A stretch of 64,000 nt of DNA, from assembly GCA_026396065.1 (NCBI GenBank), contig JAPLXO010000011.1, forward strand, positions 10,748 through 74,747. Reading direction: 5' to 3'. The notes beneath the pieces were generated by a model. The model searched no databases. It had not been told where the DNA came from and saw only the letters and a program-made list of their open reading frames with translations. Origin of the DNA: Candidatus Nomurabacteria bacterium. Lineage in GTDB: Bacteria > Patescibacteriota > Minisyncoccia > Phycocordibacterales > UBA9973. Positions 1-64,000 of the stretch are shown one piece after another. A program made the position numbers and the translations under genes. How positions within the stretch are numbered: position 1 is the stretch's first letter; each line of letters starts with the position of its first letter.

Positions 1-66
1 GAAGAGTTCTTTTCCTGAAAAAATAAAAGATATACATATAAATACTAATTACCCTAAGTAATTTTT

Positions 67-94
67 TGACTTAAAAATTTATATTTGTTAATAT
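67..94 (+). promoter_or_regulatory. Putative sigma70-type promoter (TTGACT -16nt- TGtTAATAT extended -10) upstream of infA
   Basis: Hexamers read directly at 67-72 and 86-94; ~14 nt upstream of infA ATG at 108. Confidence 0.35.
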
Positions 95-107
95 TAGAGT
101 ACATCCA

Positions 108-329
108 ATGAGTGATTCAAAAAATGATAAAATTTTGACAGCAAAAGGTCAGGTGACTGAAGCGTTACCTAGTACTCTTTTTAGAGTAATGATGGATGAT
201 GAAAAAGAAATTCTTGCTTATTTAGGTGGCAAGATGAGAATGAATAGAATTAAAGTTTTGATAGGTGATCATGTTGAAGTCGTCCTCGATCCTTATGGAG
301 GAAAGGGTAGGATAACAAAAAGGTTGTAA
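108..329 (+). CDS. infA: Translation initiation factor IF-1
   Basis: 73 aa; S1-like OB fold; GKMRMNRIKVLIGDHVEVVLDPYGGKGRITKRL typical of IF-1. Confidence 0.9.
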   Translation: MSDSKNDKILTAKGQVTEALPSTLFRVMMDDEKEILAYLGGKMRMNRIKVLIGDHVEVVLDPYGGKGRITKRL

Positions 330-430
330 TTTTTTTTGCAATAGTGTATAATGGATTTATCAAAGTTTAAATAGTAAAAAAGACCATGGAATAAGGGTTA
401 TTTCCCTTATTTTTGTCTTGTATCGAAAAT

Positions 431-541
431 ATGAAATTAAAATCAGCAGTACAAAAAATTTGTGATAATTGTAAAATCGTAAGACGTCAAAGACATCTAC
501 GAGTTATTTGTACAAACCCTAAACATAAACAAAAACAATAA
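431..541 (+). CDS. rpmJ: 50S ribosomal protein L36
   Basis: 36-aa [39 protein letters not shown] read manually (below the ORF-track size cut-off); classic L36 CxxC..C..H zinc ribbon; sits before rpsM. Confidence 0.85.
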
Positions 542-545
542 TTAT

Positions 546-926
546 ATGAGAATATTAGGTATCACAGTTCCAAATGAAAAGAGATTAGAAATTGGTTTAA
601 CATGCCTATTTGGTATTGGTATTCCAATGGCTCGTAGAATTTTAAAACAAGTTAAAATTGATGCAGGAGTTAAAGCAAAAGATCTTACTCCAGAAGAAGA
701 AAATAAAATTCGTGCAGTTATTGAAGCAATGACTATCGAAGGTAATCTAAAAAGAGAGGTTTCATCAAATATAAAAAGATTAAAAGATATAAAAAGCTAT
801 CGAGGAACTCGTCACATGAAACGCCTTCCAGTTCGCGGACAACGAACAAAGACAAATTCTAGAACAGTACGAGGTAATGTCAGAAAGACAATGGCATCAG
901 GAAGAAGAAAGGAAAGTAAGACATAA
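546..926 (+). CDS. rpsM: 30S ribosomal protein S13
   Basis: 126 aa; MRILGI..P..KR.EIGLT.IFGIG...A..IL; basic C-terminus; conserved rpmJ-rpsM-rpsK-rpsD-rpoA-rplQ order. Confidence 0.92.
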   Translation: MRILGITVPNEKRLEIGLTCLFGIGIPMARRILKQVKIDAGVKAKDLTPEEENKIRAVIEAMTIEGNLKREVSSNIKRLKDIKSYRGTRHMKRLPVRGQRTKTNSRTVRGNVRKTMASGRRKESKT

Positions 927-933
927 AATAAAA

Positions 934-1365
934 ATGGCTAAAACAACAAAAACAACAGAAGAAAAAGTAGAGACTCCAGCTGAAGTAAAATCAGCTCCTT
1001 CAAAGATTCCAAAAAAGAAATTAACTTCTGGTATTTTATACATTGATGCAACTTTTAATAACACAAAAGTAATGTTTGCAGATAAATCAGGCAATGCAAT
1101 TTTCTGGTCATCAACTGGGGCTTTAGGTTTTAAGGGTGCAAAGAAAGGTACTCCATTTGCTGCTTCAAAAGCAGGTGATGTTGTTGGAGATAAAGCACAA
1201 ACACTCGGTATAAAAGAAGCAGATGTTGTTGTCCGTGGAGTAGGTAGTGGACGTGAACCAGCAATTCGTGCATTTATGGCTCATAATATAGAAATTACTT
1301 CAATTAAAGATGCCACACCTGTTCCGCATAATGGTCCAAAAGCAAAGAAACCACGAAGAGTTTAG
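934..1365 (+). CDS. rpsK: 30S ribosomal protein S11
   Basis: ORF-track ORF 877 overlaps rpsM; first ATG after the rpsM stop is 934 (MAKTTKTT...). ...TFNNT.V...D..GNA..WSS.GALGFKG.KK.TPFAA... and VPHNG..P.K.RRV are the S11 signature. Confidence 0.9.
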   Translation: MAKTTKTTEEKVETPAEVKSAPSKIPKKKLTSGILYIDATFNNTKVMFADKSGNAIFWSSTGALGFKGAKKGTPFAASKAGDVVGDKAQTLGIKEADVVVRGVGSGREPAIRAFMAHNIEITSIKDATPVPHNGPKAKKPRRV

Positions 1366-1395
1366 AAGATAAAAGTTAGAAAGTTAAAAAATATT

Positions 1396-1992
1396 ATGAT
1401 TTCAAAACCAAAATTTAAGATTTGTAAAAGATTAGGAGCAGGAGTTTATGACAAGTGTCAGACTTCTAAATTTGTTACTGCACCAAAAGGTAAAAAAGGT
1501 GCTCGTCCAAAAGCTCTTTCTGAATTCGGTTCTCAGCTTATTGAAAAACAAAAAATTCGTTTTTCTTATGGTATATCAGAACGTCAACTTTCTAATTATG
1601 TAGAGAATGCAATGAAAACAAAAGGTCAAGGTACTGCCGATAAACTATACGAGAGACTTGAAGCTCGCCTAGATAATGTAGTTTACCGTATGGGTCTTGC
1701 AAATTCTAGAGCATTCGCTCGTCAGATGGTCTCCCACGGACACTTTGTAGTTAATGGACACAAAGTAACTATTCCATCCTATGAAACAAAAATAGGAGAT
1801 GCTATAAGTATCAGAGAGGGTAGTAAGGGAAAAAAATTATTTGAAGGTTTAACTGAAAGACTAAAAGAATATAACGCTCCAAAATGGGTAGCATTCTCTC
1901 CAGAAAAAGCAGAAGGAAAAGTTTTAGACAAGCCAAAAAATACTGAAACATTCCTCGATATAAACGCCGTTTTAGAATTCTACAGTCGTTAA
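1396..1992 (+). CDS. rpsD: 30S ribosomal protein S4
   Basis: 198 aa; S4 N-terminal domain plus S4 RNA-binding domain (LE.RLDNVVYRMGLA.SR..ARQ.VSHGH..VNG..V.IPSY). Confidence 0.9.
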   Translation: MISKPKFKICKRLGAGVYDKCQTSKFVTAPKGKKGARPKALSEFGSQLIEKQKIRFSYGISERQLSNYVENAMKTKGQGTADKLYERLEARLDNVVYRMGLANSRAFARQMVSHGHFVVNGHKVTIPSYETKIGDAISIREGSKGKKLFEGLTERLKEYNAPKWVAFSPEKAEGKVLDKPKNTETFLDINAVLEFYSR

Positions 1993-2064
1993 TTAAATTA
2001 TTTCGTTAGCCGTTTAGTTTTACATTATTAAGTTTTAAATTTAAAAGTAATTTTTATAAAAAAC

Positions 2065-3051
2065 ATGCTTGAATACAATATAATCTTACCTTCTAAGCCA
2101 AGAGTTGTCTCAGAAGAAAATAATAAAGGAGTATATGAAATCGACGGTTTTTATCCAGGATATGGCCATACACTTGGCAATAGTCTTCGCAGGATAATTC
2201 TTTCCTCTCTTCCAGGTGCAGCTATAACATCTATTAAAATAGATGGTGTAAGTCATGAATTTTCCACAATTGATGGTATCAAAGAAGATGTTATTGTAAT
2301 GATTCTAAATTTAAAAAAGACTCGTTTTAAAATATCTTCCGATGAAGCTCAAACTGTAACTCTTTCTGTAAAAGGTCCTAAAATAGTAACAGCAGCAGAT
2401 ATCTCTACTGGTGGACAAGTCGAAATTTTAAATCCAGAACAACAAATTTGTGAAATTACCGGTAAAGTTAATTTAAATATTGAATTACATATTGAGAAAG
2501 GTCTTGGTTTTGTTCCAAAAGAAGTTATTCAAAAAGAAAAAGTAGAGATTGGCACTATAGCTGTAGATGCTATTTTTACACCTATTCGTCGTATTTCTTA
2601 TGAAGTAGAAAATATGCGCGTAGGAGATAAAACAAACCACAACCGTCTACGAATTGCAATTGAAACAAACGGTACACTTACTCCTCGTGAAGCACTTACT
2701 CGTTCTATTGAAATAATGATTGAACAATTAAAAGCAATTGTTGATTTTAAAGATCCAGTAGAAGAAGTAAAGGTTGAAAAGAAATCTGCTAAAGCTGCAG
2801 AAGAAAAGTCTACATCTTCCGAAGAAGAAAAAGGTGGTGAAGATTTTAGTGATGTATTAAAGACTCGTACAGACAACCTTGATCTTTCTACAAGAACTTT
2901 GAATGCTCTTACAAATGCAAATGTTCGCACATTAGGTGGTCTTGCACGTAAGAGAAAAGAAGATTTATTAGAAATAGAAGGTATGGGTGAAAAAGGTATT
3001 ACTGAAATAAAGAAAGTATTAAGTAAATTCGGTTTAAATTTGAAAGACTAA
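2065..3051 (+). CDS. rpoA: DNA-directed RNA polymerase alpha subunit
   Basis: 328 aa; G.TLGN.LRR.LLSS.PG.A.. N-terminal domain; C-terminal HhH domain (LS.R..N.L....I.T...L); position after rpsD. Confidence 0.92.
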   Translation: MLEYNIILPSKPRVVSEENNKGVYEIDGFYPGYGHTLGNSLRRIILSSLPGAAITSIKIDGVSHEFSTIDGIKEDVIVMILNLKKTRFKISSDEAQTVTLSVKGPKIVTAADISTGGQVEILNPEQQICEITGKVNLNIELHIEKGLGFVPKEVIQKEKVEIGTIAVDAIFTPIRRISYEVENMRVGDKTNHNRLRIAIETNGTLTPREALTRSIEIMIEQLKAIVDFKDPVEEVKVEKKSAKAAEEKSTSSEEEKGGEDFSDVLKTRTDNLDLSTRTLNALTNANVRTLGGLARKRKEDLLEIEGMGEKGITEIKKVLSKFGLNLKD

Positions 3052-3070
3052 AATAATATTATAAATTTTT

Positions 3071-3424
3071 ATGAGACACTCTAATAAAACAAAAAAATTC
3101 GGAAGAGAAAAAACACAACGTCATGCATTGATGCATTCTTTGGCATTAAATTTAATTGTTCGTGAAAAAATAAAGACAACAGAACCAAAAGCAAAAGCTC
3201 TTCGCCCATTTATTGAAAAATTAGTTACTCTAGCAAAAAAAGGAGATCTTGCTTCACGCCGTGTTGTTATTTCTCGTCTTACAAACCGAAGCAAAGAAGT
3301 TAAAAAACTTTTTGAAGTTATTGCACCAAAATACACTGATAAAAAAGGTGGATATACAAGAATTATAAAATTAGGAGCACGAAAGAGTGATGCCGCACCA
3401 ATGGCTGTCATTGAATTTGTATAA
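3071..3424 (+). CDS. rplQ: 50S ribosomal protein L17
   Basis: 117 aa; MRH...K.LGR....R.A....L...L.....I.TT..KAK.LR. pattern; follows rpoA. Confidence 0.9.
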   Translation: MRHSNKTKKFGREKTQRHALMHSLALNLIVREKIKTTEPKAKALRPFIEKLVTLAKKGDLASRRVVISRLTNRSKEVKKLFEVIAPKYTDKKGGYTRIIKLGARKSDAAPMAVIEFV

Positions 3425-3430
3425 AAATAT

Positions 3431-3799
3431 ATGGAAACAAAAATTACAAAAACAGAAGAAAAGACAATAGATGCATCAGGTAGAACACTCGGTAGAGTTG
3501 CTAGTGAGGCAGCTATGCATTTGATGGGTAAGACATCAGCTAAATTCCAGAGGCATGTTTTTTCTGGTCTTCCTGTAAAAGTGATAAATGCTTCAAAAAT
3601 AAAAATTACAGCAAAGAAACTTCAGGAAATTCAACATACAAGATATTCTGGATATCCAGGAGGATTAACAATTATAAAAGGTAAAGAAACTCTAGAAAAA
3701 AAAGGAATGAAAGAATTAGTGAAGCTTGCAATATACCAAATGCTTCCAGACAATAAATTACGAAGAAAAATGATGTTAGGTTTAAAGATAATAGATTAA
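3431..3799 (+). CDS. rplM: 50S ribosomal protein L13
   Basis: 122 aa; L13-like (LGR.AS..A..L.GK........VIN..KI..TG.K); rplM-rpsI pair. Confidence 0.85.
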   Translation: METKITKTEEKTIDASGRTLGRVASEAAMHLMGKTSAKFQRHVFSGLPVKVINASKIKITAKKLQEIQHTRYSGYPGGLTIIKGKETLEKKGMKELVKLAIYQMLPDNKLRRKMMLGLKIID

Positions 3800-3818
3800 T
3801 TTTAATAAGAATAAAGAA

Positions 3819-4217
3819 ATGACAAAAGAAAGATACATAGAAGCTATAGGACGAAGAAAAACATCTACTGCTAGAGTACGTATTTTTGAATCTGCAAAAC
3901 CAACTTTCATTATCAATGGTAAAGATGCAAAAGACTATTTTAAGACAGAAGTAGAAAAAGGTATCGTTATGGATGCTATTGTAAAAGGTAAACCAGCAAA
4001 GAAATTTTCTTTTGAAGTAAAAGTTTCAGGTGGAGGTACTCATTCTCAAGCTGAAGCTATCCGTCATGGTCTTACTCGTGCCCTTGTCTCTGATCAGCCA
4101 GATCTTCGTGTTTCTGTAAAGAAGCTCGGTTTCTTAAAACGTGATCCTAGAGCAAAAGAACGCCGTAAATTCGGACTCAAGAAAGCTCGTAAGGCTCCAC
4201 AGTGGAGTAAGCGTTAA
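3819..4217 (+). CDS. rpsI: 30S ribosomal protein S9
   Basis: 132 aa; GRRK...ARV......G...ING; C-terminal RR.FGLKKARKAPQWSKR is the S9 signature. Confidence 0.92.
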   Translation: MTKERYIEAIGRRKTSTARVRIFESAKPTFIINGKDAKDYFKTEVEKGIVMDAIVKGKPAKKFSFEVKVSGGGTHSQAEAIRHGLTRALVSDQPDLRVSVKKLGFLKRDPRAKERRKFGLKKARKAPQWSKR

Positions 4218-4224
4218 TTATTCA

Positions 4225-4255
4225 AAAATCCCCTTATATGGGGATTTTTGTTTGA
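4225..4255 (+). terminator. Rho-independent terminator after rpsI
   Basis: Hairpin aaaatcccc-ttatat-ggggatttt followed by a T-run. Confidence 0.75.
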
Positions 4256-4308
4256 CTTTATTCTTTTAATATGTTAAATTTTCTTTAATTAATTTTGGTT
4301 CTTGGAGA

Positions 4309-4367
4309 GTAGTTTTGTTAGTTTTCACAGGAGATTTATATCTTTTGTGAAAACTAACAAAAACTAC
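4309..4367 (+). promoter_or_regulatory. Perfect 21-bp inverted repeat (16-nt loop) ending 1 nt before the ATG of ORF 4369
   Basis: gtagttttgttagttttcaca ... tgtgaaaactaacaaaaactac read directly; would sequester the translation-initiation region. Confidence 0.5.
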
Positions 4368-4368
4368 G

Positions 4369-4713
4369 ATGAAAAAAAGAAAAAGAAAAACAAAAACAAA
4401 AAAAGAAAAATTTGAATTGTTGGAAAAACAATTTCAAAAAGATTTCAAAGAAAAAGGCAATCCTTTTTCCTGTAAAGTAATTTTTAAAAAACCAGGAGCA
4501 GTGGAATATGTATCCAAGACTTGTCTTGAAGATGCAATTCTATTTACCCAGAGTTCTAATCAACTGAACCTATGGGAAACCCTTTTAAAAAGAAGTGATT
4601 TATCAGGAGAGCAAAGAATCAAAATTTCAAAATCTTTTGAGTCTTTGAAAGAAAACGGCAATCTTTTTAATTTAAAAGCTGTTTTTACAGGTAAGTTACT
4701 TATCTACCAATGA
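4369..4713 (+). CDS. Hypothetical protein, highly basic Lys-rich N-terminus
   Basis: 114-aa ORF, MKKRKRKTKTKKEK...; no recognisable domain; followed by a hairpin terminator. Confidence 0.5.
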   Translation: MKKRKRKTKTKKEKFELLEKQFQKDFKEKGNPFSCKVIFKKPGAVEYVSKTCLEDAILFTQSSNQLNLWETLLKRSDLSGEQRIKISKSFESLKENGNLFNLKAVFTGKLLIYQ

Positions 4714-4745
4714 AAGTCCTTAATAATATAGGACTTTTTTTGTTG
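4713..4745 (+). terminator. Rho-independent terminator
   Basis: aagtcct-taataatat-aggactt plus T8. Confidence 0.7.
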
Positions 4746-4769
4746 CTTTTTTTATGCTAAAATGACTTT

Positions 4770-5378
4770 ATGAGTGAAGAAAATGAAGAGATAGTACAAC
4801 AAAATACTCAAATTCCAGCAAAATTTCCTGATGAAGTTACAGACGATAGTGAAGTCGTCGAATTTGAATTCAATGAAGACGGGGAAGAAGATTTAAAGAA
4901 AACATTAAAGAAACTCCGAGCGGATTTGAAGCAGGCGAAGGCCGAAAAGGAAGAATACCTCACTGGCTGGCAGAAAGAGCGAGCGGGTTTTGTGAATTAT
5001 AGAAAAGAAGAGGAGGATAGAAATACTAATTTTAAAAATATTATTCAAGAAAGAATGATGGATAAGTTTCTCTCTGTAATGGATAGCTTTGATATGGCTT
5101 TTGCAAATAAAACTGCTTGGGAGAAAGTAGATGCGAATTGGCGCACTGGTGTGGAATATATTTATAATCAAATGAACAGTGTGTTCGAAGAGTACGGCGT
5201 ACAAGCCATAGGCAAAGTCGGCGAAAAGTTTAATCCAGAACTTCATCAATCAGTGGAGCATGTAGTTACTGACGATCAATCAAAAGATGACACCATCGCC
5301 ATAGTTCTACAAAAAGGCTACAAATTAAAAGATAAAGTTCTCCGCCCAGCACGAGTGAATGTGTTTGGGTTTAAATAA
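4770..5378 (+). CDS. grpE: Nucleotide exchange factor GrpE
   Basis: 202 aa; acidic N-terminus, coiled coil, ..GFVNYRKEEED.. (cf. FENYRKR) and C-terminal GY.L.DKVLRPARV.VFG beta-domain. Confidence 0.88.
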   Translation: MSEENEEIVQQNTQIPAKFPDEVTDDSEVVEFEFNEDGEEDLKKTLKKLRADLKQAKAEKEEYLTGWQKERAGFVNYRKEEEDRNTNFKNIIQERMMDKFLSVMDSFDMAFANKTAWEKVDANWRTGVEYIYNQMNSVFEEYGVQAIGKVGEKFNPELHQSVEHVVTDDQSKDDTIAIVLQKGYKLKDKVLRPARVNVFGFK

Positions 5379-5439
5379 TTGCTTTTTTATTTAAAAATGT
5401 TATTATCTGTTTTAGATAAAGCAACATCGTGAAGTACGG

Positions 5440-5490
5440 TGCTTGCTGTTGCAAAACAGTGACGGTTCGATTCCGTCTCCTCGGTACATA
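5440..5490 (+). other. tRNA-like 3' fragment (T-arm GACGG-TTCGATT-CCGTC plus 7-nt acceptor-like 3' strand); no complete cloverleaf found
   Basis: GGTTCGATTCC T-loop consensus read directly. The complementary 5' acceptor strand (ccgagga) is absent upstream, so it is not a whole tRNA. Possible att-site remnant. Confidence 0.35.
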
Positions 5491-5665
5491 ATAAAAGTAT
5501 AGTTAATAGTATGGAGTCTAGGTGGGAGATTATGATGTGGCTTTCTGACAATAAGTTTGCTGAATCGTGTTTTGAGAAACCACCCTCTTTCAAGAAATTA
5601 TTGTGTATGCTTTATCGCTTTTCGTCACTGTTTAATTACAGTGACGATTTTTTATTTCTCAAAAC

Positions 5666-5780
5666 CCCCACCCCTGACCCCTCCCCATTTTTTATAAAAA
5701 TAGAGAGGGGAATTTGGATTTCTCCCTTCTCTAAAATCTTCAAATTTTAGAGAAGGGTTGGGGATGAGGATGGGTGAGGT
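5666..5780. repeat. Intergenic repeat element A: C4-5 tract block (G-quadruplex-capable on minus strand), hairpins, and GGGTTGGGGATGAGGATGGGTGAGGT box
   Basis: cccccacccctgacccctcccc at 5666-5687; gggttggggatgaggatgggtgaggt at 5755-5780; related boxes recur at 20326-20425 and 23776-23816. Confidence 0.6.
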
Positions 5781-5786
5781 TATTAA

Positions 5787-5840
5787 AATAAAAATTGTTA
5801 ACAAACTCAGCGATAGCAGAAAATGTTAACAATTTTTATT
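5787..5840. terminator. Perfect 17-bp inverted repeat (aataaaaattgttaaca / tgttaacaatttttatt) overlapping the stop of the minus-strand PaaX-like gene; likely bidirectional terminator
   Basis: Read directly; arms are exact reverse complements with a 20-nt loop. Confidence 0.55.
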
Positions 5841-6342
5841 TTCCGAATGTTTCAAATAAAACTTTTTTAGTTTCGTCATCCACAAATTGTGTGACGATAA
5901 TCATCATCTCTGTCGTGAGGCCGAGGTCTTTTTTAATATTTATAAATAAGTGTTCGAAAGGGTAGGGAGAAATCCATGCAGAATTTTTCAGACAGACGAA
6001 TCCAGCTTTTTTGAGGAGGTATCGCAAACTCTCGCGCTCGCTTTTGCGAGCTTCAGGAAGATCGAGTAAAATAATTCTCCAAAATCCATCCCAAGAAGAT
6101 GATACGAGAGTGGTATCGCTATCGAGCTTCAAACTGTGCATTTTCTTTTTTCCTTCTTTCGTCAGGCGAGCGTAGTCATTCTGCCCACTAGAAATATGCT
6201 CCACCAGCCCTGCTTCACGTAGATTTTTTAGTGAGCGGGTGAGTGCGTATTTTTCATTTATTGGGCCGTCTACGAGGGAATTGACCGCTACAGCGCTCTT
6301 TTCGCCTAGTATTTTAATGATTTTTTTAGTATGGCTTGACAT
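5836..6342 (-). CDS. PaaX-family-like transcriptional regulator (winged helix), short form
   Basis: 168 aa; SWDGFWRIILLDLPE.RK.ERE.LR..L...GF..L..SAWISPYP resembles the PaaX core (WDG.W....YD.PE...R..LR..L...GF..L...VW.SP). Shorter than canonical PaaX. Confidence 0.45.
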   Translation of the reverse strand: MSSHTKKIIKILGEKSAVAVNSLVDGPINEKYALTRSLKNLREAGLVEHISSGQNDYARLTKEGKKKMHSLKLDSDTTLVSSSWDGFWRIILLDLPEARKSERESLRYLLKKAGFVCLKNSAWISPYPFEHLFINIKKDLGLTTEMMIIVTQFVDDETKKVLFETFGK

Positions 6343-6460
6343 GCTTATAGGTTATCATATATACTCTTTTTTGCAACTATTCCGCGACCACGAAATACTT
6401 GCAAAATTATTAAGGCTTGTATATAATAGGTTTATTAGTAGTAAAAATTTTAAAAATTAT

Positions 6461-6703
6461 ATGTCAAAAGAACAAATAAAAACTACTCCTGAAAAAAAGA
6501 TTTCCAATGAAATAAAAGAAATGTTTGAAAATATAAATGAAACTCATTTTAATCAAGTTAAGACTGCATTGAAAGGAAAACCTAAACCAAATTTAGATTA
6601 TTATGATAACAGAAGAGACGAAGACGGTCAGTATGAGGCTAAATATGGAATAGATTACAAAAATGAAGATATAGAAAAAAAAGATGAAGGTTTGCTAAAT
6701 TAA
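6461..6703 (+). CDS. Small hypothetical protein (possible)
   Basis: ORF-track ORF 6239-6703 overlaps the minus-strand regulator. Only the part from the internal Met at 6461 (MSKEQIKTTPEKK...) is non-overlapping. No homology recognised. Confidence 0.25.
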   Translation: MSKEQIKTTPEKKISNEIKEMFENINETHFNQVKTALKGKPKPNLDYYDNRRDEDGQYEAKYGIDYKNEDIEKKDEGLLN

Positions 6704-6741
6704 AATTATTAATCATTAACAATTAATCAAATAAAAAATAT

Positions 6742-8637
6742 ATGTCAAAAATAATAGGAATAGATTTGGGTACTACAAATAGTGCGGTTGCGATTATCGA
6801 AGGAGGACAACCAAAAATAATAGAAAATATCGAAGGAGCGAGAACAACTCCGAGTATTGTTTCTGTTGCAAAAAACGGAGATCGTCTCGTCGGCCTTCTT
6901 GCGAAGCGTCAGGCGGTGACGAATCCAGAAAATACCGTCTACGGTATCAAGCGTTTTATGGGTCACAATTTTGAAGATCCAGAAGTGCAAAAGGACTTGA
7001 AGAATGCTTCATTTAAATTGCAAAAAGGAAAAGACGGCGGAGTAGAAGTAATGATTGGCGACAAATGGATGCGCCCAGAAGAAATCTCTGCGATGATTTT
7101 AACTAAAATAAAAACAGACGTCGAAGCAAAGATCGGAGAAAAAATCACTGAAGCTGTTATTACAGTTCCAGCATATTTCAACGATGCACAAAGAAAAGCT
7201 ACAAAGGATGCAGGTATGATCGCAGGACTCGATGTAAAAAGAATCATCAACGAGCCGACAGCGGCAGCCCTCGCTTATGGTTTCAATAAAAAGAAAAATG
7301 AAAAGATCGTCGTGTATGACTTTGGAGGAGGAACTTTCGATGTATCAGTTCTCGAAATCGGTGACGATGTTATCGAAGTAAAATCAACAGATGGCGACAG
7401 TCACCTCGGAGGTCGTGATATAGATCACAAGATTATTGCTTGGATCGCAGAAGAATATAAAAAGACTTCTGGCGTAGATGTTCGTAACGACAAATTGGCC
7501 TTGCAACGCCTCGATGAAGCTGCTGAAAAGGCTAAAATCGAGCTTTCTACTGCTATTGAAAGTGAAATCAACATTCCTTTCATCACTTCTACTGCAGAAG
7601 GTCCACAGCACTTATTGCTCAAAATGACTCGTGCACAACTCGAATCAATTGCCGATGAATATATCACTCGTTCTATCGAAATCACAAAAAGAGCAATGAC
7701 TGCTTCTGGTTTCAAAATGGAAGACATGAATGAAATCATAATGGTCGGAGGACAAACAAGAATGCCAAAGATTGTCGAAGAAGTGAAAAAAGTTTTTGGA
7801 AAAATGCCAAACCTCTCTATCAATCCAGATGAAGTCGTCGCCCTCGGTGCTGCAGTGCAAGCCGGAGTATTGCAAGGTGATGTGCGTGATGTTTTACTCC
7901 TCGATGTTATTCCACTTTCACTAGGTATCGAGACACTCGGAGGTGTGGCTACAAAATTAGTCGAGAGAAATACTACTATTCCATCTAGTAAATCACAGAC
8001 ATTTTCTACGGCAGCTGACAATCAAACAAGTGTAGAAATTCACATCGTGCAGGGTGAGAGACCAATGGCTTCAGATAATAAAAGTTTAGGACGATTTATT
8101 TTGGACGGAATTCCACCAGCACCGCGTGGTATGCCACAAGTCGAAGTTTCTTTTGATGTTGATGCAAACGGAATTCTAAATGTCACTGCAAAAGATAAAG
8201 CTTCAGGTAAAACTCAAACAATTAAAATCGAAGCAAGTTCAGGATTGAAAGATGAAGACATAAAGAAGATGCAAGCTGATGCAGAAATGCATGCTGAAGA
8301 AGATGCAAAGAAAAAAGAATTGGCAGAAATTAAAAATTCTTGTGAAATGACTATTTACTCTGCAGAAAAAGCTTTGAAGGACAATGAAGCGAAAATTCCT
8401 GCAGATGTAAAAGATGGTGTGAATGCAAAAATTACAGCACTTCGCGGGTTGAAAGACGGTACAGATATGGAAGCTATCAAAAAAGCCCTCGAAGAACTTT
8501 CAGCCGAAATGTCCAAGATCGGTGAAGCTATGAGTAAAGCCGGCGAGCAAGCTCCAGCCGGAGGTGCACCCGAAGAACAAGCTACCGAAGTCAAGGGCGA
8601 AGAAGTAAAGCCAGAAGGTGAAGAGCCTAAAGCATAA
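6742..8637 (+). CDS. dnaK: Molecular chaperone DnaK (Hsp70)
   Basis: 631 aa; [12 protein letters not shown]; DLGGGTFD; substrate-binding domain; acidic C-terminal tail. Confidence 0.97.
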
Positions 8638-8644
8638 AAACTAA

Positions 8645-8676
8645 CAAAAAAAAGCTCAAAAGAGCTTTTTTTTGTT
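8645..8676 (+). terminator. Rho-independent terminator after dnaK
   Basis: aaagctc-aaa-agagcttt plus T8. Confidence 0.7.
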
Positions 8677-8701
8677 TTTAGTAACTGATATAATAAAACC
8701 T

Positions 8702-10978
8702 ATGGAAGATATTGTAATACCTGAAAATAAAGACATGACCTATCTTGGTCAGACTACTTTTCGTAACAAAAATGTTTTATTTGGAATAAAACGCAAAGAT
8801 CGTCGTCAGCACTGTTATTTGCTCGGAAAATCAGGTACTGGTAAATCTGCTCTCATGACAAATATGGTTTTGCAAAACATCATTAATGGTGATGGTGTTT
8901 GTGTTGTCGATCCACACGGAGAACTTGTAGAAAGTATTGTATCAGCTATTCCAGCTCATCGTTTAAAAGATGTTATTTATTTTAATCCTGCTGACACTGA
9001 TTATCATATTGGTTTTAACGTTTTAGAGTTATTAGATCCTCGTTACAAACATCTTGTCGCCTCAGGATTGATGGGAATTTTCACAAAAATTTGGGCGAAT
9101 GCATGGAGTGCTAGAATGGAATACATTTTAAATAATTGTATTTTGGCTTTACTCGATACACCAGGTACTACACTTCTTGGAATTCCTAGAATGCTCGTCG
9201 ACAAAGATTATCGTCAGAAAATAATTACAAATTTGAAAGATCCAGTCATTAAAGCTTTTTGGATTCATGAATATGAAGCTTGGCAAGATAAATTTCGAAA
9301 TGAAGCTATTGCTCCGATTCAAAATAAAGTCGGACAATTTCTTTCTACTTCCATTATTCGTAATGTCGTAGGGCAATCAAAAAGTACAATTGATCTTTTT
9401 CAAGTAATGAATGAAGGAAAGATTTTTTTGGTGAATGTTTCCAAGGGACGTATCGGTGAAGATAACTCTGCACTTCTCGGAGGTATGCTTATTACAAAAA
9501 TTCAGCTCGCTGCAATGGAGCGTGTGCGTATTCCAGAAGAAGAACGTAAAGACTTTTACCTGTATGTCGACGAATTCCAAAATTTCGTAACAGATGCTTT
9601 TGCTAGTATTCTTTCAGAAGCTCGTAAATATCGTTTAAATCTTACTATAGCTCACCAGTACACAGCTCAGCTTGTCACTGCCAATGGTTCCGCTGTGCGT
9701 GATGCTGTATTCGGCAACGTAGGGACTATGATTATTTTCCGTGTAGGTGCTGACGATGCTGAATTCTTAGAAAAAGAATTTGAACCAGAATTCATGGCTA
9801 CAGATATTGTGAACTTGCCAAACTATCGAATTTATTTAAAATTGATGATTGATGGTATTACGAGTAGACCTTTTTCTGCTAAGACACTTGCACCGATGAA
9901 TAAAAACAGTAAGGTAAATACTGAGGAAGAAGTGATAAAGTCTTCAAGAACTCTGTATGGAAGATCGAAAGAAGTCGTTGAATCAGAAATAAATTCTTGG
10001 AGTGGAATGTCTTTGGGAGACATAGTACCTCCAGGTGGCAATGCTGGTGCAGATGTAGAAAAATTCCCTGTAATTTGTTCAAATTGTATGAAAGAAACTA
10101 CCGTGCCATTCAAGCCAGAAGAAGGACGCGCTGTATATTGTAAAGAGTGTATTGCTAAAATGAAGACAGGCGAGTTGAAGCCTACAAAAGGATCAGCACG
10201 TCAAATAAAATACGATGAAGAAACATTTTTCAAACCTCTTGCCGATCTAGGTATTGAATTTACTTCAAAAGAAGCTCCACCAAAAGTAATACCAAAGCCA
10301 TACATGCCACCAGTATCAAAACCAGGAATTTTTGGGACTGTTAAAAAAGTCTTTCAAAATACTGTTGGAGCAAAACCTCCATCTCCAATTTCAAATATAC
10401 CAAAACCAATTTCTCCAATTACTACTACTAATGTTAATGTTCCAGTTCCACCAAAACCTCCTATAAATATTTTTAAACCACCAACTCCTTCTCTTAATAT
10501 TCCAACACCGGTAATACCAACACCTACTCCACCAGTTAAACCTATTATTTCTACTACTCCAATTGAGTCACAAAAACCTCAAACTGTAGTTGAAAAACCA
10601 AAAGAAAATACAGCACTTAAAGATTTGTTAAATAAAGCCTTGGCACCAAAGCCAATTACACCAGTAGTACCACCTATACAGCCAGTTGTTCCAGAAATAA
10701 AAAAAGTTGAACCAGAACCAATTTCTTTAGCTTCTTTAAAAAATCCAACAATTGCAACTCCTATTTCACAAAATAAAGATAGATCTGCGAGTGCTGAAAA
10801 TATGAATAAGTTAAAAGAATTTGTAGCAAAAATTGCAGAACCTCTTAAAGCAGAAGAAATAAAAAAAGAGGAACAAATTCCTACACAACCTCCAGTCACA
10901 CCTGCACCTACTCCGACGATACAAAAAACAACAAAAGAAGTTCCAGAAGATGTATTAAGGAAAATTTTAGAAGAATAA
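8702..10978 (+). CDS. VirD4/TraG/TraD-like (FtsK-HerA superfamily) P-loop ATPase with C-terminal CxxC-CxxC zinc ribbon and ~250-aa Pro/Thr-rich low-complexity tail
   Basis: Walker A LLGKSGTGKS; Walker B FYLYVDEFQNF; EARKYRLNLTIAHQYTAQL resembles the TraG-D_C/VirD4 motif (...RGYGI.L.LI.Q...QL). Zinc ribbon CSNC...x...YCKEC. No N-terminal TM helices. The ORF track starts at a TTG (8672) inside the dnaK terminator, so the first ATG (8702) is preferred. Paralog of 20448-21920. Confidence 0.6.
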   Translation: MEDIVIPENKDMTYLGQTTFRNKNVLFGIKRKDRRQHCYLLGKSGTGKSALMTNMVLQNIINGDGVCVVDPHGELVESIVSAIPAHRLKDVIYFNPADTDYHIGFNVLELLDPRYKHLVASGLMGIFTKIWANAWSARMEYILNNCILALLDTPGTTLLGIPRMLVDKDYRQKIITNLKDPVIKAFWIHEYEAWQDKFRNEAIAPIQNKVGQFLSTSIIRNVVGQSKSTIDLFQVMNEGKIFLVNVSKGRIGEDNSALLGGMLITKIQLAAMERVRIPEEERKDFYLYVDEFQNFVTDAFASILSEARKYRLNLTIAHQYTAQLVTANGSAVRDAVFGNVGTMIIFRVGADDAEFLEKEFEPEFMATDIVNLPNYRIYLKLMIDGITSRPFSAKTLAPMNKNSKVNTEEEVIKSSRTLYGRSKEVVESEINSWSGMSLGDIVPPGGNAGADVEKFPVICSNCMKETTVPFKPEEGRAVYCKECIAKMKTGELKPTKGSARQIKYDEETFFKPLADLGIEFTSKEAPPKVIPKPYMPPVSKPGIFGTVKKVFQNTVGAKPPSPISNIPKPISPITTTNVNVPVPPKPPINIFKPPTPSLNIPTPVIPTPTPPVKPIISTTPIESQKPQTVVEKPKENTALKDLLNKALAPKPITPVVPPIQPVVPEIKKVEPEPISLASLKNPTIATPISQNKDRSASAENMNKLKEFVAKIAEPLKAEEIKKEEQIPTQPPVTPAPTPTIQKTTKEVPEDVLRKILEE

Positions 10979-11021
10979 TAAATTAAAGAATGTCGCGCTA
11001 AAAGGACTTACGCGACCTCAT

Positions 11022-11336
11022 TTGCAAAATCACATGTTTTGGAATAAAAATACAAATATACATACAGAAAGTACAGAAGAATTTTTTGACGACGAAAGTT
11101 TTAAAGAAATAAAGATGACCTTTATTGGTCGCGTGGTTACTATTATTATTGCTTCACTTTCATTGATCGCCGCACTTGCTTGGGAGGAAACACTTCACGA
11201 TTTATTCAGAGAATTTTTCACTAGTAGTGAATCAATACAAGGTAAACTACTTTATGCAATATTGGTGACTCTGCTTACTGTCATTGTTTCTGTTTTCGTC
11301 GGCCGAAGATTCCTTAAAAAAGCACGAAGGAAATAA
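11022..11336 (+). CDS. Small hypothetical membrane protein (two predicted TM helices)
   Basis: 104-aa ORF; hydrophobic stretches IGRVVTIIIASLSLIAALA and LLYAILVTLLTVIVSVFVG; between ATPase and paralog array. Confidence 0.4.
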   Translation: MQNHMFWNKNTNIHTESTEEFFDDESFKEIKMTFIGRVVTIIIASLSLIAALAWEETLHDLFREFFTSSESIQGKLLYAILVTLLTVIVSVFVGRRFLKKARRK

Positions 11337-11380
11337 ATACTTTTGCTGTATCAGTGTACTAGTACGATAGTATAAAAAAT

Positions 11381-13135
11381 ATGAATCCAGAAATTAAAAA
11401 TTGTCAGAACTGTAAAAAAGAATTTACGATAGAAACGGAAGATTTTTCTTTTTATAAAAAAATGAAAGTTCCACCACCGACATTTTGTCCAGAGTGTAGA
11501 ATGCAAAGAAGATTGGCTTGGAGAAATGAGCGTGGACTATATCGTAGAAATAGTGATGTTCCAGGGAAAGAAAACGAACAGATAATTTCTACTTATCCAC
11601 CTACTATAAATGTAAAAGTATACGACAATGATTATTGGTGGAGTGATAATTGGGAACCTACTGATTATGCTATGGAGTATGATTTTTCACGACCTTTTTT
11701 TGAACAATTTCGGGAACTTTTGTCTAAAGTGCCATTAATAAGTTTTGCTGATAGTAAAGGAGTAAATAATCAATATTGTAATTATATTACTGAAGGTAAG
11801 AATTGTTATATGCTTTCTGCTGCATGGAGTTGTGAAGATTGTTTACTTGGAAATAGAAATTCTTTTTGCAAGGAAACTGTTGATTCTTATGTGTGTCATA
11901 AAACGGAATTTTCTTATGGAAATATTTATTGTGGAGAATCATATAAATTATTTTATAGTGAACATTCGTACAATTGTACTGATTCATATTTTCTTTACGA
12001 CTGCCGAAACTGTATTGATTGTTTTATGTGTTATGGTTTGAGAAATAAATCTTACTGTATTGAAAATGTTCAATACACACAAGAAGAATATAGAGAAAAA
12101 ATGAAAGATATAAATTTGGGTAATTATGAAACTGTTGAAAATAATAAAACTTATTTTAATAAATTTAAACAAAATGCAGTTCGTAAGTACGCCAATAATA
12201 CAAAATGTATAAATGTGACGGGAGATAATGTCGAAAATGCAAAAGATGCACAATATTGTTTTGATTTACCAGGAGGAATTGAAAATATTAAATACTGTAA
12301 TTGGGGTACGTATGGATTAAAAGATTCTTATGATACAGGGCCGGGGACAGGTGGTAAATCAGAAATGACCTATGAAGGAGTTAGTATTGGTGTAGCAAAT
12401 GCTAATTGTTCTTTTGGTGCAATTGTTTGGAATTCTAGTAATGTACAATATGCTTTTAATTGTTACTCTACGAATAATTGTTTTGGTGTCGTCAGTTTGA
12501 AAAGTAAATCTTACTGTATTTTAAATAAGCAGTATACCAAAGAAGAATATAATGAATTGCTACCGAAAGTCATTCAACATATGAATGATATGCCTTATGT
12601 AGATAAAAAAGGACGTGTGTATAAATATGGGGAGCTTTTTCCAATAGAACTTTCTCCTTATGCATACAATGGTGCAACGGTACAAGATTTTTTCCCTCTA
12701 GATAAAGCCACTGCAGTAGGAGAGGGTTTTAATTGGCAAGATGAAACGGAGAGGAATTATGAGGTTACTTTACCAGCCTCAAGTATTCCTTTAAATATTG
12801 AAGAAGTTAAAAATGATATACTGTCGCAAACTTTAGGTTGCATAAACGCTTCAGGAGATGTACAGGGTTGCACGAAGGCATTTAGGTTAGTTTCAAAAGA
12901 ATTAGATTTTTATAAAAGATTTAATATTCCTATTCCACATTTTTGTCCAAATTGTAGACACGCGGAGCGTGTCAGTAGACGCAACCCTATGAAACTTTGG
13001 CACAGACAATGCATGTGTGATAAAACAAATCATGGTCATGCAGCTAAGTGTGAAGTTGAATTTGAGACTGCATATGCTCCAGATAGACCAGAGATCGTCT
13101 ATTGTGAAAAGTGTTACCAACAGGAGATTTATTAG
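11381..13135 (+). CDS. Cysteine-rich zinc-ribbon protein, paralog 1 of unrecognised family (584 aa)
   Basis: N-terminal CQNC...FY.K.KVPPPTFCPECR zinc ribbon; two internal copies of C..C.DCF.C..LRN..YCI.N.QY..EEY; C-terminal FY.R.N.P.P.FCP.CRH.ER...NP.KLW.RQC.C...RPEIVYCEKCYQQEIY. Confidence 0.7.
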   Translation: MNPEIKNCQNCKKEFTIETEDFSFYKKMKVPPPTFCPECRMQRRLAWRNERGLYRRNSDVPGKENEQIISTYPPTINVKVYDNDYWWSDNWEPTDYAMEYDFSRPFFEQFRELLSKVPLISFADSKGVNNQYCNYITEGKNCYMLSAAWSCEDCLLGNRNSFCKETVDSYVCHKTEFSYGNIYCGESYKLFYSEHSYNCTDSYFLYDCRNCIDCFMCYGLRNKSYCIENVQYTQEEYREKMKDINLGNYETVENNKTYFNKFKQNAVRKYANNTKCINVTGDNVENAKDAQYCFDLPGGIENIKYCNWGTYGLKDSYDTGPGTGGKSEMTYEGVSIGVANANCSFGAIVWNSSNVQYAFNCYSTNNCFGVVSLKSKSYCILNKQYTKEEYNELLPKVIQHMNDMPYVDKKGRVYKYGELFPIELSPYAYNGATVQDFFPLDKATAVGEGFNWQDETERNYEVTLPASSIPLNIEEVKNDILSQTLGCINASGDVQGCTKAFRLVSKELDFYKRFNIPIPHFCPNCRHAERVSRRNPMKLWHRQCMCDKTNHGHAAKCEVEFETAYAPDRPEIVYCEKCYQQEIY

Positions 13136-13137
13136 TT

Positions 13138-14886
13138 ATGGAATCAAAAACACCAAAATCAGACGTACTTATAGATGAAATCCTTGCAGGGCTTGTTCCA
13201 CATACACGTATATGTAAATGGAAAGGCGAGCATCAGCATTGTGAAGGCAAATTTGAAATTACGAATGAAGATATTTCGTTTCTTAAAATGCTTCGAGTTC
13301 CTGCTCCAAATTTCTGTCCTACTTGTAGAAGAATTAAAAGACAATCTTTTATGGGTTTCGCGCAACTTTTTAAGAGGAAATGTGATGTAGTTGGACACGA
13401 TGAATCTATCATCTCTGTTTTTTCTAAAGAATGCCCTTTCCCAGTTGTTGATTATAAGTATTTTGCTTCTGATGAATTTGATTCTTTTTTATATCGTAAA
13501 AATTATGAAGAGAATACAAGTCCAATGGAACAACTTTTTTCTCTAAGGAAAATTTTTCCAATGCCTTCATTTTTAAATCGTGATTCTTCGAGTATAAATA
13601 GTGATTATTCAAATGGAGGTAGAGATAATAAAAACTGTTATTACACTAGTGGTTGCTATACGGTAGAAAATGCTTGGTATTCAAATATGCTCGTGAAGAG
13701 CAAAGAAATAATGGATTGCCGAACTGTAAAACATTCAGATCATGTATATTCGAGTCTTTATTCAGACCATCTATATAAATCTTATTTTACTTATTTTTCC
13801 AATAGCTGTACAGATAGTATGTTTCTTTTTGATTGTAGAAATTGTATAAACTGTTTTGGTTGTGTAAATTTGCGTAATGCTAAATATTGTATTTGGAATG
13901 AACAATATAGTAAAGAAGATTATGAACAATTTATAAAATCAAATCTACCATTCTCTAGAGATTTTTTAGAAGAAAATAAGCAAAAATTTTGGCAACTTGT
14001 AAAATCACTTCCAATAAATGCTTCTAGAAATATGACTGTAAAAAACAATGTAAATGGTGTGATGAATGTGAATTCGAATAATTTATATGATGTCACAGAA
14101 TCTAGTAAAGCAGAAAATGTACGTCATGCAGATGGCGCTCTTACACATCAAAATTCTATGGATTTACTATACTCGGGCGGATCTAGTTTGCTTTACGGTA
14201 CTATAAATATCGGTTCTCAATCGAGCAACGTTCGATTTTCAGTTTCATGTAAATTTTCTACTAACTCAGAATTTATTTTTAATTCAAATAATCTAGATAA
14301 TTGTTTTATGTGTTTTGGTTTGCAGCATAAATCTTATTGTATTTTAAACAAACAATATAGCCCAGATGAATATTTTAAAATAATAGATGAAATAAAATCT
14401 GACATGATAAAAAGGGGAGAATACGACGACGGACTAAGTTTTGAATTTTCTGCCCAAGCATATAATTTTTCATTAGCCCAGATTTCTTTTCCTCTTACAG
14501 AACAAGAAATAATAAAATTAGGTGGTTATATGGCTGAAGAGCCAGAAAGTAATGCCGGAGATATGAAAATTTTATCAAAAGAAGAAGTGCCACAAACAAT
14601 AGATGAAGTATCAGATGACATTGTAGATTATGCAATTAAATGTGAGGTTACTGCTAGGCCTTTCAGGATTACTCCTTCAGAATTACAATTTTATAGAATA
14701 ATGAAATTACCACTTCCTACTATACATCCGATAGTCAGAATGAGAAAATATTATGAACTGGCACCAATCGGTAAAAGCTACCCTGCTGTTTGTTCTAAAT
14801 GTGGTAAATCATTTCGATCATTATTTGATCCTAAAGACGGTTATAAGCTATACTGTGAAGATTGTTATAAACAAGAAGTATATTAA
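13138..14886 (+). CDS. Cysteine-rich zinc-ribbon protein, paralog 2 (583 aa)
   Basis: Same architecture; starts 2 nt after the paralog 1 stop; ends ...YCEDCYKQEVY. Confidence 0.7.
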   Translation: MESKTPKSDVLIDEILAGLVPHTRICKWKGEHQHCEGKFEITNEDISFLKMLRVPAPNFCPTCRRIKRQSFMGFAQLFKRKCDVVGHDESIISVFSKECPFPVVDYKYFASDEFDSFLYRKNYEENTSPMEQLFSLRKIFPMPSFLNRDSSSINSDYSNGGRDNKNCYYTSGCYTVENAWYSNMLVKSKEIMDCRTVKHSDHVYSSLYSDHLYKSYFTYFSNSCTDSMFLFDCRNCINCFGCVNLRNAKYCIWNEQYSKEDYEQFIKSNLPFSRDFLEENKQKFWQLVKSLPINASRNMTVKNNVNGVMNVNSNNLYDVTESSKAENVRHADGALTHQNSMDLLYSGGSSLLYGTINIGSQSSNVRFSVSCKFSTNSEFIFNSNNLDNCFMCFGLQHKSYCILNKQYSPDEYFKIIDEIKSDMIKRGEYDDGLSFEFSAQAYNFSLAQISFPLTEQEIIKLGGYMAEEPESNAGDMKILSKEEVPQTIDEVSDDIVDYAIKCEVTARPFRITPSELQFYRIMKLPLPTIHPIVRMRKYYELAPIGKSYPAVCSKCGKSFRSLFDPKDGYKLYCEDCYKQEVY

Positions 14887-14888
14887 TT

Positions 14889-14951
14889 ATGGAAACAAAA
14901 AACTGTCAAAATTGTCCCGATTTTTTAAAAATCGAGGATCCACGATTCTAA
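14889..14951 (+). pseudogene. Truncated ancestral N-terminal leader of paralog 3 (METKNCQNCPDFLKIEDPRF*), interrupted by a ~100-nt palindromic insert
   Basis: 20-codon ORF begins like the other paralogs (METKNCQNC). It then runs into the inserted element and a stop. ATGA overlap with the restart codon at 14951. Confidence 0.5.
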
Positions 14952-16684
14952 TGAATTATAATCGGGATAAAAAAGATATGGAACATCAATCAGAAAGTAA
15001 AATATGTCAGAATTGTAAGACTTCGTTTATTATAAAAGAAGAAGATTTTAATTTTTATGAAAAAATCAAAGTTCCTCCACCGACATTTTGCCCGGAGTGT
15101 AGAAACATACAACGTTTTGCTACTAGAAATTCAAAATCTTTATATAAACGTGCTTGTGATGGCTGTAAAAAAGAAGTTATATCACGATTTTCACCGCATA
15201 ATCCAGCAGTTATGTATTGCCGAGATTGTTGGTGGAGTGATAATTGGGACGCACTTTCTTTTGCAAAAGATTACGATTTTTCTAAAACTTTTTTTGAACA
15301 ATTTAAAGAACTTCTTTTCTCTGTACCACATGTATCACTTTTAAATAATAATATGCATGAAAGTGATTACTCAAACATGGAATCAGATGATAAAAGATGC
15401 TATCTAACCTTTGGAGGACATTATAATGAAGATTGTGCTTTTACTGAATATAGTCTTTGGGGACGTGAAGTATATGATTCTTATTGGTCATTAAAATCGG
15501 AACAATGTCATGGATGTTCTCTTGTTGAGCGTTGCTATCGCACTTATGGATCTGAACAATGTTATGACTGTCTCGATACACTTTTTTCTTTTGATTGTAC
15601 AAATTGTTCAAATATTATTGGTTGTATAGGGTTGAGAAATAAATCATATTGTATTTTTAATCAACAGTATTCTAAAGAAGAATTTTTTGAAATTAAAGAA
15701 AATTTAAATATTGGTTCATATAGAGCTCGAAAAGAACTAGAAGAGAAATCAAAAACATTTTGGCTTAGTTTCCCACATAAAGAGAGTTTGATAACTCATT
15801 CAAATGATTGTACTGGAAATAGTATAGTTAATTCAAAAAACTCAAAAAACATTTGGCAGGCAGATAGTGTTGAGGATTCCAAATATAGTTATATCGCAGC
15901 TTGGAATAAAAACTGTTATGACGAAACATCGGCTGGTAATGACGAGCTTTGTTATCTGTGCGCAAATGGTGGTGGTTTATATAATTCTATCGCTATATTA
16001 TATTCTTTTGGTTCAAATGTAGATAAGAAAAAACAAAGTTTTAATTGTGGTTATTCTTATACTGTTCTCAACTGCACTGATTGTTTTGGTTGTGTAGGAA
16101 TTCGTAATAAACAATATTGTATTTTGAACAAACAATATACCAAAGAAGAGTATTTTGAACTTTTAGAAAAAATTAAAAAAAGTATGTTGGAAAATCCTTT
16201 CCAATCACAAAAGACAGGACAAGTATTTAGCTATGGGGATTTCTTTCCATCAGAGCATTCACTTTTTGCTTACAATGAGACAGTAGCACAAGATTTATAT
16301 CCAAAAGATAAAGATTCTGCAGAGGCTCAAGGTTTTGTTTGGCGAGAAGAACCTGAACCACACTACGACTTTAATCATTATCAAATTCCTGATGATATAA
16401 AAGACGTAGATGATTCTATTTTGTCTCAAGTGTTAAAATGTGAAGAAAGTGGTAAGGGTTATAAAATAGCTCGATCTGAGTTAGCATTTTATCAAAAAAT
16501 GCAGATTCCAATACCTCGTATTTCGCCACTTATACGTATTCGAGACCGTGTACGTGCATTGTTACCATTTAAACTTTTTGATAGGCAATGTCAGAAATGT
16601 AATAAGGATATAAAAACTCCTTATTCTCCAGAACGCCCAGAAATTATCTACTGTGAAAAGTGTTACCAGCAGGAAGTATATTAA
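14951..16684 (+). CDS. Cysteine-rich zinc-ribbon protein, paralog 3 (577 aa from restart Met)
   Basis: MNYNRDKKDMEHQSESKICQNCKTSFII...; same family architecture; ends RPEIIYCEKCYQQEVY. Confidence 0.65.
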   Translation: MNYNRDKKDMEHQSESKICQNCKTSFIIKEEDFNFYEKIKVPPPTFCPECRNIQRFATRNSKSLYKRACDGCKKEVISRFSPHNPAVMYCRDCWWSDNWDALSFAKDYDFSKTFFEQFKELLFSVPHVSLLNNNMHESDYSNMESDDKRCYLTFGGHYNEDCAFTEYSLWGREVYDSYWSLKSEQCHGCSLVERCYRTYGSEQCYDCLDTLFSFDCTNCSNIIGCIGLRNKSYCIFNQQYSKEEFFEIKENLNIGSYRARKELEEKSKTFWLSFPHKESLITHSNDCTGNSIVNSKNSKNIWQADSVEDSKYSYIAAWNKNCYDETSAGNDELCYLCANGGGLYNSIAILYSFGSNVDKKKQSFNCGYSYTVLNCTDCFGCVGIRNKQYCILNKQYTKEEYFELLEKIKKSMLENPFQSQKTGQVFSYGDFFPSEHSLFAYNETVAQDLYPKDKDSAEAQGFVWREEPEPHYDFNHYQIPDDIKDVDDSILSQVLKCEESGKGYKIARSELAFYQKMQIPIPRISPLIRIRDRVRALLPFKLFDRQCQKCNKDIKTPYSPERPEIIYCEKCYQQEVY

Positions 16685-16686
16685 TT

Positions 16687-18459
16687 ATGGAAACACGAAA
16701 TTGTCAAAATTGTAAAAAAGATTTCACTATAGAGGTGGAGGATTTTAATTTTTATCAAAAGATAAAAGTTCCACCACCGACGTGGTGCCCAGAGTGTCGA
16801 CTTATTCGTCGTCTTGCTTATCGTGAAGAACGGTCTTTTTATAAAGATGAATGTGATAAATGCGGTCATGAAATAGTAAGTTTATTTGCACCAGAATCTG
16901 ATCTTCCTGTCTTTTGTTCTCCTTGTTGGTGGAGTGATAGTTGGGATGCTACATCTTATGGAAAAGACTACGATTTTTCTCGTCCATTTTTTGAGCAATT
17001 ATATCAATTAATGAAAGTCGTACCAAATCAGGCTACAAATACACGAAATTGTACTGATTGTAAATATTCTCATGGCAATATACGTTGTAAAAATTGTACT
17101 TTTGTTTTTGCTGGTATACAGTCTATTAATTGCTATTATTGTTCAACACCGATTTTCACAAAAGATTCTTTTGATTCAAGCTTTATTATAAATGCTGATC
17201 ATGTATATGAAGGTGTACATATAGGGGGAATATATAATTCAAAATTTATTTATTTTTCTGATGAATGCTTGGACTGTTCTTTTATTTTTAATTGTGTTGG
17301 ATGTTCAGATTGTTTTGGTTGTGTAAATTTAAGAAATCAAAAATATTGTATTTTTAATATTCAATATTCTAAAGAAGAATATAAAAAAGAAATTTTAAAA
17401 TGGGATCTAGGTAGTTATGAAAATTTACAAAAAGCACGAGAACTTTTTATGAAACTTTACCATAAAACACCAAGACGTTTTGCATTAATTTCAAATTCTA
17501 CAAATTGTATTGGTGATGATATTCAAAATACTAAAAATTGTAAAATATGTTTTTCTGCTACTCATGGAGTAGAAAATTCTAAATTTATTTTTCAATGTGG
17601 ATTATTGTTGAAAGATAGTTATGATGTGACACTAGGCGGAGATACTTCTGAGCTTGCATATGAAGTAAATGGTAGCACTCAATCACAAAAAAGTTTTTTT
17701 TGTAGGGGTAGTAATAACTTAAGAGATGTTGAATATTCAGATAATATATACAATGGATCCAATCTTTTTGGTTGCGTAAAATTGAGACATAAAAAATATT
17801 GTATTTTAAATAAACAATATACAAAAGAAGAATATGAAGATTTAATACCAAAAATAAAACAGCATATGATAGATATGCCATATGTTGATAAAAAAGGACG
17901 AGTCTATAAATATGGGGAATTTTTTCCAGTAGAAATAGCTTTATTTGCTTACAATGAAACCTGGGCACATCAATATTTTCCTATTACAAAAGAAAAAGCA
18001 ATAGAACAAGGTTACAATTGGCGTGATCCGATAGAAAGGGATTATAAAATAACTATTAACATTGGGAATTTGCATAATCATATTAAAGATGTGACTGATT
18101 CTATTTTAGATGAAGTGATAGAATGTGAACATAATGGAAAAAACTGTAATCAACAGTGCACTACTGCTTTTAGAATTTTACCAAATGAATTGGGTTTTTA
18201 TAGACAAATGAATTTGGCTTTGCCTAGAATATGCCCAAACTGTCGTCATTATGAAAGATTAAAAAAAACAAATCCACCAAAATTATGGCATGGAAAATGT
18301 ATGTGCGATGGTGTAGAATCAAGTAATAAAGAATATAGAAATACTATTAAGCATTTGCATGGAGAGGAGCCTTGCCAAAATGAATTTGAAACTTCTATAA
18401 GTAGTGAAAGAAAAGAAATAGTTTATTGTGAAAAATGTTATCAGGATGAATTTATATGA
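16687..18459 (+). CDS. Cysteine-rich zinc-ribbon protein, paralog 4 (590 aa)
   Basis: METRNCQNCKKDFTIEVEDFNFYQKIKVPPPTWCPECR...; ends KEIVYCEKCYQDEFI; first ATG is 16687 (the ORF-track start 16660 is an alternative codon). Confidence 0.7.
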   Translation: METRNCQNCKKDFTIEVEDFNFYQKIKVPPPTWCPECRLIRRLAYREERSFYKDECDKCGHEIVSLFAPESDLPVFCSPCWWSDSWDATSYGKDYDFSRPFFEQLYQLMKVVPNQATNTRNCTDCKYSHGNIRCKNCTFVFAGIQSINCYYCSTPIFTKDSFDSSFIINADHVYEGVHIGGIYNSKFIYFSDECLDCSFIFNCVGCSDCFGCVNLRNQKYCIFNIQYSKEEYKKEILKWDLGSYENLQKARELFMKLYHKTPRRFALISNSTNCIGDDIQNTKNCKICFSATHGVENSKFIFQCGLLLKDSYDVTLGGDTSELAYEVNGSTQSQKSFFCRGSNNLRDVEYSDNIYNGSNLFGCVKLRHKKYCILNKQYTKEEYEDLIPKIKQHMIDMPYVDKKGRVYKYGEFFPVEIALFAYNETWAHQYFPITKEKAIEQGYNWRDPIERDYKITINIGNLHNHIKDVTDSILDEVIECEHNGKNCNQQCTTAFRILPNELGFYRQMNLALPRICPNCRHYERLKKTNPPKLWHGKCMCDGVESSNKEYRNTIKHLHGEEPCQNEFETSISSERKEIVYCEKCYQDEFI

Positions 18460-18572
18460 ATAAAAAAACAAAATTAAAAATAGAATCTTTAAAATATTTA
18501 ATTCCAATCTTGTTAAAAACAATTAAATTTCGAATTAAAGTTTGGCGACGTAAAAACTTTTAAATAAGATAT

Positions 18573-20315
18573 ATGGAAACACGAAACTGTCAAAATTGTA
18601 AAAAAGATTTCACTATAGAGGTGGAGGATTTTAATTTTTATCAAAAGATAAAAGTTCCAGCGCCGACTTTTTGCCCAGATTGTAGAACAATACGTAGACT
18701 ATGTTGGAGAAATGAAATGTCTCTTTTTAAGAGAAAATGTGATGCTCCTGGACATGAAGAAATGCTCATTACATGTTTTCCTCCAGAAGAAAAACTCACT
18801 GTATATGATTCTACATCTTGGTGGGGTGATTCTTGGGATGCAATACAATATGGAAAAGAATATGATTTTTCCAAATCATTCTTTGAACAGTGGAGAGATT
18901 TAAGAAATAGTATTCCACTTCAGGCACTTTCAAACATAAAAGCGACTAACAGTGATTATTGTAATGTGGCAGAGGGCAGTAAAGATAGCTATATGTGTTC
19001 GGGTACTTGGAAAATAGAAAGAACTCTTTACTCTAATAGAGTTTCAGAAACAAAAGATTCCTCCGACTTGTATATAGTGTATCGTTCTGAGCTTTGTTAT
19101 GAAGATGTAATATGTTCTGATTGTTACCATTTAATGTACTCTTTAGATTGTAAAAGTTGTGTTGACTCATTTTTTCTCTATGATTGTGTGGGTTGCACAG
19201 ACTGTTTTGGTTGTAGTAATTTACGCAATAAATCATATTGCATGTGGAACGAGCAATTGTCTAGAGAAGAATATTTTCGTCATTTAGCAGAATATAATTT
19301 AAAAAATCATGAGACTATATCGATTTTAAAAAATAAATTTAAAGAAATTTGTTTGCAATCTTTACATCGTTTTTCACTTCAAATAAAATCAGTAAATTCT
19401 ACTGGTGACAATTTAGAAGGTACAAAAAATTGCAAAGTGTGTTTTGATGTTTCTGGAAAAATGGAAGATTTGAAATATGTGCATTGGACAGCTATTAGTG
19501 CAAAAGACGCTTATGATTCTGGCCCTGGTATTGGACAAGTTGAACTTGCATATGAATCCTTTGACACTGGAATAGGTAATTTCCGTAGTCTTTTTACGAG
19601 TGTTGTATATAGTTGTAACGATGTTGAATATTCATTTAATTGTCATGGTTCTTCGAATTTATTTGGTTGTATTGGAATTAGAAATAAAAAATACTGTATT
19701 TTAAATAAAGAATATACAAAAGGGGAATATGAAATATTATTGCCAAAAATTAAAGAGCAAATGATGCAAGTTCCATATATAGATAAAAAAGGAATTAATT
19801 ATAGATACGGTGAATTTTTTCCAGCAGAACTTTCTACTTTTTGTTATAACGAAACACAAGCACAAGATTATTTTCCAATAGATAAGGAATATGCATCTAA
19901 AATGGGATATCGTTGGCGTGATAAAAAGATAAGTGAATATCACATCACTATTGAATCAAAAGATCTTCCAGATTCTCTTGATGACGTTACAGATTCAATC
20001 ACTAATGAAATTATTGGATGTGAAAATAAAGATAAGATGAGTAATTATTGTAGAGGAGCATATAAAATAACTATCGATGAGCTGAATTTATATCGCAAGC
20101 TTGGAGTACCATTACCAAGACTTTGTTTTCTTTGTCGGCATGAAACTAGATTAAAAATGCGTAATCCAATGAAGCTTTGGAATAGACAGTGTATGTGTGA
20201 AAAAGAAAATCATCAACATAGTGGTAAATGTGAAATTACATTTGAAACATCATACGATCCTAATAGACCAGAAATAGTATATTGTGAAAAATGCTATCAA
20301 GCCGAGGTTTATTAG
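18573..20315 (+). CDS. Cysteine-rich zinc-ribbon protein, paralog 5 (580 aa)
   Basis: METRNCQNCKKDFTIEVEDFNFYQKIKVPAPTFCPDCR...; C-terminus NPMKLWNRQCMCEKENHQHSGKCEITFETSYDPNRPEIVYCEKCYQAEVY nearly identical to paralog 1. Confidence 0.7.
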   Translation: METRNCQNCKKDFTIEVEDFNFYQKIKVPAPTFCPDCRTIRRLCWRNEMSLFKRKCDAPGHEEMLITCFPPEEKLTVYDSTSWWGDSWDAIQYGKEYDFSKSFFEQWRDLRNSIPLQALSNIKATNSDYCNVAEGSKDSYMCSGTWKIERTLYSNRVSETKDSSDLYIVYRSELCYEDVICSDCYHLMYSLDCKSCVDSFFLYDCVGCTDCFGCSNLRNKSYCMWNEQLSREEYFRHLAEYNLKNHETISILKNKFKEICLQSLHRFSLQIKSVNSTGDNLEGTKNCKVCFDVSGKMEDLKYVHWTAISAKDAYDSGPGIGQVELAYESFDTGIGNFRSLFTSVVYSCNDVEYSFNCHGSSNLFGCIGIRNKKYCILNKEYTKGEYEILLPKIKEQMMQVPYIDKKGINYRYGEFFPAELSTFCYNETQAQDYFPIDKEYASKMGYRWRDKKISEYHITIESKDLPDSLDDVTDSITNEIIGCENKDKMSNYCRGAYKITIDELNLYRKLGVPLPRLCFLCRHETRLKMRNPMKLWNRQCMCEKENHQHSGKCEITFETSYDPNRPEIVYCEKCYQAEVY

Positions 20316-20325
20316 AATGAAGTCC

Positions 20326-20425
20326 ATGATAAGGGGTTTGGGTTGTATTTCTCCCTCTCCTTGATAAGGAGAGGCCGTCTACAGGTGTCCATCAACTACC
20401 GGTGGACTTTGGGTGAGGTGAATTA
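20326..20425. repeat. Intergenic repeat element B: hairpin ctccctctcctt-gata-aggagagg plus gggtgaggtgaat box
   Basis: Read directly; the same hairpin and box recur at 23776-23816; related G-box at 5755-5780. Confidence 0.65.
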
Positions 20426-20447
20426 TATGCTAAAATAATAATACATT

Positions 20448-21920
20448 ATGGGAAAGCCGAATCGAGTTCAGATAATCAAATATGGTCCACCACCACCAGA
20501 GCTTCCGGTGTTTGGAAAGGTGCCTCCTGAAGAGGTTTCTTTTATTGGACGTACGAATTACGTCGCAGCACTTGAAGAAAAGAAATTTATTTTCGGAATT
20601 AAGCGCGTTGACCGCCGAAGACATTTATATATCATTGGAAAGTCTGGGGTTGGAAAAACAAAGCTTCTAGAATTGATGCTTCGCCAAGATGTGACATATG
20701 GCCACGGTCTTTGTCTTATCGATCCACACGGTGACGTTATCGATGCAATGCTCGATTATATTCCAAAAGAGCGTGTTGAAGACGTTTGTATTATTGACCC
20801 TGCTGATATTGATTTCCCAGCATCTTTCAATCCTTTGGCAAATGTCGACCCAATGTTCAAATTTCAATTGACTCAAGGGTTAATCGAAGTTTTCCAAAAA
20901 CAATTCGGTGCAAACTGGACACCACGTCTCGAGCACGTTTTTCGTTTTACTTGTCTCGCATTACTCGATTATCCGTATGCTACGATGCGCGGAATGATCT
21001 CGATGTTGACAGATAGAAATTATCGTCAGAAAGTCGTGGAATATATTACAGACGACATGGTGAAAAGATTCTTCGCTATCGAATTCGCGGACTGGTCTGA
21101 AAAATTCGATACTGACGCTATTATTCCACTTGTTAATAAACTAGGTCAATTTCTTTCTGATCCCTTGCTTCGTAATATTTTCGGACAGAAGCAAAATAAA
21201 ATAGATATTAGTAAATTGATGAATGAACAAAAAATAATTTTTATTAATTTGTCTAAAGGGCGCCTCGGTGAAGAAAATTCGTCTTTCCTTGGTTCGATGT
21301 TTTTGACTAAAATTAAACAGGCCGGAATGGAGCGCGCTAGTATTGCCGAACGTGACCGTAAAGATTTTTATATTTATGTGGACGAGTTCCAAAACGTAGT
21401 GACACAAACTTTCGAAAACATTTTGTCGGAAGCTCGAAAATACGGTTTGAACCTTACTATGGCTCATCAGTATGTCGGTCAAATTATTCCAAAAGTTCAC
21501 CAAGCTGTACTTGGTAATACAGGTAGTGTCATTTGTTTTCGTGTAGGTGGAGAAGATGCTGTAAAATTGAAACCCGAATTTGAGCCATTATTCGGAGTGA
21601 AAGACATGATCAACCTCGCCGTAGCAGAATTTTATATCAAAATGACGATTGATGGAGAGTCTTACGATCCATTTTCTGCAGAGACACTTCGTGTATTACC
21701 TCCAAATCATCCTTCATATCGACAAGAAATTATAAATGCATCACGTAGAAAATATTCAATTCCAAAAGACGATGCGCAAAAATTGATTCAAGAGGAAGAA
21801 GCTACAATTATTCGAAGTGCAGAAGAAAAAGCTATTATTTCAGGAAAAGGCAAAAATGAAGTTGACGAAAATGAAAAGTCTGCAAAACCAGTCGCTAAAG
21901 AAGCTGAACCTATGATATAA
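20448..21920 (+). CDS. VirD4/TraG/TraD-like (FtsK-HerA superfamily) P-loop ATPase, paralog 2 (490 aa; no zinc ribbon or Pro-rich tail)
   Basis: Walker A IIGKSGVGKT; Walker B FYIYVDEFQNV; EARKYGLNLTMAHQYVGQI; collinear with 8702-10978 over ~450 aa. Confidence 0.6.
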   Translation: MGKPNRVQIIKYGPPPPELPVFGKVPPEEVSFIGRTNYVAALEEKKFIFGIKRVDRRRHLYIIGKSGVGKTKLLELMLRQDVTYGHGLCLIDPHGDVIDAMLDYIPKERVEDVCIIDPADIDFPASFNPLANVDPMFKFQLTQGLIEVFQKQFGANWTPRLEHVFRFTCLALLDYPYATMRGMISMLTDRNYRQKVVEYITDDMVKRFFAIEFADWSEKFDTDAIIPLVNKLGQFLSDPLLRNIFGQKQNKIDISKLMNEQKIIFINLSKGRLGEENSSFLGSMFLTKIKQAGMERASIAERDRKDFYIYVDEFQNVVTQTFENILSEARKYGLNLTMAHQYVGQIIPKVHQAVLGNTGSVICFRVGGEDAVKLKPEFEPLFGVKDMINLAVAEFYIKMTIDGESYDPFSAETLRVLPPNHPSYRQEIINASRRKYSIPKDDAQKLIQEEEATIIRSAEEKAIISGKGKNEVDENEKSAKPVAKEAEPMI

Positions 21921-21967
21921 ATTAAACAACATACTGACAAACTCCAGTATGTAAGGATGTTAAATTT

Positions 21968-22012
21968 ATGAATTCTGAAACAAAAAATTGCCAAAATTGT
22001 CCCGATTTTTAA
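21968..22012 (+). pseudogene. Truncated ancestral N-terminal leader of paralog 6 (MNSETKNCQNCPDF*), interrupted by the same insert as paralog 3
   Basis: Read directly; the same CQNC then cccgattttt... junction as at 14910. Confidence 0.5.
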
Positions 22013-22035
22013 AAAATCGAGGATCCACGATTCTA

Positions 22036-23775
22036 ATGAATTATAATCGGGATAAAAAAGATATGGAACATCAATCAGAAAGTAAAATATGTCAGAATTG
22101 TAAGACTTCGTTTATTATAGAACAAGAAGATTTTAATTTTTATGAAAAGATGAAAGTTCCTGCACCGACATGGTGTCCTGAATGTCGAATGGCACGTAGA
22201 TTCCTATTTATGAATACTTGGAATCTATATAGGCGAAATTGTGAAAAATGTGGGGAAAGTACACTTTCAATGTTTTCAGAAGATAAACCACATAAGGTTT
22301 TTTGTTTACCTTGTTGGTGGTCGGATGATTGGGATGGTACTGAGTATGCTATCAATTACGACCCCTCTCGTTCTTTTTTAGAACAGATGAAAGAGCTGGA
22401 ACTCAGAACACCTTGGATGGCTAATACTATGATGTATACAATGAATGTAAATAGCCCGTATTGTAATGCTACTGGTCCAGTAAAGAATTGCTACATGCTT
22501 TTTTGGGCAGATTATTGTGAAAATTCTTTTTACTCATCTTATTTGAATACTTTAAAAGATTCTATAGATTGTTATCGGGTAGCTCATAGTGAATTGTGCT
22601 ATGAAGGCACTGGTTTGAATAAATGTTACAGAACTTTCTTTTCGGAAGAGTGTGATTCTTGTACCGATACGTGGTTTTCAAGAGCTTGTTCTGGTTTAGT
22701 AAATTGTTTTGGTTGTATAAATTTAAGAAATAAAAATTATTGTATATTCAATGAACAATATTCTCAGGAAGATTATTTTAAAAAAGTAAAAGAATTTGAT
22801 CTAATATCTCATACGTCATTAGAAAAAATAAAAAAAGATGTTTTAGTGTTTTGGAGTAAATATCCAAGGCGATTTTATAACGGTAATGCGTTAAACAAAA
22901 ACGTTAGTGGTGATTATATTTATGAATCTAAAAATGCACAGAATTGTTTTATGGTTTCTGGGGCTGAAGATTGTAAATTTACTCAATTTGTAAGTATTCC
23001 AAAAGCCAAAGATTGTTATGATAATACTGGTTGGGGAGATGGTTCAGAAAGAATTTATGAGTCTACTGTTGTCGGCCTCGGAGCAAGTAATGTAAAATTT
23101 TCTAATGAATGCTGGCCTAATGCAATGAATACAGAATACTCTATCTATGCTATAGGTGGATGTAAGGATATTTTTGGATGTGTCAATTTAAAGAAAAAAC
23201 AATATTGTATTTTAAATAAACAGTATTCAAAGGAAGAATATGAAAAGTTAAAAGAAAAAATTATTAAAGATATGAATATAAATACTTTTATAGACTCAAA
23301 AAATAGAGTTTATAAATATGGTGATTCATTACCTATTGAATTGTCGCCATTTTCTTACAATGAATCAAATGCTGGTAAGTTTTTACCAATTACAAAAGAA
23401 AAAGCTTTAGAGCAAGGTTTCACTTGGTCAGAAGGAAAGGTGAATGAATATAAGATTACAGCCAAGGCGTCTGATTTACCAGATACAATCTCATATACTA
23501 CAGATGAGATACTAAACGACGTGTTTGAATGTGCTTCTTGTCAAAGAGCTTATAAATTTACTCTAGGTGAATTGAATTTAATGAGAAGACTTTCTTTACC
23601 ATTACCACATAAATGTTTTCATTGTCGTCAAGAATTTCGTTTTTCTAGATCTAATCAGGCTAGATTATACGATAGAAATTACATGAAATGCGGAGTAGAT
23701 TTAAAAACTTCTTATAATCCAGATAACACAGAAATAGTTTATTGTGAAAAATGCTATCAGCAGGAAGTATATTAG
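22036..23775 (+). CDS. Cysteine-rich zinc-ribbon protein, paralog 6 (579 aa from restart Met)
   Basis: MNYNRDKKDMEHQSESKICQNCKTSFII...; ends NTEIVYCEKCYQQEVY; the first 28 residues are encoded by nucleotides identical to paralog 3. Confidence 0.65.
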   Translation: MNYNRDKKDMEHQSESKICQNCKTSFIIEQEDFNFYEKMKVPAPTWCPECRMARRFLFMNTWNLYRRNCEKCGESTLSMFSEDKPHKVFCLPCWWSDDWDGTEYAINYDPSRSFLEQMKELELRTPWMANTMMYTMNVNSPYCNATGPVKNCYMLFWADYCENSFYSSYLNTLKDSIDCYRVAHSELCYEGTGLNKCYRTFFSEECDSCTDTWFSRACSGLVNCFGCINLRNKNYCIFNEQYSQEDYFKKVKEFDLISHTSLEKIKKDVLVFWSKYPRRFYNGNALNKNVSGDYIYESKNAQNCFMVSGAEDCKFTQFVSIPKAKDCYDNTGWGDGSERIYESTVVGLGASNVKFSNECWPNAMNTEYSIYAIGGCKDIFGCVNLKKKQYCILNKQYSKEEYEKLKEKIIKDMNINTFIDSKNRVYKYGDSLPIELSPFSYNESNAGKFLPITKEKALEQGFTWSEGKVNEYKITAKASDLPDTISYTTDEILNDVFECASCQRAYKFTLGELNLMRRLSLPLPHKCFHCRQEFRFSRSNQARLYDRNYMKCGVDLKTSYNPDNTEIVYCEKCYQQEVY

Positions 23776-23816
23776 CTCCCTCTCCTTAATAAGGAGAGGG
23801 TTGGGGTGAGGTGAAT
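23776..23816. repeat. Intergenic repeat element C: hairpin ctccctctcctt-aata-aggagagg plus gggttggggtgaggtgaat
   Basis: Immediately follows the paralog 6 stop codon; copy of element B. Confidence 0.65.
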
Positions 23817-23855
23817 TTTTGATTTTTAGATGATTTTTTGCTAATATAACACTCT

Positions 23856-24509
23856 ATGAGTAAAGATTACTATGAAGTTTTGGGAGTTAATAAAAGTGCT
23901 ACAAAAGACGAATTGAAAACGGCTTTTCGTAAGCTTGCGCACAAACATCATCCAGACAAGAATAAAGGGGATGATAAAAAATTTAAAGAAATAAATGAAG
24001 CGTATCAAACACTTTCAGATGACACAAAGCGTGCACAATACGATAGATTTGGTGCAGGTTATCAAAATATGGGTGGCGGACATCAACATGGTGGATTTTC
24101 TGGTGGAGGTTTTGAAGGATTTGACTTTTCTGGTTTTCAGCAAGGTGGACAAGAATTTGATTTTGGAAACTTGAATGATATATTTTCAGATTTTTTTACA
24201 GGAGGCAGAGGTGGTTTTCACACCAGAACTCCTCGTGGCCGAGACATGCAAACAGAAATTGAAATTTCTTTTATAGATGCTATTTTAGGTGTTGAAAAAA
24301 ATATTGTTATTACTGGGCATAAAGAAATAAAAATAAGTATTCCGTCTGGTATACGTGATGGCCAAACTTTAAAAATGACAGGAATGGGTGAAGTTATAAA
24401 AGATGGAAAAGCAGGAGATTTATATATAAATGTTCATGTTAAAGTTCCACACAAGATATCTAAAAAAGCTCGCGAACTTCTTGAAGAATTAAAAAAAGAG
24501 GGAATTTAG
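23856..24509 (+). CDS. dnaJ: DnaJ-like co-chaperone, minimal form (J-domain plus G/F region plus partial C-terminal domain; no CxxCxGxG zinc-finger domain)
   Basis: DYYEVLGV...HPDKN J-domain with HPD; Gly/Phe-rich linker; [13 protein letters not shown]-terminal segment; only 217 aa and no Cys repeats. Confidence 0.8.
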
Positions 24510-24544
24510 TGTATTTCTTTTTAGACTAGTGTTATAATAAAGGT

Positions 24545-25387
24545 ATGAAAAAGAGTAAAATAATTTTTGTATTTTTATTTATAATTTTATCTTTTGGAAT
24601 TAAATTAAATATTATTTATGGTGCTACAAATGCTGGTTTTGTTCAGGCAAATATTTGGTATTCCAAAGATCCATTTGAGGAAGGTGATCAGATAAGAATT
24701 CATACATTTGTTTTCAATCCAGACACAAGAGAACTTTCTGGAGTTATAGAATTTCTAGATAATGAAACTATTTTAGGTAAAAAAAGTTTTAAAGCACCTA
24801 CTAGTGGTATTGCTGAAGTTTCTATTCCTTGGACTGTTACAGCTGGAGATCATTTAATTTATGCAAAAATTGAAAGTGCTAAATTTACAATATCTACAGG
24901 TAAATATCAAGATGTTTTGTTGTCTGAAAATGAAACAGAAAAAAGTAAACGTTTTGTAGCTAAAAAAATTGTATTAAATACAAATATAGATTCTCAAAAT
25001 AACAAAACAGTAGCAACAAATACTGATACTAATATTGCTCTTACATCTAAAATAGATGATATTACAAATTCAATTACAGATAAAACTCCTACATCTATAA
25101 CCAAGCCAATATTATCTGTTACAAATGGGATTGAAGGTGTTCGAATAAAGACAGGAGACAGCTTGTCTAATATAGAAGATTCAGCTAAACAAGAATTACA
25201 AAAAGTGAATAAAGATATAATAAACAAGGGTGCAACGACAGATAAAATAAAAAAACCATTTATTTACGTAAAACTTTTTCTTAGTACCTTATTCTCAGCT
25301 ATTTTTAACAGCATGATACTATTTTATAGTCTTTTGTTTGTTATTATTTTCTTTTTTTCTAGATTTCTTTGGAGAAAATTCTTTTAA
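24545..25387 (+). CDS. Hypothetical exported/membrane-anchored protein
   Basis: 280 aa; N-terminal signal/TM helix and C-terminal TM helix; no recognisable domain. Confidence 0.45.
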   Translation: MKKSKIIFVFLFIILSFGIKLNIIYGATNAGFVQANIWYSKDPFEEGDQIRIHTFVFNPDTRELSGVIEFLDNETILGKKSFKAPTSGIAEVSIPWTVTAGDHLIYAKIESAKFTISTGKYQDVLLSENETEKSKRFVAKKIVLNTNIDSQNNKTVATNTDTNIALTSKIDDITNSITDKTPTSITKPILSVTNGIEGVRIKTGDSLSNIEDSAKQELQKVNKDIINKGATTDKIKKPFIYVKLFLSTLFSAIFNSMILFYSLLFVIIFFFSRFLWRKFF

Positions 25388-25424
25388 AGAAGATTGTTTT
25401 TTTACTGTAAAAGTGTAATATAAG

Positions 25425-25694
25425 ATGATGCAGTTTAGAATTTTAGCTTATTTTATATTGTTATTAGCTCTTCTTTTTACTCCTTTTTGGGTATTTTTGT
25501 TATTGTTAATAATTAGTATGGCAACATTTAATTTATTTTTTGAGGCTATTTTATTCTCGCTTTTATCTGATTTATTTTATAGTGCAAAAGAAATTAGGTT
25601 TTCAGAGCACTTATTTATATTTTTTTGTGCATCAATTATAGCTTTATTACTTATTGAATTTTTAAAAAAGAAGTTAAAGTTTTATCCTAAATAA
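25425..25694 (+). CDS. Small hypothetical membrane protein
   Basis: 89 aa; almost entirely hydrophobic (2-3 TM). Confidence 0.35.
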   Translation: MMQFRILAYFILLLALLFTPFWVFLLLLIISMATFNLFFEAILFSLLSDLFYSAKEIRFSEHLFIFFCASIIALLLIEFLKKKLKFYPK

Positions 25695-27392
25695 ATGATA
25701 AGAAGATTTTTAAATAAAAGAAAAATAAAAAATACTGATTTTTTCACTAGCCCTGATGAAATTTTTCTGGATTCAGAAAATATTGGAAACTTTGATGTCC
25801 AACAGTTTGAAGGAAGAATTGAAAAACCAGTGAGTAAAAAATCTATATATTTTTTAGTAATAGCCTTTTTATTTTGTGCTGTAATATTTTTAGGTAGATT
25901 AAGCTATCTTCAAATTAAAAAAGGCTATATTTATTTAAAAAGAAGTGAGAATAATTCTTTAAATAGAAGTATTCTTTTTGCTGATCGTGGAATTATTTAT
26001 GATCGAAATAAGATTCAATTGGCATGGAATACAAAAAATGGCGATGGAGATTTTGCTACTCGTTCATATTCTCCTGTAGGTTTTTCTCATATTTTAGGAT
26101 ATGTTAGCTATCCTGCGGTAGACAAATCAGGGCATTATTGGCAAGATAAATTTATTGGAAAAGATGGAATTGAAAAAGAATACGATGAAGCCCTTCAGGG
26201 CCAAAATGGTGTTAAAATTACTGAAACTGATGCACAAAAACATATTTATTCAGAAAATGTTGTAAATGCACCACAGAGAGGTTCCGATTTATTTTTAACT
26301 ATTGATTCTCGTATTCAATTAGAACTTTTTAATTTAATTAAAAGTTTGTCAGCTAGTGTGTCGTTCAAAGGTGGAGCAGGAATATTAATGGATGTAACAA
26401 GTGGAGAAATAATCGCAAGTGTTTCATATCCAGAATATAGTTCTGAAATTTTATCACAAGGAAAAGATAGAGAAAGTATAAAAAGTTATTTAACAGATAA
26501 AAGAAATGTTTTTATGGATAGGACACTTTCTGGTCTGTATACACCAGGATCAATTGTAAAACCATTTGTATCAATTGCAGCATTAACTGAACAAGTAATT
26601 GATCCATATAAAAAAATTCTTTCTACTGGTTCTATTTCAATCACGAATCCATATGATAAGACAAAAGAGACAGTGTTTAAAGACTGGAAAGCTCATGGCT
26701 GGGTAGATATGAGGCAAGCTATTGCAGTATCTTCCGACGTTTATTTTTATGAAGTTGGCGGAGGATTTCATGATCAAAAAGGTTTAGGGATAGCTAATAT
26801 CGAAAAATATTCAAAACTTTTTGGTATTGGTGAAAAAACAGGTGTAGACATGCCAGATGAAGTAGCAGGATTAATTCCTAGTCCTGAATGGAAGATAAAA
26901 ACTTTTCCAAAAGACCCAATATGGAGAATTGGAGACACATATCACACAGCTATTGGACAATATGGATATCAAGTTACTCCAATCCAGATGGCTCGAGCAG
27001 ATTCAGCTATTGCAAATAAAGGCACACTTATTACTCCACATTTTATTTTAGGTGATAAAGAAAAAGAATTACAAACATCTCAAATTAATTTAAGTAAAGA
27101 TTATTTTAATACTGTTCATGAAGGAATGCGACAAGGTGTTTTATCTGGAACATCTATATCCTTAAACGTACCTTATGTACAAGTAGCATCTAAGACTGGT
27201 ACTGCTCAGCTTGGTGTAGCTAAAAACAAAGTTAACTCTTGGGTTATGGGATTTTTCCCTTATAAAAATCCAAAATATGCGTTTACTATACTAATGGAAG
27301 CTGGTCCTTCTACAAATGGAGTGGGAGGTGCATTTATCATGCGTGGGCTTTTAGATTGGATGAGCGTGAATACTCCTGAATATTTTAATTAA
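25695..27392 (+). CDS. Penicillin-binding protein 2 / peptidoglycan D,D-transpeptidase
   Basis: 565 aa; N-terminal TM; SxxK (SIVKPF), SxD (SSDVYF), KTG (KTGTA) transpeptidase motifs; PBP dimerisation-like N-terminal domain. Confidence 0.8.
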   Translation: MIRRFLNKRKIKNTDFFTSPDEIFLDSENIGNFDVQQFEGRIEKPVSKKSIYFLVIAFLFCAVIFLGRLSYLQIKKGYIYLKRSENNSLNRSILFADRGIIYDRNKIQLAWNTKNGDGDFATRSYSPVGFSHILGYVSYPAVDKSGHYWQDKFIGKDGIEKEYDEALQGQNGVKITETDAQKHIYSENVVNAPQRGSDLFLTIDSRIQLELFNLIKSLSASVSFKGGAGILMDVTSGEIIASVSYPEYSSEILSQGKDRESIKSYLTDKRNVFMDRTLSGLYTPGSIVKPFVSIAALTEQVIDPYKKILSTGSISITNPYDKTKETVFKDWKAHGWVDMRQAIAVSSDVYFYEVGGGFHDQKGLGIANIEKYSKLFGIGEKTGVDMPDEVAGLIPSPEWKIKTFPKDPIWRIGDTYHTAIGQYGYQVTPIQMARADSAIANKGTLITPHFILGDKEKELQTSQINLSKDYFNTVHEGMRQGVLSGTSISLNVPYVQVASKTGTAQLGVAKNKVNSWVMGFFPYKNPKYAFTILMEAGPSTNGVGGAFIMRGLLDWMSVNTPEYFN

Positions 27393-27393
27393 T

Positions 27394-28266
27394 CTATTTT
27401 ACGAATTTATTTGTGAGCATTGTGTAGCATAGCTGCGCTGCGCCGTATTCTGTGAGGACTGTTTCTTTTTGTGGAGAAACTTCTACTATATCAGCACCGA
27501 CGAGAGTTTTTTTGTTGATTAATTTTTCAATTAAATCTATTCCATACCACCATTCGAGTCCACCTTGGACTGCTGTGCCTGTGCCAGGCATATGCGCGGG
27601 GTCGAAACCGTCGACATCGATAGTGATGTAAACATATTTTGTCTTAAAAGCTTTTAGGATTGTTTCTATTGTTGGAATTTTTCCACGGCCCCATTCAAAA
27701 GTGGTGACATTATTTTTTTTGTTTGAAAAAAATTTATATTCATCTGTAGAATAAGTGCGAATTCCTACTTGAACTAGAGGGAAACCTAGCTCACTAGCAC
27801 GGCGCATGACACAAGAGTGCGCATAATTGGTAGGATCATCACTATAATCACTATCATCATTTCGTAAATCACAATGTGCATCTATTTGTAAAATAGTCAC
27901 ATCTTTTGGATTATATTTTTTTGCTAATGCTTTGAATGCTCCTAGAGATACTGAATGCTCTCCACCTAAAAGAAAAACGAATTTATCTTTCAAAGATTCA
28001 CATTTATCTGAAATTTTTGTTAAAACTTTTTCTGGAGATAGAGCTGCCACATTGCCCAAATCTTGATAAGCGATTTTCATAAAATCAGTCGCTTCTTTCT
28101 TTAATTTACGATCAAAGAATTCTATTTGTTTTGATAATTGACCTACTACAGCTTTTGGCCCAGCTAGGGTGCCTTTGTGTGAAGAAGCTGTCTTTTCATA
28201 ACCTACTGATAAAATCACTGCGTCTGCATTGTTAATATTTTTTTCGTTTATTATTGAATTTGCCAT
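27394..28266 (-). CDS. Arginase/agmatinase/formiminoglutamase-family ureohydrolase
   Basis: 290 aa; GGEHSVSLG, DAHCDLR, ITIDVDGFDP metal-binding motifs of the arginase fold. Confidence 0.75.
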   Translation of the reverse strand: MANSIINEKNINNADAVILSVGYEKTASSHKGTLAGPKAVVGQLSKQIEFFDRKLKKEATDFMKIAYQDLGNVAALSPEKVLTKISDKCESLKDKFVFLLGGEHSVSLGAFKALAKKYNPKDVTILQIDAHCDLRNDDSDYSDDPTNYAHSCVMRRASELGFPLVQVGIRTYSTDEYKFFSNKKNNVTTFEWGRGKIPTIETILKAFKTKYVYITIDVDGFDPAHMPGTGTAVQGGLEWWYGIDLIEKLINKKTLVGADIVEVSPQKETVLTEYGAAQLCYTMLTNKFVK

Positions 28267-28286
28267 AGATACATCTTACAAGAATC

Positions 28287-28315
28287 GCCCCGCTTTTGCA
28301 AAAGCAAAAGCGGGG
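28287..28315. promoter_or_regulatory. Perfect GC-rich 13-bp palindrome (gccccgcttttgc-aaa-gcaaaagcggggc) between divergent genes
   Basis: Read directly; ~20 nt upstream of the minus-strand start at 28266 and just upstream of the TTGACA-N17-TAGACT promoter-like hexamers (28329-28356) of the Rhs gene. Confidence 0.45.
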
Positions 28316-28362
28316 CAGATATAGGTGCTTGACACCTTTTTCCAAAGTGCTAGACTTTTTGT

Positions 28363-31300
28363 ATGCAAACATTAATTAGGCATCTGTCTAGTATTTTGTT
28401 CAAAAAGCCAAATTGGCATTTTTCTTCTAAAAATTTTATATTGAAAATTAAAAAATCACTATGCATCACAGTGATTTTTTCTTTTATATTCACTCCGACT
28501 TTTTCTATTTTTGCACAAGAAATAAAAGAAATTCCAAAAATAGCTGAAGTCGCTGTAAAAGAGACAACAATTTCAAGGGAAGCATCAAGAATTTTTCCAG
28601 ATAAAGAAAACACTGATTTAATAAAACCAATTACAAATACAATTATTTCTGTTGCAGAAGATATAAAAACAGACCCTGCATTAGAAAAGTTACCACCAGA
28701 GCAAACAGCGGTCGATTCAAATTCTGATTCAAATACAGATGAAAATAGTTCACAAAATAAAACACTCGCTCCAATTCTTCCTGGTGCAATTCCAGAAAAA
28801 CCACAAGATCAAAAGAAAGATGCTATTCCACAAATGAATTCTAATACTGGTGCTTTGAGTTATTCTTATTCAATTAATTTACCAAAAGGAACTGGCGGAT
28901 ATACACCAACACTTTCTTTAAATTACAACTCACAGAATGATGATAATTTTGGAAATCTTGGTCATGGTTGGGAATTGTCTATTCCAAATATTTCACGAAA
29001 AAATACACATGGAACCCAAGAACTTTATAATAGGAAAGACTTCAATTCTTCATTGGATGGAAATTTAGTAAAAGTTGATATCCAAGGGAATTTAGAAAAA
29101 TATTTACCTGAATCACTTTCTACTGCTTATAATACTTATATTTTAGATACCTCTACAAACATTTGGACCCTTACAACAAAAGATGGACAAATTTTTATTT
29201 TTGGTGCCAATACCGATAGCCGTCAAGATGATCCAAATAATCTCGCACATATTTATAAATGGATGCTTTCGTCTCAAATGGATAATAATTCAAATACAAT
29301 CACTTATACATACACAAAAAACCAAAATGCTATTTACCCACTAAACATTCATTATGCTATTTTTGACATAAATTTTTTAACAGAATCTCGTAATGATGAT
29401 TTACAACAAAAAACAACTAGCTTTTCAGTAACGAATGCATTTAGAATTAAAAATATTCAAATTTTTGAAAATTCAATTTTGAGAAATGACTATTCCTTAG
29501 AATATATTTATAGTCCTACAAATAATAAATCGCTATTACATGGTATAAAAATAAATAATACCAATGAAACAAGCTTTGATTATCAAAATACAATAACTGG
29601 TTGGACTTACGATACACATTTATCAAATGTTTTTCCTATTCCTTTTTTAAATCCTAATAACTCTCAGCCGTATGGAATGCGAGTAGCTGATATAAATGGC
29701 GATGGACTGCTCGATGTACTTTGTAGTAATTACAATTTACCTTCAAGCGGTTGTTATAACAATACATCAAAAATTTTTTTGAATACTGGAGATGGTTGGC
29801 AAGATGTAAGTAGTACTTGGACTTTTCCAATAAAACATGATTCTGCTATTAATGGCGGTACAGAATTAGAAAGATTTGCAGACAGTTCTTATGGCTCTAA
29901 TTCTAGCTATAGTACAGGGTTACAACTTATGGATATAAATGGAGATGGTTTAAATGATTTAATTCGAGGAAATGGTCAATTAAATTATATTTATTTAAAT
30001 AATGGTTCTGGTTGGGTATACAATACACAACTATCAAATGCTTTTCCGATGAGTTTTTTTAATAATAACAATCAAGATTATGGTATGCGAGTAGCCGATA
30101 TAAATGGTGATGGACTACTCGATGTACTTTGTAGTAATGGTATTAATGGTTATGGTAGTGGTTGCGGACAAACCAATCCTAAAATTTTTTTGAATACTGG
30201 AGATGGTTGGCAAGATGTAAGTAGTACTTGGACTTTTCCATTAAATCAATACAATATTATATATAATAATTTTCCAGTAAATACTGAATCTTTTGTAGAT
30301 TATTATAATAATCCTACAGGTTTACAAATTTTAGATGTAAATGGAGACGGTTTAAATGATTTAATTCGTACTGGTAATCCATATAAATTTATTTATATAA
30401 ATAATGGTCATGGGTGGACATATGATGCTTATATATCAAACGTTTTTCCTTTGACCTTTTTAAGTGTTGCTAATAATCATTTTGATCAAGAATATGGTAT
30501 GCGAGTAGGTGATATAAATGGTGACGGGCTATCTGATATTCTTTGTCATAATACAATGACTTCTGGCGCCTTATGTAATGATACTAATCCAAAAATTTAT
30601 ATAAATAAAATTAGTTGGCAAGACGTAAGTAGTACTTGGACTTTTCCAATAAGTAATTATGATTTGATACATTCCTATGTTAGCGTAAAAGAAGCATTTG
30701 GTAGTAATTATGGAAATATTACAGGGTTACAACTTATGGATATAAATGGAGATGGTTTAAATGATTTAATTCGTAGTCGCTATGCTTTCAATGATGTTTA
30801 TTTAAATAATAATCAAACCAAAGTTAATGTTTTAACTAAAATTACATACCTAACAGGAGGAATTACAGATATTGCTTATAAATCTTCAACAAAATATTTA
30901 GATTCATCTGGTAATCTTTTAAATCCCAACTTACCTTATCCGGTTCAAGTTGTTCAAAATATAAAAAATACAGACCCAGTTCGTAATATTGCAAGTCGAC
31001 ATCAGTATGAATATTCTGGTGGAGATAAAAGATATGATGGAGCATTTGATCATAAATTTTCTGGTTTTGGAAAAGTAATAGATAAAGAAACTAATTTTGA
31101 CGGATCTACAGTATATTCACAAAAAAATATTTATTATCATCAAGGAAATGGCGATGATTTAGCTAGTGGTGAAGCTAGTGATGCTAAAGCAAAAATAGGT
31201 CAAGCATATCGTACTGATATTTTAGATAATTCTGGAAATATTTTAGATAGTTCATACTCTAATACTAGTATAGTGAATATTTATACAGAGACGGGTGCTG

Positions 31301-34300
31301 GGTGTAATTATCCAGAAGTTTGTGATAGCGTCGACATGGTAAAGAGAGACGATAATATCCATGAAGTTTTCAACCATACAACAGGTGAACAAAGTAGCTC
31401 TGCTCAAAGTTTTACTTATGATAGTAATGGAAATATGATTGAACAAATAGAATATGAAAATGTTTCAGTTGATTCTCTTTTCAATTTTACGAATATTGGT
31501 GAAACACGAAAAAATGAAATGACTTATGTGTGTGGCGCGCTGGCATATGCCAGCGCGCCTAGATGTGAAGTATCCTCTGAAACACTCAAAGATAATAATA
31601 ATCTTATAGTAAAAAACGCTCTCCATTACTATGACAATTTACCATTTGGACAAATATCTACTGGTAATGGTACAAAAGATCAAAATTTAAAAATTGGTTA
31701 TACATACTCAGAACACAATTTTACTTTTGATAATTACGGAAATCTTTTGAGTGATACAGACCCACTTGGAAATGTAACAAGTTATATCTATGATGTAAAT
31801 AATATTTTACCTATCACTGTGACAAACGCTCTGGGACAAAGTAAACATTTTAGTTATGATTTTACTTTTGATGTACCACTTACAATTATAGATGAAAATA
31901 ATTTTACTTCAGACTTTACATACGATATTTTTGGTAGAAATTTGACTAAATCAATAAACAGCATTCTTTTAGAATCTAATATTTATAATGATGTGCCAAA
32001 CAATACATCAATTATTAAAACTTTTTATCCCACCTCTAACTCCACAACTATTTCTATTTCGTATTTAGATGGGCTAGGCAGAAAAATTCAAAATAAAACC
32101 TTACGTGAAGATGGTCAGTATGATACGATAGATACGATTTATTCAGATAGGGGACTAACAGATTCAAATTCACTACCTTATATTTCGTTCAATTCTACAT
32201 TATCACCAGCCACGGTGACACAGGCATTACTCACAAATTCAAATTATGATGTCTTGGGACGAGTAATTTCTACTACAAATGCACTAGGAACTTCTACAAT
32301 GTCCTACGATTTAAATGAAATGACTACCACGGATGCAAATGGTAAACAAAAGAAAATTACCACAGATAATTTTGGCCGATTAATATCAGTTACTGAATAT
32401 TTATCTGGCATACCTTACACCACACATTATACTTATCGTGCAGATGATGTATTACTAAATATTACAGATGCACTAGGTAATGTACGTAATTTTATTTATG
32501 ATAATAAAGGCGAAAAAAATTTAGCCGAAGATTTACATAATCCTACAGACACAAACTTTGGTGTTTATAGATATGATTATGATTTAGCTGGAAATATTAC
32601 TAGATATACAAACCCTAGACATCAAATGATATATTATACTTACGACACTTTAAACCGTTTACTTACTGAAGATTCAAATTCTACTGCCACTACAGATATT
32701 TCTTACTATTATGATTCTTGCCAAAATGGAATTACAAAACTTTGTAATGTTATAAAAACAAATACCAATACAAGTTATAAATATGATAACTTTGGAAATA
32801 TTGTTACAGAAAATCAAATGATCAATACTATGGTTTTTGAAACAAACTACGCATATTATGCTTCTGGATTATTAAGAAAGATAACATATCCAGATTCTTC
32901 TATTTCAGAGGCAAATTATACTTCTATGGGACGACCAGACAATATCTTATTTCAAAGTGATATAACATCTACACCAAGTATGATAGCTAGAATTAGTAGC
33001 TATCATACTTCTGGAAAACCAGACTCAATAATTTATGGTAATGGAGTAATTACAGATTTTGTTTATGATTCTACTAAAATGTATTCTTTGCAAAATCAAA
33101 AAAGTACAGATTTAGCAGGAAATATTTTTGAAAATCGCACTTATTCTTATGATGCAGTTTTGAATCCTACAAACATTACTGATATTGGAAATAATATAAA
33201 TGCAGGAAGTTCTGTCTACACTTATGATGATTTATATAGACTAACAACTTCTGTATTTACACCATCTGCGGGTACACCTATTACTAATTCGTGGACTTAT
33301 AATATTCTAGGAAATATTTTAACTCATAATGCCAATGTGTATGCTTATACTGGTAATATTGGAACATTTTACGCAAATCCACATGCGGTGACGAGTATTG
33401 GGCATGATTATTTATCTTATGACAAGTCTGGAAATTTAGTTAATTATTTAAATAAAAATTTTAGTTACAATTATAAAAATGAAATGACAAGTTCAAACAC
33501 AGGCACAATTTCGAATTATCTTTACAACCAATTTGGTTCCAGGGTATTTTATCAAAATGGTACCCATACAATTTACACTCCAAATGATATTTATACCTTA
33601 GAAGGAGCAGATAAGATTAAACAAATTTCTCTTGGTTCATTTCATGTTGCTGATGTTAAAAATTCTCTTGTAAACGGAGGGTTTGGACATCAAGGTGCAA
33701 TTCCACAACATGTTGATACTTTAAATTTCTTCCACACTGATACACTCGGCTCCACTCGCTTCGTGACGGATGAAAATGGTATAATAGAGCAAAGCTTGGA
33801 TTACAATCCATTTGGAGATATTCGAGTAGACAATCATAGTACTTTTAATTCAAAAGAAAAATTTATCGGCGAGAGGTTTGACGATGACACAGGTTTGAAT
33901 TATCTTAATGCGAGATATTACAATTCCGCCAACGGTCAATTCGTCTCCGAAGATCCAATGTTCTGGTCTATGCCAAAAGAATACTTCACTGATCCACAAC
34001 AGTGGAATAGTTACAGCTACGCGAGAAATAATCCGATTTCTCTTAGTGATCCAAGCGGAAAGTTTTCAATTTCTGAATTAGGTAACCAAGCAAAAAGCAT
34101 CGGAAGCAAAATCGCCGATTCAGTAAAAAATTTGTTTGGAGGGAATAAGGCAACTCCTTCTATACCAAAATATCTTGAGGCACCGAAAAATAACCAAAGT
34201 AGTGTTGGACATATTAGAAGTACCTACCTTTCTGTTACGTTTACTAAAGGGGCTGATAACCTTGTAAATCCTAAAACAGTCAATGGCTATGATAAAATCT

Positions 34301-34614
34301 TTAAGGAATCGAGTAAACTTGGTGTAAATTCAGTTAATTTTTATGCAACAACGAATCACGCTTCTGATACTGGTGGTTTCTCTTGGCACGATTCTGGTTT
34401 AGCTGGTGATATTAATATGGTAAATGGAATTCATGTTTCTAAAGATAATTCCTATGCAAAGATTTTACAAGAAGTATCTAGCAATCTTTCTGAAGTTAGA
34501 GAAAACTTTGGACCCTTTATGATTACACATAGCGAAAAGACTTATACACCTGCACAGTATCTAAAATTAAGTGATGGTCACCAAGATCACATACATACTT
34601 CTTTTAATCAATAA
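28363..34614 (+). CDS. Tc-toxin BC-like / Rhs-family polymorphic toxin: signal peptide, SpvB domain, FG-GAP-like repeats, YD repeats, RHS core, unrecognised C-terminal domain
   Basis: SpvB-like (TGALSYSYSINLPKGTGGYTPTLSLNYNS...GHGWELSIPNISRK); five repeats of DINGDGL(L/N)D; many YD repeats (Y.YD..GN); RHS core end (YNPFGDIRV...GLNYLNARYYNSANGQFVSEDP), then a ~220-aa unrecognised tail. An alternative in-frame TTG start at 28441 gives a cleaner signal peptide. Confidence 0.8.
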   Translation: MQTLIRHLSSILFKKPNWHFSSKNFILKIKKSLCITVIFSFIFTPTFSIFAQEIKEIPKIAEVAVKETTISREASRIFPDKENTDLIKPITNTIISVAEDIKTDPALEKLPPEQTAVDSNSDSNTDENSSQNKTLAPILPGAIPEKPQDQKKDAIPQMNSNTGALSYSYSINLPKGTGGYTPTLSLNYNSQNDDNFGNLGHGWELSIPNISRKNTHGTQELYNRKDFNSSLDGNLVKVDIQGNLEKYLPESLSTAYNTYILDTSTNIWTLTTKDGQIFIFGANTDSRQDDPNNLAHIYKWMLSSQMDNNSNTITYTYTKNQNAIYPLNIHYAIFDINFLTESRNDDLQQKTTSFSVTNAFRIKNIQIFENSILRNDYSLEYIYSPTNNKSLLHGIKINNTNETSFDYQNTITGWTYDTHLSNVFPIPFLNPNNSQPYGMRVADINGDGLLDVLCSNYNLPSSGCYNNTSKIFLNTGDGWQDVSSTWTFPIKHDSAINGGTELERFADSSYGSNSSYSTGLQLMDINGDGLNDLIRGNGQLNYIYLNNGSGWVYNTQLSNAFPMSFFNNNNQDYGMRVADINGDGLLDVLCSNGINGYGSGCGQTNPKIFLNTGDGWQDVSSTWTFPLNQYNIIYNNFPVNTESFVDYYNNPTGLQILDVNGDGLNDLIRTGNPYKFIYINNGHGWTYDAYISNVFPLTFLSVANNHFDQEYGMRVGDINGDGLSDILCHNTMTSGALCNDTNPKIYINKISWQDVSSTWTFPISNYDLIHSYVSVKEAFGSNYGNITGLQLMDINGDGLNDLIRSRYAFNDVYLNNNQTKVNVLTKITYLTGGITDIAYKSSTKYLDSSGNLLNPNLPYPVQVVQNIKNTDPVRNIASRHQYEYSGGDKRYDGAFDHKFSGFGKVIDKETNFDGSTVYSQKNIYYHQGNGDDLASGEASDAKAKIGQAYRTDILDNSGNILDSSYSNTSIVNIYTETGAGCNYPEVCDSVDMVKRDDNIHEVFNHTTGEQSSSAQSFTYDSNGNMIEQIEYENVSVDSLFNFTNIGETRKNEMTYVCGALAYASAPRCEVSSETLKDNNNLIVKNALHYYDNLPFGQISTGNGTKDQNLKIGYTYSEHNFTFDNYGNLLSDTDPLGNVTSYIYDVNNILPITVTNALGQSKHFSYDFTFDVPLTIIDENNFTSDFTYDIFGRNLTKSINSILLESNIYNDVPNNTSIIKTFYPTSNSTTISISYLDGLGRKIQNKTLREDGQYDTIDTIYSDRGLTDSNSLPYISFNSTLSPATVTQALLTNSNYDVLGRVISTTNALGTSTMSYDLNEMTTTDANGKQKKITTDNFGRLISVTEYLSGIPYTTHYTYRADDVLLNITDALGNVRNFIYDNKGEKNLAEDLHNPTDTNFGVYRYDYDLAGNITRYTNPRHQMIYYTYDTLNRLLTEDSNSTATTDISYYYDSCQNGITKLCNVIKTNTNTSYKYDNFGNIVTENQMINTMVFETNYAYYASGLLRKITYPDSSISEANYTSMGRPDNILFQSDITSTPSMIARISSYHTSGKPDSIIYGNGVITDFVYDSTKMYSLQNQKSTDLAGNIFENRTYSYDAVLNPTNITDIGNNINAGSSVYTYDDLYRLTTSVFTPSAGTPITNSWTYNILGNILTHNANVYAYTGNIGTFYANPHAVTSIGHDYLSYDKSGNLVNYLNKNFSYNYKNEMTSSNTGTISNYLYNQFGSRVFYQNGTHTIYTPNDIYTLEGADKIKQISLGSFHVADVKNSLVNGGFGHQGAIPQHVDTLNFFHTDTLGSTRFVTDENGIIEQSLDYNPFGDIRVDNHSTFNSKEKFIGERFDDDTGLNYLNARYYNSANGQFVSEDPMFWSMPKEYFTDPQQWNSYSYARNNPISLSDPSGKFSISELGNQAKSIGSKIADSVKNLFGGNKATPSIPKYLEAPKNNQSSVGHIRSTYLSVTFTKGADNLVNPKTVNGYDKIFKESSKLGVNSVNFYATTNHASDTGGFSWHDSGLAGDINMVNGIHVSKDNSYAKILQEVSSNLSEVRENFGPFMITHSEKTYTPAQYLKLSDGHQDHIHTSFNQ

Positions 34615-34616
34615 CA

Positions 34617-35063
34617 ATGAAAGACAATATAAATAAAATAAATATAGTGGAAAAGATTTGTATTTTGGTACTTTTTATTTTAATTTTCTATTTTATAAAT
34701 ATTTATTTTTTTAAAAAACCTAAAATTACCTTGGGAACTTTCACTGAAATCCCCAAAGATTTAATGGACTCAGGATGTACTTTCTACTGGAATCAAAGTG
34801 ACTTGGATAAAAAAGAAATAGCATTAATTGACACGTTCGGTTCTGGTGCTTTAATAGTTATTAACGGTAATTCTGAAAAATTAAAAGAGGTTCGTAATGG
34901 GGATCTTCTAAATTTTTCAAATGATAAATTTGAGGTAAAAATAAATATTATTAAAAGTACCTTAAATAATAACGAAGGTACTTACGAAGAAGGTATTTTA
35001 ACTGTTATTGGCAAAGATGGTGAAAGTACTTCAAAAAATGTTTTGGGTTATTGTGGATCATGA
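34617..35063 (+). CDS. Hypothetical membrane-anchored protein, candidate immunity protein for the Rhs C-terminal toxin
   Basis: 148 aa; N-terminal TM; starts 3 nt after the Rhs stop. Assignment is positional inference only. Confidence 0.4.
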   Translation: MKDNINKINIVEKICILVLFILIFYFINIYFFKKPKITLGTFTEIPKDLMDSGCTFYWNQSDLDKKEIALIDTFGSGALIVINGNSEKLKEVRNGDLLNFSNDKFEVKINIIKSTLNNNEGTYEEGILTVIGKDGESTSKNVLGYCGS

Positions 35064-35131
35064 TAATACATTGCTTTTATTACGAATAGTTGTATCATTA
35101 AAGTATTATTATTATTAAATACACTTTATAT

Positions 35132-35377
35132 ATGAAAAAATTAGTTATCTCGTCTTTTTTAGTTTTATCTTTGTTTGGTTTCATGGCTATTAGCTTAAAT
35201 ACAGCTGACGCTTCTGTCCGTGTACGTGGTTATACTACAAAACGTGGTACATATGTTGCTCCTTCATATCGTTCAAATCCAGATAGTTCTAGATATAATA
35301 ACTATTCAACAAAAGGCAATTACAATCCTTATACTGGTAAAAAAGGTTACACAGACCCTTACAAATATAATTGGTAA
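35132..35377 (+). CDS. Small secreted Tyr-rich hypothetical protein
   Basis: 81 aa; signal peptide ...NTADA/SV; repeated (R/K)GYT..(K/R)G.Y.PY units. Confidence 0.4.
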   Translation: MKKLVISSFLVLSLFGFMAISLNTADASVRVRGYTTKRGTYVAPSYRSNPDSSRYNNYSTKGNYNPYTGKKGYTDPYKYNW

Positions 35378-35382
35378 AAATT

Positions 35383-35757
35383 ATGGACAAAATAAATAAA
35401 TTATCTTTGCCCGCATCGATTTTAATAGCTAGTATTGTATTTGGTGGTTTTTATTACTTTAGCCAACTTAATAAACAAAAATCTATAGAACGAATGCAGG
35501 AAACTGCATTAGCCCAAGAAAAAAAATCAGAAAATAGTAGTGTTGAAAAACAAATTCAAGATGAATATAGAAAAGAATGTGAGGCATCACAAAATAAAAC
35601 AATAGAACAGCTAAATGATTTTTTAGATACTTGTTCAAAGTACAACTCAGAAAGTTATTGTTTAAACTCTGAAGCTGGTAAATTGTATCAAGGGGAACTA
35701 ACTCCAGAATCTATTCAAGCGTGTATTAACAATAAAAAGCTTAAGTATTCTCAATAG
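35383..35757 (+). CDS. Hypothetical membrane-anchored protein
   Basis: 124 aa from MDKINKL; one TM; four Cys in the exported part. Confidence 0.35.
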   Translation: MDKINKLSLPASILIASIVFGGFYYFSQLNKQKSIERMQETALAQEKKSENSSVEKQIQDEYRKECEASQNKTIEQLNDFLDTCSKYNSESYCLNSEAGKLYQGELTPESIQACINNKKLKYSQ

Positions 35758-35796
35758 GTTAAGTTGTGGAAATACTTTTAATAGAATTATATTAAT

Positions 35797-36030
35797 ATGG
35801 ATAATCTCAACTTTGGTAAACCACTACAAGATCATTCTCAAGAAGAATTGTTCTTTTTAATGAATAATAGTAGTTCAGAATTTGGTCTTCAAGCCCAATA
35901 CGAGCTTATGCGTAAATTATCGCTAGAAGATTCAAGGTCATCTAAGAGGTTCGGAAGATGGTCTCTTTTTATAGCCACCATTTCAATTTTTATTTCTATA
36001 ACTCTTAGCATTATTCAAATTTACCACTGA
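35797..36030 (+). CDS. Small hypothetical protein with C-terminal TM helix
   Basis: 77-aa ORF; tail-anchored topology. Confidence 0.3.
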   Translation: MDNLNFGKPLQDHSQEELFFLMNNSSSEFGLQAQYELMRKLSLEDSRSSKRFGRWSLFIATISIFISITLSIIQIYH

Positions 36031-36108
36031 ACTTTTCACTTGAACTCACAAGAGTGGAGTGATTTTAAACTTTACCCAACTAAAGTTTAATTGTTTAAAA
36101 TTCTAAAC

Positions 36109-36585
36109 TTAAAAATTCAAAAATTTAGGGTAGTTTTTGGAGATTGAGAGGAGGGAATTGGACTTGAAGTTGGAGAGGATTTGGGGTGGGAGAAGTTTTA
36201 TGTCATCGTGGAGATTTATCCAGCGGATTTCGGAAAGTTCGTGGCTGTGCGTACCTTTTAATTTTTTAATATCTAGATAATCTCGTGAATTTGTAATTTC
36301 GAAAAAGAATTCGATGGATTGCTTGGTTTCTTTTTCGATAAAATTATGAATATAAAGGAGCCTGCCAATTTGTGGCTCGATGCCAAATTCTTCAAAAATT
36401 TCTCTTTTCATCGCATCTTCGATATTTTCACCCCATTCCATATGCCCACCCGGCAAAGCATAAAAATCTAAACCGTGATTGTGCTTCACCACCAAAAGTT
36501 TACCTTCGTGTACTATCACAGCCCTGCACCGTACCGCAAATTTTTTTTCTTCTGTATTTTTCATATTTAGATTATAGCATTTCAT
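36109..36585 (-). CDS. NUDIX hydrolase
   Basis: NUDIX box GGHMEWGENIEDAMKREIFEEFGI (G.5E.7REUXEEXGU). Confidence 0.8.
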   Translation of the reverse strand: MKCYNLNMKNTEEKKFAVRCRAVIVHEGKLLVVKHNHGLDFYALPGGHMEWGENIEDAMKREIFEEFGIEPQIGRLLYIHNFIEKETKQSIEFFFEITNSRDYLDIKKLKGTHSHELSEIRWINLHDDIKLLPPQILSNFKSNSLLSISKNYPKFLNF

Positions 36586-36602
36586 GTTATAATAAAACCA
36601 TT

Positions 36603-37505
36603 ATGCACTGGCTTTTAATTGCAATATGGGCGCCGTTACTTTGGGCATTATCGAATCATATCGATAAATATTTGATTACGCGTTTTGGAGAAGGCATTGG
36701 CATACGAGGGTTGATTACTTTTTCTGCACTCATGTCTGGGCTTATCATTATTATTTCATATGTTGTCGATCCGAATGTTTTTTCTATTCTTTCAGCTGAT
36801 CGATTTATTTTAATGATTTCGGGAGTTTTATATACACTGGCAATTTTGCTATATCTCTATGCGCTTTCGCATGATGAAGCTTCCGTAGTGACGCCTACAT
36901 TTCAGCTAATTCCTGTATTTGCATTTTTCCTCGGTTTTATTTTCTTAAATGAAATGATGACAGGCAGGCAAATGCTAGGTGGGCTAGTGGTAATCCTGGG
37001 AGCGATAATAATTTCGACAAATTTTACTACTTTCAAATTTCGTAAAAAAGTTTTTTGGTTGATGATTTCTTCATCTCTGGCTTTTGCTATTTATAATATT
37101 TTATTTAAAGTCGGAGCAGGTGAGACTTTTTGGACTGCAATTTTTTGGCAATCAATAGGTACTTTTATTTCAGGAATTTTTATGTTCTGCTTGCCTAGCT
37201 TCCGCAGAGACTTTCTATCAATCTTTAAAAAAGATTCCGTCGCAATCGTAGGCTTCTCGTCACTCGTCGAGATTACCACTGTGGCAGGGAATATGCTCAT
37301 CTCAAAGGCTGTGATATTGGCCCCTGTGGTGGCTATGGTGCTGATGGTGGAGTCTTTTCAACCAATATTCGTATTTGTGTTAGGAATCATAATAACAGTC
37401 TTTATACCAGTATTTGGTAAAGAAGATTTGAGTCGTAAAATGATCATCCAAAAAATCTGCGCTATCGCCATAATCCTCGCCGGTAGCTTTTTGTTATATT
37501 TTTAA
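36603..37505 (+). CDS. EamA/DMT-superfamily transporter
   Basis: 300 aa from MHWLLIAIWAPLLWALSN; ~10 TM helices in two EamA-like halves. The ORF-track 5' extension overlaps the NUDIX gene and is rejected. Confidence 0.65.
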   Translation: MHWLLIAIWAPLLWALSNHIDKYLITRFGEGIGIRGLITFSALMSGLIIIISYVVDPNVFSILSADRFILMISGVLYTLAILLYLYALSHDEASVVTPTFQLIPVFAFFLGFIFLNEMMTGRQMLGGLVVILGAIIISTNFTTFKFRKKVFWLMISSSLAFAIYNILFKVGAGETFWTAIFWQSIGTFISGIFMFCLPSFRRDFLSIFKKDSVAIVGFSSLVEITTVAGNMLISKAVILAPVVAMVLMVESFQPIFVFVLGIIITVFIPVFGKEDLSRKMIIQKICAIAIILAGSFLLYF

Positions 37506-37528
37506 TGTTTTTATGCTAAAATATCCCT

Positions 37529-37918
37529 ATGCCTGAAGATATAAAAAAACCATACAATATATTTTTATACACATTACTCACTAGTTGCGCTGTCGTAATT
37601 ATAATTTCTTTTTACAGCTTTTTCTTTCAAAAAAATTACGATTTTATTGTAGAAACAAAATGTGACAATACTATGGAGACTTGTTTTTATCGTGATTGTT
37701 CTGTGGAAGGCGACTGCCCGCCAAATAATCTTTCTTATTACAAAGTGTACACACTAAAAGCTAGAGATTTTTCAAAATGTACGAATGAAGATTGTACCGA
37801 TTTTTGTAATCAAAATAACGGAATCTGTATACAAACAGAATGCACTGATTCTGATATAACAGATGGCACTTGTGTCGTGTCTACACCTATGAGTGACGTT
37901 CCTAATACTACAAACTAA
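37529..37918 (+). CDS. Small Cys-rich membrane-anchored hypothetical protein
   Basis: 129 aa; N-terminal TM; 12 Cys in the C-terminal 90 aa. Confidence 0.35.
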   Translation: MPEDIKKPYNIFLYTLLTSCAVVIIISFYSFFFQKNYDFIVETKCDNTMETCFYRDCSVEGDCPPNNLSYYKVYTLKARDFSKCTNEDCTDFCNQNNGICIQTECTDSDITDGTCVVSTPMSDVPNTTN

Positions 37919-37919
37919 A

Positions 37920-38732
37920 ATGACAATTTCAATCGGGGATTACAATACAATAATGGATGATAGAAATATTTTTAATCAGATTGTGTATACACCACTTTCC
38001 GAAGCTCTTCGTTTACTCGAAGAACGACAAAAAGATCCCGTTCTTATGGCAAAAGTAAACGAATTATTGAAAGGAGATATTCCAGAGGTTTTGAAAAATA
38101 AAAAATGTGGAGTTTTGTGTAGACAAATTGCAACTCCAAATAATGAAACAAGAATGTTTCTATCTATAGCTAAAGACAATAACTTTTCTCCTGTGTTATT
38201 AGAATTCCAAGATGACAAATTTACTTCTAACAACAAGTATAAACATTCTTTAGGGAAACTTTTTATAAAAAATGACGATAACCTAGGATTAGATTCTTTT
38301 ATAGATGAAATAAATATAATAGATTTTACTAAACATGATGGAAAAAAATTACGTGACATAGTAACATTATGGGAGGAACCTTTAGTTGATTTTCATAGAA
38401 GATTATTTGTTTTGCATGATTATAATACTACTGACTTTGATTTTCACGATGTTTCTTTATGGTTAAAAAATAATGGAGATACTGCTTTAAATTATTACAC
38501 TAATTTACTTACTTTATTCACTTGTTATGGAATTTTGTTTGAAAATTTTTTAATATCTAAAGATTCTGAAGGTGATTTTACAGAAAAAATAGTATTACCA
38601 GCAATTGAAAAAGTAATTAATCTAACAGGAGTAAAACCATTAATAGTTCCAATAGAACCCATGGATTTAGAAACAGAAAATTTTTGGCTACATCATTTAT
38701 CAAAAGTAAAAACCTTAATTCCTAAAAAATAA
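37920..38732 (+). CDS. Hypothetical protein
   Basis: 271 aa from MTISIGDY; no recognisable motif. Confidence 0.4.
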   Translation: MTISIGDYNTIMDDRNIFNQIVYTPLSEALRLLEERQKDPVLMAKVNELLKGDIPEVLKNKKCGVLCRQIATPNNETRMFLSIAKDNNFSPVLLEFQDDKFTSNNKYKHSLGKLFIKNDDNLGLDSFIDEINIIDFTKHDGKKLRDIVTLWEEPLVDFHRRLFVLHDYNTTDFDFHDVSLWLKNNGDTALNYYTNLLTLFTCYGILFENFLISKDSEGDFTEKIVLPAIEKVINLTGVKPLIVPIEPMDLETENFWLHHLSKVKTLIPKK

Positions 38733-38734
38733 CT

Positions 38735-40429
38735 ATGGTTGATATAAATACAATAATAAAAACATGTGACCAGTCAACAAATACAGTGAGAACCATTGTT
38801 TTTTACTCACATTTAATACCTATATTTTTGTCATTGACATTAGGTATTTTTGTATTTATTAAGGCAAAATTTAACCTTTACTCTAAAATATTTTTAGCTT
38901 TTGTTATTTCTTTTTGTATTTGGCTTGTTTGTGATTTGATGGCTTGGAATGCAAATGATTATCGTCTTATATACACAATGTGGGGTTTTCTTGATTTCAT
39001 TGAAATCGTATTTTATATTCTAGGTTTATATTTTATTATAACATTCGTTCAAGAACGAGATACAAAATGGTATACAAAATTATTTTTTACAAGTTTACTG
39101 GTAATTCCTTTTTATATCACTATTACAGGTCAATCTGTGACAGGATTTAATCAATCAGTTTGTGAGGCTAATAATAATGGTTTTATTTCAGATTATAAAC
39201 TTGTCGTAGAATCTTTTATTGGTATCGCTATTATATTCTATATTGTCCGAGCATTTATAGTAGAAAAAAATAAGCAACGCCGAAAAGCTGACATTATAGT
39301 GCTCGGTTCGATTCTTTCCTTTTTGGCAGTTTTTGGGATTACAGAATACTACGCTTCCATAACAGGGATTTATGAATACAATCTTTATAGTTTGTTTATT
39401 TTGCCGATATTTCTAGTAGCGATTATTTACGCAGTTTTTGAGCTCGATATTTTTAATTTTCATATACTCGGAACGCATTATATCGTGGCTGGGCTCGTGA
39501 TATTGATGGGTGGCCAACTTTTCTTCGTAAACGGTGCCGCCGATCAATTGCTTACTGTTATTACAGTTGTTCTTTCTATAGCTTTGAGTATTATTTTGTA
39601 TAGAAACTTGAAACGTGAATCATATCAGCGTATGCGCATTGAGAAGCTTTCTGTAGACTTGAACGAATCAAAGATGCGACTTGAAGATACAAATATGAAG
39701 CTCGAAGGTGCGAATGATAAATTGAAGTCACTCGATAAACTGAAAACAGAGTTCCTTTCACTCGCTTCACATCAACTTCGCAGTCCACTCACTGCTATCA
39801 AGGGATATACTTCGATGTTGCTCGAAGGAGATTATGGAGCATTGAATGCCAAAGCTCGCGAAGCGGTGGATCGTGTATTCCAATCTAGTAATTCACTCGT
39901 GCTCGTGGTGGAAGATTTACTCAACGTGACAAAAATAGAAAGTGGTGGAATGGTTTACACAATGACAAAATTCGACATTGCTGAAACTGCAAAAAGTATG
40001 GAAAAAAATCTTTCGATTGTCGCTGAGAAGAAAGGTTTGAAATTAACTTTTGAGAACGATAAGAAACCACCATATATGGTAAATGGTGATATCGAAAAGA
40101 TAAAACAAGTAATGCTAAACTTTATAGACAACTCTATCAAATATACACCGGACGGGAGCATTAAGGTTATTATTTCTAAAGATGACACTACAAAGAAGAT
40201 CCGTCTTTCAATAAAAGATACAGGAATGGGAATGACACCAGAAATCAAAGCTGGATTATTCAAAAAATTCGCTCGTGGTGAAGGAGCAAAAGTAAATGCT
40301 GGAGGTTCTGGGCTCGGCTTATATCTCGCTAAAAAGATTATTGAAGAAGGGCACCATGGCCTCGTCGGTGTCGATTCTGAAGGTACAGGAAAAGGTTCTA
40401 CATTTTGGATGGAGCTAGACTCTATTTAA
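38735..40429 (+). CDS. Sensor histidine kinase with polytopic N-terminal membrane domain (orphan)
   Basis: ~7 TM; coiled coil; H-box LASHQLRSPLTAIKGY; N/G boxes (IKDTGMGM, GGSGLGL) of HATPase_c; no response regulator adjacent. Confidence 0.8.
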   Translation: MVDINTIIKTCDQSTNTVRTIVFYSHLIPIFLSLTLGIFVFIKAKFNLYSKIFLAFVISFCIWLVCDLMAWNANDYRLIYTMWGFLDFIEIVFYILGLYFIITFVQERDTKWYTKLFFTSLLVIPFYITITGQSVTGFNQSVCEANNNGFISDYKLVVESFIGIAIIFYIVRAFIVEKNKQRRKADIIVLGSILSFLAVFGITEYYASITGIYEYNLYSLFILPIFLVAIIYAVFELDIFNFHILGTHYIVAGLVILMGGQLFFVNGAADQLLTVITVVLSIALSIILYRNLKRESYQRMRIEKLSVDLNESKMRLEDTNMKLEGANDKLKSLDKLKTEFLSLASHQLRSPLTAIKGYTSMLLEGDYGALNAKAREAVDRVFQSSNSLVLVVEDLLNVTKIESGGMVYTMTKFDIAETAKSMEKNLSIVAEKKGLKLTFENDKKPPYMVNGDIEKIKQVMLNFIDNSIKYTPDGSIKVIISKDDTTKKIRLSIKDTGMGMTPEIKAGLFKKFARGEGAKVNAGGSGLGLYLAKKIIEEGHHGLVGVDSEGTGKGSTFWMELDSI

Positions 40430-41812
40430 TTAAAGTTTTGAGATTTTAAAACCATTTGGTAGATCTTTTACTTCATAACCTAATGAGTTTATTTCTGCAC
40501 GCAATTCATCTGATTTTCTGAATTCTTTATTATCACGTGCGAGTTTTCTTTCTTCTGCTATAGCCAAGACTTGCTCTGGGATTATTTCATCAGAAAGTTT
40601 TTTTACTTTATCTAAACCAAAACCAAATACTTTATCAAAATCTAAAAGAGTAGATTTTTTTTCAGAATCAGATACAGAAACATCAGCAATTAACTGCCAA
40701 AGAAGGGCAATAGCTTTTGGAGTATTTAGATCATCATCCATACATTCTATAAATTCCTTTTTATATTCTTGGTTAATGATTCCATTTGTTACATCCATTA
40801 ACGGCATAAATGCTTTTATTAGACGTTCCAAGGCTATTTGAGCACCTTTCACAGACTCGAGAGTAAAATTTACCTTTGTTCTATAATGCCCAGTATAAAG
40901 CCAATAACGGAATGCAATTGGATTTATACCTTTTTCAATAAGATCACGAAGTGTGTAGAAATTACCAGCAGATTTTGACATTTTTTTCCCATTAACCATG
41001 AGATGCTCGTTGTGCAACCAATATTTAACAAATTTTTTACCAGTAGCACATTCGGATTGCGCAATTTCATTTTCATGATGAGGAAAAATAAGATCTACTC
41101 CACCAGTATGAATATCAAATGTTTCCCCGAGATTTTTAATACTCATAGCAGAGCATTCTATATGCCAACCAGGGCGTCCTTTGCCCAAGCTTGTATCCCA
41201 AAATACATCACCATCGTTTGCATCCCAAGCTTTCCATAAAGCAAAATCTTGAGCATTTTCTTTTTCGTATTCATCATTTTTTAGACGACCCTGTGCATTA
41301 TTTTTTAAATCTTCAAGTTTAAAATGTGATAATTTTCCATAATTTGGATCTTTTTTTATATTAAAATAAATAGAGCCATCATCACCTTTATAGGCATAAC
41401 CTTTATCTAAAAGAATTTCTATCATTTGTACCATTTCTTCTATATGATTTGTGGCTTTTGTATAAATATCTGCCTGTTCTATATTTAAGCTCTCTCTATC
41501 TTTAAAAAATTCTAATGTATAAAACTCAGTAAATTCTTTTAAAGATTTTTTTTGTGCAATAGAGTCACGAATCGTTTTATCATCAACATCGGTAATGTTC
41601 ATTACATGCTTCACATTATAATCAGAATATTTTAAATAACGTTTTAGTATATCTGTAAAAATATAAGCTCTATAATTACCGATATGTGGATAATTATAAA
41701 CAGTCGGTCCGCAGGTATACATGCGGACTTCTTCCAAATGCATTGGTAAAAAATCTTCTTTTTCCCTAGATAGAGTGTTATATAACTTTATTTTTTTATC
41801 ATTTAAAGCCAT
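40430..41812 (-). CDS. cysS: Cysteinyl-tRNA synthetase
   Basis: 460 aa; HIGN (class I HIGH variant); KMSKS (KMSKSAGN); CGPTVYNYPHIGN. Confidence 0.9.
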   Translation of the reverse strand: MALNDKKIKLYNTLSREKEDFLPMHLEEVRMYTCGPTVYNYPHIGNYRAYIFTDILKRYLKYSDYNVKHVMNITDVDDKTIRDSIAQKKSLKEFTEFYTLEFFKDRESLNIEQADIYTKATNHIEEMVQMIEILLDKGYAYKGDDGSIYFNIKKDPNYGKLSHFKLEDLKNNAQGRLKNDEYEKENAQDFALWKAWDANDGDVFWDTSLGKGRPGWHIECSAMSIKNLGETFDIHTGGVDLIFPHHENEIAQSECATGKKFVKYWLHNEHLMVNGKKMSKSAGNFYTLRDLIEKGINPIAFRYWLYTGHYRTKVNFTLESVKGAQIALERLIKAFMPLMDVTNGIINQEYKKEFIECMDDDLNTPKAIALLWQLIADVSVSDSEKKSTLLDFDKVFGFGLDKVKKLSDEIIPEQVLAIAEERKLARDNKEFRKSDELRAEINSLGYEVKDLPNGFKISKL

Positions 41813-42714
41813 TTTTTATGTTTAAAGAAAAGGAAAGTAATTAAACCTGTTAAAAACATTGCTACTACTACTAAGTAAAAATCAAATGGGCCATGAAGAA
41901 CTGCAAAATCTGAATTCATCATAAAAATCAAGGGAATAATTGATGCCGGTGAAATCATGAAAGTAAACATGGTTAAAATTTTCATTGTTTCGTTTGTCTT
42001 ACTAGAAAGTAATGAATCATTTGTATCACGTAAGTCCGTCACTGTTTCTTTATGAGCATCGAGAGCATTTTTTATTTTATTATATTCACCAATAATAGCT
42101 TCTAGGAAAAAAGAAAATTCAGGACCAAAAAATTTTTTACCAGCTGATTCAAAAGACTTCAATGCTTCAAAATGAAAACGCATTGCTTGTTTAAAATTAA
42201 GTAATTTTCTATTAACATCTGAAATAATTTTAACAGTTTCTTTTTCTTTTCCTTCAAAGATACCACGATCAATTTTCTTTATCTCTGGATTAATCATCTC
42301 CAAATCAGTCATCACATTTTTATAAAGTTCTTTTATGACATGGTAGAATAAATATCCGGCGTGTTCATTTTTGTCTTTCTTTTCTAGTAGAGCATGTACT
42401 TCAAATTTTTTAAAAAATTCATGTAGTGGATTTACTAATTCATAGTGAATAGTAATAAGAAAATTTTTACCAACAACAAAATCCACTTCTTGTTCGGCTT
42501 TTTTCTCTTTATTTTGATGACTGACAGGGAAGTGCAGAACTAAATAAATTAAATTATCATAAAGATCGACTTTTGAACGCACTGTCTCAGTAATAAATTC
42601 TTCAGCTACTAGTGGTGGTATATTAAACTCTTCAACCAAACTAAAAACTTCTTCAGTGGTCGGAGATTGTAAATCTACCCAAACGACACCATTATATGTA
42701 TATTTTGAAATCAT
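41803..42714 (-). CDS. CorA-like divalent cation transporter (possible)
   Basis: 303 aa; cytoplasmic N-domain then two C-terminal TM helices; degenerate MMNS in place of GMN. Confidence 0.5.
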   Translation of the reverse strand: MISKYTYNGVVWVDLQSPTTEEVFSLVEEFNIPPLVAEEFITETVRSKVDLYDNLIYLVLHFPVSHQNKEKKAEQEVDFVVGKNFLITIHYELVNPLHEFFKKFEVHALLEKKDKNEHAGYLFYHVIKELYKNVMTDLEMINPEIKKIDRGIFEGKEKETVKIISDVNRKLLNFKQAMRFHFEALKSFESAGKKFFGPEFSFFLEAIIGEYNKIKNALDAHKETVTDLRDTNDSLLSSKTNETMKILTMFTFMISPASIIPLIFMMNSDFAVLHGPFDFYLVVVAMFLTGLITFLFFKHKKWL

Positions 42715-42787
42715 GCTTATATTATATCAGAGCATTATTTTATATCCAACTTGCTTTTTTCTTAATATTCATATAATATAGAGCCAT

Positions 42788-43114
42788 ATGAGTAAAGACG
42801 AATTTGCAGTAATATTTACAGGTGGAAAACAATACAAAGTTGCCGTTGGCGAGGTTGTTTCTATTGAGAAAATAAAAGGGGAATACATAAAGGGCGACAA
42901 GCTTTCTTTTGACAAGGTTTTATTGGTTGATAATGGAAAGGATACGACTATCGGAATGCCTTTTATTGAAGGAGCAAAAGTAGATGCTGAAATTGTTGAA
43001 ATAGGCCGTGCACGCAAGGTTATGGTCATAAAATACAAGCAAAAGTCCCGCTATCTTAAGAGAAATGGTCACCGTCAACCATTCTTCAAAGTTAAAATAA
43101 CTTCTATAAAATAG
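42788..43114 (+). CDS. rplU: 50S ribosomal protein L21
   Basis: 108 aa; FAVI.TGGKQYKV..G...V.EK; C-terminal basic KQKSRYLKRNGHRQPF. Confidence 0.85.
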   Translation: MSKDEFAVIFTGGKQYKVAVGEVVSIEKIKGEYIKGDKLSFDKVLLVDNGKDTTIGMPFIEGAKVDAEIVEIGRARKVMVIKYKQKSRYLKRNGHRQPFFKVKITSIK

Positions 43115-43122
43115 TCTTTTGA

Positions 43123-43152
43123 AAAAATCCCTCAATGTGAGGGATTTTTTAT
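43123..43152. terminator. Bidirectional rho-independent terminator between convergent rplU and recR
   Basis: aaaaaatccctca-atgt-gagggatttttt; U-runs on both sides. Confidence 0.75.
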
Positions 43153-43760
43153 TGTCTATTTTTTAATGCGTTTTTGATGGTTTCATTGTCTGAATATTCC
43201 AGCTCTGTACCAGTAGAAAGTCCACGGCCGAGAGATGATACTTTTATTTTTAAAGATTCTGCTAACTCAGTAAGCTGACCTTTTAAATACATATCAGTAT
43301 GATCACCTTGTGGAGAAAGAGAAAAAGCTAAAATAATTTCTTTTAGATTTTTTTTATTTTTTATTTTATCTTTTAGCTCGTTTAGACGAATTCTACTCGG
43401 TGTACTTTTTTCTACTATTGGTACTAGTCCTCCTAGGACAAAATATTTTCCATTATAAAAACGACTTTTCTTTACACTTTCTAAATCAGAATCTTTTTCT
43501 ACAATCATCAACATCGATTCATCAAATCGTGAATCAGAACAAATATCACAAGTATTTTCTTTTCTCATTCCAATATTAAAAAATCTAAAACATTCTTTGC
43601 ACTGCGAAATTTCTTTCTTTAAATCTAAAATTAGCTTTGCAAGATTTTCTGAATAATTTGGATTTTTTGCCATTAAAAAATACACAAATCTTTTTGCTTG
43701 TCTTTCACCAATACCAGGGAATTCTTTAAAATGTTCTGTTAATTTTTCTATGCTATCCAT
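43149..43760 (-). CDS. recR: Recombination protein RecR
   Basis: 203 aa; HhH (FPGIGERQAKRF); C4 zinc finger (CKEC...C.IC); Toprim. Confidence 0.88.
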   Translation of the reverse strand: MDSIEKLTEHFKEFPGIGERQAKRFVYFLMAKNPNYSENLAKLILDLKKEISQCKECFRFFNIGMRKENTCDICSDSRFDESMLMIVEKDSDLESVKKSRFYNGKYFVLGGLVPIVEKSTPSRIRLNELKDKIKNKKNLKEIILAFSLSPQGDHTDMYLKGQLTELAESLKIKVSSLGRGLSTGTELEYSDNETIKNALKNRQ

Positions 43761-43766
43761 ATTATT

Positions 43767-45158
43767 TTAAAATTCATCTAAACCGTCACTAATTTTATTT
43801 GATGAAAATTCACTGAGATTACTCTTTTCAAGATTAAGGAATGAGGTAGTCTTTTCATCAAAATATAAATCAATTTTTCCGACTGGGCCATTTCTATGTT
43901 TTTCAACTAATATTTCAACTATATTTGTCTTTTCTGATTCATCTTTACCTCTATCCTCACGATGAATAAACATTACGACATCGGCATCCTGTTCGATAGA
44001 TCCAGAGTCGCGCAAGTCAGAAAGGCGAGGTCTACCACCACGAGACTCGACTGCACGAGAAAGCTGTGAAAGTGCAAGCACAGGAACATCTAGCTCTTTA
44101 GCCAAGCTTTTTAATGAACGAGAAATTTCTGTTACTTGATTTACCATATTGTCATAATTTTTACTAGTAGACATAAGCTGTAAGTAATCAACAATAATTA
44201 AATCCAAGCCTTTTTCAGCCTTTAACCGGCGAGAAATAGCTTTCATGCGAACAATTGAGTTACCAGCCTGATCATCAATATAGATAGGTGCCTTAGAAAG
44301 CTTATCTAAAGAATCACGAAGTAAAGAAAAATCTCTATCTGTATTGAGTTGACCTGTGCGAAGTTTCCATGCATTCACTTTTGATTCAGCAGAAAGCATT
44401 CTATCTACAAGTTGCTGTGAAGACATTTCCAAAGAAAATATTGCGACAGCTTTATTGTGCATTGTTGCTGTTATGCGAGCTATATCAAGAGCAAATGTTG
44501 TCTTACCCATACTTGGTCGCGCTGCAAGGATTATCAAGTCTGATCTTTGCAATCCTGAAAGTAAATTATCTAAATCTTTAAAACCAGTTGGAAGTCCACG
44601 AAGTGCACCTTTTGTTTCACTTAATTTAGAAAGTCTTTCAAAAGCTTCTGGAAGTGCATCTTTCATGCTCACAATTTTTTGGTTTTTTGGAGAAGAGACT
44701 ACACCAAAAATTCTTTTTTCAGCTAAATCTAAAATATCATCCATACGATCATCACCCTCTTCAAAAGCTAATTCTGAAACGTAATCAGCTGCATCTATCA
44801 AAGATCTTAAAACATATTTTTTCTGTACAATATCTGCATAATGTCTAACATTTGTAGAAGATGGAACAACGTTTACAATTTCTGCAAGATATTGATTTCC
44901 ACCGATTGCTTCTAGTAGCTTTTGTTCTTTTAATTTAGTAGAAAGCGAAAGCATATCGATCGGTTCATTTTTTAAAAACAAATCCATCATTGCTTGAAAA
45001 ATTATTTTATGTTTTTCAACATAAAAAGAATCCGCATTTACAACATCTTCAATTTCATGTAATGCGTCTTTGCGAAGCATTATTGACCCTAGAACAGCTT
45101 TTTCTGAATCAATACTTTGTGGTGGAATTCTAATTTCATTTTTTCTTTTTATTACCAT
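43767..45158 (-). CDS. dnaB: Replicative DNA helicase DnaB
   Basis: 463 aa; N-terminal DnaB domain (PPQSIDSEKAVLGSIM); Walker A ARPSMGKTTFALDIA; RecA-like core. Confidence 0.9.
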   Translation of the reverse strand: MVIKRKNEIRIPPQSIDSEKAVLGSIMLRKDALHEIEDVVNADSFYVEKHKIIFQAMMDLFLKNEPIDMLSLSTKLKEQKLLEAIGGNQYLAEIVNVVPSSTNVRHYADIVQKKYVLRSLIDAADYVSELAFEEGDDRMDDILDLAEKRIFGVVSSPKNQKIVSMKDALPEAFERLSKLSETKGALRGLPTGFKDLDNLLSGLQRSDLIILAARPSMGKTTFALDIARITATMHNKAVAIFSLEMSSQQLVDRMLSAESKVNAWKLRTGQLNTDRDFSLLRDSLDKLSKAPIYIDDQAGNSIVRMKAISRRLKAEKGLDLIIVDYLQLMSTSKNYDNMVNQVTEISRSLKSLAKELDVPVLALSQLSRAVESRGGRPRLSDLRDSGSIEQDADVVMFIHREDRGKDESEKTNIVEILVEKHRNGPVGKIDLYFDEKTTSFLNLEKSNLSEFSSNKISDGLDEF

Positions 45159-45251
45159 GAGTCCATTCTATGAGAGTTCGCGAAAAAAGTACATAGTGCC
45201 AAATGTAGATAACCTGTTATTAAACAGGAAAAAATATGATATTATAAGAAT

Positions 45252-46265
45252 ATGGAAAAAAATAATATAAAAAAGACAGTTTTAACAGGTGATAGACCTA
45301 CTGGCAAGCTCCATCTTGGGCATTTTGTAGGTTCTATACAAAATAGATTAAAACTTCAAAATGAAGCGGAAAAATCATTTTATATGGTTGCAGATATGCA
45401 AGCACTCACTGATAATGCTGAAAATCCAGAAAAAATTCGTATAAACACACTCGAAGTGGCTATCGACAATCTTGCTTGTGGTCTAGACCCACAAAAAACC
45501 ACAATGTTTATCCAATCTCAAATTCCTGAAATTGCTGAACTAGCACTATTGTTTATGAATTTGGTGACACTTGCACGTTTAAAAAGAAATCCCACAGTTA
45601 AATCTGAAATGAAACAAAAAGGTTTTGGTGAAGATGTCCCTGCTGGATTTTTAATATATCCAGTTTCTCAAGCTGCGGATATTTTGTTTGCAAAAGCAAA
45701 TTTGATTCCAGTTGGTGAAGACCAGAAGCCAATGATTGAGCAAACGAATGAAATCGTGGATAGTTTTAATCGTATTTATGGAGAAACTTTTGGACACGTA
45801 TCACACCTAGTCGGTGAAACACCTCGCCTCGTCGGCACAGATGGTAATTCAAAAATGTCTAAATCTTTAAATAATGGTATTTATCTTTCCGACTCTGATG
45901 AGGTTATAGAAAAAAAAGTAATGGAAATGTACACTGATCCAAATCATATACATGTAGAAGATTCAGGAAAAGTAGAAGGTAACGTAGTGTTTATGTATCT
46001 AGATATTTTTGATTCTAATAAAGAAGAAATTATAGAATTAAAAAAGCAATATCAAAAAGGTGGGCTCGGCGATGTCGTTCTTAAAAAACGTTTAGCGAAA
46101 GTTCTTTCTGAATTAATTACCCCAATCCGTGAGAGACGAGAAAAAATTGCCGAAAATCCAAAAGCCGTAATGGATATTTTACAAGAAGGTACAAAAAAGG
46201 CTCGTGAAGAAGCTATTAAAACATTAAATGAGGTTCGCCAAGCAATGAAGATAGATTTCTTTTAA
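45252..46265 (+). CDS. trpS: Tryptophanyl-tRNA synthetase
   Basis: 337 aa; TGDRPTGKLHLGHF (HIGH-type); KMSKS (NSKMSKSLNN). Confidence 0.9.
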   Translation: MEKNNIKKTVLTGDRPTGKLHLGHFVGSIQNRLKLQNEAEKSFYMVADMQALTDNAENPEKIRINTLEVAIDNLACGLDPQKTTMFIQSQIPEIAELALLFMNLVTLARLKRNPTVKSEMKQKGFGEDVPAGFLIYPVSQAADILFAKANLIPVGEDQKPMIEQTNEIVDSFNRIYGETFGHVSHLVGETPRLVGTDGNSKMSKSLNNGIYLSDSDEVIEKKVMEMYTDPNHIHVEDSGKVEGNVVFMYLDIFDSNKEEIIELKKQYQKGGLGDVVLKKRLAKVLSELITPIRERREKIAENPKAVMDILQEGTKKAREEAIKTLNEVRQAMKIDFF

Positions 46266-46282
46266 TAATTAATTATGAATAT

Positions 46283-46573
46283 ATGAAAAATAATTCAGAA
46301 CAATACAAAAAGGAAGTATTAGATATTATTTATAAAATAGCAAAAGATAAAAATTTACTAGAATCTTTTATGCAGGATATTCTCACGCCAAAAGAATATG
46401 ATAATGTAGGTGTCCGCTGGCAAATAGTGAAGAAGCTAGCAAAAGGGGAGAAGCATGAATATATTGCGAGTGATCTCAAGCTGGGTGTAGCTACAGTAAC
46501 CCGCGGATCTCGAGAAATGCGTAATAAAGACGGTGGTTTTCAGAAAGTACTAAAGTTTCTTAAACTCAAATAA
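46283..46573 (+). CDS. TrpR/YerC-family DNA-binding protein
   Basis: 96 aa; LTPKEYDNVGVRWQIVKKLAKGE..YIASDLKLGVATVTRGSREMRN matches the TrpR-like HTH (..GIATITRGS..L); adjacent to trpS. Confidence 0.65.
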   Translation: MKNNSEQYKKEVLDIIYKIAKDKNLLESFMQDILTPKEYDNVGVRWQIVKKLAKGEKHEYIASDLKLGVATVTRGSREMRNKDGGFQKVLKFLKLK

Positions 46574-46749
46574 ATAACTAGTAAAATTTATTTTTTAAAC
46601 CTACATATTAGAAAAGGTTCTTTACTTATATGTTATCCACAGCTCAATTTATTTGAGTGCTTGTTTTTTACATACTAGTATACTAGTATGATAGTATAAA
46701 GAAAAATTAGTTATTTAATAAATTGTAAAAACAATAAAAAAAGATAAGT

Positions 46750-46989
46750 ATGCTATTAGATTCAGAAAAAAACAAAATGGAGGAGCTCCCTTCATTACCA
46801 AAAGAGCCAAAATTTTGTAAGTTAATTAAACAAGACCGTGAGAAAATGGTTATCACTGTACTTTTTTACAAAGAACAGCAACCTATTACATATCACGTAA
46901 AAAAGTTTAATGAAACAGAAAATTACACCGTAGGTAATGAATATTACCTAATGAGCTACGAAAACGATGTGGTGACGTTATCACCATAA
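46750..46989 (+). CDS. Small hypothetical protein
   Basis: 79-aa ORF; preceded by the ACTAGTA(T/C)GATAGTATAAA motif. Confidence 0.3.
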   Translation: MLLDSEKNKMEELPSLPKEPKFCKLIKQDREKMVITVLFYKEQQPITYHVKKFNETENYTVGNEYYLMSYENDVVTLSP

Positions 46990-47064
46990 AAAACCAGTGG
47001 GCAAAGTATTTTTTACTTAGTCCACTGTTTTGTTTTTAATTCTTTTTTATGTTAAATTTATATT

Positions 47065-48480
47065 ATGCAAAATAGAACATATATAAAGGATTTAAATAGT
47101 AAAAAAGGGGAAGAAGCTATCATCGCTGGGTGGGTAGATATTCGTCGCGACCAAGGTAAAATGGTCTTTTTCGATATGCGTGATATGACTGGAAAAATAC
47201 AATGTGTGGTGCTTCCTCAAAAGGCAGAAGTCCCGACTGAAAGTCGTGGATCCTCGGCAATAGAAATTGCCGGGAAAATTCGCCCTGAATGGGTTTTGAA
47301 AATTACTGGAAAAGTAAATGCTCGCCCAGAAAAAAATGTAAATAAAGATCAACAAAATGGTGATGTGGAACTCGAAGTATTAACTATCGAAGTTTTAAAC
47401 GAAGCAAAGACTCCGCCATTTCAAGTAAATGAAAATACAAGTGGGATTAATGAAGATTTAAGAATGAAATACAAATATTTAGATTTGCGTACAGAAAGAA
47501 TGCAAAAAAATATTCGTATGCGTGACAAGATCGTGACTTTCTTCCGCCAATATATGCATGACAATGGTTTTCTAGATGTAGAAACTCCAATAATGACAAA
47601 AGGAACACCAGAGGGAAGTCGTGAATATCTCGTGCCATCTCGATTGGAACCGGGCAATTTTTATGTGCTTCCACAATCACCACAACAATTCAAACAGCTT
47701 TGTATGGTAGGAGGAGTTGAAAAATATTTCCAAATTGCAAAATGTATGCGTGATGAGGACACTCGTGGTGACCGTCAGCCAGAATTTACTCAGCTTGATT
47801 ACGAAATGTCTTTTGTGACACAAGAAGAAATTATTACTTATACAGAAGATATGTTTATTAAAATGGTGCAAACTGTTTACCCTGAGAAAAAAATCCAACA
47901 AATTCCATTTCCAAGACTTACATATGCAGAATCAATGGAAAAATATAGCAATGATAAACCAGACCTTCGTGAAAATAAAGAAGATCCAAACTTGCTCGCA
48001 TTTTGCTGGGTAGTAGATTTTCCAATGTTTGAAAAAGATTCTGAAGGCGGAGTGCAAGCTGTGCACCATCCATTTACTTCACCAAAAACTGAAGACGCAC
48101 ACCTGCTCGACACTGATCCTCTTTCTGCTCGCGCAAATGCATATGATATCGTGCTCAACGGCTATGAACTCGGTGGAGGAAGTATTCGTATTCACAAAAG
48201 AGAATTACAAAATAAAATTTTCGAATTACTTGGCCTTTCAAAAGAACTCATCGAAGCTCGTTTCGGACATATGCTCGAAGCTTTTGAATATGGTGCTCCG
48301 CCACACGGAGGTTGTGCGCAAGGTATCGACCGTATCGTAATGCTAATGCAAAATGAGCCAAACATCCGCGAAGTTATTGCTTTTCCAAAAACTGGTGAAG
48401 GCAAAGATCTGATGATGGGCGCTCCTTCGACAGCTTCTGATAAACAACTAAAAGAACTCGGTATTCAACTGAAAAAATAA
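47065..48480 (+). CDS. aspS: Aspartyl-tRNA synthetase, short form without GAD insertion domain
   Basis: 471 aa; OB anticodon-binding N-domain; class II motifs; [23 protein letters not shown] and HHPFTSPK...[19 protein letters not shown] match the bacterial AspRS signatures. Confidence 0.85.
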
Positions 48481-48837
48481 ATGATTATCTCGGGCAAAGT
48501 GATAAAAGGTGACAAGTATGGTAGGGAACTAGGATTTCCTACGGTTAATTTGGACAGAAAAAACTTTTTAAATTTAGAAAAGAAACCGAAATTTGGAATT
48601 TGGAAGGGAGTTGCTATACTTAATCGCAAGTCTTACAAAGCAGGAATAGTTATCGGTCCACTTGATAAAAAAGGTTTACCAAAAATCGAAGCATACTTAT
48701 TAGATTTTTCTAAAAATATTTATGGCGAGAAATTGATTATAGAATTAGAAAAATTTATCAGACCATTTAAAAAATTTAAAATTGAAGCTGACCTTATCAA
48801 TCAAATTAAAAAAGATATAGAAATATGCAAGAAATAA
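48481..48837 (+). CDS. Riboflavin kinase domain protein (stand-alone RibF C-terminal-like)
   Basis: 118 aa; G.VIKGDKYGRELGFPTVNL is the riboflavin kinase signature. Confidence 0.7.
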   Translation: MIISGKVIKGDKYGRELGFPTVNLDRKNFLNLEKKPKFGIWKGVAILNRKSYKAGIVIGPLDKKGLPKIEAYLLDFSKNIYGEKLIIELEKFIRPFKKFKIEADLINQIKKDIEICKK

Positions 48838-49751
48838 AAGTAGAAGAAAAAAAGTCATATGTTGGGCCAGTGCTGATAATTATTGCAGCATTACTTTGGG
48901 CTGTGGACGGAGTAATTCGTCGCAATCTTTATACCTTGCCACCAATTACAATAATATTTTTTGAACACTTAATCGGTTTTGGAATCTTGCTTCCTTTCGC
49001 TTGGAAATATGTCGTCAAAGCAGAGCTCACAAAAAGAGAATGGATTCTAACTATCGTAGTAGCGACATTGAGTGGACTGCTAGGAACACTTTGGTTCACG
49101 ACTGCGCTCCTGAAAGTGCATTTTATTTCTTTCTCTGTAGTTTTTTTATTACAAAAATTACAACCACTTTTCGCTATTGGAACTGCTTCAATTTTCTTGA
49201 AAGAAAAAATGGATAAAAGATATATTATCTGGGCATTGCTTGCCATTGCTTCTGCATATTTCGTCACATTTCCAAATGGCGTCGTGAATTTTTCGACAGG
49301 TGAGGGTACGATCATCGCCGCAGTTTACGCTCTCGGTGCAGCTATTGCATGGGGAAGCTCTACTACATTTTCTAAAATGCTCCTAGGCAAAGTCCGTGCT
49401 GAAGTCAGCACTTTTTATCGTTTTCTTTTTACAATGTGTTTAGCTTTTCCTATTATTTTAATCACTGGAAATAAAGCCTCGCTAACTGCTATAAATATCA
49501 ATCAATTAGGCTTATTTGCGCTTATAGCGGTGTCTACTGGTATGGTAGCACTCCTCATCTATTACAAAGGCCTCGCGAAAACTCCTGTGCATATTTCTAC
49601 AATCCTTGAACTCACATTTCCATTTATCGCAATTTTCATCGATATGAAGCTCTATCACACAGTCCTCACTCCAATGCAATGGATTATGTCCCTCGTTCTC
49701 GTATTTAGTATCTACAAAATCGCCCGGTTGAGAGAAAGTATTGTAGCCTAA
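48825..49751 (+). CDS. EamA/DMT-superfamily transporter
   Basis: 308 aa; 10 TM in two EamA repeats. Confidence 0.65.
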   Translation: MQEIKVEEKKSYVGPVLIIIAALLWAVDGVIRRNLYTLPPITIIFFEHLIGFGILLPFAWKYVVKAELTKREWILTIVVATLSGLLGTLWFTTALLKVHFISFSVVFLLQKLQPLFAIGTASIFLKEKMDKRYIIWALLAIASAYFVTFPNGVVNFSTGEGTIIAAVYALGAAIAWGSSTTFSKMLLGKVRAEVSTFYRFLFTMCLAFPIILITGNKASLTAININQLGLFALIAVSTGMVALLIYYKGLAKTPVHISTILELTFPFIAIFIDMKLYHTVLTPMQWIMSLVLVFSIYKIARLRESIVA

Positions 49752-49909
49752 TAGCTGTTGACTTCTTCTAATTAAATATGGTAATGTAAAACTAATTTCG
49801 TACTTTGAAAATAGGTTTTTTGTTATAGATTTTTGTGTTCTCCCTGTTTCTTTATGGAGATGGAGAGAACATTAAAATAATAATAATCTATCTTAAATAA
49901 AAATTCAAA

Positions 49910-50167
49910 ATGAAAAAATTAAAACAAAACAAAAAAGAAACCACGGACGTTGTTTCTTTAAAAAACCAAATTACAGCTACTGCTTCTTTTGGACCAACTG
50001 AAGGTGGGAAAGGTACCACAATAAGTTTAGAATTTACTTTCCCCGAAAAGTGGTCTAATAAAAAAATAGAGAAAGAGACTAAAAAAATAAATTCTAGACT
50101 TCGGAGTTTAATAGGAGAAACTATTAATGGAAGTAAGATTTTAGACGTAATAACACCTTTAAACTAA
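49910..50167 (+). CDS. Small hypothetical protein
   Basis: 85-aa ORF with an upstream TTGACT-containing promoter-like region; no homology recognised. Confidence 0.3.
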   Translation: MKKLKQNKKETTDVVSLKNQITATASFGPTEGGKGTTISLEFTFPEKWSNKKIEKETKKINSRLRSLIGETINGSKILDVITPLN

Positions 50168-50250
50168 TTTTTTTATTTTATAATTCTTCTTAAAACCCGG
50201 TATTCAATTACAGGGTTTTAAATTTACCATTTTTCTGTTAAAATGCACTA

Positions 50251-52827
50251 ATGCAAAAGAAAACAACTAAGAAAATAAATGTTCGATTGGCGACACATAT
50301 AATGCCTATTCATTATGAAATAACCTTGAGGCCAGATCTCGAAGCGCATGTTTTCAGTGGTGAAGAAATAATTACGATAAGTACAGACAAGGCTGTGAGT
50401 GAAATAACTCTACACTCAAAAGAATTACATATAGAAAGTGCAGAAGTGGTACTCGGTAAAGAAAAAATTCAAACTAAAAAAATTACTTATAATGAAAAAT
50501 TAGAAACTGCGACTTTTATTTTTCCAAAACAAATTAAAAAAGGGAAACTGAAACTCCATATTATTTTCCGTGGAATTTTGGCCGATAATATGCGAGGATT
50601 TTACAAGAGTAAATATGTCGTTGATGGAAAAGAGAGATTTATGGCGACAACGCAATTTGAAGCCACAGATGCCCGCCGATGTATTCCATGTTTTGATGAG
50701 CCGACACATAAAGCGGTTTTCCTAGTGCACTTGATAATACCAAGTGACAAGACTGCAATTTCAAATACTTTGCCAGCAATAGTAAAAGAGCATAGCGCTG
50801 GTTTCAAAATTGTTTCTTTTGATGAAACTCCAAAAATGTCTACATACCTCCTCGCTTTTATCGTCGGAGATTTCGAATGGTTAGAAAAGAAAACAAGGAC
50901 AGGAGTAAAAGTTCGAGTAATGACTGTCCCTGGTAAAAAAGAACAAGGGACTTTTGCATTAGATGTGACAGTGAAATGTCTCGAATTTTATGAAAAATAT
51001 TTTGATATAAAATATCCACTCGATACTTTGGACATGCTCGCAATTCCAGACTTTGCTTCCGGTGCGATGGAAAACTGGGGCGCAGTGACTTTCCGAGAAA
51101 CTTGCCTACTCGTAGATGAGAAAAATACTTCAACAGCTACAAAAGAATATGTGGCTATCGTCGTGGCGCACGAGCTCGCACACCAATGGTTCGGCAACCT
51201 CGTCACGATGGAATGGTGGACACATTTATGGCTCAACGAAGGCTTTGCTTCTTATATTCCATATCTTGCTATCGATGAATTTTTCCCTAGCTGGAAAATA
51301 TGGGATAAATTTGCGACAGACGACCTAGCAATAGCACTGAAGCTCGACGCACTCAGCAATACACATCCGATAGAAGTAGATGTTCACAATCCAAATCAAA
51401 TCGGAGAAATTTTTGATGCAGTGTCATATAGTAAAGGTGCGACAGTCATCCGCATGCTCGCAGAATATATCGGCGAGAAAAATTTCCGTGACGGACTAAG
51501 ATATTATTTAAAGAAACATAGCTATAAAAATGCTTCGACGATACACCTCTGGGATGCATTTGAAAAAGTCTCAAAAAAACCTATTAAAAAAATGATGGCT
51601 ATTTGGACAGGGAAGTCTGGCTACCCAGTAATTTCAATAAAAGAAAAAGGTAACAAATTGGAAATTTCTCAACAGAGACATTATTCTAGTGAGACGAGTA
51701 GGAAAGAAAATAAAGATAAAACCGTGTGGCCAATACCACTTTCTTTTATTACAAAAAGAGATACAAATAAGTTTCCATTAATGACTTCAAAGAAAATCTC
51801 TATTATGAAGCCAGCCGATACATGGTTTAAAGCTAATTCAAATGAGACAGGATTATATAGAACAAATTACGATAAAAAATTCTTGATAGATTTGATCACA
51901 CCCATAGAAAATAAAGCTCTATCATCAGTAGATCGTTTAGGAATAATCCGTGATCAATTCTCTCTTTCTGAATCAGGAATAATTTCTACGACAGATGCAC
52001 TGGAAACTTGTTTACTGTATAAAAAAGAAGATACTTTGATCGTTTGGACTGAAGTAATCTCTGGACTTCGTTATATTGCAAATATTTTAGCCGGCACAAA
52101 AGCTGAAGAAAATTTTAGAGTGTATGCCAGAGAAATTTTAAAAGAAATTGTTTTAGAAGTTGGCTTTGAAAGTATTGAAAGTGAAGGGCACAATGAGTCA
52201 TTGCTTCGTCCGCTCGTACTAGGCGCATCATCATATTTTGGTGATACTGACACTATTTCAAAAATGAAAATAATTTTTGAAAATAGAAAAAATAAAATTA
52301 TCAATCCAGATATTCGTAGTATTATTTATGGCACAATAGTGCGTGAAGGTGGCGAAAAAGAATACAACGAAATTCTAGAAATGTTTAATACTGAAACAAT
52401 GCACGAGGAGAAGAATCGTTTGCTCGGTGCACTGGGAGCAACACGTAATAAAAAATTGTTACAAAAAACATTAGACTTCATAATGACAGACAAAGTGCGC
52501 TTGCAAGACAGAAATAGTGCTTTTGCTAGTGTCCTAGTAAATACTCATGGACGAGAAATCGGCTGGGAATTCTTGAAAAGGAATTGGGATAAAATAGGAA
52601 AAGCATATGGTGATGGAAATCATTTACTGGCTAGACTCGTATCAGTCTTAAATCGTAATACCACAAAAGAGGCTTTGAATGATATCAAAAAATTCTTTAA
52701 AACCCACAGTGCACCTTCTGCAGAAAGAACAATACTCCAAACCCTTGAACATATCGATTCAAATATAAAATGGCTAAAAAGAGATGAAAAAAATATTGAA
52801 AACTGGTTAATGAATATTAAATATTAA
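50251..52827 (+). CDS. pepN: Aminopeptidase N (M1 family zinc metallopeptidase)
   Basis: 858 aa; GAMENWG exopeptidase motif; HELAHQWFGNLVT...WLNEGFASY (HExxH-x18-E). Confidence 0.92.
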   Translation: MQKKTTKKINVRLATHIMPIHYEITLRPDLEAHVFSGEEIITISTDKAVSEITLHSKELHIESAEVVLGKEKIQTKKITYNEKLETATFIFPKQIKKGKLKLHIIFRGILADNMRGFYKSKYVVDGKERFMATTQFEATDARRCIPCFDEPTHKAVFLVHLIIPSDKTAISNTLPAIVKEHSAGFKIVSFDETPKMSTYLLAFIVGDFEWLEKKTRTGVKVRVMTVPGKKEQGTFALDVTVKCLEFYEKYFDIKYPLDTLDMLAIPDFASGAMENWGAVTFRETCLLVDEKNTSTATKEYVAIVVAHELAHQWFGNLVTMEWWTHLWLNEGFASYIPYLAIDEFFPSWKIWDKFATDDLAIALKLDALSNTHPIEVDVHNPNQIGEIFDAVSYSKGATVIRMLAEYIGEKNFRDGLRYYLKKHSYKNASTIHLWDAFEKVSKKPIKKMMAIWTGKSGYPVISIKEKGNKLEISQQRHYSSETSRKENKDKTVWPIPLSFITKRDTNKFPLMTSKKISIMKPADTWFKANSNETGLYRTNYDKKFLIDLITPIENKALSSVDRLGIIRDQFSLSESGIISTTDALETCLLYKKEDTLIVWTEVISGLRYIANILAGTKAEENFRVYAREILKEIVLEVGFESIESEGHNESLLRPLVLGASSYFGDTDTISKMKIIFENRKNKIINPDIRSIIYGTIVREGGEKEYNEILEMFNTETMHEEKNRLLGALGATRNKKLLQKTLDFIMTDKVRLQDRNSAFASVLVNTHGREIGWEFLKRNWDKIGKAYGDGNHLLARLVSVLNRNTTKEALNDIKKFFKTHSAPSAERTILQTLEHIDSNIKWLKRDEKNIENWLMNIKY

Positions 52828-52831
52828 TTTT

Positions 52832-53686
52832 ATGTGGCTACCTTTTGCAATTCTTGCAGCAATTATTTCAGGATCAAGAAGAGTTTACGATAAGCATTTA
52901 ACAAAAAGCTTTGGTAATTTTTCTGTTGGTTTTATTGTTCAAGCTTTTTCACTTTTACCAACACTAATATTATTTTTATTTTTTCCAATTCCAAAAGATA
53001 TCTTACATTTACCTTGGCAATTTTGGTGGCCACTTTTAATTATCTGGTTGATTCTTTATCCTGTTCAGACATATTTTATGTATCGTTCAATGAGAGAAGG
53101 GGAGCTTTCTTCTGTAACACCTATCCTGGCTTTAATTCCAGCATTTAATATAATTTCTTCATTCTTTTTAATTCATGAAATACCTTCAATTTTAGGTATT
53201 TTAGGTATTATTCTTATAATAGCTGGTGTCTATCTTTTACTAAAAAAGAGGGGTGAACATATGAAAAGCAAACCAGAATTATGGATGATAATCACGACTA
53301 TTGGTATTGCGATTGGATCTACTTTAGATAAAATTTCTGTCTCGGCTTCCACACCAGTTTTTTATAGTTTTATGAATACCTTAGGTGCAAGTATCGTATT
53401 TATAATACTAATGAGAATATACAAACAACACGGTGAACTAAAAAAAATGAAAGGGAACTTATTTTGGCAATTTATGCTTGTCGGAATCTTCCAAGCTATT
53501 TCTTATACAGCCAGCATGTTCGCTTTTGCTAAAGGCCCGACTTCTTATGTCTTAGCAATTAGAGGTGGAGGATATATAATAGCTGCTTTATGGGGTCTGA
53601 TTGTTTTAAGAGAGAATTTTTCTAATCGTAAACGTTTTGCCTTTTTATTTTTTTTATTAGGTGTAATTTTATTAGCATTCTCATAA
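52832..53686 (+). CDS. EamA-like/DMT membrane transporter
   Basis: 284 aa; ~9-10 TM. Confidence 0.55.
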   Translation: MWLPFAILAAIISGSRRVYDKHLTKSFGNFSVGFIVQAFSLLPTLILFLFFPIPKDILHLPWQFWWPLLIIWLILYPVQTYFMYRSMREGELSSVTPILALIPAFNIISSFFLIHEIPSILGILGIILIIAGVYLLLKKRGEHMKSKPELWMIITTIGIAIGSTLDKISVSASTPVFYSFMNTLGASIVFIILMRIYKQHGELKKMKGNLFWQFMLVGIFQAISYTASMFAFAKGPTSYVLAIRGGGYIIAALWGLIVLRENFSNRKRFAFLFFLLGVILLAFS

Positions 53687-53718
53687 CGTTTTAATTAAGT
53701 TTTAAAAATGTTAAACTA

Positions 53719-54489
53719 TTGAATAATATGGAAAATGACACTTTAGAAAATTCATATAAGGTCAAAACCGTCAATTTTGAAGGACCTTTTGGTTTGCTTT
53801 TAAATTTAATAGAAGCTAGAAAACTTTTCATAAATGAAATCTCTTTGGCACAAGTGACAGAGGATTATATAAATTATGTAAATAATTTAGGAGGGTTGAG
53901 CTCGGCGGAAATTTCTAGTTTTATTGTCGTCGCAGCGACGCTGATTTTAATTAAATCAAAATCTTTACTTCCAAATTTAAATCTGACAAATGAAGAAGAA
54001 GGGGAGATTGTAAATCTTGAAGAACGCTTAAAACTTTTTGAATTATATTCAAAACTTGGATTAAACATAAAAAGAGATTTTGGTAAGAAAATAATTTTTG
54101 CACCACTAGAACGAAAAAATGATACTTTGATTTTCTTGCCTGATGATCAAATAACTCGAGAGAGTATGATGACTTTTGCAAATGATGTTATAAATAAAAT
54201 TCCTAAAAAAATAATATTACCGGAAGTAGAAGTGAGAAAAGTGATCAGTATCGAAGAAATGATAGATAAACTCGCAGAGAGAATGCAAACAGCTATAAAA
54301 ATGAATTTTAAAGAATTTACAGGTAAAGGTGTGACGAAAGAAGAGCGTGTAGTTGTAATTGTTGGATTTCTTGCTATGCTAGAGTTAGTCCGCCAAGGTA
54401 TAGTGAACGTTGTTCAAGAAAACAATTTTCAAGATATAATTATAGAACAACATTCTTCAGATGAAGTAGTGTCATTAGCCATAGAATAA
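53719..54489 (+). CDS. scpA: Segregation and condensation protein A
   Basis: 256 aa; FEGPFGLLLNLIEARKL kleisin N-terminal motif; followed by scpB. Confidence 0.8.
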   Translation: MNNMENDTLENSYKVKTVNFEGPFGLLLNLIEARKLFINEISLAQVTEDYINYVNNLGGLSSAEISSFIVVAATLILIKSKSLLPNLNLTNEEEGEIVNLEERLKLFELYSKLGLNIKRDFGKKIIFAPLERKNDTLIFLPDDQITRESMMTFANDVINKIPKKIILPEVEVRKVISIEEMIDKLAERMQTAIKMNFKEFTGKGVTKEERVVVIVGFLAMLELVRQGIVNVVQENNFQDIIIEQHSSDEVVSLAIE

Positions 54490-54490
54490 T

Positions 54491-55051
54491 ATGAATTTAG
54501 AACAAAAAATAGAATCAGTCTTATTTTGGAAAGGGGAACCAGTCTCGATGAGAAAATTGCGAGATATTTTAAAAGTGGAAGAAAATGAAATTACTGAAGG
54601 TGTAATTCGACTTAAGGAAAATTTGGCTAATAGAGGGATAGTTTTAGTTGAAAAGAATGATGAGATAATGCTCGGCACTGCACCAGAACTTTCAAAACTT
54701 TTTGAAGACTTACAAAAAGAAGAATTAAATAAAGAGCTTTCAAAATCAAGCCTCGAAACACTTTCTATTGTACTTTACAAAAATGGCGTTGCCCGTTCTG
54801 AAATTGATTATATTCGTGGAGTAAATTCTAGTTTTATTCTTCGTGCACTATCTATACGTGGACTAGTAGAAAAAATCACTGACCCAGAAGATTCACGTAG
54901 ATATATCTACAAACCAACTTTTGAATTACTTTCATTTATGGGAATAAAAAATGTAGAAGAATTACCTGATTATGCTGAAGTAAATAATTCTATTAAAACA
55001 GAAATTGTAAGACTAAATGAAGAAATAAAGAAAGAAAATGAAGGCAACTAA
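54491..55051 (+). CDS. scpB: Segregation and condensation protein B
   Basis: 186 aa; tandem winged-helix ScpB pattern (IESVLFWKGEPVSMRKLRDIL). Confidence 0.78.
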   Translation: MNLEQKIESVLFWKGEPVSMRKLRDILKVEENEITEGVIRLKENLANRGIVLVEKNDEIMLGTAPELSKLFEDLQKEELNKELSKSSLETLSIVLYKNGVARSEIDYIRGVNSSFILRALSIRGLVEKITDPEDSRRYIYKPTFELLSFMGIKNVEELPDYAEVNNSIKTEIVRLNEEIKKENEGN

Positions 55052-55925
55052 AGAACAAAAATTATTACTTTTTGTTCTTATTCTCCTTCTTTTGGAAGGA
55101 GTTTTCTTTAGTTTAAGTAAATATCAAATAAATAAAAAAGAAGAAATTGAAAATGAAATTATTCTGAATGAAAAAAAACTAATAAATCAAAAATTATCAA
55201 ATTTACAAATGGAAGCAAAAGCTGTATCTATTTACGACTTAGATAAAAATGAATTTATTTACGGGAAAAATGATACTATTCCAATGCCTCTGGCTTCATT
55301 GGTAAAAACAATGACAGTATTGATCGCCACACAAAACAACTTTGATAAAATCATAATTTCAAAAGAATCAATAAATCAAGCAGAGGATAATGGTCTTTAT
55401 GCAGGTGAAATATGGAATATTAATGATTTGGCAAAGTTTAGTTTAATTGCTTCTTCAAATGATGGAGCTTATGCTTTGAGTGAAGGAATAGATAATTTTA
55501 TTTTTAAAATGAATGAGGAAGCAAAAAAAATTGGTATGGAACACACAATTTTTTATAACCAAACAGGATTAGATATTGACGACAAAAATGCTGGAGCCTA
55601 TGGAAATGCAAACGACATGAACACTCTAGCTGTATTTGCATATCGTTTTAATAAAAGTTTATTTGAAGCCACACAAAATAAAGAATTAAATTTTAACATA
55701 ACTAGTGGCAACAAAATTTTCTCACATACAGCACAAAATACTAACAATTTAATAGGAAAAATACCAAATATTCTTTTTTCAAAAACTGGTCATACAGAAC
55801 TCGCAGGAGGAAATTTGACTATAATTTGGGAAAACAACAAAGGTAAACAGTATGCTATCACAGTACTAGGTTCGTCTGTAGATGGACGTTTTTCTGATAT
55901 GGAAAAGATTATAAGTGTATTATAA
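55038..55925 (+). CDS. D-alanyl-D-alanine carboxypeptidase (S11 family, PBP5/6-like)
   Basis: 295 aa; N-terminal TM; SxxK (ASLVK), SxN (SSNDG), KTG (KTGHT). Confidence 0.7.
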   Translation: MKATKEQKLLLFVLILLLLEGVFFSLSKYQINKKEEIENEIILNEKKLINQKLSNLQMEAKAVSIYDLDKNEFIYGKNDTIPMPLASLVKTMTVLIATQNNFDKIIISKESINQAEDNGLYAGEIWNINDLAKFSLIASSNDGAYALSEGIDNFIFKMNEEAKKIGMEHTIFYNQTGLDIDDKNAGAYGNANDMNTLAVFAYRFNKSLFEATQNKELNFNITSGNKIFSHTAQNTNNLIGKIPNILFSKTGHTELAGGNLTIIWENNKGKQYAITVLGSSVDGRFSDMEKIISVL

Positions 55926-55933
55926 TTAAGCTT

Positions 55934-57691
55934 ATGGAAGCTGAGACAAGAAATTGCCAAAATTGTAAAAAAAACTTCTTAATAGAAGCAGAAGATTTTG
56001 ACTTCTACCAAAAAATGAAAGTTCCTCCTCCGACTTTTTGTCCAGATTGTAGATATAAACGTAGAGCTATATGGCGCAACGCCCGCCATTTATTTCGAGG
56101 TAAAGATTATATTACGGGCAAAGAATTATTTACCGGAATCCCTCCACAATCTGGATTATCTATATATGAACAAGAATACTGGAACAGTGATAAATGGGAT
56201 TCTTTAGAATATGGTATAGAGTATGATTTTTCTACTGCATTCTTTAAGCAGTTTAATCAACTTTTCCGTTCAGTCCCATATCCTGCAAAATCAATGCAGC
56301 GTTGTATAAATTGTGATTATTCAAACATGTGTGATGATATGAAAAATTGCTATTTGTGTTTCAACGCAACTTTTATGGAAGATTCTGCTTATTGTTGTAA
56401 TGGAAGTGTTTTAAAAAATTGTTTTGATTTAACTAGTTGCTATAATAGTGAATTTTGTTACGACAATGTTCGTGTAGATAAAAGCTATCACACTATTGGC
56501 TCAGTAAATTCAGAAAGTTGTGTTGACGTGTGGTTTTCAAAAAATTGTGTTGGTTGCACCGATTGTTTTGGTTGTGTAAATTTACGCAATGCTAAGTATT
56601 TCATTTTTAACAAACAATTTTCAAAAGAAGAATATTTTAATGCACTCAAATTAATGAATCTTGGTACATGGGATGGTTTTTATAAAGCTAAAATAGAGTC
56701 ACAAAATTTTTGGGAAAAATTCCCTATCAAATATATGCTAGGGTTTAGAAATCATGATGTACTAGGTGAAGATATAAAAGATAGTAAAAATGTAAAATAT
56801 AGTTATATCGTTCAACAAGGAGAAAATTTAAAGTATGTGCAAGATGTTCCGTTTGGCGGTGCTAGTAACTCATACGATTACACCTGTTGGGGAGTTAGTG
56901 CTTCACAAATATATGAATGTATGATTGTTGGAGAACAAGTGGACAATATGAAATTTTGTTTTGAATGCTGGCCGGTGTGTCAGGAATTAGAATATTGTAT
57001 AAATATGAGACGTTCAAAAAACTGCTTTGGATGTGTCGGCATGAAGGACGCTCAATATTGCATTTTAAATAAAAAATACTCAAAAGAAGATTATTTTGAA
57101 CTTGTAGAAAAAATCAAAAAGCATATGGATGAAATGCCTTATATAGATAAAAGAGGAAATTTATATAAATATGGTGAATTTTTTCCTGTGGAATTATCCC
57201 ATTTAGCATATAACGAAACATTACTTAATGATCAGTTTCCTTTAGATAAGGAAACTGTCGAAAAGTTAGGTTTTATTTGGCATGATATAAATAGAAAAGA
57301 ATACGAGGTCACTATACTTACGAAGGATTTACCTCAAATCATTTCAGAAACTCACGAAGCTGTAACTAAAGAAATAATCGAATGTATTGATTGTAAAAAA
57401 GCTTATAGAATTATTTTAAATGAATTTAATTTTTTAAAGAATTTTAACTTACCACTACCTAGAAATTGTGTTGATTGTAGATTCTCTCAAAGACAAAGGT
57501 TTATGGTACCGCCAGTTTTAAAATTTATTGAGTGTATGTGTTCTGGTTATAAATCTTCAAATTCAATTTATAAGAATAATCAAAAACACACTTCACACGA
57601 AGGTAAATGCCAAAATACTTTTCAAACTGCATACAATATAGAAAAAGAAATTATCTATTGTGAGAAGTGCTATCAATCAGAAGTTTATTAA
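55934..57691 (+). CDS. Cysteine-rich zinc-ribbon protein, paralog 7 (585 aa), isolated copy inside the cell-wall gene cluster
   Basis: MEAETRNCQNCKKNFLIEAEDFDFYQKMKVPPPTFCPDCR...; internal C.DCFGCVNLRN..Y.I.N.Q.SKEEYF twice; ends KEIIYCEKCYQSEVY. Confidence 0.7.
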   Translation: MEAETRNCQNCKKNFLIEAEDFDFYQKMKVPPPTFCPDCRYKRRAIWRNARHLFRGKDYITGKELFTGIPPQSGLSIYEQEYWNSDKWDSLEYGIEYDFSTAFFKQFNQLFRSVPYPAKSMQRCINCDYSNMCDDMKNCYLCFNATFMEDSAYCCNGSVLKNCFDLTSCYNSEFCYDNVRVDKSYHTIGSVNSESCVDVWFSKNCVGCTDCFGCVNLRNAKYFIFNKQFSKEEYFNALKLMNLGTWDGFYKAKIESQNFWEKFPIKYMLGFRNHDVLGEDIKDSKNVKYSYIVQQGENLKYVQDVPFGGASNSYDYTCWGVSASQIYECMIVGEQVDNMKFCFECWPVCQELEYCINMRRSKNCFGCVGMKDAQYCILNKKYSKEDYFELVEKIKKHMDEMPYIDKRGNLYKYGEFFPVELSHLAYNETLLNDQFPLDKETVEKLGFIWHDINRKEYEVTILTKDLPQIISETHEAVTKEIIECIDCKKAYRIILNEFNFLKNFNLPLPRNCVDCRFSQRQRFMVPPVLKFIECMCSGYKSSNSIYKNNQKHTSHEGKCQNTFQTAYNIEKEIIYCEKCYQSEVY

Positions 57692-57736
57692 TCTAAAACC
57701 GAGACATACTAACAAAAAACTGATATAATATCGTCT

Positions 57737-58786
57737 ATGCTTATAAATTTGATTAAAATATTCTTACCAGCCACAGTTGCTTTCTTTTTAGGTATTTTAA
57801 TAACCCCTATTGCTACACATTTTTTTTATAAACATAAAATGTGGAAGAAATATGTACGAACTGAGGATTCTAAAAATGAAGACTTCAAAAAAATACACAA
57901 CACGACCGGGGAATTGGGGACACCTAGAGTAGGAGGAATAATTGTTTGGGTTTCTGTCTTAGGAACAACACTTATTTTTTATTTACTATCTATTTTATTT
58001 CCTTCTGATACTACTACAAAAATGAATTTTTTAAGTAGAAATCAAACTATTATCCCTTTTTTTACTTTATTATTTGGGTCATTACTTGGACTTATTGATG
58101 ATCTTATTCAAATATATGGTAAAGGAAAGATAGCTCACGACGATAAATCTTGGGGTAAAATAAAAGTATTTCTTATTGGGGGAATTTCTCTTTTAGTTGG
58201 AATTTGGTTTTTTTATAAACTTGGTATGCACTCTATTCACATCCCATTTGATGGTTCATGGGAACTGGGTCTTTTATTTATACCATTTTTTGTAATAATT
58301 TCTTTAGCTACATTTTCTGGTGGGGTTATAGATGGTATTGATGGTCTTTCTGGTGGGGTACTCACAGCTATTTTCGCATCTTACTCAATAATAGCGTTTA
58401 CACAAAACAAAATAGATATTTCAGCATTTTGTGCTGTTTTGACTGGAGGAACATTGGCCTTCCTTTGGTTTAATATACCTCCAGCAAGATTTTACATGGG
58501 GGAGACAGGTATGATGGGTTTAACAATAACTCTCGCCACAATAGCATTTATTACAGATACTGTTTTAATTTTACCAATAATTGCTTTTATATTAGTTATT
58601 TCTTCTTTATCAAGTATTATACAAATGTCATCAAAAAGATTTTTTAATAAGAAGATTTTTTTAGTTGCTCCATTACACCACCATTTACAAGCTCTTGGTT
58701 GGCCGAGCTATAAAATTACAATGCGTTTTTGGATTTTATCTGTAATCTTTGCAATTATTGGAGCAATCTTAGCTATAGTAAGTTAA
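57737..58786 (+). CDS. mraY: Phospho-N-acetylmuramoyl-pentapeptide transferase
   Basis: 349 aa; 10 TM; ELGTPRVGG (cf. KxGTPTMGG); GLIDDL; MGETG (MGDTG variant); followed by ftsW-murG. Confidence 0.8.
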   Translation: MLINLIKIFLPATVAFFLGILITPIATHFFYKHKMWKKYVRTEDSKNEDFKKIHNTTGELGTPRVGGIIVWVSVLGTTLIFYLLSILFPSDTTTKMNFLSRNQTIIPFFTLLFGSLLGLIDDLIQIYGKGKIAHDDKSWGKIKVFLIGGISLLVGIWFFYKLGMHSIHIPFDGSWELGLLFIPFFVIISLATFSGGVIDGIDGLSGGVLTAIFASYSIIAFTQNKIDISAFCAVLTGGTLAFLWFNIPPARFYMGETGMMGLTITLATIAFITDTVLILPIIAFILVISSLSSIIQMSSKRFFNKKIFLVAPLHHHLQALGWPSYKITMRFWILSVIFAIIGAILAIVS

Positions 58787-58801
58787 TAAATTTCTAATTT
58801 A

Positions 58802-59914
58802 ATGAAAGAAAAAAAAATAGATAAATTTTTTTTAGGTATAATTATTTTCCTCTTAGGAATAGGTGTAGCTATGTTTGTTTCAGCATCTTTGGGTATTTTA
58901 GTAAGAAGCGAGAAAACTTTTTATTCTGTATTGATAAGTCAATTAATTTTAGGTCTTGGTTTTGGTATTTTAGGTATGATTTTTTGCTTAAAAGTTAATT
59001 ATAAATTTTGGCGTAAACATGCATTTTTTATTTTTATTGGTTCAATCCTTTTAACTGCTGCAGTATTTATTCCTCACTTGGGTTTTACTCATGGTGGAGC
59101 AAGAAGATGGATAACACTTGGCTTTGTTTCTTTTCAACCTAGTGAAATTTTAAAATTTGGTTTTGTTATTTATTTTGCAGCATGGCTTTCTTGGGCAAAA
59201 AATAAAGTACGTAACTTTAAATTTGGAATATTACCGCTAGCTGTTATGTTAGCAATAATTGCTGGAATTCTTTTTAAACAACCAGATACAAAAAGTTTTA
59301 TTTTAATAACATTAACAGGTATTGCAATGCTTTTTATTTCTGGTGTACCTATCAAATATATTATAGGAATAGGACTATCTTTAGTTTTAGTTTTAGGAAT
59401 ATTGGTAACTTTCACCCCCTATTTAAAAGCTAGGGTAAATACTTTTATACATCCAGCAGAAGATTCTCAAGGTTCCTCTTATCAACTTCAACAATCATTG
59501 ATAGCCATGGGTTCAGGTGGAATTTTTGGAAGAGGATATGGGCAAAGTATACAAAAATTTAGCTATTTGCCAGAACCACAAGGAGATTCAATTTTTGCTG
59601 TTATAGGGGAAGAATTAGGATTTATTGGTTGTATATCAATAATATTTTTATATGTATTATTTGCTTTAAGAGGTCTAAGAATAGCAAACCGTTCCCCAGA
59701 TTTATTTAGTAGACTTCTTGTTTCCGGAATTGTTATACTAGTTACAGCACAATCATTTATGAATATTGCATCAATTACTGGGGTTTTTCCTTTAACCGGT
59801 GTACCACTTGTTTTTATGAGTCAGGGAGGCACATCGTTTATGATAGACTTAATGGTAATAGGTATTGTGCTTCAAATATCAAAATTCCAAAGGGAGAATT
59901 CGCAATTAACATAA
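58802..59914 (+). CDS. ftsW: SEDS-family peptidoglycan glycosyltransferase FtsW/RodA
   Basis: 370 aa; 10 TM; PSEILKFGFVIYFA and GDSIFAVIGEELGF SEDS motifs; between mraY and murG. Confidence 0.8.
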   Translation: MKEKKIDKFFLGIIIFLLGIGVAMFVSASLGILVRSEKTFYSVLISQLILGLGFGILGMIFCLKVNYKFWRKHAFFIFIGSILLTAAVFIPHLGFTHGGARRWITLGFVSFQPSEILKFGFVIYFAAWLSWAKNKVRNFKFGILPLAVMLAIIAGILFKQPDTKSFILITLTGIAMLFISGVPIKYIIGIGLSLVLVLGILVTFTPYLKARVNTFIHPAEDSQGSSYQLQQSLIAMGSGGIFGRGYGQSIQKFSYLPEPQGDSIFAVIGEELGFIGCISIIFLYVLFALRGLRIANRSPDLFSRLLVSGIVILVTAQSFMNIASITGVFPLTGVPLVFMSQGGTSFMIDLMVIGIVLQISKFQRENSQLT

Positions 59915-59932
59915 TTAAAATAAAAAAATAAA

Positions 59933-61063
59933 ATGAAAATTGTTTTTACTGGTGGTGGTACAGGTGGACACTTTTATCCAATCATCGCAATAGCACAAAG
60001 AGTCAACCAAATAGTAAGTAAAGAAAAAATACTACAAGTAAAATTGTATTATATTTCAGATAGCCCTTATGATAAGGCTGCACTTTTTGAAAATTCTTTA
60101 ATATATGAAGAAGTAAATGCTGGAAAATTAAGAACTTATTTTTCAATAAAAAATTTTTTTGATGTTTTTAAAACAATACTAGGAATATTGAAGGCGATTA
60201 TCAAACTTTATTTAATTTATCCAGATGTAGTTTTTGGTAAAGGTGGTTATGCATCTTTTCCTACACTTTTTGCAGCAAGACTTTTAAGAATACCTGTAAT
60301 TATTCATGATTCTGATTCTGCTCCAGGAAGAGTAAATCAATGGGCTGGAAAATTTGCAAAAAAAATAGCAATTTCTTTTCCTGAAGCAGGAAGTTATTTT
60401 CCAAAAGAAAAAACAGCATGGACTGGCCAACCAATTCGTTTAGAAATAGAAAAACCAGCACCTAAAGATGAATCATTGCGATATTGGAAATTAGAATCAA
60501 GCCTTCCTGTTATTTTTATAATTGGTGGATCTCAAGGAGCAGAGTTAATAAACAGTGTTATTCTAGATGCATTGCCAAGATTATTAGAAAACTTTCAAAT
60601 AATTCACCAAACTGGTGTATTAAATTTTAAAATGGTTTCAGAAAGAGCTAGTATTGTTTTAGCTAATAATCCAAATAAATCTAGATACCAAACAATAGAT
60701 TTTCTTAATCCTCTGCAATTAAAAACAGCTGCTGGTGCTGCTAGTATTATTATCTCTAGGGCTGGGTCTGGATTATTTGAAATTGCTGGATGGGGAGTAC
60801 CATCAATCTTAATTCCTTTTACAAATTCAAACGAAGATCACGCAAAGAAAAATGCATTTAATTATGCTCGAGCAGGGGCTTGCAGTGTAATAGAAGAAAT
60901 GAACATGACTGCAAATATTATGATTGCTGAAATAGATAGAATAATGGAAGACAAAATGACTTATGCTAGAATGTCTCAAAGTGCTAAAAATTTTAATAAA
61001 ATAGGTGCAGCTGAAAAAATAGCTCAAGCTTTAATTGATATTGCCCTTGGGCATGAAGAATAA
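59933..61063 (+). CDS. murG: UDP-N-acetylglucosamine--N-acetylmuramyl-(pentapeptide) pyrophosphoryl-undecaprenol N-acetylglucosamine transferase
   Basis: 376 aa; FTGGGTGGHFYPIIA N-terminal motif; GT-B fold. Confidence 0.88.
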   Translation: MKIVFTGGGTGGHFYPIIAIAQRVNQIVSKEKILQVKLYYISDSPYDKAALFENSLIYEEVNAGKLRTYFSIKNFFDVFKTILGILKAIIKLYLIYPDVVFGKGGYASFPTLFAARLLRIPVIIHDSDSAPGRVNQWAGKFAKKIAISFPEAGSYFPKEKTAWTGQPIRLEIEKPAPKDESLRYWKLESSLPVIFIIGGSQGAELINSVILDALPRLLENFQIIHQTGVLNFKMVSERASIVLANNPNKSRYQTIDFLNPLQLKTAAGAASIIISRAGSGLFEIAGWGVPSILIPFTNSNEDHAKKNAFNYARAGACSVIEEMNMTANIMIAEIDRIMEDKMTYARMSQSAKNFNKIGAAEKIAQALIDIALGHEE

Positions 61064-61129
61064 AGGTATTTTCAACTGATATTGACTTTTTATCAAAAAG
61101 GGTATATAATATAATACGGATTAGCTCAT

Positions 61130-61426
61130 ATGCGTCCGATATGTATTTTGATAACAGAAGAAGATTATATTGAAAGCATACTTTCAATAATTAAACCTGA
61201 AGAAAATCTTTTACAAGCAGTGTTTGAATCTGCTAAGAAGAAAAAAGTTGTTTTTTTATTTGATGAAAGAGTATCAACTACTCCTAGTAAAATAAAAAAA
61301 GGTGTTACAAAAGTTTCTAAAGATATCAATTTATCAGAGGAAACAATTTATGACTTAATTACAGACATGGTATTGAGAGTAAAAAATTACACTCAATCCA
61401 CCATAGTACCTGGTAATTTTGATTAA
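61130..61426 (+). CDS. Small hypothetical protein
   Basis: 98-aa ORF; followed by a strong terminator. Confidence 0.3.
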   Translation: MRPICILITEEDYIESILSIIKPEENLLQAVFESAKKKKVVFLFDERVSTTPSKIKKGVTKVSKDINLSEETIYDLITDMVLRVKNYTQSTIVPGNFD

Positions 61427-61473
61427 AAAATCCATGGCGGATTGAATCATCTAGATTCACAAAAGATTAACAC

Positions 61474-61515
61474 AAGCCCCATCAGAAATACTGAAGGGGC
61501 TTTGTTTATTTTTAT
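61474..61515 (+). terminator. Rho-independent terminator
   Basis: agcccc-atcagaaatactga-aggggct plus T-rich run. Confidence 0.7.
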
Positions 61516-61552
61516 GCCTTTTAAAAAATTAGAAAAATGATATAATAGAAAA

Positions 61553-62971
61553 ATGTCTGATAAAAAAGTAATTACAAGATTTGCGCCAAGTCCTACAGGT
61601 TTTATGCATGTTGGTGGTGTTCGCACTGCACTCTATGCGTGGCTTTGGGCAAAAAAAAATAATGGGGCTTTTATTTTAAGAATTGAAGACACAGATAAAG
61701 AACGAGAGGTTGAAGGTTCAATTGCACACATTATGGAGTCATTAAAATGGCTCGGTATACAATGGGATCAGGGACCTGATATAGGTGGCCCATATGGATC
61801 ATATATTCAATCAGAAAGATTAGAACTTTATAAAAAATATGCATTAAAACTTATTGAAAAAGGAGATGCTTACCCTGATCCATATACAAAAGAACAGCTT
61901 GATGAATTTAGGAAAAAAGCTGACGATGAAAAAAGACCATTCTTATATAGAGAACATAGGCCAGAGAATTTTGGTATATGGGATGGTACACAAGCTCTTC
62001 GTTTTAAAACTCCAGAAATAAAAAGTTATAAATGGCATGATGCTGTACGCGGAGATTTGAGTGCAGGAGAAGAAGCACTAGATGATTTTATTTTAATAAA
62101 AACTGATGGTTACCCTACATATAATTTTGCACACATTATTGATGACTTACAAATGGAAGTGACACATATAATGAGAGCTGATGAATTTATTTCGTCTACT
62201 CCGAAGTTTCTATCATTATATGATGCACTTGGAATAACACCACCAATTTTTGCAACGTTACCTCCGATTCTAGTAGAAGGAGGACATAAAAAACTGGGCA
62301 AACGTGATGGAGCAAAAGATATTTTAGAATACAAAAAAGAAGGGTACCTAAAAGAAACTATGATAAATTTCTTAGCACTTTTGGGCTGGAATCCAGGAGG
62401 AGAAAAAGAAATATATACAGTAGATGAATTAATAGAAGCTTTTACTCTAGAGAGAATTCAAATTTCTGGTGCACAAATGAACCTAGAGAAGCTTGATTGG
62501 ATGAATAAAGAACATATAAAAAAAATGAATCTGGAAGATTTAAAAAATAAAATTTTTGGATTTTTACCCAAAGAATATCAAAACGAAAAAATTATTCCTG
62601 TGATAGCTGAAAGAATTGCAAAATTTTCTGACATAACAGAAATGCTAGAGAAGGCTGAATTAAATTTCTTTTTTAAAGAACCAATTTATGATAAAACCAA
62701 ACTTATTTATAAAACTTCTACAAAAGAACAAACCGATATAAATATAAATAATGCCATAAAATCTTTGGAAGATTTAAACGAAAGTCAGTTTACAAAAGAA
62801 AATGTAAAAGAAGCTTTAATGCAACTTGCAAATGCTCTACCTAGCCGTGGAGAAATTTTGCATCCAATTCGTTTTGCTCTATCTGGACTAGACAAATCAC
62901 CAGATCCTTTTATTATTGCTGAAATTTTAGGAAAAAATGAAACTATTTCAAGATTACAAAAAGCGCTTTAA
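61553..62971 (+). CDS. gltX: Glutamyl-tRNA synthetase
   Basis: 472 aa; RFAPSPTGFMHVGGVRTAL (HIGH region); KLGKRDG (KMSKS-like). Confidence 0.9.
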   Translation: MSDKKVITRFAPSPTGFMHVGGVRTALYAWLWAKKNNGAFILRIEDTDKEREVEGSIAHIMESLKWLGIQWDQGPDIGGPYGSYIQSERLELYKKYALKLIEKGDAYPDPYTKEQLDEFRKKADDEKRPFLYREHRPENFGIWDGTQALRFKTPEIKSYKWHDAVRGDLSAGEEALDDFILIKTDGYPTYNFAHIIDDLQMEVTHIMRADEFISSTPKFLSLYDALGITPPIFATLPPILVEGGHKKLGKRDGAKDILEYKKEGYLKETMINFLALLGWNPGGEKEIYTVDELIEAFTLERIQISGAQMNLEKLDWMNKEHIKKMNLEDLKNKIFGFLPKEYQNEKIIPVIAERIAKFSDITEMLEKAELNFFFKEPIYDKTKLIYKTSTKEQTDININNAIKSLEDLNESQFTKENVKEALMQLANALPSRGEILHPIRFALSGLDKSPDPFIIAEILGKNETISRLQKAL

Positions 62972-64000
62972 TTTAATAACTTTTATAGTTTTAGGATTTG
63001 TAATAATAACTCCTATATATTTTTTACATGCACAAAGTGCAGAAGAAATTAACCAAAAGATATCACAGAGAAATTTAGATATAGATTATTTAGAAAAAGA
63101 AATTGCTCAATATCAAAACCAGCTAGACGATATTGGAAAACAAAAAAATTCTTTAAATAGTTCACTAAAGGAATTGGATATAAATAGTAAAAAATTAAAT
63201 GCAAACATAAAAGTAACTGAGCGTAAAATTGAAAACAAAAATTCTGAAATAAAAGATCTTGGTTTACAAATAAATGAAAAAGTTAATACAATAGACAACA
63301 ATAAGAATGCTATAGCTTTGGAAATAAAACAAACCAATGAATTTGAAAATAATACGATTTTAGAAAGTATTTTAAGTAAAAATAAAATTTCAAATATTTG
63401 GAAAGATATAGACACAATGTCTACCGTGCAAAATCAGATTAGGGAAAAAATTATTGAAATAAAAAATATCAAAACTAAATTAGAAAATACAAAAAATATC
63501 ACAGAGAAAGCAAGAAGTGAATTGATTTCTTTAAAATCAGATTTAGCAGATCAAAAAAAAATAGTTGACCAGAATACAAAAGATAAAAAAAAGTTATTGG
63601 CTCAAACAAAAAACAACGAAGCCTCTTATCAAAAACTTCTAAAAGATAAATTAGCAAAAAAAGAAGCATTTGAAAATGAGTTGCGAAATTATGAGTCACA
63701 ATTAAAATTTATTCTTGATCCTTCAAAACTACCAAATGGTGGAGTTCTTTCTTGGCCACTTGATAAAATTTATATGACTCAACTTTTTGGTAAAACAGAA
63801 GCAGGGAAGCGTTTATATGCAAATGGTACACATAATGGGGTAGACTTTCGTGCATCAGTCGGTACACCAGTAAAAGCTATGGCAAATGGAACAGTGATGG
63901 GTACAGGTGATACAGATCTTACTTGTTCTAGTGCTTCTTTTGGACGTTTTGTGTTTATTAAATATGATAATGGACTTTCTAGTACTTATGGTCATCTTTC
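62937..64000 (+). CDS. M23-family peptidoglycan metalloendopeptidase with N-terminal signal anchor and coiled coil (EnvC-like); 3' end beyond window
   Basis: Frame traced manually from ATG 62937 (MKLFQDYKKRFNLITFIVLGFVIITPIYFLHAQSAEE...). Long coiled coil, then HNGVDF...GTGDTD...STYGHLS (M23 LytM motifs). No stop within the window. Overlaps the gltX 3' end by ~35 nt. Confidence 0.7.
   Translation, partial: MKLFQDYKKRFNLITFIVLGFVIITPIYFLHAQSAEEINQKISQRNLDIDYLEKEIAQYQNQLDDIGKQKNSLNSSLKELDINSKKLNANIKVTERKIENKNSEIKDLGLQINEKVNTIDNNKNAIALEIKQTNEFENNTILESILSKNKISNIWKDIDTMSTVQNQIREKIIEIKNIKTKLENTKNITEKARSELISLKSDLADQKKIVDQNTKDKKKLLAQTKNNEASYQKLLKDKLAKKEAFENELRNYESQLKFILDPSKLPNGGVLSWPLDKIYMTQLFGKTEAGKRLYANGTHNGVDFRASVGTPVKAMANGTVMGTGDTDLTCSSASFGRFVFIKYDNGLSSTYGHL

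Follow-up and report, generated by a model that had tools for sequence, protein, structure and literature searches.

The 64,000-nucleotide stretch of DNA analysed here (the window) comes from a tiny uncultured groundwater bacterium, a member of Candidatus Nomurabacteria, whose source assembly is a short-read MAG. It contains several paralogous genes of one family, for whose proteins Pfam and NCBIfam give only weak treble-clef zinc-finger matches. Two of them open with the family start, as the initial annotation had it: paralog 3 with METKNCQNC from an ATG at 14889, and paralog 6 with MNSETKNCQNC from an ATG at 21968. Directly behind these codons both were said to carry the same insert, and direct comparison of the two sites bears this out, with 127 of 128 bases identical between 14907-15034 and 21992-22119 and a lone difference, T at 14926 versus A at 22011. 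A 51-nt core pattern of the insert matches the window at these two sites only, where shuffles expect 0 matches. The 128-nt tract consists of a 56-nt element together with co-copied flanks, 7 nt upstream of it and 65 nt downstream. Since high identity is confined to the 5' end of the two genes (about 40–42% protein identity overall, against 94% over the first 50 alignment columns), a whole-gene duplication, which would have made them alike along their full length, is ruled out. The description of the genes as diverging immediately holds in part: past 15034 each switches to its own subfamily sequence (in paralog 6 from about 22120, EKMKVPAPTWCPECRM...), but nucleotide identity continues at 27/30, followed by 24/30, since all paralogs are conserved here, other pairs showing 21–27/30.

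Read from 5' to 3', both genes comprise a displaced start (the relic), the element, an A-rich leader and a second, replacement start (Table 1). The earlier observation that the insert brings a stop, leaving a leader ORF of 14–20 codons, and then a downstream ATG in the family frame is confirmed. In paralog 3, the upstream ORF of 20 codons reads into the element and ends with TAA at 14949-14951, its TAATG overlapping an ATG at 14951. The junction between the stop of paralog 2 and the relic of paralog 3, gaagtatattaattatggaaaca, is the same as that between paralogs 3 and 4. Proteins 60–69% identical to paralog 6 begin M..ETKNCQNCK.., matching its relic; judged by sequence, the upstream ORF of paralog 6 is thus its native start, and the start behind the element is a transferred one, identical to that of paralog 3. 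The imperfect 12-nt repeats around the insert, TGTCAAAATTGT (14904-14915) and TGTCAGAATTGT (15005-15016) in paralog 3, spaced by 101 nt, and those at 21989-22000 and 22090-22101 in paralog 6, had been likened to a target-site duplication. They are instead the tail ends of a gene start that is present twice, in copies that have diverged and vary in length: the duplicated start spans 24–33 nt in the window genes and 66 nt in the atpG genes described below, and the two ETKNCQNC-coding stretches in the window, read by eye, differ at several positions.

Table 1. Features of the element and its host genes in the window (window positions).
Feature	Position	Strand	Remarks
Displaced (relic) start of paralog 3	14889..14951	+	ATG and 8 family codons, METKNCQNC (14889-14915)
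Tract common to paralogs 3 and 6	14907..15034	+	7 nt of relic, element, leader, replacement start, 18 nt past the second CQNC
Element copy 1, ORF-less	14914..14969	+	covariance model R1, 59.1 bits, E about 3e-15
A-rich leader AAAAAGAT	14970..14977	+	between element and replacement start
Paralog 3 CDS from conserved replacement start (MEHQSESKICQNCKTSFII...)	14978..16684	+	
Displaced native start of paralog 6 (MNSETKNCQNC)	21968..22012	+	14-codon upstream ORF, TAA 22010-22012
Paralog 6 copy of the 128-nt tract	21992..22119	+	
Element copy 2	21999..22054	+	R1 58.9 bits; identical to copy 1 bar one base
Paralog 6 CDS from replacement start	22063..23775	+	first 19 codons identical to paralog 3
Element copy 3, 48-nt miniature, in frame inside aspS	47230..47277	+	R1 33.5 bits, E about 1e-7

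When its structure is considered, the 56-nt core is bounded by 8-nt terminal inverted repeats (GTCCCGAT / ATCGGGAY) and formed by two adjacent hairpins that meet at GGATCC. In copy 1, the terminal repeats are GTCCCGAT (14914-14921) and ATCGGGAT (14961-14968), hairpin 1 covers 14915-14938, hairpin 2 covers 14939-14967 and the central GGATCC lies at 14936-14941; the one base that differs in copy 2 is the centre of the hairpin-1 palindrome. The cccgat...atcggg inverted repeat pointed out in the initial annotation is real (z = -2.85), although it is better described as the 8-nt terminal inverted repeats around two hairpins, and the RNA structure prediction that had been suggested for it gives a fold better than that of shuffled sequence. 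The two-hairpin form is the minimum-energy fold for five carriers elsewhere (L084, L025, L086m, L094m and L097m) and, with DNA parameters, for the window copy. Across copies, the cassette proper measures 48–90 nt and its two hairpins show a pseudo-two-fold symmetry; pairing in the basal stems reaches 97%, including 3 compensated pairs, and the distal stems have wholly different sequences with pairing retained, a picture drawn from only about 10 distinct copies. The miniature copy 3 retains both hairpins, UCCCGAC-UGAA-(A)GUCG(U)GGA and UCC(U)CGGCAAU-AGAA-AUUGCCGGGA (fold -22.6 kcal/mol), and at its position the window AspS has 8–9 extra residues relative to 15 homologues. An exact 26-mer of the element had 0 matches in genome and metagenome collections, a 17-mer scan of viral contigs returned one chance match in coding sequence, and an Rfam scan of 14000-23000 at E <= 1 yielded only a chance miRNA match.

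A survey of 80 family loci revealed further carriers of the element in other genomes. As the initial annotation had proposed to check, family members elsewhere do carry it after the same Cys codon: at least five deeply divergent ones, from other metagenomes. Copies homologous to copy 1 are found in L084, L025, L026, L086, L094, L097, L108 and L117, and ORF-less copies in the window, L084, L025, L026 and L007. The family carriers (L084, L025, L026, L086/L088 and L094-L096) share one layout, with a relic M..CQNC, the element, the A-rich leader, an ATG and a new M...CQNC, and their consensus reads GT|CCCGAT-hairpin-CG(A/T)GGATCC(A/T)CG-hairpin-ATCGGGAY; the GGGAYAAAAAAGWT-ATG stretch is kept as well. 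The host genes share only 39–64% identity among themselves and no more than 51% with any paralog of the window. The element is missing from the DNA of closer relatives of paralog 3 and, as judged from N-termini, from closer relatives of paralog 6 too.

The element is not confined to the CQNC codons, which the initial annotation took for its specific target. It also occupies the 5' end of atpG in two genomes (L097 and L117) and the 3' end of a yqeY-like gene (L108), where the last 27 codons are duplicated and displaced; it is also found between genes (L026b) and in inverted orientation behind a stop codon, and two copies lie in frame, within the aspS of the window and within an S11 gene. The intergenic and in-frame copies have no flanking repeats. 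The relic of atpG, MESPQNIKKRLKSVNNIGQITK, is identical as protein in the two genomes despite 12 synonymous differences, whereas the replacement starts differ between them at 9/22 residues; relic and replacement copies match at 37–47/66 positions.

In larger versions, of about 300 nt, the loop of hairpin 1 houses the gene of an 80-aa single-domain GIY-YIG nuclease, an arrangement found in 5/5 nuclease clusters with readable DNA. The protein matches Pfam PF01541 (E = 7e-17, residues 1–71 of a 102-aa ORF); its nearest PDB entries, both weak, are the UPF0213 proteins 1ZG2 (E = 4e-6) and 1YWL (E = 2e-4), and an NCBIfam search returned nothing above the cut-off. Its 78 homologues mostly measure 76–107 aa, with few outliers of 64–178 aa. 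The 80-aa nuclease has no DNA-binding domain, and its gene is the only ORF found within the elements. Nuclease-bearing versions stand at the 5' end of family genes (L086, L094), at the 5' end of atpG (L097, L117) and at the yqeY-like 3' end (L108), and beside every one of them lies a displaced, diverged duplicate of the gene end; in full-size versions at 5' ends, the relic stops 0–10 nt before the nuclease ATG. The source MAG probably encodes two such nucleases outside the window, known here as protein records: the accession numbers of the GIY-YIG proteins MCX6758057 and MCX6757823 bracket that of paralog 3 (MCX6757949), the contig recorded for MCX6758057 has the length given for that of the paralog 3 protein, 147,710, and the C-terminus of MCX6757823 (...KEIEDPRF, then stop) equals the reading of the window's upstream ORF across the junction of hairpins 1 and 2. 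A role of the nuclease in mobility is suggested by this association with the element. The core of the original proposal, a small MITE-like mobile cassette at the CQNC codons, gains support from the same codon being occupied elsewhere, the terminal inverted repeats and the nuclease-bearing versions; its target-site duplication and its CQNC specificity do not hold.

The element family, its structure, its internal nuclease gene and the gene-end duplications in three unrelated genes can be read directly from the sequences compared. As for what happened at the locus, the reading we favour, with a probability of about three in four, is that the segment belongs, as a non-autonomous copy without an ORF, to a small GIY-YIG/hairpin cassette of Patescibacteria by which gene ends are replaced, and that it was recently copied between paralogs 3 and 6. 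Such a cassette would settle at the very end of a gene without destroying it, bringing along a substitute for that gene end; at 5' ends, this would run from the A-rich leader through an ATG to the last codon before the insertion. The end that the gene had before would be displaced as a short relic, remaining at 5' ends as a short upstream ORF. Paralog 6 would have kept its own start as such a relic and gained, along with the element, 65 nt of replacement start identical to that of paralog 3, in a recent intragenomic copying step for which the relic codons and the conserved zinc-finger codons may have served as homology arms. The nuclease presumably cuts single-stranded DNA at the hairpin foot, by analogy with the Ssn nucleases discussed below; the cut end, together with recombination through one homologous arm in the gene, could then spread the cassette. 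ORF-less copies would depend on a nuclease acting in trans or on ordinary gene conversion. It is also important to stress that the replacement start (MEH/MEY...K.CQNC) occurs in family members without an element upstream, and it may belong either to the cassette or to one gene lineage.

The alternative that survives best, albeit an unlikely one, is plain gene conversion between paralogs without any mobile element: METKNCQNC would be the leftover of a deleted neighbour paralog, the following 62 nt ordinary intergenic sequence, and the whole block copied from paralog 3 to paralog 6. Paralogs 4 and 5 share an identical 5' tract (86/87 nt) without any element, which means that plain gene conversion happens anyway and could alone explain the copy in paralogs 3 and 6. 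The matching junctions of paralogs 2/3 and 3/4 point the same way, as does a related Nomurabacteria locus (L005), in which a gene starting MESQTKTCQNC lies 7 nt behind the orthologue of paralog 2; relatives of paralog 3, moreover, begin MEHQSENKVCQNC with nothing upstream. None of this accounts for a structured sequence of 56–90 nt behind one and the same codon in five or more divergent genes of other genomes, for its presence at atpG, the yqeY-like gene, aspS, the S11 gene and intergenic sites, or for the nuclease gene nested in it. Gene conversion, which the initial annotation had offered as an alternative, is contradicted as a full explanation, and keeps a place only in the latest copying step, that between paralogs 3 and 6. 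A relic of a deleted paralog with an ordinary spacer, spread by gene conversion, had been derived from orthologue N-termini and was dropped as a full account in view of the same element in other genomes. Compared with family genes as a decayed continuation of the relic, the 62-nt spacer aligns over its final 9 nt alone (AAAAAAGAT, matching the KKD codons of paralogs 4 and 5), with p about 0.01, too weak to retain.

Slightly less probable again is an immobile, vertically inherited cis-regulatory leader, in which the upstream ORF and RNA hairpins would control translation. Most carriers have an intact upstream ORF, whose stop overlaps the next ATG or lies near it (TAATG at 14949-14953; L097/L117), translational coupling could matter where few starts in the window have Shine-Dalgarno motifs, and the fold beats that of shuffled sequence. 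However, a leader of this kind would not be expected in coding frames (aspS, S11), at a 3' end or inverted after a stop codon, nor would it be missing from close orthologues or contain a nuclease gene, and the Rfam scan gave no match to support it. A regulatory role could still arise as a secondary effect of the element.

Far less credible is an intron or translational bypass, whereby the 101 nt between the two CQNC copies would be spliced out or skipped to give METKNCQNC-KTSF.... Removal of exactly 101 nt does restore the canonical family N-terminus, the flanking Cys codons match (TGT/TGT), and a hairpin lies just 3' of the first Cys codon, with a stop soon after in paralog 6. The gap nevertheless holds a full family start, conserved and in frame, whose variation from genome to genome is that of coding sequence; no ribozyme match was obtained from Rfam, and 56–101 nt is far under the size of a self-splicing intron. 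The yqeY-like 3'-end copy and the in-frame aspS copy do not fit either, and, for a bypass of the T4 gene 60 type, a stop would be expected directly at take-off, whereas it follows 11 codons later in paralog 3 and 3 codons later in paralog 6. Least probable of all is a repeat misplaced in two genes by assembly: the short-read MAG and a 128-nt repeat near k-mer and read length would allow it, but the copies differ by one base within gene-specific flanks, both genes are open at full length, and the same architecture recurs in many independent assemblies.

Read as a mobile cassette by which gene ends are replaced, the locus comes closest to two known systems, the Ssn-SRM modules of bacteria and the gene hybrids made by mobile ORFs (mORFs) in fungal mitochondria. 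The Ssn nucleases, which accompany SRM/NTS hairpin repeats, are a recent discovery, introduced in 2025 as single-strand DNases that act site-specifically and are linked to such repeats (Chenal et al. 2025, Nat Commun, PMC11893778). Its authors report that they cut ssDNA just upstream of the hairpin, liken the NTS-ssnA-NTS layout to an insertion sequence, state that NTS are rarely inside genes, and name Rickettsia among the SRM-rich genera. Both systems have a single-domain GIY-YIG protein of about 80–110 aa, its gene bounded by hairpin-forming inverted repeats that are also present as many ORF-less copies, and NTS and element have in common a GTC tag and a CCCG...CGGGA stem (CGTCATTCCCGCG...GCGGGAAT). 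In contrast to the published arrangement, with the gene between two separate hairpins, both hairpins here belong to one unit of constant layout, and the gene lies within the loop of one of them. The published SRM pattern (HGTCWYN(0-2)YYVSBRHN(0-5)WNVSBRGN(0-2)RNCYNB) matched 0/10 element copies on either strand and gave 0 matches in the window, while a control NTS was matched. PMC11893778 mentions neither Patescibacteria nor Candidatus lineages, and gene-end duplications are absent from the sections consulted; literature searches on GIY-YIG elements in candidate phyla radiation bacteria returned no description of this element.

The mORFs that make gene hybrids are known from Allomyces atp6 and from Glomus atp6, atp9, cox2 and nad3 (PMC3630166; also PMC7487136). 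They likewise place a free-standing endonuclease gene (LAGLIDADG or GIY-YIG) at a gene end, with a foreign copy replacing the native end, and the displaced native end stays adjacent and resembles that of close relatives; the yqeY-like layout of L108 is exactly so. The same pairing of a displaced native end with a foreign in-frame one is seen at the sequence level in paralog 6, whose relic is like its relatives' N-termini and whose in-frame start is that of paralog 3, and in atpG, with relics identical as protein in two hosts and differing in-frame starts. The system described here differs in being bacterial and mostly at 5' ends, with a new start codon supplied, and in having a bare 80-aa nuclease domain, a two-hairpin shell with terminal repeats and miniature ORF-less derivatives. 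The Seg proteins of T4-like phages are free-standing GIY-YIG homing endonucleases that carry out "intronless homing". They resemble the cassette as intergenic endonuclease genes that spread by break repair together with flanking sequence, although they have DNA-binding domains and are without a hairpin shell, duplicated gene ends or miniatures.

The element also resembles MITEs and the REP/BIME/REPIN sequences mobilised by RAYT transposases, which are likewise short, structured, ORF-less copies with inverted repeats, oppositely oriented palindromic pairs and a longer enzyme-encoding partner. With MITEs it shares the contrast between short copies of 48–90 nt with terminal repeats (GTCCCGAT / ATCGGGAC) and versions of about 300 nt, here with the GIY-YIG gene, but not the target duplication of fixed length, its flanks being diverged gene-start copies of 24–66 nt. 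The Rickettsia palindromic elements may offer a further parallel, from which the copies in paralogs 3 and 6 depart by lying out of frame and depending on a replacement start. As opposed to REP-RAYT (PMC2817692), the partner here is a GIY-YIG protein and not a DDE or HUH transposase, and the copies stand at gene ends and in frame rather than at extragenic sites; in the elements no HUH/Y1 (RAYT) transposase was found, the GIY-YIG gene being the only ORF there.

The insertion-sequence resemblance of Ssn modules has so far been a hypothesis only. The locus and its relatives provide a concrete, testable picture of such a module behaving as mobile DNA, with defined ends, miniature and probably also autonomous forms in one genome, and repeated insertion at one codon of divergent genes. 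The gene-end swap would be a way of entering essential genes harmlessly, extending the gene hybrid mechanism from fungal mitochondria to bacteria and to 5' ends, and the nuclease/hairpin pairs are candidates for single-strand DNA tools. More tentatively, in a proposal we hold a little short of even, these cassettes could be active members of a class of bacterial mobile element not described before, in which a GIY-YIG single-strand nuclease of 80 aa, similar to Ssn, moves a two-hairpin unit into the ends of genes, including the essential atpG and aspS, which are kept alive by the replacement end. If so, they would show for the first time from genomes that Ssn-hairpin modules have stayed mobile and have not all been domesticated, and would exchange gene ends between paralogs and between species of Patescibacteria, which naturally scavenge DNA.

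Chimeric N-termini, spurious upstream ORFs and mis-called start codons may also enter annotations of Patescibacteria through the cassette. The database annotation of paralog 3 starts at 14951, inside hairpin 2 and 9 codons before the replacement start. A GAGGA within the element is probably not a ribosome-binding site, as most starts in the window lack Shine-Dalgarno motifs; promoter and terminator scans gave nothing above shuffle level. The initial annotation was right that a new ATG is supplied, but the start conserved in carriers is the second one, at 14978/22063 (MEHQSESKICQNC), and not that at 14951/22036. The equivalent starts in L086 (MEHEPQNVICQNC), L094 (MEYEFKNVVCQNC) and L084 (MSKNSENRICQNC) have no earlier in-frame ATG, and we infer from this comparison that translation starts at 14978 in paralog 3 and at 22063 in paralog 6.

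The initial annotation described a palindrome-containing insert at the same N-terminal codon of two divergent paralogs, and this shared tract is real: positions 14907-15034 in paralog 3 and 21992-22119 in paralog 6 are identical over 128 nt bar one T/A base, and a 51-nt core pattern has only these two sites in the window, with 0 expected in shuffles. Each gene opens with a family-type start containing the conserved CQNC motif and ending early at a stop, after which a downstream ATG restarts reading in a different frame; the CQNC-coding 12-mers are spaced 101 nt apart. Whole-gene duplication, by which the identity would run along the full length of both genes, is excluded, since identity between the two proteins is 94% in the opening 50 columns of their alignment and 42% overall. 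The sole mismatch of the tract (14926 vs 22011) is the centre base of a 17-nt palindrome, CGATTTTT(T/A)AAAAATCG, so the 17-mers of the two copies are exact reverse complements of each other; a flipped hairpin tip would yield this mismatch, as would a point mutation. The A at 22011 produces the early stop of the paralog 6 upstream ORF.

Features of the element and its gene contexts (locus handles denote loci from other genomes or metagenomes)
Feature	Location	Strand	Details
Paralog 3 upstream family-type start	window, ATG 14889	+	METKNCQNC; stop after 20 codons
Element, copy 1 (56 nt)	window 14914-14969		paralog 3
Paralog 6 upstream family-type start	window, ATG 21968	+	MNSETKNCQNC; stop after 14 codons
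Element, copy 2 (56 nt)	window 21999-22054		paralog 6
Third copy (48 nt)	window 47230-47277		in frame in aspS (47065-48480), aspartyl-tRNA synthetase; covariance model
Minimal two-hairpin copy (39 nt)	L007 2421-2459		TCCCGACCGAAGTCGGGA TCCCGACAGAGGTCGGGA
Nuclease cluster	L094-L096		after CQNC relic of zinc-finger family gene
Nuclease clusters	L097-L106 and L117-L123		between atpA and atpG, past first 22 codons of atpG
Nuclease cluster	L107-L116		directly past stop of yqeY-like gene, then displaced duplicate of its last 27 codons

In a survey for which 80 family loci were fetched from metagenomes and 176 family N-termini were scanned for a second CQNC upstream, the same architecture recurred in unrelated assemblies (L084, L025, L026 and L086/L088), where family members carry the element after the same CQNC codons. 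There, a family-type start ending in CQNC is followed by GT|CCCGAT and a variable hairpin, then by CG(A/T)GGATCC(A/T)CG leading into another hairpin, which closes with ATCGGGA(C/T), and finally by an A-rich leader (AAAAAGWT), an ATG and a fresh M...K.CQNC continuing into the gene; L026 holds an extra, intergenic copy. On sequence grounds, we prefer mobility over inheritance, given that the carriers are distant (39-64% mutual identity, and at most 51% to any window paralog), that nearer relatives of paralog 3, in their DNA, and of paralog 6, judging by their N-termini, are free of the element, and that unrelated genes are hit as well. The mobile cassette first proposed was thus essentially right, as the element recurs in other genomes and unrelated genes, but the target-site duplication ascribed to it was not: the 12-nt repeats belong to a duplicated gene start instead.

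A first model, in which the relic (the displaced gene end) of a lost paralog was spread by gene conversion, had been adopted because of the N-termini of relatives and an element-free tract in paralogs 4 and 5, and was overturned by the same architecture in unrelated assemblies. Proteins 65-70% identical to paralog 3 begin MEHQSENKVCQNC or MEYKSEKKICQNC, matching MEHQSESKICQNC (ATG 14978), the start within the supposed insert, and the DNA of these relatives holds neither an upstream relic nor the hairpin. Proteins 60-69% identical to paralog 6 begin M..ETKNCQNCK.., resembling its short upstream ORF, and by this comparison the paralog 6 relic is its own native start. In paralog 6, this relic precedes the 128-nt tract, and paralog-6-type sequence follows from 22120; as read from this layout, the element and a replacement start were recently transferred together within the genome. 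The 5' tract of paralogs 4 and 5 is identical at 86 of 87 nt (16687-16773 vs 18573-18659; METRNCQNCKKDFTIEVEDFNFYQKIKVP) without any insert or element, the two being 46% identical overall; it is therefore a second, independent 5'-end homogenisation in the same array, and it shows that the 5' ends of these paralogs can become uniform through gene conversion alone. The spacer 26-mer had no match in exact scans of the genome and metagenome collections. Upstream of a paralog 3 relative starting with MEYKSEKKICQNC (L003 4600-4672) lies a composite hairpin, AAGCCCTT...AAGGGCTT, then AAAAAACA-ATG, which may be what is left of a related cassette, or simply a terminator.

The element forms a pseudo-symmetric pair of hairpins. 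The first, UCC-CGAU...AUCG-(bulge)-GGA, runs straight into the second, UCC-(bulge)-CGAU...AUCG-GGA, and the central GGATCC is the junction between the stems. This two-hairpin arrangement is the minimum-energy fold in five copies; for the window copy it is so with DNA parameters (-10.4 kcal/mol), while with RNA parameters a fold that pairs the terminal repeats comes out marginally ahead. In an alignment of 10 sequences, pairing at the 14 basal pairs reaches 97% and includes three compensated pairs, and the distal stems share no common sequence, yet are paired. Applied to 705 kb and, with filters off, to the window, a covariance model found exactly three copies in the latter, two of them those already reported; at the third, the aspS protein has 8-9 residues absent from 15 homologues. 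The hairpin-2 half of the aspS copy overlaps residues aligned with a native helix. The 39-nt copy is part of the reading frame of a ribosomal protein S11 gene, within its N-terminal extension (VPTEVGIPTEVGK), and the window's own S11 gene (877-1365) has a different sequence at this site.

In L086/L088, the hairpin-1 loop contains an ORF of 102 codons that encodes a GIY-YIG domain (Pfam E = 7e-17). A protein search with its product retrieved 78 relatives, mostly of 76-107 aa. The nuclease sits within the hairpin-1 loop of the same element in all five clusters with readable DNA, and the relic or upstream-ORF stop lies 0-10 nt upstream of its ATG, overlapping it as TAATG in the atpG cases. The hosts of the two atpG clusters (AtpA 79%, AtpG 70% identical) each have, after the element, a complete atpG that opens with 22 different codons of its own; the two relics encode the same protein, MESPQNIKKRLKSVNNIGQITK, with 12 synonymous differences, and of the 22 residues in the in-frame starts, 9 differ. 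Two GIY-YIG proteins of this clade, MCX6758057 and MCX6757823, are very probably products of the source, a Candidatus Nomurabacteria (Patescibacteria) MAG, with neither gene lying within the window. The contig of MCX6758057 has the same length as that of the paralog 3 product, 147,710 nt. The accession of the paralog 3 product, MCX6757949, falls between these two, and the C-terminus of MCX6757823, KEIEDPRF and stop, is the same reading as the window upstream ORF across the hairpin junction. Another GIY-YIG gene (L065 1640-2010), 40-49% identical to the others, stands just upstream of a family gene, enclosed by different inverted repeats (CCCATTAGAGAT / ATCTCTAACGGG), with a possibly decayed CQNC relic, TGTCAAAAAGTTGT, upstream.

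As described in the passages on Ssn/NTS in Chenal et al. 2025 (PMC11893778), Ssn proteins are single-domain GIY-YIG nucleases that cleave single-stranded DNA just upstream of a hairpin, their genes are flanked by NTS/SRM hairpin repeats with hundreds of ORF-less copies, and the layout is likened to an insertion sequence; the paper contains no mention of Patescibacteria, and those passages report no gene-end duplications. The resemblance to our element is strong, including the GTC tag and the CCCG/CGGG stem, although the published SRM pattern matched 0 element copies here. The gene-end replacement is a bacterial counterpart of the mobile ORF element (mORF) gene hybrids of fungal mitochondria, in which an endonuclease gene brings a foreign C-terminus that displaces the native one (PMC3630166; PMC7487136), except that the element is found mostly at 5' ends and the hybrids at 3' ends. 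We rate the element as an Ssn/SRM-like module combined with mORF-like gene-end replacement, seen here as a miniature in Patescibacteria. Mechanistically, the nuclease would cut single-stranded DNA at the hairpin foot, defining the cassette end; the fragment could then integrate by means of one homologous arm within the target gene, together with a joint of short homology where the cassette ends, and the gene end already in place would stay behind as a relic. Where a relic is present, it may act as the second arm of homology and let the cassette spread to other paralogs, from 3 to 6 or the reverse; ORF-less copies would rely either on a nuclease provided in trans or on gene conversion of the ordinary kind.

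Some N-terminal duplication of this sort is present in about 11 of the 176 surveyed family starts. In other family genes the N-terminus is duplicated around a different hairpin: after ..FxIEPE, with stem CCAGC.CCA../..TGG.GCTGG and then ACTTCGCTT (L053 38-170, L054 1524-1660); after IEPD, as a GC-rich hairpin and T run (L036 4282-4400); and with a 72-nt period and stem GCTACGC/GCGTAGC (L046 1643-1730). They probably represent additional cassette families.

A perfect TATAAT (14957-14962) lies within hairpin 2, 15 nt upstream of ATG 14978. The majority of window gene starts have no Shine-Dalgarno motif, and in many genes a TATAAT-like box ends 7-10 nt before the ATG (e.g. 57737, 61553, 45252, 20448, 50251, 4770), which suggests leaderless or very short-leader mRNAs.

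The host family comprises Cys-rich proteins of ~580 aa that carry treble-clef zinc-finger motifs at each terminus, and these motifs match Pfam and NCBIfam only weakly. Its seven window paralogs, of which paralog 3 encodes a protein identical to NTZ44_03670, share ~40% pairwise identity. Six of the seven lie in the dnaK-dnaJ interval with two TraG/VirD4-like ATPase genes. A protein search returned >6,500 relatives, essentially all unnamed. The neighbourhood of dnaK/grpE/dnaJ and two TraG/VirD4-like coupling-protein ATPases, one bearing the same treble-clef finger, is conserved (window 6742-24509; L001, L003, L004), with one family copy at the dnaK/dnaJ locus in relatives vs six in a row in this genome. 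Elsewhere in the window, a 2083-aa ORF (28363-34614) contains three internal repeats of ~405-410 nt (70-97% identity) around 29650-30820.

Follow-up and report, generated by a model that had tools for sequence, protein, structure and literature searches.

Polymorphic toxins of the 'TcdB/TcaC' class were defined in 2012 by Zhang, Aravind et al. (Biol Direct, PMC3482391); the definition comprises a signal peptide, SpvB, an integrin-like β-propeller and RHS repeats, then a C-terminal toxin that varies and, next to it, an immunity gene. The characterised cargos of Tc (ABC) toxins that PMC9300711 and PMC7861908 name, among them CNF1 and the actin ADP-ribosyltransferase TccC3, target the cells of eukaryotic hosts. 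From a CPR genome, Starr et al. (2018, PMC6031116) described a ~2500-aa secreted polymorphic Rhs/YD toxin of Saccharibacteria with a neighbouring immunity gene. The 2083-aa protein analysed here, from Candidatus Nomurabacteria (CPR), shares the CPR setting and layout of the latter and fits the 'TcdB/TcaC' class exactly. We consider it likely to be a Sec-exported Rhs polymorphic toxin of this class with a probable peptidoglycan-hydrolase cargo and a cognate immunity protein, which would together form a two-gene toxin/immunity unit.

The open reading frame and its Rhs scaffold

Positions refer to the 64-kb window, i.e. the whole stretch of DNA that was analysed, part of a 147.7-kb contig. The 2083-aa ORF (28363-34614, + strand, ATG start) is present exactly as the earlier note stated and is intact over its 6.25 kb. 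NCBI holds an identical protein (P0001) from a Candidatus Nomurabacteria (CPR/Patescibacteria) MAG, and the closest relatives, mostly CPR proteins, have the same scaffold. So large a toxin had been called notable in a streamlined genome; its presence stands, while its exceptional status is lessened because the class was already defined in 2012 and is common among CPR relatives. The LAS zinc peptidase cargo, the immunity gene, the CPR organism and the prior 'TcdB/TcaC' class definition were absent from the earlier note. Pfam/NCBIfam profile searches back all domains that it had named (SpvB, FG-GAP, YD/RHS repeats, RHS core). The order is signal, SpvB, FG-GAP motifs, TcdB_toxin_midN, RHS/YD repeats and, last, the Rhs core, which ends in DPSGK (1896-1900):

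28329..28356, +: promoter-like site TTGACA-16-(TG)TAGACT (consensus scan, 10/12 matches, extended -10 TG; pattern match only)
28363..28515, +: signal peptide, residues 1-51 (hydrophobicity scan)
28516..28839, +: linker of ~108 aa between signal peptide and SpvB, rich in E, K, P, T, S and I (composition)
28840..29331, +: SpvB/TcB N-terminal domain, residues 160-323 (Pfam PF03534, E 1.2e-19)
29668..30792, +: FG-GAP (integrin-like) β-propeller, residues ~436-810 (Pfam FG-GAP_3 2.3e-18, FG-GAP 2.7e-14)
30721..31101, +: TcdB_toxin_midN, residues 787-913 (Pfam PF12256, E 1.4e-20)
31102..33801, +: RHS/YD-repeat shell, residues ~914-1813 (Pfam RHS_repeat 3.7e-18; NCBIfam YD_repeat_2x)
33802..34062, +: Rhs-associated core, residues 1814-1899 (NCBIfam TIGR03696, Rhs_assc_core, E 5.5e-17)
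34063..34209, +: pre-toxin linker, residues 1901-1949, with the amphipathic helix FSISELGNQAKSIGSKIADSVKNLFGG (single-sequence model)

Because the promoter-like site ends 6 nt upstream of the toxin ATG and no Shine-Dalgarno sequence is present, the toxin transcript may be leaderless. The signal peptide, already proposed in the earlier note, was called by eye and from hydrophobicity only; it comprises a long basic n-region, the hydrophobic core LCITVIFSFIFTPTFSIFA (Kyte-Doolittle maximum 2.05 over 15 aa) and a predicted cleavage site between IFA and QE. An N-terminal hydrophobic segment is found in 37/46 proteins (query plus 45 relatives), and a P-x(1-5)-[FLYI]-A-[QE]-E-type motif occurs at the equivalent position in 24/47 (query plus 46 relatives). 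The n-region is unusually long. Residues 1-159 have no Pfam match, and P/T/S-rich stretches lie at the linker position in relatives as well; by its composition the ~108-aa linker is probably a flexible stalk.

Sequence matches of the protein in the PDB comprise Rhs proteins, YenB, TcdB1, Tse5, SpvB and a bacterial teneurin-like protein, with YenB, TcdB1 and SpvB matching the SpvB region (residues 168-320). Where five FG-GAP-like repeats had been reported, we count six D[IV]NGDG motifs (residues 443, 524, 579, 658, 717 and 793), arranged as three ~135-aa double units, which we read as old duplications because the region has no tandem repeat at the DNA level. PF25023 (TEN_YD-shell) is precomputed on the identical protein, the teneurin-like protein 9pt5 aligns to residues 1119-1906 and Rhs 7q97 also matches. 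Residues ~160-1900 (SpvB, FG-GAP propeller, TcdB_midN, RHS repeats and Rhs core) are the counterpart of a natural TcB-TcC fusion, and by analogy a closed YD shell is expected around the C-terminal ~20-kDa tail.

The Rhs core contains the aspartyl autoprotease motifs ARYYN (1850), SEDP (1862-1865) and NNPISLSDPSGK (1889-1900). Its core motif aligns with NNPVTLRDPSG of the bacterial teneurin-like protein BiTLP, and four deposited shell chains (9ifo_A, Tse5 8cp6_B, TccC2 6l7i_G and 4o9x_A) end one residue past the aligned Gly. Cleavage is predicted between K1900 and F1901, where the protease motifs would cut and leave the tail loose within the shell. Counted from this site the tail has 183 aa; the RHS-core end given in the earlier note stands, and its ~220 further residues fit a count from the first DP motif, SEDP 1862. 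The pre-toxin linker is modelled with a helix at 9-31 (single-sequence model, low confidence), and similar linkers precede the canonical VanY-type tails of two relatives (P0005 and P0037).

The C-terminal domain and the downstream ORF

34210..34611, +: C-terminal toxin domain, LAS-fold zinc peptidase, residues 1950-2083 (S-W-H2009-x6-D2016, ENFGP 2047-2051, H2073-x2-H2076-x-H2078)
34617..35063, +: candidate cognate immunity protein, 148 aa (ATG 2 nt past the toxin stop codon)

The structure model of the toxin domain is confident and its top fold matches are LAS only, the best being Hedgehog-N, a protein not established as a peptidoglycan hydrolase. The H-x-D and H-x-H columns of the module line up with the Sonic hedgehog segments SLHYEGRAVD and AHIH, where the zinc-site residues of that protein lie. 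The tail falls below every Pfam/NCBIfam family threshold in profile searches, in which Peptidase_M15_4 comes closest with 14.5 bits (cutoff 25); in a profile comparison with a canonical VanY tail, the alignment is confined to the zinc loop of 22 residues. The module has 93 representatives, of which the 92 besides the query nearly all match at or within ~20 residues of the C-terminus; carriers are SpvB/FG-GAP/RHS, RHS-only and DUF6443 proteins as well as short proteins. Across 39 diverse sequences the metal-binding and catalytic-type residues (H/D/H/H/H) are invariant. From the modelled fold and these residues we infer a LAS-type zinc peptidase and probable peptidoglycan hydrolase, with putative activity and bond specificity. 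Because the tail would be such a peptidase, the most likely target is peptidoglycan, a substrate taken from the superfamily, and more precisely its peptide stems or cross-links in a neighbouring cell (host or competitor).

The product of the downstream ORF has an N-terminal membrane helix, an extracytoplasmic domain and conserved Cys54 and Cys146, and no Pfam, NCBIfam or PDB match. It is 46% identical (E 4e-36) to the ORF that follows the toxin of a syntenic relative (P0121), in which the pair is kept at 59% (toxin) and 46% (small ORF) identity. The family lies directly downstream of the toxin module in 10/10 loci examined, across scaffolds and phyla (three of them, L007-L009, were left out of HMM building), and in free-living Bacteroidota the pair is also carried by unrelated scaffolds. 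Of the five downstream ORFs compared first, four have a signal peptide, lipobox or membrane helix, and an N-terminal hydrophobic segment is present in 8/8 aligned copies (with the start of L002 re-read and L007-L009 included), among which two Cys are invariant. The hydrophobic segment and Cys pair fit an extracytoplasmic protein. The family is an uncurated, mostly exported two-Cys family, and the 148-aa protein is probably the cognate immunity protein.

A catalytically dead LAS/Hedgehog-like binding module or a decaying relic gene, in either case followed by an unrelated membrane protein, would accommodate both a top fold match that is a signalling ligand (Hedgehog-N) and a tail under every curated peptidase family threshold. 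We regard this as very unlikely, since the 6.25-kb ORF is intact, the metal-binding and catalytic-type residues are all invariant in the 39 sequences, the downstream ORF accompanies the module in 10/10 loci across phyla and the syntenic relative keeps the pair at 59% and 46% identity.

Variable tails, export and delivery

In ~40 of the 45 tabulated relatives similarity ends at query residues 1899-1926, and the 54-294 residues beyond that point are unrelated. Column identity is 13% among the 25 tails compared, which include two VanY/M15_4 peptidases, two lipase-like hydrolases, one RNase of the barnase type and one colicin E5; relatives share the toxin-then-immunity layout (for example ColicinE5 then Imm40), and an orphan cassette was also found. 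The earlier note's view of a BC-fusion-like/Rhs polymorphic toxin is borne out by this break at the DPxG core motif, the unrelated tails and the cognate small ORF. Such an exchange of tails, accompanied by immunity genes and an orphan cassette, is the signature of interbacterial antagonism, not of fixed attachment.

This bears on whether the protein instead serves an epibiotic CPR cell chiefly as a teneurin-like adhesin on its surface or for attachment to a host, with the integrin-like propeller and YD shell mediating cell-cell contact, the LAS domain locally remodelling the host's wall or that of the CPR cell itself at the contact site, the small ORF restraining it, and competitors not killed. 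The N-terminal signal or anchor, the ~108-aa flexible stalk and the propeller would suit such a role, as would a cargo that acts on the cell wall, the barrier an epibiont must breach. The scaffold is also widespread in CPR lineages thought to be host-attached (lifestyle: PMC13622651), and for the teneurin-like YD proteins of bacteria a role in adhesion or signalling has been suggested (PMC13018210). We nevertheless consider an adhesin unlikely: in the relatives RNases, lipase-like hydrolases and peptidases take each other's place as tails, next to cognate immunity genes and together with an orphan cassette, the pair sits on unrelated scaffolds in free-living Bacteroidota, and a Pfam search finds no adhesion-specific lectin, cohesin or SLH domain in the protein.

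As a polymorphic toxin, the protein would be exported by Sec via its N-terminal signal peptide, and no membrane translocator would be needed to reach the target because peptidoglycan lies outside the cytoplasmic membrane. The shell would then open without a TcA partner; for bacterial teneurin-like proteins, too, the release mechanism of Sec-exported YD shells is stated to be a gap (PMC13018210). The window encodes PBP2, an MraY-like protein, FtsW and MurG, and to judge from these genes the producer synthesises its own peptidoglycan. Protection would come from the co-transcribed 148-aa protein, held in the producer's membrane with its two-Cys domain on the outside.

No TcA, PAAR, VgrG or T6SS gene was found in the window, where the Pfam scan took in every ORF of at least 560 aa plus many smaller ones, or near four relatives. 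Besides the Rhs gene, ORFs of at least 560 aa encode Hsp70, a VirD4-like ATPase, a ~580-640-aa paralog family (whose only Pfam match is a zinc finger, seen in three members), PBP2, a histidine kinase and an M1 peptidase. The preference of the earlier note for an Rhs-type over a full Tc-complex mechanism holds, as no TcA-like gene lies in the window or within 8-10 kb of the four relatives. The same absence speaks against a BC component of a tripartite Tc toxin, on whose FG-GAP propeller a TcA pentamer encoded elsewhere would dock to inject a eukaryotic or other cell. In favour of a tripartite toxin, SpvB, FG-GAP and TcdB_toxin_midN are TcB hallmarks and the Rhs core is a TcC hallmark, the PDB matches include YenB, TcdB1 and TcdB2-TccC3, and inspection covered 64 of the 147.7 kb of the contig. 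To our knowledge, however, Tc subunits have no signal peptides. The peptidoglycan-type peptidase cargo with its exported immunity partner further points to a bacterial target. Tc toxins are released by T10SS-dependent lysis (PMC10847048), as opposed to the Sec-type signal peptide here, and a published census has TcC almost only in Proteobacteria and Firmicutes (PMC7861908). We therefore hold a tripartite toxin to be highly improbable. Delivery by a T6SS or other contractile injection is extremely improbable: the T6SS effectors RhsA, Tse5 and Tse15 in the PDB are similar in Rhs core and shell, but the N-terminus here has a Sec-type signal followed by SpvB instead of a PAAR, VgrG-binding or DUF4150-type domain, and no T6SS, sheath or baseplate gene is among the Pfam-scanned ORFs or the genes called at the four relatives' loci.

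Comparison with known systems

With the TcB-TcC cocoon of Tc toxins (Photorhabdus TcdB2-TccC3, Yersinia YenB-YenC2) the protein shares SpvB, the FG-GAP propeller, the TcdB mid domain, the RHS shell and the DPxG aspartyl autoprotease core, and its ~20-kDa tail is under the ~40-kDa Tc cargo limit (PMC7861908). It differs in being a single polypeptide with a Sec-type signal peptide, in having no TcA found in the window and in pairing an antibacterial-type wall peptidase with an immunity gene; at ~1740 aa, its shell region falls short of the 2128-2439 aa of the TcdB2-TccC3 fusion constructs in the PDB.

BiTLP (PDB 9IFO/9PT5; Raoelijaona et al. 2026, PMC13018210), the best PDB match to the core region (E 1e-11), is likewise targeted to Sec and has a YD shell around a polymorphic C-terminal domain of ~15-20 kDa, with an immunity gene next to it and no obvious delivery machinery. 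Teneurin-like proteins combine an FN-plug, an NHL propeller and a YD shell, most with a TIP domain, whereas the protein here has SpvB, an FG-GAP propeller and TcdB_midN; they are reported from six phyla, CPR not among them (PMC13018210). The Saccharibacteria toxin, described in one sentence with its cargo not given, belongs to a different CPR lineage and carries PA14 and galactose-binding domains (PMC6031116).

As for the 'TcdB/TcaC' class, CPR/Patescibacteria are missing from the phyletic list of PMC3482391, neither LAS nor VanY occurs as a whole word in the first 300,000 characters of its text, and the immunity family here matches no Pfam model. LAS zinc peptidases that act on peptidoglycan include MepA (M74), VldE, the Streptomyces Zn DD-peptidase, VanX/VanY/VanXY and LdcB, together with the M15 endolysins Ply500, LysB4 and T5. 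Compared with these known LAS peptidases, the toxin domain has a sequence similarity under every Pfam gathering score, one more invariant His (H-x-x-H-x-H) and, in addition, an ENxGP motif. The scaffold is a known type of bacterial weapon, and the uncatalogued part is only the cargo/antidote pair.

Scaffold, start and predicted cleavage of the Rhs protein

The gene is a single uninterrupted ORF that encodes 2083 amino acids. Profile searches bear out the domain series (SpvB, FG-GAP, YD repeats, RHS core) that the earlier note had read from the sequence, with every element backed by Pfam or NCBIfam.

Features of the rhs gene and of its product (residue numbers refer to the protein)
window 28363..34614, + strand: rhs ORF, ATG start, 2083 aa
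window 28329-28365, + strand: promoter-like TTGACA-16-TAGACT with an extended -10 TG, ending 6 nt before the rhs ATG
residues 160-323, + strand: SpvB (PF03534), Pfam E 1.2e-19
propeller, + strand: FG-GAP_3 (PF13517) and FG-GAP (PF01839), Pfam E 2.3e-18 and 2.7e-14
residues 787-913, + strand: TcdB_toxin_midN, Pfam E 1.4e-20
YD region, + strand: RHS_repeat (PF05593), Pfam E 3.7e-18; NCBIfam YD_repeat_2x also matches
residues 1814-1899, + strand: Rhs-associated core (TIGR03696), NCBIfam E 5.5e-17

FG-GAP-like repeats are indeed present, but they number six and not five (D[IV]NGDG at 443, 524, 579, 658, 717 and 793) and form three double units of ~135 aa each. Such regular units could have arisen by recent duplication within the gene; we rejected this because Tandem Repeats Finder detects no DNA-level repeat beneath the three propeller units. 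Sequence matches of the query in the PDB comprise Rhs proteins (7q97, 8h8a), YenB, TcdB1, Tse5, SpvB and a bacterial teneurin-like protein, as well as TccC2/3. The NCBI entry for the identical protein P0001 is named 'MAG: FG-GAP-like repeat-containing protein [Candidatus Nomurabacteria bacterium]' and is encoded on a contig of 147,710 nt.

Based on hydrophobicity, the N-terminal segment is a predicted signal peptide ending PTFSIFA|QE. A strongly hydrophobic N-terminal segment is shared by 37 of the 46 proteins compared (query plus 45 relatives), and several of the exceptions look N-terminally truncated, e.g. P0005, which begins VATVFAQEA. When P0121, a further carrier of the toxin module, is included, 24 of the 47 proteins have a P-x(1-5)-[FLYI]-A-[QE]-E-type motif at the signal end (e.g. 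PLVPVFAQE, PLAPVFAQE), often preceded by a long basic n-region. The motif could represent a family-specific sorting or cleavage signal instead of a generic Sec signal. The ~108-aa stretch after the signal is rich in E, K, P, T and S.

Were translation to begin at an in-frame TTG (L27, codon 27), the signal peptide would be a textbook one. We nevertheless provisionally keep M1 as the start, because long n-regions occur in relatives too and the promoter-like site abuts M1. As this site lies 6 nt before the ATG and no Shine-Dalgarno sequence precedes the latter, the rhs mRNA may be leaderless. Another feature of this divergent intergenic region, lying between the start of the agmatinase gene and the promoter-like site, is a GC-rich perfect palindrome (28286-28317; 14-bp stem with 9 G-C pairs, GCCCCGCTTTTGC-AAAA-GCAAAAGCGGGGC) in a genome of ~31% G+C. 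The palindrome could bind a protein or form a bidirectional hairpin.

To the C-terminal side, the core motif NNPISLSDPSGK aligns with solved shells. In the alignment to the bacterial teneurin-like protein BiTLP (E 1e-11), …NLYAYVHNNPVTLRDPSG of the query is matched to …NSYSYARNNPISLSDPSG. Four deposited shell chains end one residue past the aligned Gly, namely 9ifo_A (2144 aa), Tse5 8cp6_B (1121 aa), TccC2 6l7i_G (664 aa) and TcdB2-TccC3 4o9x_A (2191 aa), and for this reason autoproteolysis is predicted to cut the chain between K1900 and F1901. This would leave a 183-aa tail instead of the ~220 residues previously counted past the core. The query has each of the two Asp-Pro motifs of the aspartyl protease (SED1864P and SD1896PSG); from what is known of TccC3 and Rhs proteins we take them to be the catalytic pair.

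In BLASTP comparisons with the 45 relatives, similarity stops at residues 1899-1926 in ~40 (at 1899-1903 in 28), that is, at or just past DPSGK (1896-1900), and 54-294 non-aligning residues then follow in those relatives. The tails of 25 relatives have a mean column identity of 13%; among them Pfam recognizes two canonical VanY/Peptidase_M15_4 domains, two alpha/beta hydrolases of lipase-like type, one barnase-type ribonuclease and one colicin E5 tRNase, and it assigns the other tails to no family. Judged by these alignments, the query carries the variable C-terminal toxin that is a hallmark of polymorphic toxins. Directly past the cleavage site, several of the relatives' tails have glycine-zipper-like hydrophobic helices (e.g. 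P0004, P0007), whereas the LAS-type tails of the query, P0005 and P0037 start with an amphipathic helix that ends in ..F.N.FG.N.K. The pre-toxin linker may differ according to the compartment that the cargo has to reach.

The LAS-type tail and its downstream partner

The tail (183 aa, 19.9 kDa, pI 8.1) has no significant match in sequence searches of Pfam, NCBIfam and the PDB, and a word-index search returned no homologues. Its sole hint is a sub-threshold Peptidase_M15_4 match at SWHDSGLAGD (E 0.056-0.085; 14.5 bits versus a cutoff of 25). Exhaustive HMMER searches of 1.84 billion cluster representatives, however, recovered 93 proteins at E <= 1e-3, 25 of them at E <= 1e-10. In the 92 non-query proteins, which range from 71 to 2271 aa, the match lies nearly always at or within ~20 residues of the C-terminus. 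According to Pfam, six large carriers differ in what precedes it: P0121 has SpvB/FG-GAP/RHS, P0130 and P0133 have RHS only, P0129 has DUF6443, and P0127 and P0159 have no match. This C-terminal location on varied carriers argues that the tail domain behaves as a mobile toxin module.

An alignment of 39 sequences of the family has six invariant columns (H2009, D2016, P2051, H2073, H2076 and H2078) and the motifs S-x-H-x(6-9)-D, ENxGP and H-x-x-H-x-H. The query shows the LAS-type H-x(3-9)-D and H-x-H motifs with H2009, D2016, H2076 and H2078. Nine of the 39 members give sub-threshold matches to Peptidase_M15_4; M15_3, VanY, HH_signal, DUF5715, Extensin-like_C and the unrelated family HP1454-like_C are likewise matched below threshold by more than one member, and M74 by one. 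We take M15_3, M15_4, VanY, HH_signal and M74 to be LAS families. In a PDB profile search the H-x-D and H-x-H columns align with the segments SLHYEGRAVD and AHIH of Sonic hedgehog, which contain its zinc-site residues. A single-sequence AF2 prediction of the tail (pLDDT 36.8) was discarded and an alignment-based model was used in its place; the modelled tail adopts an LAS fold.

These likenesses raise the question of an ordinary VanY/M15 peptidase. We rejected this assignment, as the scores fall under the Pfam gathering thresholds (VanY, M15_3 and M15_4) and a profile comparison (hhalign) with the canonical VanY-type tail of one CPR relative yields an alignment confined to the 22 residues of the zinc loop. 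The alignment of this loop alone indicates that the tail is a distinct branch of the LAS peptidases, absent from Pfam and NCBIfam.

Two nucleotides past the toxin stop codon begins a 148-aa ORF (34617..35063, + strand) with an N-terminal membrane helix. It has no Pfam or NCBIfam match, and a word-index search returned only itself. The ORF after P0121, however, encodes 144 aa and is 46% identical to it (E 4e-36), and three more distant carriers (a 1523-aa protein without Pfam match, a 2271-aa RHS protein adjoining a Por_Secre_tail gene and a 367-aa short form) each have a small homologous ORF immediately downstream. An HMM built from these five ORFs was searched against all stop-to-stop ORFs of 10 loci. 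Exactly one ORF per locus matched, directly after the toxin match in 10 of 10 loci and with any scaffold, two of the loci having identical scores and probably being the same sequence. The matches include the Bacteroidota loci L007-L009, which lay outside the building set (E 1.8e-31, 4.7e-24 and 4e-32). With a narrower toxin alignment (A2) only four Bacteroidota loci were obtained among GTDB representatives, so that the taxonomic spread of the module is under-sampled.

All eight aligned copies of this candidate immunity protein have an N-terminal hydrophobic segment, L002 only if an upstream start is re-read. The leaders are lipobox-like signals in L002-L004, plain hydrophobic leaders in L007-L009 and membrane helices in the two CPR copies. 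F42, P46, C54, F56 and C146 are invariant, and the family matches no entry of Pfam or the PDB. From these features it is a two-Cys, mostly exported family without a curated Pfam/NCBIfam entry. An exported partner that tracks the toxin and not the scaffold is as expected for immunity against a toxin acting outside the cytoplasmic membrane, and by this gene pairing the 148-aa ORF is the candidate cognate immunity gene. In practical terms the locus supplies a clean toxin/immunity pair amenable to testing, both members of which are shared with Bacteroidota.

Six-frame HMM searches of the window give exactly one toxin and one immunity match, so it holds no orphan cassettes of either kind. Three small ORFs follow the immunity gene (35132-36030; 81, 128 and 77 aa), each with a signal peptide or membrane segment and none with a Pfam match above gathering score; the 81-aa product is a predicted secreted Tyr/Arg/Asn-rich peptide.

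Relatives and genomic surroundings

The best full-length relatives are 28-37% identical to the query across most of its length and have the same SpvB, FG-GAP, TcdB_midN and RHS Pfam content. Their named sources are the Patescibacteria group, Taylorbacteria, Nomurabacteria, Kaiserbacteria, Peregrinibacteria and Parcubacteria; named non-CPR relatives (Smithellaceae, Leptospira, Actinomycetia, Chryseobacterium) appear only lower in the list. By this distribution the scaffold belongs to a family common in CPR.

P0121 (2043 aa) is the closest carrier of the toxin module and has the same scaffold. It is ~36% identical to the query in the longest aligned segment (residues 147-2083) and 59% identical in the toxin domain. 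Its locus, L001, is syntenic with the window (rpoA, rplQ, rplM, rpsI … GrpE, DnaK, DnaJ, then the Rhs gene). Three genes downstream of its Rhs/immunity pair, L001 encodes a 433-aa exported protein with a weak Hint_2 match (16320-17621), which has no counterpart in the window.

In three CPR relatives analysed with 10-kb flanks a small ORF immediately follows each Rhs gene, and no TcA-like or other conserved large partner gene was found. One of these loci (L012, of relative P0009) has the known pair colicin E5/Imm40. Downstream of Imm40, L012 contains an orphan 439-aa fragment consisting of a TEN_YD shell and a CHAP peptidoglycan hydrolase, followed by a 177-aa ORF (17190-20741). This is a displaced toxin/immunity cassette, which indicates that CPR Rhs loci undergo cargo replacement.

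The window (~31% G+C) contains, amid unknowns, genes for rpoA, DnaK, DnaJ, PBP2, agmatinase, CysRS, CorA, RecR and DnaB, together with further aminoacyl-tRNA synthetases, an M1 peptidase, an MraY-like transferase, FtsW and MurG. These housekeeping and peptidoglycan-synthesis genes indicate that the Rhs gene is chromosomal and resides in a CPR bacterium that makes peptidoglycan. Scanning the window for Rfam families and for tRNAs gave no matches. Besides the Rhs protein, the window ORFs of at least 560 aa encode Hsp70, a VirD4-like ATPase, a family of ~580-640-aa paralogs, PBP2, a histidine kinase and the M1 peptidase. The earlier reading that no TcA gene is nearby holds for the 64-kb window and likewise within 8-10 kb of four relatives; PAAR, VgrG and T6SS genes were also absent among the window ORFs scanned and at the four relatives' loci.

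Two VirD4/TraG-like coupling-ATPase paralogs (8672-10978 and 20448-21920; 45% identical) lie with seven ~580-640-aa paralogs (30-46% identical; starts at 11381, 13111, 14753, 16660, 18573, 21988 and 55934) in regions 8672-23775 and 55934-57691. A treble-clef zinc finger (zf_Tbcl_2) occurs in three of the seven paralogs, which have no other Pfam match, and in the first ATPase. As the block separates DnaK from DnaJ, and these two are neighbours in the syntenic L001, it looks like a lineage-specific insertion or expansion.

Proposed mechanism and comparison with known systems

By analogy with Tc BC cocoons and Rhs shells, the shell would enclose the tail and the core would cleave at K1900|F1901; the predicted signal peptide would route the protein through Sec to the cell surface. 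That the tail is of the LAS type and that its candidate immunity partner is exported both suggest that it cuts peptidoglycan peptides, the substrate being deduced from the fold superfamily, as the top structural neighbour is Hedgehog-N, which is not a proven wall hydrolase. CPR bacteria probably have no outer membrane, and we know of no T6SS or Tc translocators in CPR epibionts. One may speculate that these epibionts use a self-contained, Sec-exported BC-type cocoon as a contact weapon, whose FG-GAP propeller gate opens on the surface of a host or rival and frees the wall-cutting LAS peptidase, although we consider this full scenario improbable. If true, the peptidoglycan of the partner would be breached, which would aid the parasite in feeding or attachment; YD shells would have a TcA-independent release mechanism, and there would be a molecular handle on how ultra-small bacteria attack their hosts.

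Little is understood of the ways in which Patescibacteria/CPR cells deal with, and harm, the bacteria on which they live. In this Nomurabacteria genome 6.25 kb are devoted to a single gene, which encodes an encapsulated toxin whose class is known from larger genomes. The scaffold recurs in many CPR relatives, where other cargos have been swapped in (RNases, lipase-like hydrolases, VanY and CHAP wall hydrolases), which suggests that CPR join ordinary polymorphic-toxin warfare. In the literature we found Rhs, YD or polymorphic toxins of CPR only in passing mentions, such as that of an Rhs/YD toxin with an immunity gene in a Saccharibacterium (PMC6031116).

The query has both TcB-type and TcC-type domains of Tc (ABC) toxins (SpvB, FG-GAP, TcdB_toxin_midN, RHS and core). 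To our knowledge Tc subunits lack signal peptides; in contrast to their cytoplasmic assembly without a Sec signal, the query has a predicted Sec-type signal. We rejected strict membership of a Tc complex on account of this signal peptide, a cargo that is antibacterial in type and the lack of any TcA in the regions searched. The 19.9-kDa tail falls inside the range reported for TcC cargos (<40 kDa) in a Tc census that did not report CPR (PMC7861908). In PMC10847048 Tc toxin release is described as T10SS-dependent lysis. A T6SS Rhs effector, which the RHS shell might suggest, was rejected because Pfam finds no PAAR or VgrG-interacting N-terminal domain.

Teneurin-like proteins, which share the YD shell with the query, combine an FN-plug, an NHL propeller and the YD-shell superfold, usually with a TIP domain (PMC13018210). 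The query is not of this type, as an FG-GAP propeller preceded by SpvB replaces the NHL propeller and FN-plug, and Pfam gives no NHL match. The locus represents a second group of Sec-exported YD shells beside the teneurin-like proteins; the 2026 teneurin-like protein study (PMC13018210) describes how cargo is delivered by, and freed from, Sec-targeted YD shells as still to be worked out.

Curated resources lack the LAS toxin branch and the immunity family that goes with it; the scaffold is already known. By its sequence features the scaffold has everything that defines the 'TcdB/TcaC' polymorphic-toxin class of 2012: a signal peptide, SpvB with an FG-GAP propeller, RHS/YD repeats with a DPxG core, a variable tail and a downstream immunity candidate. 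In Zhang et al. 2012 (PMC3482391), SpvB and the propeller together are taken to determine a 'TcdB/TcaC export pathway'.

Follow-up and report, generated by a model that had tools for sequence, protein, structure and literature searches.

A candidate LAS-type zinc peptidase toxin and its putative immunity partner at the tip of an Rhs protein from a Candidatus Nomurabacteria bacterium

The window, the whole stretch of DNA that was analysed, is 64 kb long and comes from the genome of a Candidatus Nomurabacteria bacterium, a member of the CPR. An ORF on the forward strand codes for a 2083-residue Rhs/YD protein, and a short ORF starts 2 nt past the rhs stop codon. The features of the two genes are as follows.

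28363–34614, forward strand: rhs gene, 2083 aa, with an N-terminal hydrophobic export segment, SpvB, FG-GAP repeats, TcdB_toxin_midN, RHS/YD repeats, Rhs core, and toxin tip
28459–28518, forward strand: N-terminal hydrophobic segment, aa 33–52, SLCITVIFSFIFTPTFSIFA then QE (hydropathy maximum at aa 33)
aa 160–323 of the Rhs protein: SpvB (E 1.2e-19)
Rhs protein: FG-GAP/FG-GAP_3 repeats (E 2e-18)
aa 787–913 of the Rhs protein: TcdB_toxin_midN (E 1.4e-20)
Rhs protein: RHS_repeat (E 3.7e-18)
33802–34059, forward strand: Rhs-associated core, Rhs_assc_core (TIGR03696), aa 1814–1899 (E 5.5e-17), ending at the P-ISLS-DPSG junction
34060–34200, forward strand: linker between core and toxin domain, aa 1900–1946, not conserved among relatives, whose matches start at tail residues ~45–55
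34201–34611, forward strand: predicted LAS-type (Hedgehog/DD-peptidase fold) zinc peptidase toxin domain, aa 1947–2083 (from 94 relatives, the model, fold matches, and the profile match to Shh-N)
34381–34410, forward strand: SWHDSGLAGD, aa 2007–2016, the H-x6-D motif, with H2009 and D2016 as predicted Zn ligands
34579–34596, forward strand: HQDHIH, aa 2073–2078, with H2076-x-H2078 as the LAS H-x-H motif
34617–35063, forward strand: putative immunity gene, 148 aa, an N-terminal membrane helix then an all-beta domain, with conserved C54 and C146
34656–34712, forward strand: hydrophobic anchor of the immunity protein, aa 14–32 (hydropathy; helix at aa 3–31 in the AF2 model)

The RHS/YD repeats, the Rhs core with its PxxxxDPxG end, and the variable C-terminal tip are those of an Rhs/YD polymorphic toxin. 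The SpvB domain, FG-GAP β-propeller, TcdB_toxin_midN, RHS shell, and core are also the architecture of the TcB-TcC (BC) cocoon of Tc (ABC) toxins. Unlike a Tc toxin, the window protein has a payload predicted to act outside the cytoplasm. TcA-type Pfam families were absent from the ORFs scanned, which lie at 6742–41812 and 50251–52827 of the window, and no delivery partner, TcA-like or otherwise, was found in the ~20 kb before and the ~7 kb after the rhs gene. The segment at aa 33–52 is predicted from its hydropathy to be a Sec signal or anchor. In this the window protein resembles Bacillus subtilis WapA, likewise a protein with a Sec-type N-terminus from a bacterium that has no outer membrane, but WapA does not have the SpvB/TcdB_midN half. 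The motif context of the core aspartyl protease, DDDTGLNYLNARYYNSANGQFVSEDP...PISLSDPSG, is present, and autoproteolytic release of the tip would be expected at the DPSG junction, by analogy with characterised Rhs/TcC proteins. A PBP2 gene adjoins the rhs locus, and it indicates that the producer makes its own peptidoglycan.

The preliminary description had placed an unrecognised C-terminal domain at 33960–34614. The tail that it quoted is present verbatim in the ORF, but its start, SMPKEY, is at 33967, and its first 33 residues, aa 1867–1899 (...NNPISLSDPSG), are part of the Rhs-associated core. The true tip is therefore aa 1900–2083 (34060–34611), 184 residues that comprise a ~47-aa linker and a ~137-aa folded domain. 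For the curated libraries the tail is indeed unrecognised, since Pfam, NCBIfam, and PHROG gave no match at threshold to the 184 residues. Peptidase_M15_4 matched at 13.9–15.2 bits, below its cut-off of 25.

The motifs of the folded domain are those of LAS peptidases (MEROPS clan MD), namely H-X(6)-D and a C-terminal H-X-H. By the definition of this group, H-X(6)-D supplies two Zn ligands (PMC6027127). WHDSG is found at aa 2008–2012, and the longer SWHDSGLAGD aligns with Shh S-L-H-Y-E-G-R-A-V-D. H2076-x-H2078 aligns with H181-x-H183 of Shh and H373-x-H375 of VldE, while H2073 and D2075 match the extra H370 and D372 of VldE in an alignment to ...NHYDHVHVS. When the tail is shuffled, S-x-H-x-x-G-x-A-x-D with a subsequent H-x-H turns up about once in 10,000 trials, so these His/Asp clusters are not due to chance. 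An exhaustive HMMER search gave 94 relatives of the domain, counted as cluster representatives at 50% identity. Their mean identity is ~30%, yet H2009, D2016, H2073, H2076, and H2078 are 96–100% conserved (H2009 97–100%, D2016 100%), whereas D2075 is variable (D/N/R/T). The motifs TT, Q2036, and ENxGP are also conserved and are specific to the family. We predict that all five conserved His/Asp residues belong to the metal site, with H2009, D2016, and, as third ligand, H2078 binding Zn2+ and H2076 as the catalytic residue. An equivalent of the transition-state Arg (VldE R294; VanX) is not obvious in the window sequence, which reads GGFSWH at this point; many relatives have R or K three residues ahead of the motif His.

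An AlphaFold (AF2) model of the domain has a pLDDT of 92.9 and a pTM of 0.86, with low pLDDT over the ~10 residues at its start, from aa 1937. The Foldseek search that the preliminary description had proposed gave LAS enzymes or domains for all of the top 45 PDB matches (probability 0.82–1.00, TM 0.44–0.59), among them Shh/Ihh/Dhh-N and VldE 9flk. The best of these have TM 0.54–0.58, with MepA (1tzp/1u10) at E 1.4e-3; the best E-values of the fold search are only ~1e-3. ChiX (5opz) is lower in the list, at rank 49 with a probability of 0.35. Tape-measure proteins of actinophages, together with M15A/M15B peptidases, lead the matches in BFVD. The A6 profile (33 distant members) matched Shh-N among the PDB sequences with E 2.4e-5 and 27.7 bits, over a region that spans S-x-H-x-x-G-x-A-x-D; the A1 family profile alone gave E 0.037–0.2. 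The sub-threshold Pfam matches of the family members are all to LAS-fold families (M15_3, M15_4, VanY, M74, HH_signal, and Extensin-like_C), the best being M15_3 at 7e-5 and VanY at 2e-4. No member reaches the Pfam gathering threshold of Peptidase_M15_4, M15_3, VanY, or Peptidase_M74, so the domain can be placed only in the superfamily and in no curated M15 family. Taken together, the profiles and the model identify the tail domain as a divergent member of the LAS (Hedgehog/DD-peptidase) zinc peptidase fold. The suggestion of a possibly new toxin fold is not supported, since the model matches this known fold alone, while the accompanying guess of a metallo-hydrolase agrees with the metal-binding and catalytic residues predicted here. 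The domain lies outside every curated toxin family, and the result that the preliminary description had named as refuting its proposal, a confident match to one of the known Rhs-associated toxin families, did not arise. The catalogue of Zhang et al. 2012 does not mention a LAS/M15/VanY toxin. On this evidence it is the sequence family that is new, and not the predicted fold and chemistry.

Does the domain behave as a toxin? It is at the extreme C-terminus in ~90 of the 94 relatives, and a PxxxxDPxG Rhs junction lies upstream of it in 38 of them. Some relatives share nothing but this domain with the window protein, being otherwise unrelated scaffolds. The family is found in CPR bacteria and Bacteroidales, and in Bacteroidales it is also found in orphan Rhs-tip arrays beside other tip/immunity modules. 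The product of 34617–35063 matches the products of genes that follow the toxin domain in loci of CPR and Bacteroidales (E 4e-36 and 3e-11), and a gene of this family is directly downstream of the domain in 9/9 distinct loci examined from the two groups. A cognate gene in this position that co-varies with the tip is a feature of Rhs/YD toxin systems, and the loci examined have one, its protective role being putative. The homologues have lipoboxes or cleavable signal peptides at the position of the anchor; all nine proteins have a signal peptide, lipobox, or TM anchor, together with two conserved Cys. Such export signals would be expected if the toxin acts outside the cytoplasm. No convincing fold match was found for this partner family. 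The best reading of the sequences is that 34617–35063 codes for an extracytoplasmic immunity protein. Both proposals of the preliminary description, a toxin tip on a polymorphic Rhs protein and an immunity gene downstream, are borne out by the position after the core, the varied scaffolds, and the linked partner.

Among characterised enzymes, VldE (Spr1875) of Streptococcus pneumoniae binds Zn through H301, D308, and H375 and cleaves L-Ala-D-iGln (PMC11667670). Its C-terminal MT3 domain (PDB 9flh-9fln) shares with the toxin domain the LAS fold (Foldseek probability 0.82–0.99), H-x6-D and H-x-H, an alignable upstream Y/F-[GA]-P-F segment, and the extended H-x-D-H-x-H, which is HYDHVH in VldE, HQDHIH in the window, and GHYDHIH in the family consensus. 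The sequence similarity is sub-threshold (E 0.037 with A1, 0.56–0.69 with A2/A6), however, with the H-x-D-H-x-H pattern identical and D2075 variable, and for R294 the window protein offers no clear counterpart. Furthermore, VldE carries an N-terminal LysM domain and is an L,D-endopeptidase of housekeeping and stress, not a toxin tip with an immunity partner. Hedgehog-N and the bacterial Hh-DD-peptidases (M15A-like) give the sole significant sequence-profile match among solved structures, with an alignment from the first β-strand through S-x-H-x-x-G-R-A-V-D-I, plus H-x-H, and a fold TM of 0.54–0.59. Unlike the window domain, Hedgehog-N belongs to a eukaryotic morphogen, has Ca sites, and is an N-terminal domain fused to Hint, rather than a tip with an immunity gene. 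Its catalytic Glu, E177, is four residues before H-x-H, where the toxin family has Gly, with H2073 at −3. To our knowledge, Hedgehog-N, the best sequence match of the domain, has no demonstrated activity on peptidoglycan. MepA (M74), ChiX, phage M15 endolysins, and tape-measure peptidases have the same fold and metal-site arrangement, and all cut peptidoglycan peptide bonds, but their roles are in housekeeping, secretion, or phage lysis, their identity is 12–18%, and they do not have the ENxGP/Q/TT signature.

LAS-type domains have also been predicted in T6SS effectors. WHIX effectors have 'Peptidase M15-like' and 'MepA-like DD-peptidase' domains (PMC12135965), Tpe14 of A. baumannii is LysM+M15_3+M23 (PMC6833914), and M15 proteins are found in Neisseria T6SS loci (PMC10210955). 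Like the window tip, these would be LAS-fold peptidoglycan peptidases used as interbacterial effectors with adjoining immunity genes. They are recognisable as M15 by CDD/Pfam and are carried on WHIX, LysM, or VgrG-associated cargo proteins of Proteobacteria, whereas the window family, borne as a C-terminal tip on Rhs proteins and paired with an immunity family of its own, is missed by every curated model. The Rhs toxins of Zhang et al. 2012 share with the window protein the Rhs shell, variable tip, linked immunity gene, and peptidoglycan as predicted target, but their wall-targeting tips (NlpC/P60, YkuD-type L,D-peptidase, and FlgJ/amidase-like) differ from LAS in catalytic fold.

We suggest that the tail is probably the peptidoglycan-hydrolysing LAS zinc-peptidase tip of a Sec-exported Rhs protein, with an extracytoplasmic immunity partner. 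The exported protein, with its TcB/TcC-like shell, would carry the toxic tip, and aa 1947–2083, past the core end at aa 1899 and the linker, would fold as the peptidase. Zn2+ would be held by H2009, D2016, and H2078, with H2076 catalytic and H2073 and D2075 forming the extended motif as in VldE. The enzyme would most likely cut a peptide bond of the peptidoglycan, in the stem peptide or the cross-link, in a neighbouring cell, and so weaken its wall. The membrane-anchored, β-rich immunity protein would presumably bind and block the peptidase outside the cytoplasm, protecting the producer.

Could the same peptidase instead be a tool for breaching walls? The MT3 peptidases of phage tape-measure proteins and enzymes of the ChiX/TagX type make a way through walls in this manner. 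The CPR cell, which presumably lives as an episymbiont, might open peptidoglycan locally to attach to or feed on its host, the downstream protein just preventing self-damage. Tape-measure proteins are the best viral fold matches, ChiX and VldE are wall remodellers and not toxins, the producer is a CPR bacterium, and no dedicated injection machinery is nearby. Nonetheless, we regard this as unlikely, because a C-terminal cassette on unrelated scaffolds and in Bacteroidales orphan tip arrays is the signature of a polymorphic antagonistic toxin, and tight 1:1 pairing with an immunity-like gene is typical of toxins.

The substrate of an active enzyme might also be something other than peptidoglycan, such as a surface or periplasmic protein or another polymer containing D-amino acids. 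The natural substrate, if any, of Hedgehog-N, the strongest sequence match, is not established (PMC6027127), and the conserved TT, Q2036, and ENxGP motifs have no assigned role; the sequence does not reveal specificity. We consider this very unlikely, since the characterised bacterial and phage fold matches, MepA, VldE, ChiX, and M15 endolysins, all act on peptidoglycan peptides, and extracytoplasmic immunity proteins fit a wall target. It is extremely unlikely that the domain is a pseudo-peptidase that binds wall precursors or a receptor. Some Hedgehog proteins do signal without need of their catalytic residues (PMC6027127), and the usual transition-state Arg is not evident here, but the near-invariance of the three predicted Zn ligands and the predicted catalytic His across such diverged sequences argues for retained chemistry.

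Polymorphic toxin systems are already known as the source of the Hedgehog Hint domain and of SuFu (PMC12419801). Should the 'Hedge' zinc-peptidase also have a toxin-cassette relative, one type of bacterial conflict system could have given rise to all three ancestral parts of the pathway. That all three pieces originated in this way, with Hedgehog-N-like LAS domains as mobile Rhs cassettes and the window family as a surviving relative of the 'Hedge' source, seems to us quite unlikely. Also speculative is the idea that a CPR episymbiont delivers a wall hydrolase to its host in a Sec-exported Rhs cocoon of the BC type that works without TcA.

On this reading the window locus is an ordinary kind of bacterial weapon with a previously uncatalogued toxin and immunity family, and the general view of how such systems work is unchanged. 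A predicted function is assigned to an Rhs tip that the curated libraries leave blank, and two uncatalogued families are defined, the toxin domain (about 94 representatives when clustered at 50% identity) and the exported protein that would confer immunity to it. The LAS zinc-peptidase fold is added to the repertoire of Rhs-borne wall-targeting toxins. Because the family spans CPR and Bacteroidales, it may help to annotate antagonism loci in metagenomes as a marker, and it would provide a compact (~137 aa) peptidoglycan peptidase together with its natural protein inhibitor for biochemistry.

The gene at 28363-34614 (+) encodes an Rhs protein of 2083 aa, and the tail sequence quoted in the preliminary description occurs verbatim in its translation. 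Near its N-terminus the protein has a hydrophobic segment that is compatible with Sec export. Pfam and NCBIfam place the following parts in it, with the true tip beyond the last of them:

aa 160-323, SpvB
FG-GAP repeats
aa 787-913, TcdB_toxin_midN
RHS/YD repeats
aa 1814-1899, Rhs-associated core, ending ...NNPISLSDPSG
aa 1900-2083 (window 34060-34611), true tip

Since the Rhs-associated core runs to aa 1899, the interval 33960-34614 first given for the tail starts within the core. No Pfam, NCBIfam or PHROG model matched the tip at threshold; the sole trace was Peptidase_M15_4, which scored 14-15 bits where the cut-off is 25 and lay exactly over the stretch FSWHDSGLAGD.

That stretch contains an exact S-x-H-x-x-G-x-A-x-D, and an H-x-H is present inside the HQDHIH; when the tail is shuffled, the two turn up in this order about once per 10 000 trials. 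The domain carries both H-X(6)-D and H-X-H, by which this class of peptidases is defined in the literature (PMC6027127), and it belongs to the LAS (Hedgehog/DD-peptidase zinc peptidase) superfamily, outside every curated LAS family. AlphaFold2 modelled aa 1937-2083 from an alignment of 45 sequences with a mean pLDDT of 92.9 and a pTM of 0.86. The possibility of a new fold, raised in the preliminary description, is contradicted by Foldseek, for which the best 45 PDB matches are all LAS proteins (prob 0.82-1.00), namely MepA (1tzp, 1u10; best E 1.4e-3), the Sonic, Indian and Desert hedgehog N-domains, and the pneumococcal L,D-endopeptidase VldE (9flk-9fln). The highest TM-scores are 0.54-0.59, and ChiX is at rank 49 (prob 0.35). 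Among viral models, Gordonia and Mycobacterium phage tape-measure proteins and M15A/M15B peptidases match best. A profile of the 45 closer family members matches VldE with E 0.037 and the Sonic hedgehog N-domain (Shh-N) with E of about 0.2, and one made from 33 more distant members matches Shh-N with E 2.4e-5. In the latter, S-n-H-y-k-G-r-A-v-D-i aligns with Shh S-L-H-Y-E-G-R-A-V-D-I, from the first strand on, and the family H-x-H aligns with Shh K-A-H-I-H. The sub-threshold Pfam matches of individual members all fall in LAS-fold families: M15_3 (best 7e-5), M15_4, VanY, M74, HH_signal and Extensin-like_C. The motifs, fold and profile matches thus bear out the earlier suggestion of a metallo-hydrolase.

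H2009, D2016, H2073, H2076, H2078, P2051 and F1960 are invariant or nearly so among relatives, and T1996, A2014, N2021, Q2036, E2047 and G2050 are highly conserved, a pattern that points to a putative catalytic site. In VldE, which cuts the L-Ala-D-iGln bond of the stem peptide, H301, D308 and H375 hold the catalytic zinc; H373-x-H375 forms the canonical H-x-H, with H370 and D372 before it in a loop able to bind further zinc ions (PMC11667670). The profile aligns VldE H-Y-D-H-V-H with the family G-H-Y-D-H-I-H and the window H-Q-D-H-I-H. By analogy, H2009, D2016 and H2078 are predicted zinc ligands, H2076 is the predicted catalytic histidine, and H2073 would be the counterpart of H370. D2075 is probably not essential, since the family has D, N, R or T there.

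A word-indexed protein search gave no match. Exhaustive HMMER of 1.84 billion representatives gave 94 relatives at E ≤ 1e-3, which are 71-2271 aa long; 25 of these reach E ≤ 1e-10. The matched segment of about 135 aa ends at the extreme C-terminus in about 90 of the 94, and 38 have a PxxxxDPxG Rhs junction upstream, with a median linker of about 75 aa. In the long relatives P0009, P0040 and P0094, the toxin domain is the only part in common with the window protein. P0002, a protein from a Ca. Paceibacterota MAG (locus L001), comes closest among the full-length relatives, with 24-48% identity per 100-aa window over the Rhs body and 67% over the last 83 residues. The C-terminal placement, Rhs junctions and unrelated scaffolds are, at the level of sequence, the behaviour of a toxin cassette.

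Between the window protein and P0002, both from CPR bacteria, the toxin domain is 59-67% identical and the shell 24-48%, the reverse of the usual pattern of conserved shell and variable tip. In two Bacteroidales MAGs (L003 1-3150, L004 1-4902), the LAS tip occurs as short orphan Rhs C-terminal fragments of about 300 aa that start inside the core. Each has its immunity gene after it; next come a second orphan tip, whose C-terminal domain differs (L003 1517-2530, L004 1717-2925), and one more small gene. The layout resembles classic arrays of displaced tips. In the metagenomic loci L008 (1257-3188) and L009 (119-2050), a 643-aa protein with PG_binding_1 is encoded just before the toxin-domain gene, on its upstream side, which fits a wall-directed role of the neighbourhood.

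The ORF at 34617-35063 starts 2 nt past the rhs stop codon. It had been proposed as a candidate immunity gene, and rightly so: a gene of its family directly follows the toxin domain in 9 of 9 distinct loci.

Homologues of ORF 34617-35063 at relatives' loci
L001, Ca. Paceibacterota MAG, E 4e-36
L002-L004, three Bacteroidales MAGs (L002, E 3e-11)
L005, L007, L008, L010, four further metagenomic contexts

Every member has an N-terminal signal peptide, lipobox or membrane anchor, and all share two conserved cysteines, C54 and C146. In the AF2 model (pLDDT 86), aa 3-31 form a membrane helix and an all-beta domain follows; structure search gave no convincing neighbour, only a lipocalin/avidin-like resemblance (TM about 0.3). 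The family has no Pfam match, and its sole annotation is 'hypothetical protein'; the product of ORF 34617-35063 has the same sequence as NTZ44_03720 from a MAG of Candidatus Nomurabacteria. An exported partner would be expected of a toxin whose target is the wall and not the cytoplasm. Polymorphic toxins that attack the wall and are countered by extracytoplasmic immunity proteins form a well-established class. At L010 1150-2212, a single toxin gene is followed by a tandem, diverged immunity-family pair (175 and 162 aa), which may be an immunity duplication or the leftover of a lost tip.

GC content is about 31%, and the locus lies among the housekeeping genes dnaK, dnaJ, PBP2, an arginase-family gene, NUDIX, EamA, a histidine kinase and cysS. 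The adjoining PBP2 gene shows that peptidoglycan is made by the producer, which therefore needs protection. No TcA-like gene was found among the ORFs scanned at 6742-41812 and 50251-52827. Four proteins without a family match are encoded downstream of the immunity gene:

35132-35377, Tyr/Asn/Arg-rich secreted protein, 81 aa
35371-35757, membrane-anchored protein, 128 aa
35797-36030, protein with a C-terminal hydrophobic segment, 77 aa
37529-37918, Cys-rich protein with an N-terminal anchor, 129 aa

None of the small ORFs within 35132-36030 and 37529-37918 is matched by the HMMs for toxin or immunity protein. The 96 bp that separate the divergent arginase-family and rhs genes hold a perfect GC-rich hairpin of 14 pairs, 9 of them G-C (28286-28317; TGCCCCGCTTTTGC-TTTT-GCAAAAGCGGGGCG). 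It may be a regulatory element, because a site between divergent genes is odd for a terminator. Between dnaK and dnaJ, a whole block is inserted (8672-23775, +). It contains six successive ORFs of about 580-640 aa with overlapping ends, flanked and interrupted by a pair of VirD4/TraG-like coupling-protein ATPases (8672-10978 and 20448-21920). Pfam finds in these six nothing but a short treble-clef zinc finger (PF23477), carried by three of them. The block may be a CPR module for secretion or DNA transfer that is as yet uncharacterised.

The domain is best read as a divergent LAS-type zinc peptidase, most likely a peptidoglycan endopeptidase, that serves as the toxin tip of an Rhs protein and is paired with a new family of exported immunity proteins. 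NlpC/P60, YkuD-type and FlgJ/amidase-type tips are catalogued by Zhang et al. 2012, with no mention of LAS, M15 or VanY. Predicted LAS-type domains are reported for T6SS: 'Peptidase M15-like' and 'MepA-like DD-peptidase' domains in WHIX cargo effectors (PMC12135965), a LAS-type domain in the A. baumannii cargo effector Tpe14 (PMC6833914), and LAS-type M15 proteins at Neisseria T6SS loci (PMC10210955). In a limited literature search, in which absence is not proof, we found neither a LAS domain described as an Rhs tip nor an account of the immunity family. An evolutionary reading, to which we give a low probability, is that Hedgehog-N-like peptidases circulate as polymorphic-toxin cassettes. If true, this would add to the origins of Hint and SuFu, which have already been traced to toxin systems (PMC12419801).
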